DNA of 64,000 nucleotides from the human T2T-CHM13v2.0 reference genome, Homo sapiens, in contig CP068257.2 in assembly GCA_009914755.4 (NCBI GenBank), positions 10,176,001-10,240,000 of the forward strand, written 5' to 3'. Below, in pieces: positions 1-64,000 of the stretch (positions are counted from its first letter, which is position 1; the number at the start of each line of letters is the position of its first letter). The notes below the pieces were generated by a model, which made no database searches, was not told the DNA's origin, and was given only the letters and a program-made list of their open reading frames with translations. The translations under genes and the position numbers were made by a program.

Positions 1-2450
1 ACTTGCAGATCCTACAAAAAGATTTTCAGAACTGCTCTATCAAAAGAAAAGTTCAACTCTGAGAGATGAATGCACACAAAACAAAGAGGTTTTTGAGAAT
101 GCTTCTGTGTAGTTTTTCTGTGAAGTTATTTCCTTTTCCACAATAGGCCACAAAGAGCTCCAAATATCCCCTTGCAGATTCTACAAAAAGAGAGTTTCAA
201 AACTGCTCTATCAAAAGATAGGTTCAACTATGTGGTTTGAATGCACATATGAAAAAAGCAGTTTCTCAGAATGCTTCTGTGTAGTTTTTATGAGAAGATA
301 TTTCCTTTTCCCCAATAGGCCTCCAAGGGCTCCAAATATCCACTTGCAGATTCTATTAAAAGAGTGTTTCCAAACTGCTCAATATAATGAAAGTTTCAAT
401 ACTGTGAGATGAATGCTCACATCAAAAATAAGTTTCTGAGAATGCTTCTGTGTACTTTTTATGTGAAGATATTTCCTTTTCAACAATAGGCCTCAAAGAG
501 CTCCAATTATACACTTGCAGATTCTACAAAAAGAGTGTTTGAAAACTGCTCAATCAAATGAAATATTCACCTCTGTGAGATGAATGCACACATCACAAAG
601 AAGTTCCTCAGAATACTTCTGTGTAGTTTTTATGTGAGGATGTTTCCTTTTCCAACATTGGCTGCAAAGGGCTCCAATTATCCAGTTGCAGATACCACAA
701 AAAGAGAGTTTCCAAACTGCTCTATCAAAAGATAGGTTCAACTATGTGAGATGAATACACAAATCCCAAACAAGTTCCTCAGAATGCTTCTGTGTAGTTA
801 TTATGTGAAGTTATTTCCATTTCAACCATTGACTTCTAAGCTCTCCAAATATCCTCTTACATATTCTACAAAAAGAGCGTTTCAAAACTGTCCAATCAAA
901 AGAAATGTTCAACACTGGGAGATGAATGCACACATCTCAAAGAAGTTTCTCAGAATGCTTCTATCTGGTATTTATGTGAAGATATCTCCTTTTCCACCAT
1001 AGGCTTCAAAGAGCTTCAAATGTCCACTTGCAGATCCCACAAAAAGAGATTTTCAAAACTGCTCAATCAAAAGAAATGTTTCACACTGTGAGATAAATGA
1101 ACACATCACAAGGAAGTTTCTCAGATTGCTTCTGTCTAGATTTTATGTGAAGATATTTCCTTTTCCACCATACGCCTCAAGGTGCTCGAAATGTCAACTT
1201 GCAGATACTTCAAAAAGAGGATTTCCAAACTGGTCATTCAAAAGAAACCTTCAACTCTGAGATATGAATGCACACATCACAAAAAAGTTTCTCAGAATGC
1301 TTCTATCTGGTTTTCATGTGAAGATATTTCCTTTTTCACCATAGACTTCAAAGTGCTCCAAATGTCCGATTACAGATTCTACAAAAAGAGAGTTTCAAAC
1401 TGCTCAATCCAAACAAAGGTTTAATTATGTGAGATAAATGAACACCTCACAAAGAAGTTTCTCAGATTGCTTCTATCTAGATTTTATGTGAAGTTATTTC
1501 CTTTTCTACCATAGGCCGCAAAGAGCTCCAAATCTCCACTTGCAAATTCTACAAAAAGACTGTTTCCAAACTGCTCAATCAAAAGAAAGGTTGAACTCTG
1601 TGAGATGAACGCACACATCGCCAAGAACTTTGTCAGAATTCTTCTGTCTAGTTTTTATGTGAAGATATTACCTTTTCCAAAATAGGCCTCAAAAAGCTCC
1701 AAATGTCCACTTGCAGATACTACAAAAAGAGAGTTTCAATACTGCTCACTAAAAAAAAAAAAAGCTTTAACTCTGTGAGAAGAAGGAACACATCAGAAAG
1801 AAATTTCTCAGATTGCTTCTGTCTAGATTTTATATGAAGATATTTCCTTCCTACCATTGGCCGCAAAGCACTCCAAATGTCCACTTGCAGATTCTACAAA
1901 AAAAGATTTTCAAAACTGCCCAATCAAAAGGAAGGTTCAACGCCGTGAGTTGAACCCACCCATTACAAACAAGTTTCTCAAAATTCTTTTCTCTAGTTTT
2001 TAGGTGAAGATATTTCCTTTTCCACCTTTGGCCTCAAAGTGCTCAAAATGTCCACTTGCAGATTTTACGAAAAGAGTTTCAAAACTGCTCAATCAAAAGA
2101 AAGGTTTATCTCTGGGAGATGAATGCACACATAACAAAGGGGTTCCTCAGATTGCTACTGTCTAGATTTTATGTGAAGATATTTCCTTTTCTACCATAGG
2201 CCGCAAAGCGCTCCAAATGTCCACTTGTAGATTCTACAAAAAGAGTGTTTCCAAACTGCTCAATCAAAAGAAACGTTTACCTCCGTGAGATGAATGCACA
2301 AATCACAAAGAAGTTTCTCAGAAGTTTTCTGCCTAGTTTTTATGTGAAGATATTTCCTTTTCCACCACATGCCTCAAGGATCTCGAAACGTCCAATTGCA
2401 GATTCTTCAAAAAGAGTATTTCAAAACTCGTCCTTCAAAAGAAAGGTTCA
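1..2450 (-). repeat. Alpha satellite DNA, about 14 divergent about 171-bp monomers (monomeric/pericentromeric type), reverse-complement orientation relative to standard consensus
   Basis: The about 171-bp periodicity is visible directly. Each period carries the motifs 'tccaaatatccacttgcagattctacaaaaagag' (reverse complement of consensus 'CTGCAAGTGGATATTTGGA') and 'ttcctttt(c)caccataggcctcaaag'. Monomers differ from one another by many substitutions. Confidence 0.95.
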
Positions 2451-4158
2451 GCTCTCCCTCTCCCTCTCCCTCTCCTCATGGTCTCCCTCTCCCTCTCCCC
2501 ATGGTCTCCCTCTCCCTCTCTTTCCACTGTCTCCCTCTGATGTCGAGCCGAAGCTGGACTGTACTGCTGCCATCTCTGCTCACTGCAACCTCCCTGCCTG
2601 ATTCTCCTGTCTCAGCCTGCTGAGTGCCTGCAATTGCAGGCGTGCGCCACCACGTCTGACTGGTTTTTGTATTTTTTTGGTGGAGACGGGGTTTCGCTGT
2701 GTTGGCTGGGCTGGTCTCCAGCTCCTAACCGCGAGTGATCTGCCAGCCTCGGCCTCCCGAGGTGCTGGGATTGCAGATGGAGTCTCATTCACTCAGTGCT
2801 CAATGTTGCCCAGGCTGGAGTGCAGTGGCATGATCTCGGCTCGCTACAACCTCCACCTCCCAGCCACCAGCCTTGGCCTCCCAAAGTGCCGAGATTGCAG
2901 TCTCTGCCCAGCCGCCACCCCATCTGGGAAGTGAGGAGCATCTCTGCCTGGCCGCCCATCGTCTGGGATGTGTGGAGCCCCTCAGCCTGGCTGCCCAGTC
3001 TGGGAAGTGAAGAGCACCTCTTCCCAGTTGCCATCCCATCTAGGAAGTGAGGAGCGTCTCTGCACAGACACCCATCGTCTGAGATGTGGGGAGCGCCTCT
3101 GCCCCGCCACCCCATCTGGGATGTGAGGAGTGCCTCTGCCCAGCCACGACCCCGTCTGGGAGGTGAGGAGCGTTTCTGCCCGGCTGCCCCGTCTGAGAAA
3201 TGAGGAGCCCCTCTGCCCGGCAGCTGCCCCATCTGGGAAGTGAGGAGTGTCTCCGCCCGGCAGCCGCCCCGTCCAGGAGTGAGGTGGGGGGCAACCCCCA
3301 CCCGGCAAGCCACCCTGTCTGGGAGGAAGGTGGGGGGCAGCCCCCGCCCAGCCAGCCACCCCATCTGGGAGGAAGGTGGGGGGCAGCCCCCACCCGGCCA
3401 GCTGCCCCATCCGGGAGGAAGGTGGGGGGCAGCCCCCGCCCGGCCAGCCACCCCGGCAGGGAGGGAGGTGGGGAGCAGCCCATGCCCGGCCAGCCACCCC
3501 ATCCAGGAGGTGGGGGGCATCCCCCACCCGGCCAGCCACCCCATCCGGGAGGTGGGGGGCGCCTCTGCCCGGCCACCCCTTCTGGGAAGTGAGGAGCCCC
3601 TCTGCCCGGCCGCCACCCCGTCTGGGAGGTGTACCCAACAGCTCATTGAGAACAGGCCATGATGACGATGGTGGTTTGTCAAATAGAAAAGGGGGAAATG
3701 TGGGGAAAAGATAGAGAAATCAGATTGTTGCTGTGTCTGTGTAGAAAGAAGTAGACATAGACTCCATTTTGTTCTGTACTAAGAAAAATTCTTCTGCCCT
3801 GGGATGCTGTTGATCTGTGACCTTACCCCCAACCCAGTGCTCTCTGAAACATGTGCTGTGTCCACTCAGGGTTAAATGGATTAAGGGCAGTGCAAGATGT
3901 ACTTTGTTAAACAGATGCTTGAAGGCAGCATGCTCGTTAAGAGTCATCACCACTCCCTAATCTCAAGTACCCAGGGACACAAACACTGTGGAAGGCCTCA
4001 GGGTCCTCTGCCTAGGAAAACCAGAGACCTTTGTTCACTTGTTTATCTGCTGACCTTCCCTCCACTATTGTCCTATGACCCTGCCAAATCCCCCTCTGCG
4101 AGAAACACCCAAGAATGATCAATAAAAAAAAAAGAAAAAAAAACAACAAAAACAAAAA
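2451..4158 (+). mobile_element. SVA composite retrotransposon (hominoid-specific), about 1.7 kb. Parts: (CCCTCT)n hexamer region 2452-2545; antisense Alu-like region about 2546-2905; GC-rich VNTR about 2906-3640; SINE-R (HERV-K-derived) about 3641-4118; A-rich tail 4121-4158.
   Basis: The 5' end is 'ctctccctctccctctcc...'. Alu-antisense-like stretches follow ('ggtttcgctgtgttggctgggctggtctc', 'cccaggctggagtgcagtggc', 'gcctcccaaagtgc'). Then come repeated about 37-40-bp VNTR units 'gcctctgcccggccgccaccccgtctgggaagtgaggagc'. The SINE-R start 'gtacccaacagctcattgagaacaggccatgatgacgatggtggttt' is present. The element ends in 'aataaaaaaaaaagaaaaaaaaacaacaaaaacaaaaa'. Confidence 0.9.
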
Positions 4159-4366
4159 CTAGAAGAGTATAATTGGATGTTTGTAACACAAAGGATAATA
4201 AATACCTGAGGGAATGGATAGTCTATTTTCCATGCTGTGATTTTTACACCCTGCATGCCTGTATCAAAACATCTCATGTATCCATAAATATATATACCTA
4301 CTAAATACCCACCAAAATTAAAAATTAAAAAATAAATAAAGTATACAAAATGAAAGGCAAAAAAAA
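4159..4366 (+). other. Non-satellite about 200-bp segment between the SVA poly-A and alpha satellite, ending in its own short A-run (4359-4366). Candidate SVA 3' transduced sequence; its AT-rich end resembles an old L1 3' end, but origin is unassigned.
   Basis: The sequence 'ctagaagagtataattggatgtttgtaacac...cctgcatgcctgtatcaaaacatctcatgtatccataaatatatatacctactaaatacccaccaaaattaaaaa...aaaggcaaaaaaaa' has neither 171-bp periodicity nor SVA homology. It sits inside the interval bracketed by the target-site duplication. Confidence 0.5.
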
Positions 4367-7300
4367 GAAAGGTTCAACTCTGAGATATGACTGCACACAT
4401 CACAAAGAAGTTTCTCAGAATACTTCTATCTAGTTTTCCTGTGAAGATATTTCCTTTTCCACCATAGACCGCAAAGCACTCCAAATGTCCACTTGCAGAT
4501 TCTACAAAAACAGAGTTTCAAACTGCTCAATCAAAAGAAAGTTTTAACTCTGTGAAGTGAATGCACAAATCACAATAAAAGTTTCTCAGATTGTTTCTGT
4601 CTAGATTTTATGTGAAGATATTTCCTTTTGTACCAAAGGATGCAAAGCCCTTCAAATGTCCACTTGCAGATTCTACAAAAGGAGAGTTTTCAAACTGCTC
4701 AATCAAAAGAAATTTTCAACTCTGTGAGATAAACACAGACATCACAATGAAGTTTCTCAGAATTCTTCTATCTAGTTTTTATGTGAGGATATTTCCTTTT
4801 CCACCATAGGCCTCAAAGCGCTCCAAAAGTCCACTTGCAGATTCTACAAAAAGAGAATTTTAAGCTACTCAATCAAAAGAAAGTTTTAACTCTGTGAGAT
4901 GAATGCACACATCAAAAAGAAGTTTCTCAGATTGCTTCTGTCTAGATTTTGTGTGAAGATATTTCCTTTTGTACCAAAGGATGCAAAGCCCTTCAAATGT
5001 CCACTTGCAGATTCTACAAAAAGAGAGTTTTCAAACTGCTCAATCAAAAGAAATTTTCAACGCTGTGAGATAAACACAGACATCACAATGAAGTTTCTCA
5101 GATTTCTTCTGTCTAGTTTTTATGTGAGGATATTTCCTTTTCCACCATAGGCCTCAAAGCACTCCAAAAGTCCACTTGCAGATTCTACAAAAAGAGAATT
5201 TTAAACTACTCAATCAAAAGAAAATTTTTAATTCTGTGAGATGAATGCACACATCAAAAATAAGTTTCTCAGATTGCTTCTGTCTAGATTTTATGTGAAG
5301 ATACTTCCTTTTCTACCACAGCCCTCAAAGCGCTGCAAATGTCCACTTGTAGATCCTACAAAAAGTGTTTCCAAACTGCTTAATCAAAAGAAAGGTTAAA
5401 CTCTGTAAGATGAACGCACGTATCACAAAGAAATTTCTCAGAATTCTTCTGTGTAGTTTTTATGTGAAGACGTTTCCTATTCCACCATAGGCCTTAAAGC
5501 GCTAAAAGTGTCCAATTGCAGGTTCTACAAAAAGAGAGTTTCAAAACTGTTCAATCAAAACAAAGGTTTAACTCTTTGATATGAATGCACACATCACAAA
5601 GAAATTTCTCAGATTGCTTCTGTCGAGATTTTATGTGATGGTATTTCATTTTATAACATAGGACGCAAAGCGCTCCAAATATCTACTTGCAGATTTTACA
5701 TAAAGAGTTTTTCCAAACTGCTCACTCAAAATAAAGGTTCACCTTTGTGTGATGAACGTACACATCACAATGAAGTTTCTCAGAAATCTTCAGTCTAGTT
5801 TTGATGTGAAGATATTTCCTTTTCCACCATTGTCCTCAAAGTGCTCCAAATGTCCACTATCAGATTCTACAAAAAAGAGAGTTTCAAACTGTTCAATCAC
5901 AGGAAAGGTTTAACACTGTGAGATGAATACACAAATCAAAAAGAAGTTTCTCAGTTTGCTTCTCTCTAGATTTTATGTGAAGATATTTCTTTCACTACCA
6001 TAGGCCGCAAAGCACTCCAAATGTCCAATTGCAGATTCTACAAATAGAGTGTTTAAAACTGCTCAATCAAAAGAAAGGTTCAACCCTGTGAGATGAATGC
6101 CCACCTTACAAAAAAGTTTCTCAGAATTCTTCTGTCTTGTTTTATGTGAAGATATTTCCTTTTCTACCATAGGCCTCAAAGCTCCCAAAATGTCCACTTG
6201 TAGATTCTACAAAAAGAGTATTTCAAAACTGCTCAATGGAAAAATCTCCAAATCTGTGACATGCATGGACACATCACAAAGAATTTTCTCAGAATGCTTC
6301 TATCTAGTTTTTATGTGAAGATATTTCCTTTTCCAAAACAGGCCTCAAATTTCTCCCAATATCCACTTGCAGATTCTCAAAAAGAATGTTTCAAAACTGC
6401 TCAATCATAAGAAAATTTCAACTCTGTCACGTGAATGCACACATGTCAAAGGAGTTGCTCAGAATGCTTCTGTCTAGTTTTTATGTGAAGATATTTTCTT
6501 TTCCACTTTAGACAGTATAGCACTCCAAATATCCACTTGCATATTCTACAAAAATAGTGTTTCCAAACTGCTCAACCAAAAGAAAGGTTCGAGCCTGTGA
6601 GATGAGTGCACACATCATAAAGAAGATTCTCAGAATGCTTCTATCTAGTTTTTATGTGAAGATATTTCCTTTTCCACCATAGGCCTCAAAGTGCTCCAAA
6701 TGACCAATTGCAGATTCTACAAATGAGTTTTTCAAAACTGCTCAATCAAAAGAAAGGTTCAACTCTCTAAGATGAATTCACATATCACAAAGAATTTTCT
6801 CAGAATGATTCTGTCTAGTTTTTATGTGAAGATATTTCCTTTTCCACCATAGTCCACAAAGCGCTCCAAATGTCCTATTGCAGATTCTACAAGAGTGTTT
6901 CAAAACAGCTCAATCAAAAGTAAGGTTAAATTCGGTGAGATGAATGCACACATCACAAAGAAGGTTCTCAGAATGCTTCTGTTTAGCACTTAAGGGAAGA
7001 TATTTTCTTTTCCACCATAGGCCTCAAAACACTCCAAATGTCCTCTTGCAAATTCTACAAAACGTGTTTCAAAACTGATCAATCAAAAGAAAGTTCCAAC
7101 TCTGTCAGATGAATGCACACATCCCAAATAAGTTTGTCAGAATGATTCGGTATAGTTTTTATGTGAAAATGTTTCCTTTTCCACCATAGCCTGCAAAGTG
7201 CTCCAAATGTCCACTTGCAGATTCTACAAAAAGAGTGTTTCAGAACTGCTCAATCGAAAGTAAGGTTCAAATCTGGAAGATAGATGCGCACATCCAAAAG

Positions 7301-8243
7301 AAGTTGGTCAGAATGATTCTATCTAGTTTTAATGTGAAGATGTTTCCTTTTCCACACTAGGCCTCACAGTGCTCAAAATGTCCACTTGCAGATTCTACAA
7401 AAAGAGTGTTTTGAAACTGCTCAATCAAAATAAAATTTCAACACTGTGAGGTGAATGCACACATCACAAAGAAGTTTCGCACACATCACAAAGAAGTTTC
7501 TCAGAATGCTTCTGTTAAGTTTTTATGTGAAGATATTTCCTTTTCCACCGTAGGCCTGAACACTCTCCAAATATCTACTTGCCGATTCTACAAAAAGAGT
7601 GTTTCAAAACTGCTCAATGAAAAGAAACTTTCAAATCTGTGAGATGAATTCACACATCACAAAGAAGTTTGTCAGAATGTTTCTGTATAGTTTTTATATG
7701 AAGATACTTCCTTTTCCACCATAGGCTTCAAAGTGCTCCAAATTTCCACATGCAGATTGTACAAAGTCTTTCAAAGCCATTCAATCAAATGAAAGGTTCA
7801 AACCTGTGAGATGAATGCACACATCACAAAGAAATTTGTCAGAATGCTTCTGTCTAGCTTTTTTGAAGATATTTCCTTTTCCATCATATGATTCAAAGAG
7901 CTCCAAATGTCCACTTGCAGATAATACAAAAAGGGAGTTTCAAAGCTGCTGAATCAAAAGAAAGGTTCAATTCTTTGAGATGAATGCACATATCACAAAG
8001 AAGTTTGCAGAATGCTTCTGTCTAGTTTTCATGTGAAGATTTTTTTTCAACATATGCCTCAAATCGCTCCAAATGTCCACTTGCAGATCCTACAAAACGA
8101 GTGTTTCCAAACTGCTTAATAAAAAGAAATGTTCAACTCTGTGAGAAGACCTCACACATCACAAAGAAGTTTCTCAGACTGCTTCTGTCTAGGTTTTATG
8201 TAAAGATATTTCCTTTTCCACCATAGGCCTCAAAGTGCTCCAA
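4367..8243 (-). repeat. Alpha satellite DNA, about 22 monomers, continuation of the array interrupted by the SVA. It contains a locally duplicated 340-bp dimer (4561-4900 and 4900-5240).
   Basis: Same about 171-bp monomer motifs as block 1. ORFs 4591..4809 and 4899..5150 translate to near-identical peptides, which confirms a 340-bp duplicated dimer. The last monomer is truncated at 'ccataggcctcaaagtgctccaa' (about 8243). Confidence 0.95.
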
Positions 8244-11200
8244 TCCACTCCACTGCATTCCATTCTGTCCCATTCCATTCCACTCCATTCCACTCCACCT
8301 CACTCCACTGCACTCCGCCCCACTCCATTCCATTCCATTACATTACATTCCACTCCATTCCATTACATTCATTTCTTTCGACAGGATCTCACTCTGTAAC
8401 CCAGGCTGTAATGCAGTGGCACAATCTCAGCTCACATTACATTTCACCTTTCCATTCCATTCCATTGCATTCCATTCCTTTCCATTCTATTCCATTCCAC
8501 TCCACTCCAAACCACTCTACTCGACTCCACTCCACTCCATTCCATTCCATCCCATTGCATTCAACTCCACTCCACTCCACTCCTTTCTTTTGACAGTTAT
8601 CTCACCCTGTCAACCAGCCTGGAGTTAAGTGGCACAATCTCAGCTCACATTTCATTTCACCATTCCATTCCAATCCATTCCACGACATTCCATTCCATTG
8701 CATTTCATTCAATTCCATTCCACTCCATTCCATTCCATTCCACTCCACTCCACTCCACTCCACTCCATTCCAATCCATCACACTCCCTTTCACTACATTG
8801 CATTCCACTCCACTCCACTCCCTTCTATTCCATCCCATTGCATTAAACTCCACTCCACTACACTACACTGCACTACACTACACTACACTCCACTTCACTA
8901 CACTACACTACACTACACTACACTACACTACACTACACTACACTACACTACACTACACTACACTACACTCCCTTCCATTCCATTCCATTCCAGACCACTC
9001 CATTCCATTCCATTCCTTTCTTTCAATAGGATATCACTCTGTAACCCAGGCTGGAGTGCAGTGGAGCAATCTCAGGAGACATTTCACTTCACCATTACAT
9101 TGCATTGCATTCCATTCCATTCATTTCCATTCCATAACATTCCACTGCACTCCACTCCACTCCACTACACTCCACTCCACTTCAATCCACTCAACTCCAT
9201 TCCAATCCATTTCATTCCATTCCATCCACTCCATTCCACTCCATTCCACTCCAATCCACTCCACTTCAGTCCAGTCCATTCCACTCCATTCCACTCCAAT
9301 CCATCCCATCACATTCCACTCCATTCCTCTCCACTCCACTCCACTTCACTCCACTCCATTCAACTCCATTCCATTCCATTCCATTCCATTCCATTCCATT
9401 CCATTCCATTCCATTCCATTCCTTTCTTTCAACAGGATCTCACTCTGTCACCCAGGCTGGAGTGCAGCGGCACTATCTCAGCTCACATTTCATTTCACCA
9501 TTTCATTCCATTCCATTCCATTCCATTCCATTCCATTCCACTCCATTCCATTCAATTCCATTCCATTCTGTTCCATTCCACTTCATTCCAGTCCACCCTT
9601 CTACACTCCAAGCCACTCCACTCCATTCCATTGAATTCCATTGTATTCCACTCCATTCCACTCCACTCCACTCCACTCTAATCAACTCTACTCCACTCCA
9701 TTCCATTCCATTCCATTCCATTCCACTCCATTCCATTCCTTTCCATTCCATTACATCCCATTCCATTACATCCCATTCCATTCCACCCCATTCCATTCCA
9801 CAGCATTCCACTCCACTCCACTAAACTCCACTCCAATCCACTCCATTCAATTCCATTCAATTCTACTCCATTCCATTCCACTCTATTCCATTCCATTCCT
9901 TTCTTTTGACAGGATCTCACTCTGTCACCCAGAGTGGAGTGCAGTAACACAATTTCAGTTCACATTTCATTTCACCATTCCATTCCATTCCATTCCATTC
10001 CATTCCATCCCATTCCATTCCATTCCATTCCTTTCCATTCCATTCCATTCCATCCCATTCTATTAAACTCCACTCCACTCCACGCCATTCCATTCCATCC
10101 CATTCCATTCAACTCCCTTCCACTCCAGTCCACTCCACACCACTCTACTCCATTCCATTCAACTCCCATCCACTCCAGTCCGCTCCACACCACTCCACTC
10201 CATTCCAACCCATTCCATTCCACTCCTTTCCAATCCATTTCACTCCACTACCCTCCACTCCATTCATTTCCACTCCAAACTATTCCATTCCTCTCCACTC
10301 CACTTCACTCCACCCCACTACTCTCCACTCCATTCCATTCCATTCCACTCCATTCCATTCCATTCATTTTCTTCGAAAGAGTCTCACTCTGTCACTGAGG
10401 CTGGAGTGCAGTGGCACAATCTCACATCACATTTCATTTCACCATTCCATTGCATTCAATTCCGTTCTATTTAACTCCAATCCACTCCACTCCACTCCAC
10501 TCCACGCCATTCCATTCCATTACATTCCAGTCCATTCCATTCCATTCCTGTCCACTCCACTCCGCTAACATTCCATTCAATTCCATCCCATCCCATTCAA
10601 CTCCATTCCATTCCTCTCCACTCCACTCCACTGCACTCCACTCCACATCACTCATCTCCATTCCGTTCCATTCCATTCCACTCCATTCCATTGCATTCCT
10701 TTCTTTCGACAGCATCTCACTCTGCTACCCAGACGGGAGTGCAGTGCCACAATCACAGCTCACATTTAATTTCACCATTCCATTCCATTCCATTCCATTC
10801 CATTGCATTCCAGTGCACTCCACTCCATTCCATTCTACTCCACTCCATTCCATTCCATTCCATTCCTCTCCATTCCATTCCATACCATTCCATTCCATTC
10901 CACTCCACTCCACTCCATTCCAATCCATCCCATTATATTCCACTCCATTCCACATCACTCCACTCCATTCCAAACCATTACATTCCTTTCCATCCCATTC
11001 CATTCCACTCGATTCCACTCCAATCCACTCCATTCCACTCCATTCCATTCCACTACACTCCACTCCATTCCACTCCATTCCATTCCACTACACTCCACTC
11101 CATTCAATTCTATTCCTTTCCATTCCACTCCATTCCATTCCATCACTTTCTTTTGACAGGGTCTCACTCTGTCACACAGGCTGGAGTACAGTGGCACAAT

Positions 11201-14200
11201 CTGAGCTCACATTTCATTTCACCTTTCCATTCCATTACACTCCATTCCACTCCAGTCCACTCAACTCCACTCCACTCCATTCCATTCCATTCCACTCCAC
11301 TCCAATCCTCTCCTCTCCTCTCCATTCCATCTTATTCCATTCCATTCCATTCGACTCCACTCCACTCCACTCCGATCCTTTCTATAGCATCACTTTACAT
11401 TCCACTCCATTCCACTCCACTCCAGTCCACTCCACTCCACTCCTGTCCACTCCGCATCATTACACTCCATCCCATTCCATTCCACTCCATTCCACTCCAC
11501 TGCACTCCACTCCACTCCATTCCATTACATTCTGTCCCATTAGATTCCACTCCATACCACACCACTCCAGTCCACTCCACTCCGTTCCATTCCATACCAT
11601 TTCATTCCATTCCATTCCATCCCATCCCATTCCAGTCCATTCCATCCCATCCCATTCCATTCCATCCCATCCCATCCCATCCCATTCCATTCCATTCCAT
11701 TCCATTCCATCCCATCTCATCCCATCCCATCCCATACCATTCCATTCCATTCCATTCCATTCCATTCCATTCCATTCCATTTCTTTTGATTCCACTTCAC
11801 TGCAATCCATTCCCTTCTTTTGACAGGATCTCACTCTGTGACACAAGCTGGAGTGCAGTAGCACAATCTCATCTCACATTTCATTTCACCATTCCTTCCC
11901 ACTCCATTCCACTCCAGTGCACTCCACTCAACTCCACTACACTCCATTCCACTCCATTCTAATCCACTCCATTCGATTCCATTCCTTTCTCTGAGAGGAT
12001 CTCACTCTGTTAACCAGGCTGGAGTGCAGTGGCACAATTTCAGTTCATATTTCATTTCACGAGTCCATTCCATTCTATTCCATTCCATTCTACTCCCCTC
12101 CAGTCCACTCCACTCCGTTCCATTCCATTCCACTCCTCTCCACTCCACTGCAATGCACTCCATTCTGTTCCATCCTATTCCATTCCACTCCACTCCACTC
12201 CATTTCATCCCATTCAATTCCACTCCATTCCACTCCACTTCATTCCACTCCATCCCACTCAATTCCACTCTATTCCACTCCCATCAACTCCACTCCATTC
12301 CATTCCATTCCCTTCCATTCCATTCCTTTCTTTCGACAGGATCTCACTGTCACACCCAGATTGGAGTGCTGTGGCACAATCTCAGCTCATATTTCATTTC
12401 ACCATTCTATTCCATTTCATTCCATTGCATTCCACTCCATTCCATTCCATTGTATTCCATTCCATTCCATTCCTTTCCTTTCCATTCCGTTCAATTCCAT
12501 TCCATTCCATTTCATTCCATTCCATTCTATTCCATTCCACTCCACTCCACTCCACTCCATTTAACTCCACTCCATTCTATTCAATTCCACTCCACTCCAT
12601 TCCACTCCAATACACTCCACTCCACTCGGCTCCATTCCATTCCATTCCATTCCATTCCACTCCAGTGCACTCCACTCAACTCCACTCCACTAACCTCCAT
12701 TCCATTCCATTCCAATCCATCCCATTCTATTCCACTCCATTCCCCTCCACTCCACTCCCCTCCACTTCACTGCACTTTACTCCAATCCAGTCCACTCCTG
12801 TACACTCCACTCCATTCCACTCCATCCCATTCCATTCCACTCCACTTTACTGCACTCCACTCCATTCTATTCCATTCCACTCCTTTCCACTCCTTTCCTT
12901 TCTTTTGACAGGATCTCACTGTCACAACCCGGCTGGAGTGCCATGGCACAATTTCAGCTCACATTTCATTTCACCATTTTATTCCATTGCATTCCATCGC
13001 ATTCTATTCCATTCCATTCCATTGCATTCCACTACACTCCATTCCACTCCACTCCACTACACACGAGTCCATTCCATTGCTTTCCATTCCACTCCATTCC
13101 ACTTCACTGCATTCCAGTCGACTCCACTCCACTCCACTTCATTCCATTCCATTCCATCCCATTCTATTCCACTCCACTCCACTTTACTCCACTCCAGTCC
13201 ACTCCACTCCACTCCACCCACTCCACTACATTCCATTCCTCTCCATTATTTTCCAATCCATTCCATTCCTTTCCTTTCTTAAGACAGGATCTCACTCTGT
13301 CACCCAGGATGGAGTACAGTGGGACAGTCTCAGCTCACATTTCATTTCACCATAGCATTCCATTCCTTTTCATTCCATTGAATTATTTTAAATTCCATTC
13401 CATTCCATTCCACTTCACTCCACTTCACTCCATTGCACTCCATTCCATTCCATCCCATTCCATTCCACTCCATTCCACACCACTCCAATCCACTCCTTTC
13501 CATTCCATCCCATTCCATTCCACTCCATTCCACTCCAATCCACTCCACTCAACTCCACTCCACTCCTATCCACTCCATTCCATTCCACTCCATCCCATTC
13601 CATTCACGCCAATCCACTCCACTTCACTCCACTCCATTCCATTCCACTACACTCCTTTCCATTCCATTCCTTTCTTTTGACAGGATCTCACTCTGTCACC
13701 CAGGATGGAGTACAGTGGCACAATCTCAGTTCACATTTCATTTCACCATTCCATTGCATTCCATTACATTGCATTCCTTTCCATTCCATTCCATTCCACT
13801 CCACTCCACTCTTCTGCATTCCATTCCATTCCCTTCCATTCCATTCCATTCCACTGCATTCCATTCCACTCCACACCACTATATCCATTCCACTGTATTC
13901 CATTCTACTCCACTCCACTCCATTCCACTCTATGCCACTCCACTCCATGTCATTCCATCCCATTACATTCCACTCCATTCCACTCCACTCCACTCCACTC
14001 CATTCCATTCCATTCCATTCCATTCTACTCCATTCCATTCCATTCCTTTCTTTTGACAGGATCTCACTCTGTCACCCAGGCTGGAGTGCAGCAACACAAT
14101 TTCAGTTCACATTTCATTTCACCATTCCATTCCATTCCATTCCATTCCATTCCATTCCATTCCATTCTATTCCACCCCACTTCACTCCACTCCATTCCAT

Positions 14201-17200
14201 TCCATTCCATCCCATTCCACTCAACTCCCTTCCACTTCAGTCCACTCCAAACCACTGCACTCCATTCCATTCTATCCCTTTCCATTCCACTCCATTCCAT
14301 TCCACCACATTCCATTCCATTCCATTACACTCCATTCCATTCCATTCCACTACATTCCATTCCATTCCATTCCATTACACTCCATTCCGTTCCATTCCTT
14401 TCTTTCCACAGGATCTCACCCTGTCTCCCAGGCTGGAGTACAGTGGCAAAATCCCAGCTGACATTTCATTTCACCAATCCCTTCCACTGTATTCCATTCC
14501 ATTGCATTCCACTCCATTCCATTCAATTCCATTCCACTGCACTCCACACCACTCCACTCCATTCCATCCGGTTCCATTAGACTCCATTCCACTCAACTCC
14601 ACTCCATTTCACTCTACTGCATTCCATTACATTCCGTTATACTCCAATCAATTCCATTTCTTTGTTTTGAGAGGATCTCACTCTGTCACCCAGGCTGGAG
14701 AGCAGTGACAAAGATTCAGTTCACATTTCATTTCACCATTCCATTCCATTCCATTCCTTTCCATTCCATTCCATTAAATTCCATTCCACTCCATTCTATT
14801 CCACTCCACTCCACTCCACTCCAATTCACTCCATTCAATCCCATTCCATTCCACTCCATTCCTCTCCACTCCATTCCATTCCATTCCATCCATTCCATAC
14901 CATTCCATTCCCCTCCACTCCACTCCACTTTAGTCCACTCCACTCCACTCCACTCCACTCCATTCCACTCCATTCAATTCCATTGCACTCCATTCCGTTC
15001 CATTCCTTTCTTTTGACAGGATCTCACTCTCTCTCCCAGGTTGGAGTGCAGTGGCACAATCTCAGCTCACATTTCGTTTCACCATTACATTCCACTGCAT
15101 TCCAATCCATTCCATTTCATTACATTCCATTCCACTCCACTCCCCTATATACATTCCACTCCATTACATTCCATTACATTCCACTCCACTCCACTCCATT
15201 CCACTCTATGCCACTCCACTCCATGTCATTCCATCCCATTACATTCCACTCCATTCCACTCCACTCCACTCCACTCCACTCCACTCCATTCTATTCCATT
15301 CCATTCCATTCCATTCCATTCCATTCCGTTCCATTCTAATCCATTCCATTTTATTCCTTTCTTTGACAGGATCTCACTCTGTCACCCAGGCTGGAGTGCA
15401 GTAACACAATTGCAGTTCACATTTCATTTCACCATTCCATTCCATTCCTTTCATTTCCATTCCATTCCATTCTATTCCACTCCACTCCACTCCACTCCAC
15501 TCCATTCCATTCCATCCCGTTCCATTCAACTCTCTTCCTCTCCATTCCACTCCACACCACTCTAATCCATTCCATTCAACTCCCTTGCACTCCAGTACAC
15601 TCCACACCACTCAACTCCATTCCATTCAATCCCATTCAATTCCATTCCATTCCACTATACTTCACTCCACTACCCTCCTCTCCATTCAATTCCACTAGAA
15701 ACCATTCCATTCCACTCCACTCTACTCCTCTCCACTCCACTCCATTCCATTACATTCGAGTTCATTCCTTTCAATTCCAGTCCACTCCACTCCACTACAT
15801 TCCATTCAATTCCATCCCATTCCAATCCATTTCATTCCTCTCCATTCTACTGCACTCCACTCCACTCGTCTCCATTCCGTTCCATTTCATTGCACTCCAT
15901 TCCATTCCATTTCTTTCTTTTGTCAGCATCTCACTGTGTCACCCAGGCTGGAGTGCAGTGGCACAATCACAGCTCACATTTAATTTCACCATTCCATTCC
16001 ATTCCGTTCCATTCCATTGCACTCCAGTGCACTCCACTCTATTCCACTCCACTCCATTCCATTCCATTCCACTCCACTCCAGTCCTCTCCATTCCAATCC
16101 ATCCCTTTACATTCCACTCCATTCCACATCACTCAACGCCACTCCACTCCAAACCATTACATTCCTTTCCATCCCATTCCATTCCACTCCACTCCACTCC
16201 ACCCCACTCCTCTCCATTCAATTCAATTCCTTTCCATTCCACTCCATTCCATTCCATCCCTTTCTTTTGACAGGGTCTCACTGTCTCACACAGGCTGGAG
16301 TACAGTGGCACAATCTGAGCTCACATTTCATTTCACCTTTCCATTCCATTCCACTCCATTCCACTCTAGTCCACTCAACTCCACTCCACTTCATTCCATT
16401 CCATTCCACTTCACTCCACTTTTCTCCTCTCCTCTCCATTCCATCCCATTCCATTCCACTCAACACCACTGCACTCCACTCCACTCCGATCCTTTCCATT
16501 GCATCACATTGCATTCCACTCCTTTCCGCTCCACTCCACTCCACTCCACTACATTCCATTCCATTCAATTCCAGTACACTCCATAACATTACTTTCCTTT
16601 CTTTCAACAGGATCTCACTCTGTCACCAAGGCTGGAGTTTAGTGGCACAATCTCAGCTCACATTTCATTTCACCATTCCGTTCCATTCCATTCCATTCCA
16701 TTCCATTCCATTCCTACTCCATTTCATCCACTCCACTCCACTCCACTCCATTTCACTCCATTCGACTCCATTCAACTCCACTCCATTCCACTCCAATCCA
16801 CTCCACTCCACTCGATTGTATTCCACTCCATTCCATTTCATTCCAGTCCATACCATTCCATTCCATTCCACTCCATTCCATTCCACTCCACTCCATTAGA
16901 CTCAGAGCACTCCACTCCATTTGACTCCACTCCACTCCATTCCACTCCATTCCTTCCACTCCACTGCATTCCATTTCACTCCATTCCACTCCATTCCACT
17001 CTATTCCACTCCACTCCATTCCACTCCAATCCATTCCACTCCACTCCATTTCATTCCACTCCATTCCATTCCACTCCACTCCATTCCATTCCATTATACT
17101 CCATTTCGTTCCATTCCTTTATTTCGACTGGATCTTACTCTGTCACACATACTGGAGTGCAGTGGCACAATCTTAGCTCACATTTAACTTCACCATTCCA

Positions 17201-19359
17201 TTCCATTTCATTCTATTCCATTCCATTGCATTCCACTCCACTTCACTCCACTCCATTCCACTCCACTCCTCTCCACTCCACGACTCTACACTCCACTCCG
17301 TTCCATTTCATTCCATTCCATTCCAATGCATTCCGATCCACTCCACTCAACTCCACTCCACTCCATTCCATTCCGTTCCATTTTGTTCCATTCTCTTCCA
17401 TTCCACTCCAATCCTTTCCACTCCCCTCCTTTCCACTGCACTCCATTTCACTCTACTGCCCTCCATTCCACTCCAACGCACTCCAACCCACTACACTCCA
17501 CTCCATTACATTCCAATGCACTTCATCCCATTCCATTCAATTCCATTCTGGTCCATTCCACTCCATTCCACTCCATTCCACAACACTTCATTCCACTCCA
17601 ATCCATTCCACTCCACTCCAATCCATTCCACTCCATTCCATTCATTTCCACTCCATTCCTTTCCATTCCACTCCACTCCATTCCACTCCATTCCTCTCCA
17701 CTCCATTCCACTCCACTCCATTCCACTCCACCCTACTCCAATCCACTCCATTCCATTCCAGTCCACTCCATTCCATTCCATTCTACTTCGTTCCTTTCCA
17801 TTCCATTATTTCGACTGGATCTTCCTCTGTCACCGAGACAGGAGTGCAGTGGCACAATCTTAGCTCACATTTCATTTCCCCTTTCCATTCCATTGCATTC
17901 CATTCCATTCCATGTCTTTCCATTCCACTCCACTCCACTCCACTCTACTCCATTCCGTTCTGATCCATTCCATTCCATTGCATTCCGATCCATTCCATTC
18001 CATTCCTCTCCACTCCATTCCATTCCACTCAATTTCATTCTATTCCACTCAACTCCACTGCAGTCTTCTCCACTTCACTCCACTCCATTCCACTACAATC
18101 AACTAAACTCCACTCTACTCCACTCCATTCCATTCCATTCCATTCCATGCAACTACACTCTGATCATCTCCACTCAACTCCATTCCACTCCACTCACTCC
18201 GTTTCATTCCGTTCCATTCCAGTTCTTTCCGTTACTTTCCATTCCACTCCACTCCAGTCAACTCCACTCTATTTCACTCCATTCCACTCCTATCGACTCC
18301 ACTCCAATCCAGTACACTTCACTCCATTACATTCCACTCCATTCTATTCCATTCCATTCCATTCCACTCCACTCCACTCCACTCCATTCCATTCCACTCC
18401 ATTCCACTCCATTCCAAACCACGCCACTCCACTCCACTCCATTGTCATTCCATTACATTACATTCCAATCCATTCCACTCCACGCCACTCCACCCTATTC
18501 CATTCCATTCCATTTCATTGTACTCCATTCTATTCCATTCCTTTCTTTCGACAGGATCTCACTCTGTCACACAGGCTGGAGTGCAGTAACACAATTTTAG
18601 TTCACATTTCATTTCACCATTCCATTCCATTCCATTCCTTTCCATTCCATTCCATTCTATTCCATTTTTTTCCACTCCACTCCACTCCCCTCCACTCCAT
18701 TCCATTCCATCCCATTAAATTCAACTCCCTTCCACTCCAGTCCACTCCACACCACTCCACTCCATTCCATTAAACTCCCTACCACTTCTGTCCACTCCAC
18801 ACCACTACACTCCATTCCAGTCCATCCCATTCCATTCCACTCCATTCCACTCCACTCCATTCCATTCAATTCCGTTCCTTTCCATTACACACCATTCCAT
18901 TCCATCCCTTTCTTTCGACAGGGTCTCACTGTCTCACACAGGCTGGAGCACAGTGGCAAAATCTGAGCTCACATCTCATTTCTCCTTTCCATTCCATTCC
19001 ACTCCATTCCACTCCAGTCTACTCAACTCCACTCCACTCCATTCCATTCCACTCCACTTTTCTCCTCTCCTCTGCATTCCATCCCATTCCATTCCACTCC
19101 ATTAAACTGCACTCTACTCCCCTCCAATCCTTTCCATTGAATCACATTGCATTCCACTCCATTCCACTGAACTCTACTCCACTCCACTCCACTACATTCC
19201 ATTCCATTCAATTCCAGTACACTCCATAACATTACTTTCCTATGTTTTGACAGGATCTCACTCTGTCACCCAGGCTGGAGTGCAGTGGCACAATCTCAGC
19301 TCACATTTCATTTCACCATTCAGTTCCATTCCATTCCATTCCATTCCATTGCATTTCAT
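8244..19359 (+). repeat. Pentameric (CCATT)n/(GGAAT)n satellite, HSat3-like, block A. It is punctuated about every 175-730 bp (mean about 410 bp) by a conserved Alu-derived fragment.
   Basis: Degenerate ccatt/ccact/ccagt pentamers dominate. About 27 copies of 'tt(t)c(t)tttgacaggatctcactctgtcacccaggctggagtgcagtggcacaatctcagctcacatttcatttcacc' are present, e.g. at about 8379, 8590, 9030, 9430, 9906, 10375, 10710, 11155 ... 19250. The fragment matches the antisense 3' end of the Alu right arm. Confidence 0.93.
8857..8970 (+). repeat. (CACTA)n variant pentamer microsatellite expansion (about 14 pure units plus degenerate flanks) inside HSat3
   Basis: 'cactacactacactacactacactacactacactacactacactacactacactacac' is read directly at 8881-8968. 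Confidence 0.9.
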
Positions 19360-20427
19360 TCCACTCCACTCCACTCCATTTCACTCCATTCGACTCCATC
19401 ACACTCCACTCCACACCACTCCAATCCACTCGACTCCACTCCATTGCTATCCAGTCCATTCCATTTCATTCCAACCCAATCCATTCCATTCCATTCCACT
19501 CCATTCCACTCCATTCCACTCCATTCCATTCCACTCCAATCCACTCCACTCAGTGTACCCCACTCCATTCGACTCCACTCCACTCCATTCCACTCCATTC
19601 CTTCCATTCCACTCCATTACGTTTCACTCCATTCCACTCCATTCCACTCTATTCCACTCCACTCCATTCCATTCCACTCCATTCCATTTCATTCCCCTCC
19701 ATTCCATTCCACTCCACTCCCTTCCATTCCATTCTACTCCATTTCCTTCCATTCTTTTATTTTGACTGGATCTCACTCTGTTACACATACTGGAGTGCAG
19801 TGGCACAATCAGTTCACATTTCATTTCACCATTCCATTCCATTTCATTCTATTCCATTCCATTCCACTCCACGCCACTACACTACACTCAACTCCACTCC
19901 ATTCCACTCTACTCCATTCCGTTCTGTTCCATTCCATTCTGTTCCATTACATTGCATTGCATTCCATTCCATTCCATTCCATTCCTCTCGACTCCATTCC
20001 ACTCCACTCAATTCCACCCCATTCCACTCAACTCCACTGCAGTCCTCTCCACTCCACTCCATTCCACTACAGTACACTAAACTCCACTCTACTCCACTCA
20101 ATTTCCATCCATTCCATTCCATTCCATGCAACTGCACTCCGATCAACTGCACTCAACTCCACTCCACTCACTCCATTTCATTCGGTTCTGTTGCAGCTGT
20201 TCCGTTCCTTTCAATTCCACTCAATTGCATTCCACTCCACTCCAGTCCGCTCCACTCCATTTTCTCCATTCCACTCCTATCCACTCCACTCCACTCCAAT
20301 CCACTCCACTCCTCTCCATTACATTCCACTCCATTCTTCTCCATTCCTCTCCATTCCATTCCATTCCACTCCATTCCCCTCCGCTCCACTCCATTCCATT
20401 CCACTCCACTCAATTCCACTCCACTAA

Positions 20428-20998
<571 letters not shown>

Positions 20999-23900
20999 GC
21001 AGTGGCACAATCTTAGCACACATTTCATTTCACCATTCCATTCCATTACACTCCACTCAATTCCATTCCATTCCACCACGCTCCACTACACTCTACTTCC
21101 CTCCACTCCATGCCACTCCACTCCATTCCACTCGACTCCTTTCCATTCCATTGCATTCAATTCCATTCTATTCCATTCCATTCCAGTGCACTCCTATCCA
21201 CTCCACTCAACTCCAATACACACCACTCCACTCCTCTCTGTTCCATTCCTTTCCATTCCATTCCGTTCTCTTCCATGCCATTTCTTTCCATTCCATTCCA
21301 TTCCACTCCACTCCATTCCATTCCACTCCACTCCATTCCATTCCACTCCATTCCATTCCATTCCACTCCACTCCACTCCATTCCATTTCACTCCACTCCA
21401 CTCCATTCCATTCCTTTCCATTGCATTCCATTAAATTCCACACCACTCCGATCCACTCCACTCAACTCCACTCCAATCCACTCCACTCCAATCTGTTCCT
21501 TTCCGTTCCATTCCATTCCTTTCAATTCCATTCCTTTCCATTCCATTCCAATGCACTTCAGTCCATTCCATTCCACTCCACTGCATTTCTCTCCATTCCA
21601 CTCCATTAAAATCCTCTCTAATCCACTCCACACCATTGCACTCCTTTCCACCCCACTCCAGTCCATTCCACTCCAATCCATTCCATTCCACTCCACTCAT
21701 CTCCACTCCACCCCATTCCATTCCCTCCACCCCATTCCATTCTACTTCTTTCCATTCCTCTCCAGTCCATTCCACTCCAATCCACTTCATTCCATTTCAC
21801 TCCACTCCATTCCATTCCGTTACATTGCAATCCATTCCATGCCATTCCACTCCATTCCATTCCACTGTCCTCCACTCCACTCCACACTACTCCATTACAT
21901 TCCTTTGCATTCCACTAGACTCCATTCCTTTCCATTCCATTCCATTTCACTGCACTCGGATACAATCCACTGAACTCCACTGTACTCCACTCCACTCCAT
22001 TCCGTTCCTTTCCATACCTTTGCGTTCCATTTCATTCCATACCGTTCCATTCCATTCCATTCCACTCCACTCCATTCCATTCCAATTCAATCCACTCCAC
22101 TCTACTCCACTCCACTCCACTGTAACCCACATCACTCTTTTCCATTCCATTCCATTCCACTGCACTACAATCCACTCCATTCAGCTCCACTCTAATCCAT
22201 TCCACTCCACTCCATTCCATTCAATTCCGTTGCGTTCTGTTCCGTTCCATTCCATTCCACTCCATTCTATTCCACTACAATCCATACCACTCCACTACAT
22301 TTCTTTCATTTCCATTCCATTACAGTCCACTCGACTCCACTCCAGTACACTCCATTCAATTCCATTCCACTCCATTCTATTCCAGTCCACTCCATTCCTT
22401 TTCATTCCGTTCCAATCCATTCCACTCCATTACACTCCACTCCACTACACTTCATTCCACTCCACTCCAAACCATTACACTCCACTCCACTCCAATCCAT
22501 TCTACTCCACTACACTCCATTCCATTCCATCCCATTCCACTCTACCCCACACCACTCCACTCCACCCCACACCACTCCACTCCATTCCATTCCACTCCAC
22601 TCCATTCCATTGCAATCCATTTCATTCCATTCCATTCCACTCCACTCTGAACCACTCCACTCAATTCCACTGCATTCCACTCCACTCCACTTAGTTCTGT
22701 TCTGTTTCTTCCCATTCCATTCCTTTACATTCCATTCCATTCCTTTCCACTCCACTGTGAACCACTTCACTTAACTCCACTTCATTCCTGTCCAATCCAC
22801 TCAGTTCCGTTCTGTTTCTTTCTTTCCGTTCCATTCCATTCCATTCCATTTCGTTCCATTCCATTCCAATCCCCTTCATTCCATTGCAGTCCACATCACT
22901 CCACTACACTCCATTCCATTCCACTCCACACCATTCCACTCCACTCCATTGCATTCCACTCCACTACAGTCCATTCCATTCCACTCTACTCCACACCACT
23001 CCACTACACTCCATTCCATTCCATTCCATTCCATTCCATTCCATTCCATTCCATTCCATTCCATTCCATTCCAATCCACTCCATTCCATTCCAATCCATT
23101 CCATTCCTTTCTATTCCATTCCACTATGAACCTCTCCACTCAACTCCACTGCATTCCAGTCCACTCCACTCAGGTCCTTTCTGTTTCTTTCCATTCCATT
23201 CCATTCCATTCCATTCCATTCCATTCCGTTCCATTTCATTCCAATCCTCTCCATTCCATTACAGTCCATTCAACTCCACTCCACTCCACTCAAATCCGCT
23301 TCACTCCACTCCACTCCGCTCCACTCAATTTCATTCCACTCCATTCCATTCCATTACACTCCATTACATTACATTCCATTGCTCTCCATACCCCTCCATT
23401 CCACTCCACTCCATTCTACTCCACTCATCTCCACTCCACTCCATTCCACTCCATTCCATTCCATTCCATTCCATTCCATTCCATTCCATTCCACTCCATT
23501 CCACTCCATTCCATTCCACTCCATTCCATTCCATTCCATTCCATTCCATTCCATTCCATTCCACTCCATTCCATTCCATTCCACTCCATTCCATTCCACT
23601 CCATGCCATTCCACTCCACTCCTTTCCTTCCCATTCTACTCCATTGCATTCCAGTCCTTTATTTCAAATGGATCTCACTCTGTCACCCAGAAAGGAGTGC
23701 AGTGGCACAATTTTAGCTCACCTTTCATTTCACCATTCCATTCCATTCCATTCCCTTCCATTCCATTCCATTCTACTCCACTCCATTCCATTCCACTTCA
23801 CTCCATTCCACTCTACTCCCTTCCATTCCATTCCACTCCACCCCATTCCTTTCCATCCATTTGCATTCCTTTCCATTCCACTGCACTCCAATCCACTCCA

Positions 23901-25016
23901 CTCAACTCCTCTCCACTGCTCTCCACTCCGTTCCTTTCTTTTCCATTCCATTTCATTTCATTACTTTCCATTCCGTTACATTCCATTTCATTCCACTCCA
24001 CTCCACTCCATTCCATTTCACACCATTCCACTCAACTCCCCACCACTCCACTACACTCTACTTCACTCCACTCCATTCCTTTCCATTCCATTCCATTCCA
24101 CTGCACTCGGTTTCACTCCACTCAACTCCACTCCATTCGACTCCACTCCACTCTGTTCCATTCCATTCCATTCTGTTTCATTCCATTCCACTCCTTTCCA
24201 TTCCTCTCCCCTCCATATCACTCCACTCCATTTCCCTCCATTCCACTCCTTTTTACTCGACTCCTCTCCAATACACTTTACTCCATTCCATTCCAATCCA
24301 TTCCTTTCCAGTCCACTCCATTCCATTCCATTCCATTCCCCTCCATTCCACTCCATTCCACACCACTCCGTTCCACTCCCTTACACTCCACTCCACTCCA
24401 TTTCATTCCACTCCACTCCATTCTATTCCATTCCATTCCTCTCCACTACATTCCATTCAAATCCATCAAATTCCTTTCCATTCCACTGCACTGCGACCCA
24501 CTCCTCTCAACTCCACTCCACTCCACTCCATTCCATTCCGTTCCACTCCATTCTGTTCCATTCAATTACATACCACTCCACTCCTTCCATTCCACTCCAT
24601 TCCACTCCACTCTACACAACTTCTCACAACTCCAGTCAATTCCACTCAATTCCACTCACTGCACTCCATTCCAGTCCATTTCATTCGATTCAAGTGCACT
24701 CCGATCCACTCCAGTGAACTCCTCTCCACTCCACCACACTCCTTTCCATTCTCTTCCATTCTGTTCCATTCCATTCCAATCCATTCAATTCCACTCCACT
24801 CCATTCCACTGCACTCCATTTCACAACATTCCACTCCATTCCATTGCACTCCACTGCATTCCACTCCATTCCACTCCACTCCATTCCCTCCCTTTCCACT
24901 GCATTCCATTCCATTCCATTAAACTCCACTCCACTCCGTTCCACTCCACTCCATTTCACTCCATTTCACTCCATTCCACTCCACTCCACTCCATTCCACT
25001 CCATTCCATTTCACTC

Positions 25017-25378
25017 CAACCCATTCCATTTCATTTTACTCCATACCTTTCCATTCCTTTATTTTGACTGGATCTAACTTTGTCACCTAGACTGTAGTGC
25101 AGTTGCAGAATCTTAGCTCACATTTCATTTCACTATTCCATTCCATTCCATTCCATTCCATTCCATTCCACTCCACTCCACTCCATTCCATTTCACTCCA
25201 ACCCATTCCATTTCATTTTACTCCATACCTTTCCATTCCTTTATTTTGACTGGATCTAACTTTGTCACCCAGACTGTAGTGCAGTTGCAGAATCTTAGCT
25301 CACATTTCATTTCACTATTCCATTCCATTCCATTCCATTCCACTCCACTCCACTCCACTCCACCCCACTCCATTCCAC
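25017..25378 (+). repeat. Local 2x about 181-bp tandem duplication inside the HSat3 unit (includes the Alu-fragment motif). It is mirrored at 52674-53035 in copy 2.
   Basis: 'aacccattccatttcattttactccatacctttccattcctttattttgactggatctaactttgtcacc(t/c)agactgtagtgcagttgcagaatcttagctcacatttcatttcactattcc' occurs twice consecutively. Confidence 0.85.
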
Positions 25379-26705
25379 TCCACTCCACTCCACTTCACTC
25401 CACTCCATTGCATTCCACTCCACTCCACTCTTTTCCATTCCATTCCATTTAATTCCATTCCATTGCACTCCCATCATCTCCACTCAGCTCCACTCCACTC
25501 CACTCCACTCCCTTCTGTTCCGTTCCATTCCATTCCATTCCATTCCATTCCATTCCTTTCCATTCCATTCCACTCCATTCAATTCCATTCCACTCCATTC
25601 TGCTCCACTCCATTCCACTCCACTCCACTCCACTCCACTCCGTTCCATTCCATTCCTTTCCTTTCCACTACAGTCCGATCCCCTCCACTCAACTCCACTC
25701 CATTGCACTACACTCCACTCTGTTCCATTCCATTCCGTTCTGTTCAGTTCCGTTCCGTTCCGTTCCGTTGCATTCCTCTCCATTCCATTCCACTCCACTC
25801 CATTTAACTCCACTCCTTTTCACTCCATTCTAATCCATTCGTTTCCATTCCACACCACTCCTTTCCATTCCATTCCACTAAATTCCATTCCATTCCTTTC
25901 CAAACCACTCCACTTCATTCCACTCCACTCCACTCCATTCCTCTTCAATCCATTCCACTCTACTCCACTCCATTCCACGCTATTCCATTCCGTTCCACTC
26001 CATTCCATTTCATTCCATTCCACTCCATTCCACTCGATTCGACTCCACTCCATTCCAATGCACTCCACTCCATTCCACTCCATTCCATTCCACTTCACTC
26101 CATTACATTCCACTTCACTCCATTCCATTCCATCCAACTACATGCCATTCCGTTCTCTTATTTAGACTGAATCTCACTCTGTCACCCAGACTGGAGTGCA
26201 GTGGCAGAATCTTAGATCACATTTCATTTAACCATTCCATTCCAATCCATTCCATTCGACTCCATTCCATTCCATTCCACACCACTCCATTCCACTCCAC
26301 TCCACTCCATTCCATTCCACTGCACTCCATTCCATTCCTTTCCATTCCATTCCACTGCACTCAGATCAGCTCCACTCAACTCCACTGCACTCCATTCCAC
26401 TCCATTCCTATCTGTTGCATTCCTTTCCATTCCATTCCATTCCATTCAATTCCACTCCACTCCATTCCATTCTTCTCCATTCTACTCCATTCCACTCCTC
26501 TCCACTGCACTCCACTCCACTTCATTCCATTCCATTCCATTCCACTCCATTCCATTCCATTCCACTCCATTCCACTCCATTCTACTCCATTCCTTTCCAT
26601 TCTATTCCTGTCCTTTCCACTACACTCCATTCCACTCCACTCTACTCCATTCCCCTCCATTCCATTCCACTCCAATCCATTCCATTACATTCCACTGCAT
26701 TCCAT

Positions 26706-27030
26706 TCTATTCCTTTATTTCTATTGGATCTCACTCTGTCACCAAGACTGCAGTGCAGTGGCAAAATCTTAGCTCACATTACATTTCACCCTTGCATTCC
26801 ATTCCATTCCTTTCCATTCCATTCCACTCCAATCCATTCCATTACATTCCACTCCATTCCATTCTATTCCTTTATTTCTATTGGATCTCGCTCTGTCACC
26901 AAGACTGCAGTGCAGTGGTAAAATCTTAGCTCACATTTCATTTCACCCTTGCATTCCATTCCATTCCTTTCCATTCCATTCCAGTCCACTCCACTCCAAT
27001 CCATTCCATTCCACTCCACTCCATTCTATT
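26706..27030 (+). repeat. Local 2x about 161-bp tandem duplication inside the HSat3 unit. It is mirrored at 54363-54687 in copy 2.
   Basis: 'ctattcctttatttctattggatctc(a/g)ctctgtcaccaagactgcagtgcagtgg(c/t)aaaatcttagctcacatt(a/t)catttcacccttgcattccattccattcctttccattccattcc' occurs at 26706 and again at 26867. Confidence 0.85.
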
Positions 27031-30000
27031 CCTTTCCATTCCATTTCATTCCATTCCACTGCACTCCCATCTTCTCCACTCAACTCCACTCCACTCCCTT
27101 CTGTTCCATTCCATTCCATTCTTTTCCATTCCTTTCCGTTCCATTCCATTCCACTTCGCTCCATTCCATTCCACTCCACTCTTCTCCACTCCATTCCACT
27201 CCACTCCACTGCACTCCGTTCCATTCCATTCCATTCCATTCCATTCCACTACAGTCCGATCCCCTCCACTCACCTCTACTCCACTGCACTACACTCCACT
27301 CCGCTCGATTCCGTTCTGTTCCATTCAGTTCTGCTCTGTTCCATGCCGTTGCATTCCACTCCATTCCATTCCACTCCATTCTATTGCACTTCATTCCAAT
27401 CCATTCCTTTCCACTCCATTCCACTCCATTGCATTCCATTCCACTCCACTCCATTCCACTCCACTCCACTCCATTTTACTCCACTCCGTTCCAACTCACT
27501 CCTCTCCATTTCACTCCATTCCACTCCCTTCCACCCCATTCCTCTCCACGCCAATTTGTTCCATTCCAATCAATTCCATTCCATTTCACTCCATTCAACT
27601 CCATTCCACTCCATTCCAATCCACTCGATTCCACTCAACTCCATTTCACTCCACTCCACTCTGTTACTTTCCATTGCATTCCTCTCCACTCCATTGCATT
27701 CCATTGCATTCCCCTCCATTACATTGCATTCCCTTCCATTGCAGTTCATTCCACTCCATTCCACTCTATTACACTCCACTACACTCCACTCCATTACACT
27801 CCACTCCATTCCATTAAACTCCATTCCATTCCACTACATTCCATTCCACTCCATTCCTTTCCACTACATTCCTTTCCATTCCATTCCACTCCATTCCACT
27901 CCACTCCATTCCACTCCACTCCATTCCAGTCCACTCCACTCCATTCCACTTCATTCCATTCCACTCCACTCCATTTCATTCCATTCTACTCCATTCCATT
28001 TCTTTCCTTAATTTCTGCTGGATCTCACTCTGTCAGCCAGACTGGAATGCAGTGCCACAATCTTATCTCACATTTCATTTCACCATTCCATTCCATTCCA
28101 TTCAACTGCATTCCATTCCATTTCATTCCACTCCACTCCACTCCATTCGACTCCAATCCACTCCACTCCATTCCATTCCACTCCACTCCAAACCACTCAG
28201 TTCCTTTGCACTGCATGCCATTCCATTCCATTCCATTTCATTCCTTTCCACTGCCCTCCGATCCACTCCACTCAACTCCCCTCTACTGCACTCCACTCCA
28301 TTCCGTTCCATTCCAATCCATTCCATTCCATTCTATTCCATTACGTTCTATTTCTTTCCATTCCACTCCACTCCCCTCCATTCCACTCGACTGCACTCCA
28401 CTTCACTGCACTCCGCTTCACTCCATTTCATTCCATTCCATTCCATTCCACTGCACTCAGATCCACTCCACTCAAATCCACTCCGCTGCACTCCACTCCA
28501 AATCTTTCCATTCATTTCTGTTCTGTTCCTTTTTTTTCCATTCCACTTCATTCCATTCCACTCCACTCCATTCCACTCCACTCAATTTCACTCAATTCAA
28601 CTCCATTCCACTCCAATCCACTCCACTCCACTACACTGCACTCTATTCCTTTCAACTCCGTTCCATTCCACTTCATACCATTCCATTGCATTCCACTACA
28701 TTCTATTCCATTCCACAACATTCCGCTCCTTTACACTCCACTCCATTCCACTCAACTCCATTCCACTCCACAACAATCCATTCCTCTCCATTCCATTCCA
28801 CTTCTCTTCAATCCATTATATTCTACTCCATTCCATTCCATTCTTTTATTTCGAATGGATCTCGCTCTGCTACACAGACAGGAGTGCAGTTAAACAGTCT
28901 TAGCTCACTTTTCATTTCATCGATCCATTCCATTCCATTCCATTCAATTGTACTCCATTCCACTGCATTCTGATCCGCTCCAATAAACTCCACTCCACTC
29001 AACTCCGTTCCATTTTATTCCATTCCATTCCACTCCACTCCAATGCATTCCATTCCACTCCATTGTAATCCAATCAACTCCACTCCACTATATTCCATTC
29101 CAATCCACTCCTCTCCAATCAACACCACTACCCTCCACTCCACTCCAATCCGGTCCATTTCGTTCCATTCCCTTCCAACCCATTCCAATACTTTCCACTC
29201 CATTCCACTCCACTCCTTTCCATTCCCCTTCATTCCACTTCTTTCCACTCCACTCTATTCCACTCCACTCCACTCCATTCCACTGAACTCCACTCCACTC
29301 AACTCCGTTGCATTCACTTCCATTCCATTTGATTCCGTTCCATTTCACTCCATTCCATTCCACTCCACTCCATTCCATTCCTCTCCATTCCATTCCACTC
29401 CACTCCATTTCACTCCATTCCACTCGATTCCACTCCAATCCACTCCATTCCTTTCCATTCCATTCCATTCCACTCCATTCCATTCTATTTCTTTCCACTC
29501 CATTCCACTCTTGTCCACCGCACTCCATTCCACTCCACTCTATTCTACTCCACTCCATTCCACTCCATTCCATTCCATTCCACCCCATTCCGTTTCATTC
29601 CACTCCATTCTATTCCATGCCACTAGATTCCATTACATTCCACTCCACTGCCCTCCAATACATTCCACTCCACTCCATTCCTTTCCACTACAATCCACTC
29701 CACTCCACTCCATTCTTTTCCATTCCCTTCCGTTCCATTTCATTCCATTCCATTCCATTCCGTTCCGTTCCGTTCCATTCCATTCCATTCCATTCCATTC
29801 CCCTGCACTCCGATACACTTCACTCAATTCTAATCCACTCAACTCCACTCAGTTCCGTTCCCTTCCATTCCTTTCCACTTCGTTCCATTCCACTCCATTC
29901 CATTCCATTCCACTAAACTCCATTCCACTCAACTCCATTCCCTTCACTCCACTCCACTCCGCAAAACTCCACTCCACTCCATTCCACTCCACTCTGTTCC

Positions 30001-33000
30001 AGTCCATTCCACTCCACTCCACTCCACTCTGTTCCACTCCATTCCACTCCATTCCACTCCACTTCACTCCACTCCACTCTACTCCAATTCGTTCCATTCA
30101 GTTCCTTTCCTATCTATTCCATTTGGTTCCGTTCCATTCCACTCCTTTCCATTCCAATCCACTCCATGCCACTCCACTCCATTTCATCCATTTCACTCCA
30201 CTCCACTCCATTCCACTCCACTCCATTGCATTCCACTTCATTCCATTCCATTCCACTCCACTCCATTCCATTCCATTCCGTTCCAATCCATTCCACTGCA
30301 CTCTGATCCACTGCCATCAACTCCACTCCACTTCACTCCACTCCGTTGCATTCCGTTTCATTCCATTCCATTGCATTCCATTTCATTGAATTCCATTCCA
30401 TTCAATTCCATTCCACTACACTCTGATCCACTCCACTCAACTTCAATCCACTCCACTCCACCCCAATACCATTCCATTCTGTTCCATACCACTCCATTCC
30501 ATTCCATTCCACACCACTCCATTCTATTCCATTTCACTCCTTTCCATTTCATTCCACTCCATTCCATTCCATTCAACTGGATTCCATTGCATTCCACTCC
30601 ACTACAATCTATTGTACTCCACTGCATTTCATTCCATTCCACTACACTACACTACTCTACACTGTACTCCATTCCATTCCATTCCACTCCACTCCCTTCC
30701 ATTACATTCCATTTGATTCCATTCCATTCCATTCCATTCCGTTGCATTCCACTGCATTCCTGTCCATTCCATTCCATTCCTTTCCACTCCATTCCATTCC
30801 AATCCACTCCACTCCAGTGCATTCCGTTCCACTCCACTCCATTCCGTTCCACTCCACGTCATTCCATTCCATTCCATTCCATTCCATTCCTTTCCATTCC
30901 ATTCCATTCCGTTCCATTCTATTCCACTCCACTCCATTCCATTCCATTCCAACAAATTCCATTCCATTCCACACCATCCACTCCACTCCAATCCACTCCA
31001 CTCCACTCCACTCCATTCCATTCCATTCCGTTCTATTCCATTCCACTCCACTCCACTCCACTCCATTCCATTCCATTCCATTCCATTCCACTACACTCCT
31101 ATCCACTGCACTCAACTCCACTCCATTCCACTCCACTCCATTCTATTCCATTCCATTCCATGCCATTCCATTTCATTCCATTTCGTTCTGTTCCATTACA
31201 TTCCATTCCACTCCACTCCATTCCTTCCTTCTCCATTCCACTCCAATCCACTCCACTCCACTCCACTCCACTCCACTCCAATCCATTCCATTCCGTTCCA
31301 TTCCATTCTGTTCTATTCCATTCCTTTCCACTGCATTCCATTCCACTCCACTCCATTCCACTTCACTCCCTTCCACTCAATTCCTCTCCATTCCATTCTA
31401 CTCCACCCCAATCCATTCCATTTCTCTCCTACATTCCATTCCATTCCACTCCACTTCATTCCACCCCACCCCATTCCATTCCACTCAACTCCACTCTATT
31501 CCACTCCTCTCCACTCCAATTCTCTCCACTCCATTCCATTTAACTCCATTCCATTCCATTCCATTCTCTCTATTCCATTCCATTCCACTCCACTCCATTC
31601 CATTCCATTCCACTCGATTCCACTCCACACCACTCCATTCCACTTAATTCCATTCCACTCCACTCCATTCCATTCTATTACATTCCATTCCATTCCACTC
31701 CGCTCCACTCCATTCCAGTCCAGTCCTCTCCATTCCATTACATTCTATTCCATTCCAACCCACTCTGTTCCATTCCATTGCATTCCATTCCATTTCACTG
31801 CACTCCGATCCGCTCCACTCAACTCCGCTCTACTCCATTCCATTCCACTCCACTCCATTCCATTCCATTCCACTCGATTCCACTCCACACCACTCCATTC
31901 CACTCAATTCCATTCCACTCCACTCCATTCCATTCTATTACATTCCATTCCATTCCACTCCGCTCCACTCCACTCCAGTCCAGTCCTCTCCATTCCATTA
32001 CATTCTATTCCATTCCAACCCACTCCGTTCCATTCCATTGCATTCCATTCCATTTCACTGCACTCTGATCCGCTCCACTCAACTCCGCTCTACTCCACTC
32101 CACTCCATTTCATTCCATTCCATGTCACACCACTCAATTCCATTCCATTCCATTCCATTCAATTCCACTGCACTCTGATCCACTCCACTCAATTCCACTC
32201 CACTCCACTCCACTCCGTTCCTTTCCGTTCCATTCCATTCCACTCCATTCCATTCCAGTCAGTTCCATTCCATTCCATTCCATGACACTCCTTTCCATTC
32301 AACTTCATTGCACTCCATTCCACACCACTCCACTCCAATTCACTCCGTTCTATTCTGTTCCATCACATTCCATTCTGTTCCGTTCCATTCCACTCCATTC
32401 CATTCCACTACACTCCATTCCACTCCAATCAATTTCACTCCATTCCACTCCATTCAACTCCAATCCTCTCCACTCCACTCCACTCAGTACCTTTCCACTC
32501 CATTCCATTCAATTCTACTCCATTCTATTCCATTGTGTTCTGCTCCATTCCACTCCACCCCTCTCCATTCCACTCCACTGCGTTCCACTCCATTCCATTC
32601 CATTTCACTCCTTTCCATTCCATTCCTTTGTTTCGAAAGGATAGCACACTTTCTACCAGACTGGAGTGCAGTGGCACAATGTTATCTCACATTTCATTTC
32701 ACCATTCCATTCATTCCAATCCATTCCATTCCCTTCCACTCCAATCCCCTCCACTCCATTCCAATACATTCCATTCCATTCCACTCAACTCCATTCCATT
32801 CCATTCCATTCTACTGCACTCCGATCCACTCAAGTCTACTCCACTCCACCCCACTCCACTCCATTTCGTTCCTTTCCATTCCATTGCATCCCATTCCATT
32901 GCATTCAGTTCCATTCCATTCCATTCAATTCCACTAAACTCCATTCCATTCCACTCCATTCCACTCCACTCCATTCCACTAAATTTCATTCCATTCCACT

Positions 33001-36000
33001 GCACTCCTCTCCACTCAACTCTACTCCACTTCACTCCATTCTGTTCCAATCCATTCCATTCCTTTCCATTCCATTCCATTCCACTCCATTCCATTCCACT
33101 ATACTCCATTTTACTCCATTCCACTCAACTCCACTCCACTCCACTCAACTCCACTCCACTCCACTACACTCTACTGCATTCCAGTCAACTCCACTCCATT
33201 CCATGCCACTCCATTCCATTCCACTCCACTCTGCTCCATTCCATTCCACTCCATTCCACTCCACTCCTCTCCACTCCATTCCATTCCACTCCACTCCAAT
33301 CCACTCCACTCCTTTAAACTCCATTCCATTCCAATCCACTCCTCTCCCTTCCATTCCATTGCATTCCATTGCATTCCTTTCCATTCCACTACATTCCATT
33401 CCATTCCACTGCACTCCCATCCAATCCACTCAACTCCACTCCACTCCGTCTGTTTCCTGCAATTCCATTCCGTTGCATTCCATTCCATTCCATTCCTTTA
33501 CTTTCTGTTCCACTAGACTCCATTCCATTCCATTCCACTCCACTTCACCCCACTCCATTCCATTCCACGCCACTCCATTCCATTACACTCTGATCCACTC
33601 AACTCAACTCCACTCCACTCCTGTCCACTCCACTCCATTCCGTTCTGTTCCATTCCATTACTTTCAATTCCTTTCCATTCCGTTGCATTCCATTCTATTC
33701 CAGTCCAGTCCAGTCCACTCCACTCCGCTCCACTCCACGCCACTCCATTCCAGTCTTCTACAATCCACTCTACTCTGCTTCGTTCCATTTCTTTCCATTG
33801 TGCTCTGTTCCATTCTGTTCCATTCCACACCATTCCATTCCACTCCACTCCATTCCACTCCACTCCATTCCACTCCACTCTATTCCACTCCACTCCATTC
33901 CATTACATTGCATTCCATTCCTTGCACTTCGATGCACTCCAAACAAATCCACTGCACTCCACTCTACTCTGTTCCACTCAGTTCTGTTGTGTTCCATTCC
34001 GTACTGTTCCATTCCACTCCATTTCACTCCTTTCCACTTCATTCCATTCCATTCCATGCCACTCCATTCCACTCCATTCCACTCGTCTCGATTCCACTCC
34101 ACTCCATTCCACTCCACTCTACACCATTCCACTCCATTCTATTCCTCTCTGCTCCTTTCCATTTCATTCCACTCCATTCCATTCCATTCCTTTATTTCGA
34201 CTGGTTCTCCCTCTTTCACCCAGACAGGAGTGCAGTTGCACTATCTTAGCTCACATTTCATTTACACATTCCATTCCATTCCATTCCATTTCGCTCCACT
34301 CCACTCCACCCCACTGTTCCATTCCCCGCCACCTCATTCCATTCCACTCCACCCCACTCCATTCCACTCCACTCCACTCCATTCCACTCAACTCCTCTCC
34401 ATACCACTAAACTCCACTCCATTCCATTTCACTCCACTCTATTCCATTCCACTTCACTCCTTTCCATTCCATTCCCCTCCACTCCATTCAATTCCACTCC
34501 ACTCCATTTAATCCCATTCTGTTCCATTTCATTCCACTCCACTCTTCTTCATTCCATTCCATTCCATTCCATTCCATTCCATTCCATTCCATTTCACTGT
34601 ACTCCGTTGCACTGTACTCGACTCAGCTCCATTCCACTCCACTCCGTTCCCCTCCATTGCATTCCGTTCCTTTTCATTCCATTCCATTCCATTCCATTGC
34701 ATTCCGTTCCTTTCCATTCCATTCCATTCCGTTCCATTCCATTCCATTCCATTCCACTCCATTCCGTTCCACTCCATTCCACTCCACTCCACTCCACTCT
34801 GTTCCTTTCAATTCCATTACATTTTGTTCCATTCCGTTCCACTCTATTCTACTCCACTCCACTCTGTTCCATTCAATTCCATTACATTCTGTTTTATTCC
34901 ATTTGATTCCACTCCATTCAATTCCACTCCACTCCATTCCACTCCACTCCTTTTCACACCATTGCACTCTATTCCAATCCACACCATTCCACTCCACTCC
35001 ATTCCATTCTATTCCGTTCAACTGCACTCCATTCCATTCCATTCCATTGCATTGCATTCCATTGCATTCCACTGCACTCTGTTCCACTGCTCTCAAGTCC
35101 ACTCCACTCCAATCCATTGCACTCCGTTACATACCGTTCCATTCCATTCCATTCCTCTCCATTCTGTTCCATTCCATTACATTATTTTCCACTCCAATCC
35201 ATTCCACTCCATTCCACTCCATACCACTCCATTGCACTACAACCCATTCCTCTCCATTCCATTCCATTCCACTGCACCCCGATCCATTCCATTCCACTCC
35301 AATCCACTCCACTCCACTCCATTCTGTTCTATTCCATTCCATTCTGTACCGTTCCATTCCACTCCATTCCACTCCACTCCACTTCACTCCACTCCACTCC
35401 ACGCCACCTCTCTCCACTCTATTCCACTCCATTCCAAGCCTATCCGCTCCATTGCTTTCCATTCCTTTCCACTCCATTCCATCCCATTCCACTGCACTCC
35501 ATTCCACTCCACTCCATTTCACTCCATTCCTCTTCATTCCACTCCATTCCATTCCATTCCTCTCCATTCCGTTCCATTCCACTCCACTAAATTCCACTCC
35601 CCAAAACTCCATTCCACTCCATTTCATTCCACTCCACTGCATTCCATTACATTTTAATCCATTCCTTTCCTTCCTTTAATTTCGACTGTATCTCACTCTC
35701 TCACCCAGACTTGAGTGCAGTGGCACAATCTTAGCTCACATTTCATGTCACCATTCCACTCTATTGCTTTCTATTCCACTCCATTCCATTCCATTCCACT
35801 CCACTCCACTCCACTCTACTCCACTGCACTCAACTGAATTCCAGTCCCATCCACTCCATTCCATTCCACTCTGTTCCATTCCACTCCACTATCCTTCATT
35901 ACACTGTAGTCCACTCCATTCCTTTCCACTACAATCCACTCCATTCCATTCCATTTCATTCCACTCCAATCCATTCCATTCCACTCCACTCCATTCCACT

Positions 36001-37599
36001 GCACTCCACTCCTCTCCACTCCATTCCATTCCATTCCATTCCACTTCATTCCATTCCATTCCACTCCATTCCATTCCATTCCATTCCACTCCATTTCATT
36101 CCATTCCACTCCATTCCATTCCATTCCATTCCACTGCATTCCAATCCACTTGACTCAACTCCACTCCACTACACTCTACTCCACTCCATTCCGTTCCCTT
36201 CAATTCCATTGCATTCCATTCCATTCCATTCCATTCCACTCCAACACATTCCATTCCACACCATTCCACTCCACTCCACCACACTCCACTATACTTCACT
36301 CCGTTCCATTCCATTCCATGCCACTGCCCTTCGTTCCACTCCACTCAACTCCACTCCACACCACCCCACTCTGTTCCATTCTTTTCCGTTCCATTCCGTT
36401 CCATTCCCCTCCATTACACTCCATTCCACTCCACTCCACTCCCTCCTCTCCATTAAACTCCAATCCATTCCATTCCACTGCACTCCAATCCACTCCACTC
36501 AACTCCACTCCACTCCATTCCAGTCCGTTCCCCTTTTTTCTATTCCTTTCCGTTCCGTTCCATTCCACTCCAATCCATTCCTTTCCACTGCAATCCATTC
36601 CATTCCACTCCATTCCACTCCACTCAACTCCACTCCATTCCATTCCTCTCCAGTCCATTATATTCCACTCCATTCCGTTCCACTCCACTCCACTCCATTC
36701 TACTACACTACACTCCATTCCATTCCATTTCACTCCACTCCATTTCACTCCATTCCACTCAATTCCACTCCACACCACTCCACTGCACTCCACTCCATTC
36801 CATTTTATTCCAATCCATTCCATTCCACACCATTCCGCTCAACTCCACCACACTCCACTCTAGTCCACTGCATTCCATTCCATTACGTTCCATTCCATTC
36901 TACTCCACTCCACTCCATTCCATTCCATTTCAATGAACTCCGATCCACTGCACTCAACTCCATTCCAGTCCACTCCACCCCGTTCTGTTCTGTTCCATTC
37001 CATTCCATTCCGTTCTGTTCCATTCCATTCCATTACACTCCATTCCCTTCCACTCTACTCCACTCCATTCAACTCCAGTCCATTTCACTACATTTCACTG
37101 CATTCAACGCCACATCACTCCACTCCACTCCACTCCATTCTGTTCCATTCCACTCCACTCCATTCCTTTCCATTCCCTTCCATTCCATTCCATTCCATTC
37201 CATTCCATTCCACTGCTCTCTGATCCACTGCACTCAACTCCACTCCACTCCACTCCACTCGGTTTTGTTCCGTTCCATTCCATTCCATTCCTTTCGGTTC
37301 CATTTAACTCCATTCCATTCCACTCCACTCCAGTCCACTCCACTCCACTCCATTCCACTTCATTGCATTCCCTTCCACTACACTTCGATCCACTGCACTT
37401 AACTCCACTCCACCCCACTCCGCTCTGTTCCATTCCGTTCCGTTCCATTCCATTCCACTCCATTCCATTCCACTCCACTTCATTCCACTCCATTCCACTC
37501 CATTCCACTCCACTCCTCTCCACTCCACTCCACTGAACTCCAATCCATTCCACTCCACTCCACTCCACTCCACTGAACTCCACTCCATTCCATACCACT

Positions 37600-40500
37600 A
37601 CATTCCATTCATTTCCACTCCATTCCATTCCTCTCCATTCCACTCCATTCCACTCCACTCCGCTCTACTCCACTCCATTTCATTTCATTCCACTACCCTC
37701 TGTTCCATTCCACTCCATTCCATTACACTCCACTCTAATCCATTCTACTCCACTGCACTCTACTCCATTCCATTCCATTCCACTCTGATCCATTCCATTC
37801 CACTGCACTCCTCTCCACTCTATTCCATTCCATTCCACTCCACTCCACTCCATTCCATTCCATTATATACCATTCTGTTCCATTCCATTCCACTTCACTC
37901 CACTACATTCCATTCCATTCCATGCCATGCCATTCCATTCCATACCATTCCACTGCAATCCGATTAACTCCACACAACTCCATTCCAGTCCATTCCACAA
38001 CACTCCGTTCTGTTCCGTTCCACTCTATTCCTTTCAATTCCATTCCATTCCATTCCATTCCATTCCATTCCATTCCATTCCATTCCATTCCATTCTTTTC
38101 CACTCCACTGCCTTCCATTCCACTCCATTCCATTCTACTCCACTCCACTCCACTCCAGTGATTTCCATTCCCCTCCCCTGCTTCCCATTCCACTCGACTC
38201 CCCTCAACTCTGTTCCATTCCGTCCTGTTCCACTCTCTTCCTTTCCATTCCTTTCCACTCCATTCCATTCCTCTCCTCTCCATTCCACTCCACTCCATTT
38301 CACTCCATTACAATCCATTTCACTCCACAGCACTGCACTCAACTGCACTCCTTTCCATCAATTCCTCTCCACTCCTTTCCATTCCATTCCATTCCATTCC
38401 ACTGTACTCAGATCCACTGCATTCAACTCCACCCCACTCCACTCCACTCCACTCTGTTCCGTTCCATTCCATTCCGTTCCATTCCATTCCATTCCATTCC
38501 ATTCCATTCCAATTAATTCCATTCCATTCCACTCCACTGCATTCCACTGCATTCCATTCCACTCCACTCCATTCCACTCCAATCACTTCCATTCCACTGC
38601 ACTCTGATCCACTCCAATCAACTCCACTCCACTTCATTCACGTCCGTTCCACTCCGTTCTGTTCCCTTTTGTTCCATTAAGTTCCACTCCACTCCATTCC
38701 ACTACACTGTATTACACTCCATTCCACTCCATTCCACTCCACTCATCTTAACTCCATTCCATTCCACTCCACTCCATTCTATTCAATTCCATTCCATTAA
38801 ACTCCACTCCACTCCATTCTACTCCACTCCTTTCCATTCCATTCCACTCCATTCCATTCCACTAAACTCCATTCGACTCCACTCCACTCCACTTCTCTCC
38901 ACTCCACTCCACTGAACTTCACTCCATTCCATATCACTCCATTCCATTAATTTCCACTCCATTCCATTCCTCTCCATTCCACTCCATTCCACTCCACTCC
39001 ACTCTACTCCACTCCATTCCATTTCATTCCACTACCCTCTGTTCCATTCCACTCCATTCCATTACACTCCACTCTAATCCATTCTACTCCACTCCACTCT
39101 ACTCCATTCCATTCCATTCCACTCCAATCCATTCCATTCCACTGCACTCCACTCCACTCTATTCCATTCCATTCCATTCCACTCCACTCCATTCCATTCC
39201 ACTCCACTCCACTCCATTCCATTCCATTACATACCATTCTGTTCCATTCCATTCCACTTCACTCCACTCCATTCCATTCCATGCCATGCCATTCCATTCC
39301 ATACCATTCTGTTCCATTCCATTCCACTTCACTCCACTCCATTCCATTCCATTTCATGCCGTGGCATTCCATTCCATTCCATTCCACTGCACTCCGATTA
39401 ACTCCACACAACTCCATTCCATTCCACTCCACAACACTCCGTTCTGTTCCGTTCCATTCTCTTCCATTCCATTCCATTCCATTCCATTCCATTCCAATCC
39501 ATTATTTTCCACTCCACTGCCTTCCATTCCACTCCATTCCATTGTACTCCACCCCATTCCACTCCATTGCTTTCCATTCCACTCCCCTGCTTTCCATTCC
39601 ACTCGACTCCCCTCAACTCTGTTCCATTCCGTCGTGTTCCATTCTCTTCCTTTCCATTCCTTTCCACTCCATTCCATTCCTCTCCTCTCCATTCCACTCC
39701 ACTCCATTTCACTCCATTACAATCCATTTCACTCCACAGCACTGCACTCAACTGCACTCCTTTCCATTCAACTCCTGTCCACTCCTTTCCCTTCTATTCC
39801 ATTCCATTCCACTGCACTCAGATCCACTGCACTCAACTCCACCCCACTCCACTCCACTCCACTCTGTTCCATCACTTTCCATTCCATTCCATTCCATTCC
39901 ATGGCATTCTAATTAATTCCATTCCATTCCACTCCACTGCATTCCACTGCATTCCATTCCACTCCACTCCATTCCACTCTAATCAATTCCATTCCACTGC
40001 ACTCTGATCCACTCCAATCAACTCCACTCCACTTCATTCACGTCCGTTCCACTCCGCTCTGTTCCCTTCCATTCCATTAAGTTCCACTCCATTCCATTCC
40101 ACTGCACTATATTACGCTCCATTCCACTCCATTCCTCTCCACTCATCTTAACTACCTTCCATTCCACTCCACTCCATTCTACACAATTCTATTCCATTAA
40201 ACTCCACTCCACTCCATTCTACTCCCCTCCACTCCATTCCATTCCATTCCACTCCATTCCATTCCACTAAACTCCATTCGACTCCACTCCACTCCACTTC
40301 ACTCCACTCCACTTCACTCCACTCCACTCCACTGAACTTCACTCCATTTCATACCACTCCATTCCATTCATTTCCACTAAATTCCATTCCTCTCCATTCC
40401 ACTCCATTCCACTCCACTCCACTCTACTCCACTCCATTCCATTTCATTCCACTCCCACCTATTCCATTCCATTCCATTCCATTACACTCCACTCTACTCC

Positions 40501-41500
40501 ATTCTACTCCACTCCACTCCGTTACATTCTATTCCACTCCAGTCCATTCCATTCCACTGAACTCCACTCCACTCTATTCCATTCCATTCCACTCCAATCC
40601 ATTCCATTCCACTGTACTCTACTCCACTCTATTCCATTCCATTCCACTCCACTCCACTCCACTCCATTCCATTCCATTACATACCATTCTGATCTATTCC
40701 CTTCCTCTTCACTCCACTCTATTCCATTCCATTCCATTCCATGCCATTCAATTCCATGCCATTCCATTCCACTGCACTCCGATTAACTCCATACAACTCC
40801 ATTCCATTCCACTCCATAACACTCCATTCTGTTCTGTTCCATTTTGTTTCATTCCATTCCATTCCATCCCGTTCCATTCCATTCTATTCCACTCCATGGC
40901 ATTCCATTCCACTCCATTCCATTCTACTCCACTCCACTCCACTCCACTGCTTTCCATTCCACTCGACTCCCCTCAACTCTGTTCCATTCCGTCCCGTTCC
41001 ATTCTCTTCCTTTCCATTCCATTCCACTCCATTCCATTCTTCTCCTCTCCATTCCACTCCACTCCATTTCACTCCATTACAATCCATTTCATTCCACACC
41101 ACTCCTCTCAACTCCATTCCTTTCCATTCAATTCCTCTCCACTCCTTTCCATTCCATTCCATTCCATTTCATTCCACTGCACTCAGATCCACTGCCCTCA
41201 ACTCCATTCCACTCCACTCCATTCCATTTAATTCCTCTGCACTCAAATCCACTGCACTCAACTCCACTCCACTCTGTTCCCTTCCATTCCATTCCATTGC
41301 ATTCCATTCTGTTCCAATTAATTCCATTCCATGCCACTCCACTGCATTCCACTCCATTCCACTCCACTCCACTCCACTCCATTCCACTATAATCAATTCC
41401 ATTCCACTGCACTCTGATCCACTCCAATGAACTCCACTCCACTCCATTCATGTCCTTTCCACTCCGTTCTGTTCCCTTCCATTCCATTATGTTCCACTCC
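37600..41500 (+). repeat. Nested about 1.34-1.42-kb higher-order repeat (at least 3 tandem copies, about 90% identity) within the 27.66-kb HSat3 unit
   Basis: Marker strings recur at 37601/38941/40361 ('cattccatt(c/a)atttccact..attccattcctctccattccactcc'). They recur at 37950/39391/40771 ('ccactgcactccgattaactccacacaactccattcc'). They recur at 38591/39991/41401 ('ccactgcactctgatccactccaat(c/g)aactcc...'). Minus-strand ORFs 37903..38298, 39354..39707 and 40884..41162 are paralogous low-complexity translations. Confidence 0.8.
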
Positions 41501-44500
41501 ATTCCATTCCACTCCATTGCATCCCACTCCATTCCACTCCACTCAACTTAACTCCATTCCACTCCACTCCACTTAACTCCATTCCATTCCATTCCATTCC
41601 ATTCTTTTCCAATCCACTCCATGCCATTCAACTCCACTGCATTCCATTCCATTTGACTGCACTCCATTCTATTCCATTCCATTTTGTTCCATTCCACTGT
41701 CCTCCAATCCACTCCACTCAACTGCACTCCACTCCGCTCCACTCCATTCCATTCCATTCCATTCCATTTCATTCCACTCCTTTCCATTCCATTGCACTAA
41801 ATTCCTTTCCATTCCACACCACTCCATTGCATTCCATTCCACACCATTCCATTTCATTCCACTCCATTCCATTGCATTCCACTAGATTCAATTACATTCC
41901 ACTCCACTCAACTCCACTCCACTCTACTCAGTTCCGTTCTGTTACATTCCATTCTGTTCTTTTCCATTCCATTCCATTCCCTTCCGCTCCACTTTATTCC
42001 ATTCCACTCTATTCCATTCCACTCCCCTCCACTCCACTCCGCTCCACTCCACTCAACTCCATTCCACTCCACTCCACTCTACTCCAATTTGTTCCATTCC
42101 GTTCCTTTCCATTCTGTTCCATTGCGTTCCATTCCACTCCATTCCATTCCACTCCACTCCACTCCATTTTACTAAATTCCACTTCATTCATCTCCACTCC
42201 ACTCCACTCCATTACATTCCATTTCATTGCACTCCACTCCATTCCATTCCATTCCTTTCCATTCCATTCAATTCCATGCCACTCCACTGCACTCCAATCC
42301 ACTCCACTCAAATCCATTCCACTCCACTCCATTCTGTTCTGTTTCATTCCATTGCTTTCCATTCCATTCCTTTCCATTCCATTCAATTTCATTTCATTCC
42401 ACTGCATTCCATTCCACTCCATTACACTCCACTCCACTCCACTCGAATCCACTCCACTCCACTCCATTCCACTACACTACACTCCATTCCATTCCATTCC
42501 ATTCCACTGCAACTCCGATTCACTCCACTCCATTCCACTACACTACACTCCATTCCATTCCATTCCATTCCATTCCACTGCAACTCCGATTCACTCCACT
42601 GAATTCCAATCCACTTCACTCCATTGCATTCAATTCAATGCCACCCCACTCCTTTCCATTCAATTTATTTCCATTCCATTCCGTTCCACTGCACTCCGAT
42701 TAGCTCCGCTAAACTCCACTCCACTCCACTCCTCCCCGTTCCTTTCTGTTCCATTCCATTCCATTCCATTCCAATCCGTACAATTCCATTCCATTCCACA
42801 CCACTCAATTCCATACAACTCCATAGCACTCCACTCCACTCCAACTCACTCCAATCGACTCCACTCAACTCCACTCCTCTCCACTCCACTGCACTCCATT
42901 CCACTCTGATCCCCTCCAGTCCACTCCACTCCATTCCATTCTGTTCCATTCCATTTCCTTTCGTTCTGTTCCATTCATCTCCATTCCATTCCTTTCCATC
43001 CCACTCGATTCCACTCCACTAAATTCCACTCCACTCTATTCCACTCCACTCCACTCCATATCACTCCATTCCATTTCACTCCACTTCATTACATTCTACT
43101 CCATTCCATTCAATTCCTTTATTTCCACTGGATGTCACTCTGTCACTCAAACTGGAGTGCAGTGGCACAATCTTAGCTCACATTTCATTTCACAATTCCA
43201 TTCCATTCCATTCCATTTCATTCCATTCCTTTCCATTCCATTCCATTCCTTTCCATTCCATTCCACTCTCTTCAACTCCAATCCACTACACTCCATTCCA
43301 CTTCTCTGCATCCCACTCCAGTACACTGGAATCCACTCCAATCCACTCCACTCCATTCCACTACCCTCTACTCCATTCCATTCCACTCCATACCACTTCA
43401 TAACAATCCACTCCAATCCTTTCCACTCCACTCCACTCAATTCCACTGCAATCCACTCCAATCCATTCCATTCCATTCCAATCCACTCCATTCCATTCCA
43501 TTGCATTCCCTTCCAATCCACTCTACTCCATTCAATTTCGTTCCCCTCCAATCCTCTCCACTCCACTCCATTCCACTCAATTCCATTCCACTCCACTCAA
43601 TTCCATTCCATTCTACTCCATTCCACTCCACGCTACTCCACTCCACTCCACTACACTCCACTTAATTTTATTCCATTCCATTCCATTCCATTCCATTCCA
43701 TTCCATTCCATTCCATACCATTCCACTCCACTCCACTCCAATCCAATCCGTTCCATTCCACTGCACTCTGATCCACTCCACTCAACTCCACTCCATTCCA
43801 CTTCATTCCATTTGATTCATTGCCACACCCCTCCTTTCCATTCTATTCCATTCCATTCCATTCCATTCCACTGCACTCCTATCCACTCCACTCAACTCCC
43901 CTCCACTCCACTATTTTCCATTCCATTCCATTCCATTCCATTCCATTCCTTTCCATTCCATTCATTTCCATTCCATTCCACGCCACTCCATTCCATTCAA
44001 CTCCATTGAACTCCAATCCACTAAACTCCAATCCAATCCACTCCACTCCACTCCACTACGTTCCACTCCACTACACTCCACTACACTCCACTACTCTCCA
44101 CTCTGTTCCATTCCGTTCCTTTCCATTCCATTCTGTTCTGTTCTGTTACATTCCACTCCATTCCATTCCATTCCACTCCAATGCACTCCAATCCATTTCA
44201 CTGCATTCAACTCCATTCCACTCCACTCCAATCCACTTCACTCCATTCCATTCCGCTCCTTTGCATTCCATTCCACTCCATTCTATTCCATTCCATTCCA
44301 CTCCATTCAACTCCATTCACCTCCACTTCCTTTCTCTCCATTCTGTTCCACTACACTACACTCAATTCCCTTCCATTCCATTCCATTCCACTCCATTTCT
44401 TTCCATTCCATTCCACTCCATACCACTCCATTCCATTCTATTTCATTCCATTCCACTGTACTCCAATCCACACCACTTGACTCCACTGCAATCCACCCCA

Positions 44501-47016
44501 GTCCGTTCCATTTCGTTTCACTCCTTTCCCTTCCATTCCTCTCTATTCCATTCCACTCCACTCCAATCCAATCCACTCCACTCCTTTCCATACCACTCCA
44601 TTCCATTCTAGTCCACTCCAATCACTCCATTCCATTGCATTCCACCCCATGCCACTCCATTCCACTCCACTCCATGCCACTGCACTCCATTCCATTCCAG
44701 TCCTCTCCATTACACTCCATTCCATTCCATTCCATTCTATTCTATTCCATTCCATTCCATTCCATTCCATTCCATTCCATTCCATTCCATTCTACTCTAG
44801 TCGGGTTGATTCCTTTCCTTTCACTTCCATTCCATTCCACTCCATTCCATTGTACTCCACCCCATTCCACTCCATTCCATTCCACTCCACTCCATTCCAT
44901 TTCATTCCATTCCATTCCATTCCACTGCACTTCCTTCTACTCCACTCAACTCCACTACACACCACTCCATTCAATTTTGTTCCATTCCATTCCGTTCCAT
45001 TCCACTTCATTCCACTCCACTACACTCAATTTTACTCCGCTCCATTTCACTCCATTCCACTCCATTCCACTCCACTCCACTCCATTCCATTCCACTCCAC
45101 TCCATTCCACTCCTTTCCATTCCATTCCATTCCATTCCATTCCGTTCCATTCCACTCCATTCCACTCTGTTCCATTCCATTCCACTCCATTCCACTCTGT
45201 TCCATTCCATTCCCTTCCACTGCACTCCTATCCACTCGACTCAACTCCACTCCACTGCACTCCACTCCGTTCCACTCCCTTCAATTCCATTCCGTTGCGT
45301 TCCATTCCATTCCATTCCATTCCATTCCACTCCAATCCATTGCATTCCACACCATTCCACTCCACTCCTTTCCCTTCCACTCCTTTCAACTCCTTTCCAC
45401 TCCATTCTATTCCATTCCTTTCCACTCCTTTCCATTCCATTCCATTACACTCCACTCCATTCCATTCCATTCCACTCCATTCAATTTGATTCCTGTATTT
45501 CGGGTGGATCTCACTCTGTCACACAGAGATTAGTGCAATATCACAATCTTAGCTCACATTTCATTTCACCATTCCATTCAACACCACTCCATTACATTCT
45601 ACTGCACTCTATTCCACTCCACTCCACTCCATTTAACTCCACTCCACTCCACTCCATTCCATTCCATTCCATTCTATTTAATTCCACTGCACTCTGATAC
45701 ACTCCACTCAACTCCACTCTACTCCACTCCACTACACTACGTTCCATTCCATTCATTTTCCTTCCGTTCCATTCTGTTCCACTCCAGTCCATTACATTCC
45801 ACTCCACTCCTTTCCAGTCCATTCCATTCCATTCCACTCGACTCCACTCCACTCCACTTCTTTCCATTAAATTCCATTCCATTCCACTGCACTCTGATCC
45901 ACTCCACTCATTTCCACTCCATTTCACTCCACTCTGTTCCGTTCCATTCCAATCTCTTCCATTCCAGTCCATTCCATTCCATTCCACTGAATTCTGCTCC
46001 ATTCCACTCAATTCCATTGCACTCCGTTCCACTCCATTCCACTCTATGTTATTCCAGTCCATTCCTCTCCTTTCCATTCCCTTTCTGTCCACTGCATTCA
46101 ACTCCAGTCCACTCCACTCCATTCCACTCCTCTCCACTCCATTCCACTGCATTCCACTCCACTCCATTCCACTCCTCTCCACTCCATTCCACTCCATTCC
46201 ATTGCAATCCCCTCCATTCCATTCCGTTCCTTTATATCGAATGGATCTCACTCTGTAACTCAGACTTAAGTGCAGTGGCACAATCTTAGCTCACATTTTA
46301 TTTCACCATTCCATTCCATTCCATTCCATTCCATTCCATTCCACTCTACTCCATTCAATTCCACTCCATTCCACTCCATGCCACTCCACTCCTCTTCACT
46401 CCACTCCATTCCACTCCATTCCATTCCATTCCACTGAACTCCAATCCACACCACTCAACTCCACTTGACTCCACTCTACTCCATTCCATTCCGTTTCATT
46501 CCTTTCCATTCCATTCATTTCCATTCCACTCCTTTATATTCCGCTCCACTCCATTCTACTCCACTCCACTCCATTCTACTCCACTCCTCTCCATTCCATT
46601 CCATTTCTCTCCACTCCACTTCATTCCGTGCTATTCCATTCCATTCCATTCCATTCCTTTCCCCTTCACTCCATTCCATTCCACTCCACTCCACACCACT
46701 TTACTCCGTTACCTTCCTTTCCATTCAATTCCGTTCCACTCCGTTCCATTCCGTTCAATTCTATTCCGTTCCACTCTACTCCAGTCCACTCCATTCCGTT
46801 TCACTCCATTCCGCTCCATTCCATTCCACTCCACTCCACTCCATTTCATTCTACTCCATTCCATTCCATTCCTTTATTTATAATGGATCTCACTCTGTCA
46901 GCCAGACTGGAGTGCAGTGGCACAATCTTAGCTCACATTTCATTTCACCATTCCATTCAACACCACTCCATTACATTCTACTGCACTCTATTCCACTCCA
47001 CTCCACTCCATTTAAC

Positions 47017-64000
<16,984 letters not shown>

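What the first reader, a model, noticed from the sequence alone, without database searches (positions are those of the whole stretch)
2437..4376. SVA insertion with probable 3' transduction inside alpha satellite
The alpha-satellite monomer is interrupted at '...aaaagaaaggttca|gctctccctctcc' (2450/2451). It resumes at 'ggcaaaaaaaa|gaaaggttcaactctgagat' (4367). The direct repeat 'AAAAGAAAGGTTCA' (10-14 bp) brackets the SVA, whose own A-tail ends about 4158. It also brackets an extra about 200 bp of non-SVA, non-satellite sequence (4159-4358) that ends in a second short A-run. This architecture (element, polyA, extra sequence, polyA, TSD) is the classic signature of L1-mediated 3' transduction by SVA read-through. 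SVA elements are hominoid-restricted, so this is a young insertion into an alpha-satellite monomer.
Basis: partly seen in the sequence, partly recalled or inferred. Interest (0 to 1): 0.55.

Follow-up and report, generated by a model that had tools for sequence, protein, structure and literature searches.

The report
SVA retrotransposon carrying flanking L1 piece
A full-length SVA jumping element, dragging along about 200 bases of its old neighbourhood (the tail end of an ancient L1 element), landed in a centromeric alpha-satellite repeat; this is a textbook event, and the only twist is that the whole block was later copied several times.

Summary
Window 2451-4158 is a complete SVA with all its modules. 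It is followed by 200 bp of foreign sequence (4159-4358) and a short pure A run. One exact 14-bp direct repeat, AAAAGAAAGGTTCA (2437-2450 and 4363-4376), brackets the whole insert.

The repeat is a true target-site duplication. Removing the insert plus one copy restores a 170-bp monomer that aligns without gaps to uninterrupted neighbours. Keeping both copies gives 184 bp.

The extra 200 bp matches neither satellite nor SVA. It looks like the 3' end of an ancient L1 (L1PB/L1MA type, identified from memory plus one real homologue at 82%). AATAAA signals lie 18-22 nt before the final A run. This fits 3' transduction by read-through of the SVA's own AATAAA.

The source locus was not found, so transduction remains the best inference, not proven.

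Four metagenome contigs, probably primate contamination, carry the same 3' junction, and one also carries the 5' junction. They are only 96-97% identical to the window and form three distinct versions. The insertion is therefore old and predates several duplications, or speciation. It is not a recent or unique event.

Verdict: ordinary, a known kind of event, low interest.

The parts
2437..2450 (+). 5' copy of the target-site duplication, AAAAGAAAGGTTCA. It is preceded by TC, so the inferred bottom-strand nick is 5'-TTTT/GA-3', one base off the L1 endonuclease consensus TTTT/AA.
   Evidence: Exact 14-bp match to 4363-4376. The phase and length test and the gapless empty-site alignment show a true duplication. 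The same junction is present in contig L004.
2451..2451 (+). Extra G between the TSD and the first SVA base. It is not part of the monomer, where the next base is A. I read it as an untemplated G from reverse transcription of the cap.
   Evidence: Sequence; also present in L004. Raiz et al. [quoted passage not shown]
2452..2528 (+). SVA (CCCTCT)n hexamer region, which marks a full-length 5' end.
   Evidence: TRF finds period 6, unit CTCTCC, at 2452-2520, plus 23-25-bp rows reaching 2538.
2529..2900 (+). SVA Alu-like region, made of antisense Alu fragments.
   Evidence: Weak minus-strand Metazoa_SRP hits at 2548-2660 and 2681-2797 agree.
2902..3631 (+). SVA VNTR: GC-rich tandem units of about 37-46 bp, roughly 18 copies.
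   Evidence: TRF rows with periods 37, 46, 77 and 116 across 2902-3631. GC content 0.71.
3632..4126 (+). SVA SINE-R module, derived from the HERV-K LTR with the internal deletion. It ends in the SVA's own AATAAA at 4121-4126.
   Evidence: Identity to a recollected young-SVA SINE-R is 95.2% over 516 bp. AATAAA at 4121.
4127..4158 (+). Internal impure A tract: the continuation of the A run that starts in the AATAAA hexamer, AAAAAAAGAAAAAAAAACAACAAAAACAAAAA. I read it as the source element's genomic A tail, copied as part of the read-through transcript.
   Evidence: Sequence. The interruptions ...ACAACAAAAACAAAAA are shared by all four versions of the insertion, so they predate the duplications.
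4159..4358 (+). Transduced non-SVA, non-satellite segment. Positions 4163-4332 are homologous to the 3' end of an old L1 (L1PB/L1MA-like). Positions 4333-4358 are the degenerate L1 tail or flank, carrying overlapping AATAAA signals at 4331-4336 and 4335-4340. The segment ends 18 nt after the second hexamer.
   Evidence: No similarity to the rest of the window (best E = 1.5). 82% identity over 173 bp to a dispersed-repeat copy at the end of L005. Poly(A) signal positions.
4359..4362 (+). Terminal pure A tail. It is 4 A's if the TSD is 14 bp, and up to 8 A's (4359-4366) if the TSD is 10 bp.
   Evidence: Sequence. The run before GAAAGG is 7-8 A's in the paralogous contigs.
4363..4376 (+). 3' copy of the target-site duplication, AAAAGAAAGGTTCA. 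The alpha-satellite monomer resumes in phase after it.
   Evidence: The same junction is present in L001, L002, L003 and L004.

Best explanation
One L1-mediated retrotransposition inserted a full-length SVA transcript that had read through its own poly(A) signal.

Proposed sequence of events:
1. A source SVA elsewhere in the genome sat immediately upstream of the 3' end of an ancient L1.
2. Transcription skipped the SVA's AATAAA (4121).
3. Transcription continued through the source's genomic A tail and about 200 nt of flank.
4. The transcript was cleaved and polyadenylated about 18 nt after the AATAAA doublet at 4331-4340.
5. L1 ORF2p nicked the A-rich stretch of an alpha-satellite monomer (bottom strand TTTT/GA) and primed reverse transcription on the poly(A).
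6. The whole RNA was copied up to the cap, which left an extra G.
7. Second-strand cleavage 14 bp away produced the TSD AAAAGAAAGGTTCA.
8. Later, the alpha-satellite/HSat junction block containing the insertion was duplicated several times (or inherited by several species), and the copies diverged by 1-3%.

Shown here: the anatomy, the true TSD, the target-site motif, the signal spacing, the foreign nature of 4159-4358, and the multiple diverged copies with identical junctions.

Inferred: read-through at a source locus, mobilisation by L1 proteins, and the duplication history.
For: - Complete SVA module order.
- One exact 14-bp TSD brackets SVA plus extra segment. The empty site reconstructs to a 170-bp monomer and aligns gaplessly over 357/357 columns to intact monomers.
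- The top-strand target TC|AAAA is one base off the L1 EN consensus. TSD length, the untemplated G and 3' transduction are listed hallmarks of L1-mediated SVA mobilisation in PMC3287187.
- The extra segment resembles neither SVA nor satellite. It is homologous to a dispersed repeat copy in L005 that I recognise as an old L1 3' end. That family predates SVA, so it must have been carried in.
- AATAAA at 4331 and 4335, with the final A run starting 18 nt after the second hexamer.
- The internal A tract is impure, and its three C interruptions are shared by all four versions. This is expected if it was templated from an aged genomic tail. The terminal A run is pure.
- SVA de novo insertions often land in or next to L1 3' ends, which makes such a source context plausible.
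- About 10% of polymorphic SVA insertions carry 3' transductions, 748 of 7554. T2T-CHM13 has 55 high-confidence cases.
- Four independent contigs share the 3' junction and one shares the 5' junction, which rules out an assembly artefact.
Against: - No source locus (an SVA followed by this L1 fragment continuing past ...GAAAGGC) was found. The only external matches to the segment are copies of the same insertion. Other routes returned nothing.
- The terminal A tail is very short, 4-8 A's.
- A second AATAAA at 4197 inside the segment was also skipped.
Confidence: 0.85

Rival explanations
1. Template-switch chimera. During one target-primed reverse transcription, L1 reverse transcriptase first copied the 3' end of some polyadenylated cellular RNA that contained an old L1 fragment. 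It then jumped to the poly(A) end of an SVA RNA. This would give SVA-poly(A)-L1 fragment-poly(A) inside a single TSD with no read-through source locus.
For: The final architecture is identical to that of a 3' transduction: one TSD and two A tracts. No source locus was found.
Against: From general knowledge, such chimeras are much rarer than SVA 3' transductions, which make up about 10% of insertions. The internal A tract carries three C interruptions shared by all diverged copies. That suggests a templated, already degenerate genomic tail, not a fresh pure poly(A).
Confidence: 0.07
2. Two independent insertions. Either an L1 3' fragment retrotransposed into the A tail of a resident SVA, or the SVA landed beside a pre-existing L1 fragment in the satellite.
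For: A possible 6-bp repeat CAAAAA (4153-4158 and 4358-4363) flanks the extra segment. Retrotransposons do target A-rich tails.
Against: - The 14-bp TSD brackets both pieces together, not the SVA alone.
- The CAAAAA repeat is low-complexity sequence in an A-rich context.
- The fragment is of the old L1PB/L1MA 3'-end type, not the L1PA type (recollected references, plus L005). From general knowledge, that type was extinct before SVA arose.
- An independent L1 would leave at most 8 A's to serve as both its tail and its TSD.
Confidence: 0.04
3. DNA-level capture or assembly artefact. In this reading the SVA plus flank was pasted into the satellite by repair or segmental duplication, or by misassembly, and not by retrotransposition.
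For: The region is repeat-rich and has clearly undergone later duplications.
Against: The precise 14-bp TSD in monomer phase, the terminal A run, the L1 EN-like target and the intact full-length 5' end with an extra G are all retrotransposition hallmarks. Four independent contigs from different projects reproduce the 3' junction, and one of them also the 5' junction.
Confidence: 0.02

Closest known systems
SVA 3' transduction events (Xing et al. 2006 and Damert et al. 2009, cited from memory; catalogued in T2T-CHM13 by Hoyt et al., 10.1101/2021.07.12.451456)
   Same: A full-length SVA, its own A tract, downstream flank ending at a downstream AATAAA, a second A tail, and a single L1-type TSD. 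The mechanism described, a skipped SVA poly(A) signal, fits the anatomy exactly.
   Different: The source element was not identified. The target is a divergent alpha-satellite monomer next to an HSat array. The insertion lies in sequence that was later duplicated. [quoted passage not shown]
H10_1 SVA_F1 source element with 3'-transduced AluSp (PMC3287187)
   Same: Read-through of the weak SINE-R terminator into a neighbouring retroelement, with termination at a signal just beyond it.
   Different: Here the transduced retroelement is an ancient L1 3' end, not an Alu. The SVA is an older type without the MAST2 5' end. Only one insertion event is seen, later copied at the DNA level, with no family of retrotransposed offspring.
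AluSx3-WaluSat transduction followed by segmental duplication onto several chromosomes (Hoyt et al.)
   Same: A retroelement-mediated transduction event whose product was subsequently spread by segmental duplication.
   Different: There the transduced sequence itself expanded into satellite arrays. Here the transduced piece stays single-copy within each block and acts only as a passive marker.

Membership tests
SVA retrotransposon (canonical, full length) | 5' (CCCTCT)n hexamer repeat | tested here: met
   TRF finds period 6, unit CTCTCC, at 2452-2520.
SVA retrotransposon (canonical, full length) | Alu-like region made of antisense Alu fragments | tested here: met
Weak minus-strand Metazoa_SRP hits agree.
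SVA retrotransposon (canonical, full length) | GC-rich VNTR of about 35-50-bp units | tested here: met
   TRF at 2902-3631 with periods 37 and 46. GC content 0.71.
SVA retrotransposon (canonical, full length) | SINE-R module derived from the HERV-K LTR with an internal deletion, ending in AATAAA plus an A tail | tested here: met
AATAAA at 4121 followed by an A tract.
SVA retrotransposon (canonical, full length) | Subfamily assignment (A-F) by diagnostic positions | tested here: inconclusive
   No Dfam or Repbase consensus was available. At two non-CpG sites (GATTGTT; GAC-TCCATTTTG) the element keeps the HERV-K-like state, not the state I recall for SVA_D/E/F. This suggests an older subfamily (A-C), but it rests on recollected references.
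L1-mediated (TPRT) insertion | Target-site duplication of 4-20 bp that is a real duplication of target DNA | tested here: met
   Exact 14 bp. The excised monomer is 170 bp, against 184 bp if both copies are kept. The empty-site alignment is gapless.
L1-mediated (TPRT) insertion | Insertion at a 5'-TTTT/AA-3'-like endonuclease site | tested here: met
   The bottom strand reads 5'-TTTT/GA-3' (top strand TC|AAAA at 2435-2440), one base off consensus. Consensus from PMC3287187.
L1-mediated (TPRT) insertion | 3' poly(A) tail abutting the 3' TSD | tested here: met
   4-8 pure A's at 4359-4366. Short, as expected for an old insertion.
3' transduction | Extra non-element sequence between the element's own A tract and a second A tail, all within one TSD | tested here: met
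   4159-4358 lies between the A tracts at 4127-4158 and 4359-4366, inside the single TSD pair.
3' transduction | The transduced segment ends 10-30 nt downstream of a poly(A) signal | tested here: met
   AATAAA at 4331-4336 and 4335-4340. The A run starts at 4359, which is 18 nt after the second hexamer.
3' transduction | An identifiable source locus: a progenitor element directly followed by the same sequence | not testable with these tools
   No primate genome was available. The metagenome scan returned only copies of the same insertion. Genome and viral contig scans, ORF look-ups, the protein search, and plasmid and phage blastn all returned nothing useful.
LINE-1 3' end (identity of the transduced piece) | Homology to the 3' UTR end of an L1 subfamily consensus | tested here: inconclusive
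   82% over 173 bp to a repeat copy at the end of L005, which has no L1 ORF2 upstream because the contig is a bacterial/primate-like chimera. RepeatMasker/Dfam is needed.

The most novel reading that the evidence does not exclude
The SVA plus L1-tag insertion is a single datable event shared by at least four diverged copies of one alpha-satellite/HSat junction block. If those copies are paralogues within one genome, for example on different pericentromeres or acrocentric arms, the insertion gives a lower time bound and a phylogenetic marker for the spread of that satellite block between chromosomes. Transduction catalogues that discard events in segmental duplications would have missed it.
Probability: 0.45. 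Interest if true: 0.3.

Novelty: already known. Interest (0 to 1): 0.15.

Why it matters
This matters little beyond annotation. SVA 3' transductions are common: about 10% of polymorphic SVA insertions carry one, and dozens are catalogued in T2T-CHM13. TE insertions in divergent pericentromeric alpha satellite are expected.

The practical value is as a marker. The unique junctions (satellite|SVA and L1-tag|satellite) identify one ancestral event. They can be used to count, map and date copies of this alpha-satellite/HSat junction block in complete ape genomes. They also serve as unique anchors for read mapping in an otherwise repetitive region.

Tried and rejected
Searches for the source locus or sibling insertions:
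- A 21-mer from the extra segment found nothing in genome contigs.
- The same 21-mer in metagenome contigs found 4 contigs, all the same insertion.
- Two viral-contig scans found nothing.
- Exact look-ups of the two ORFs overlapping the segment found nothing on record.
- A protein search with the 43-aa ORF found no candidates.
- blastn against plasmids and phages found nothing.

Attempt to prove L1 identity through coding context:
- The degenerate L1 3'-end pattern found L005 and L006.
- L005 is bacterial sequence up to about 4905, followed by only about 170 bp of the repeat, so there is no ORF2 upstream.
- L006 is only a 26-bp chance-level match.

Other checks:
- The Rfam scan gave only sub-threshold hits. 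The two minus-strand SRP hits fit the Alu-like region; the rest (snoR125, IMES-2, mir-2944, snoZ163) I take as noise.
- I considered that the 14-bp repeat was merely conserved monomer sequence. The phase test rejected this.
- I considered an independent L1 insertion, template switching, and an artefact (see the rival explanations).
- I considered that the four contigs are alleles of one locus. I rejected this because 1-3.3% divergence is far above allelic levels (general knowledge). A different ape species as their origin cannot be excluded.
Full report
**1. Observation**

The window opens with alpha satellite. TRF finds a 171-bp period at 1-2455 and 4363-8243, with a 341-bp dimeric periodicity on the right side. 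From 8239 to the end of the window there is a (CCATT)n HSat2/3-type array.

The monomer is broken at 2450/2451 and resumes at 4367. The flanking repeat AAAAGAAAGGTTCA is exact for 14 bp (2437-2450 = 4363-4376) and fails at the 15th base. This 14-mer recurs in other monomers, so identity alone proves nothing. I therefore tested phase.

- The CAAAAG anchors lie at 2094, 2265 and 2436, then at 4532.
- Removing 2451-4376 restores a 170-bp spacing.
- Keeping both copies gives 184 bp.
- The reconstructed empty site aligns over 357/357 columns without a gap (87.1%) to intact monomers at 1068-1424.

The repeat is a true target-site duplication.

**2. Anatomy of the insert**

- 2451: a G that does not belong to the monomer, where the next base is A.
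- 2452-2528: (CCCTCT)n.
- 2902-3631: GC-rich VNTR with 37-46-bp units.
This reproduces the internal LTR deletion that defines SINE-R. The module ends at the LTR poly(A) signal, AATAAA at 4121.
- 4127-4158: an impure A tract, (A)7 G (A)9 C AA C AAAAA C AAAAA, continuing the A run that begins in the AATAAA hexamer.

This is a complete, full-length SVA. CpG observed/expected is 0.12-0.37 across its modules. Many consensus CpGs read TG or CA, which indicates an old, methylated copy. At two non-CpG sites the SINE-R keeps the HERV-K-like state, not the one I recall for SVA_D/E/F. That suggests an older subfamily (A-C), but it rests on recollected references and needs RepeatMasker.

**3. The extra 200 bp (4159-4358)**

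The segment has no similarity to the rest of the window; the best hit has E = 1.5. A degenerate motif from it found a real relative in a contaminated Bacillus MAG contig (L005). The match is 82% over 173 bp, covering window 4163-4332 and ending in an A-rich tail. L005 is bacterial up to about 4905, so it gives no L1 ORF2 context.

It gives no hit to my recollection of the L1HS 3' end. I therefore read 4163-4332 as the extreme 3' end of an ancient L1, and 4333-4358 as its degenerate tail or flank.

Two overlapping AATAAA hexamers lie at 4331 and 4335. The terminal A run starts 18 nt after the second, which is the normal distance for cleavage and polyadenylation. From general knowledge, L1 families with this 3' end stopped moving tens of millions of years before SVA arose. 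The fragment therefore cannot have inserted into an SVA tail by itself. It must have been carried in.

**4. Mechanism**

The target reads TC|AAAA on the top strand, which is 5'-TTTT/GA-3' on the bottom strand. That is one base off the L1 endonuclease consensus. Raiz et al. 2012 (PMC3287187) list the following as hallmarks of L1-mediated SVA mobilisation, and all are present here:

- a TSD of 4-20 bp;
- a poly(A) end;
- an untemplated 5' G;
- 3' transduction.

The same paper notes that de novo SVA insertions often land in or beside L1 3' ends. That makes a source SVA sitting just upstream of an L1 tail plausible.

The internal A tract carries three C interruptions shared by every diverged copy of the insertion. 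This fits a tract templated from an aged genomic tail better than a fresh poly(A), and so favours read-through over template switching.

SVA 3' transductions are common. Chu et al. 2023 report 748 among 7554 polymorphic insertions (PMC10681720). Hoyt et al. report 55 high-confidence events in T2T-CHM13.

**5. An unexpected addition: the insertion is not unique**

A 21-mer from the extra segment hit four metagenome contigs. All four contain the same SINE-R end, the same extra segment and the same junction into ...GAAAGGTTCAACTCTGAGATATGACTGC. L004 also carries the same 5' junction, TTCAAAAGAAAGATTCA|GCTCTCCCTCT.

- They are only 96.7-97.3% identical to the window.
- They fall into three versions: L001 = L003, L002, and L004. 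Apart from L001 and L003, which are identical, the contigs differ from one another by 1.1-3.2%.
- Non-CpG divergence from the window is 1.8-2.4%.
- L003 stays collinear with the window from 4088 to 8499, across the alpha-satellite/HSat boundary, apart from one missing 342-bp dimer.

So one ancestral insertion now exists in at least four diverged copies of a block of at least 4.4 kb. Either the block was segmentally duplicated after the insertion, or some copies come from other ape species.

At about 1e-9 substitutions per site per year, 2% non-CpG divergence means roughly 10 million years. This is a rough figure from general knowledge and is rate-dependent.

None of the contigs is the source locus. 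[quoted passage not shown] This instance may therefore be uncatalogued.

**6. Rivals**

- Template switching gives the same final architecture and cannot be excluded without the source locus. It is rarer and fits the impure shared internal tail less well (0.07).
- Two independent insertions are contradicted by the single TSD enclosing both pieces and by the age of the L1 type (0.04).
- DNA-level capture or misassembly is contradicted by the TPRT hallmarks and by four independent contigs (0.02).

**7. Verdict**

This is an ordinary, well-understood kind of event: an old full-length SVA with a roughly 200-bp 3' transduction consisting of an ancient L1 3' end, inserted in a divergent alpha-satellite monomer and later duplicated with its surroundings. 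Interest is low. Its main use is as a unique marker for tracing this pericentromeric block.

Noticed in passing
window 19333-36348 versus 46990-64000: The HSat (CCATT)n array contains a large direct duplication with a period of about 27.66 kb. Identity is 98.2-99.9% across its segments, at least 99.7% from about 19.9 kb on. The offset shifts from 27657 to 27677, back to 27657, then to 27652, so there are small indels. The second copy runs off the end of the window.
   Followed up: partly
It appears twice because it lies inside the 27.7-kb duplication.
   Followed up: partly
window about 8387-63391, more than 40 sites (for example 9438-9486, 15008-15070, 26729-26777, 26886-26934): Short minus-strand Alu 3' fragments (Alu positions about 224-288, 45-65 bp, 75-90% identity) are scattered through the HSat array. 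[quoted passage not shown]
   Followed up: partly
window 8238/8239: Abrupt junction from divergent, dimeric alpha satellite to the HSat pentamer array. The junction is conserved in contig L003 at 96-100% identity.
   Followed up: partly
window about 4900-5250 versus L003: The window has one extra 342-bp alpha-satellite dimer relative to the paralogous contig L003, consistent with unequal crossing-over after the block was duplicated.
   Followed up: partly
L002 921-3093 (beyond window about 4850): Contig L002 follows the window at 92-99% identity per 100-column block up to about 4850, then drops to about 78%. Either this paralogue has a different downstream monomer arrangement, or the short-read contig is chimeric within alpha satellite.
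   Followed up: no
L004 1-451, 442-1323, 1312-1417: This metagenome contig is an inverted chimera of three pieces of the same locus, joined at roughly 10-bp overlaps. It looks like an amplification or assembly artefact, but it still preserves both insertion junctions.
   Followed up: partly
L005 4909-5078: A contig of a 'Bacillus sp.' MAG (JAIMAD010000345.1) ends in about 170 bp of a primate-type L1 3' end with an A-rich tail. The preceding sequence is bacterial-looking, with ORFs and a terminator-like hairpin. This is probably host contamination or a chimeric contig in a public genome.
   Followed up: partly
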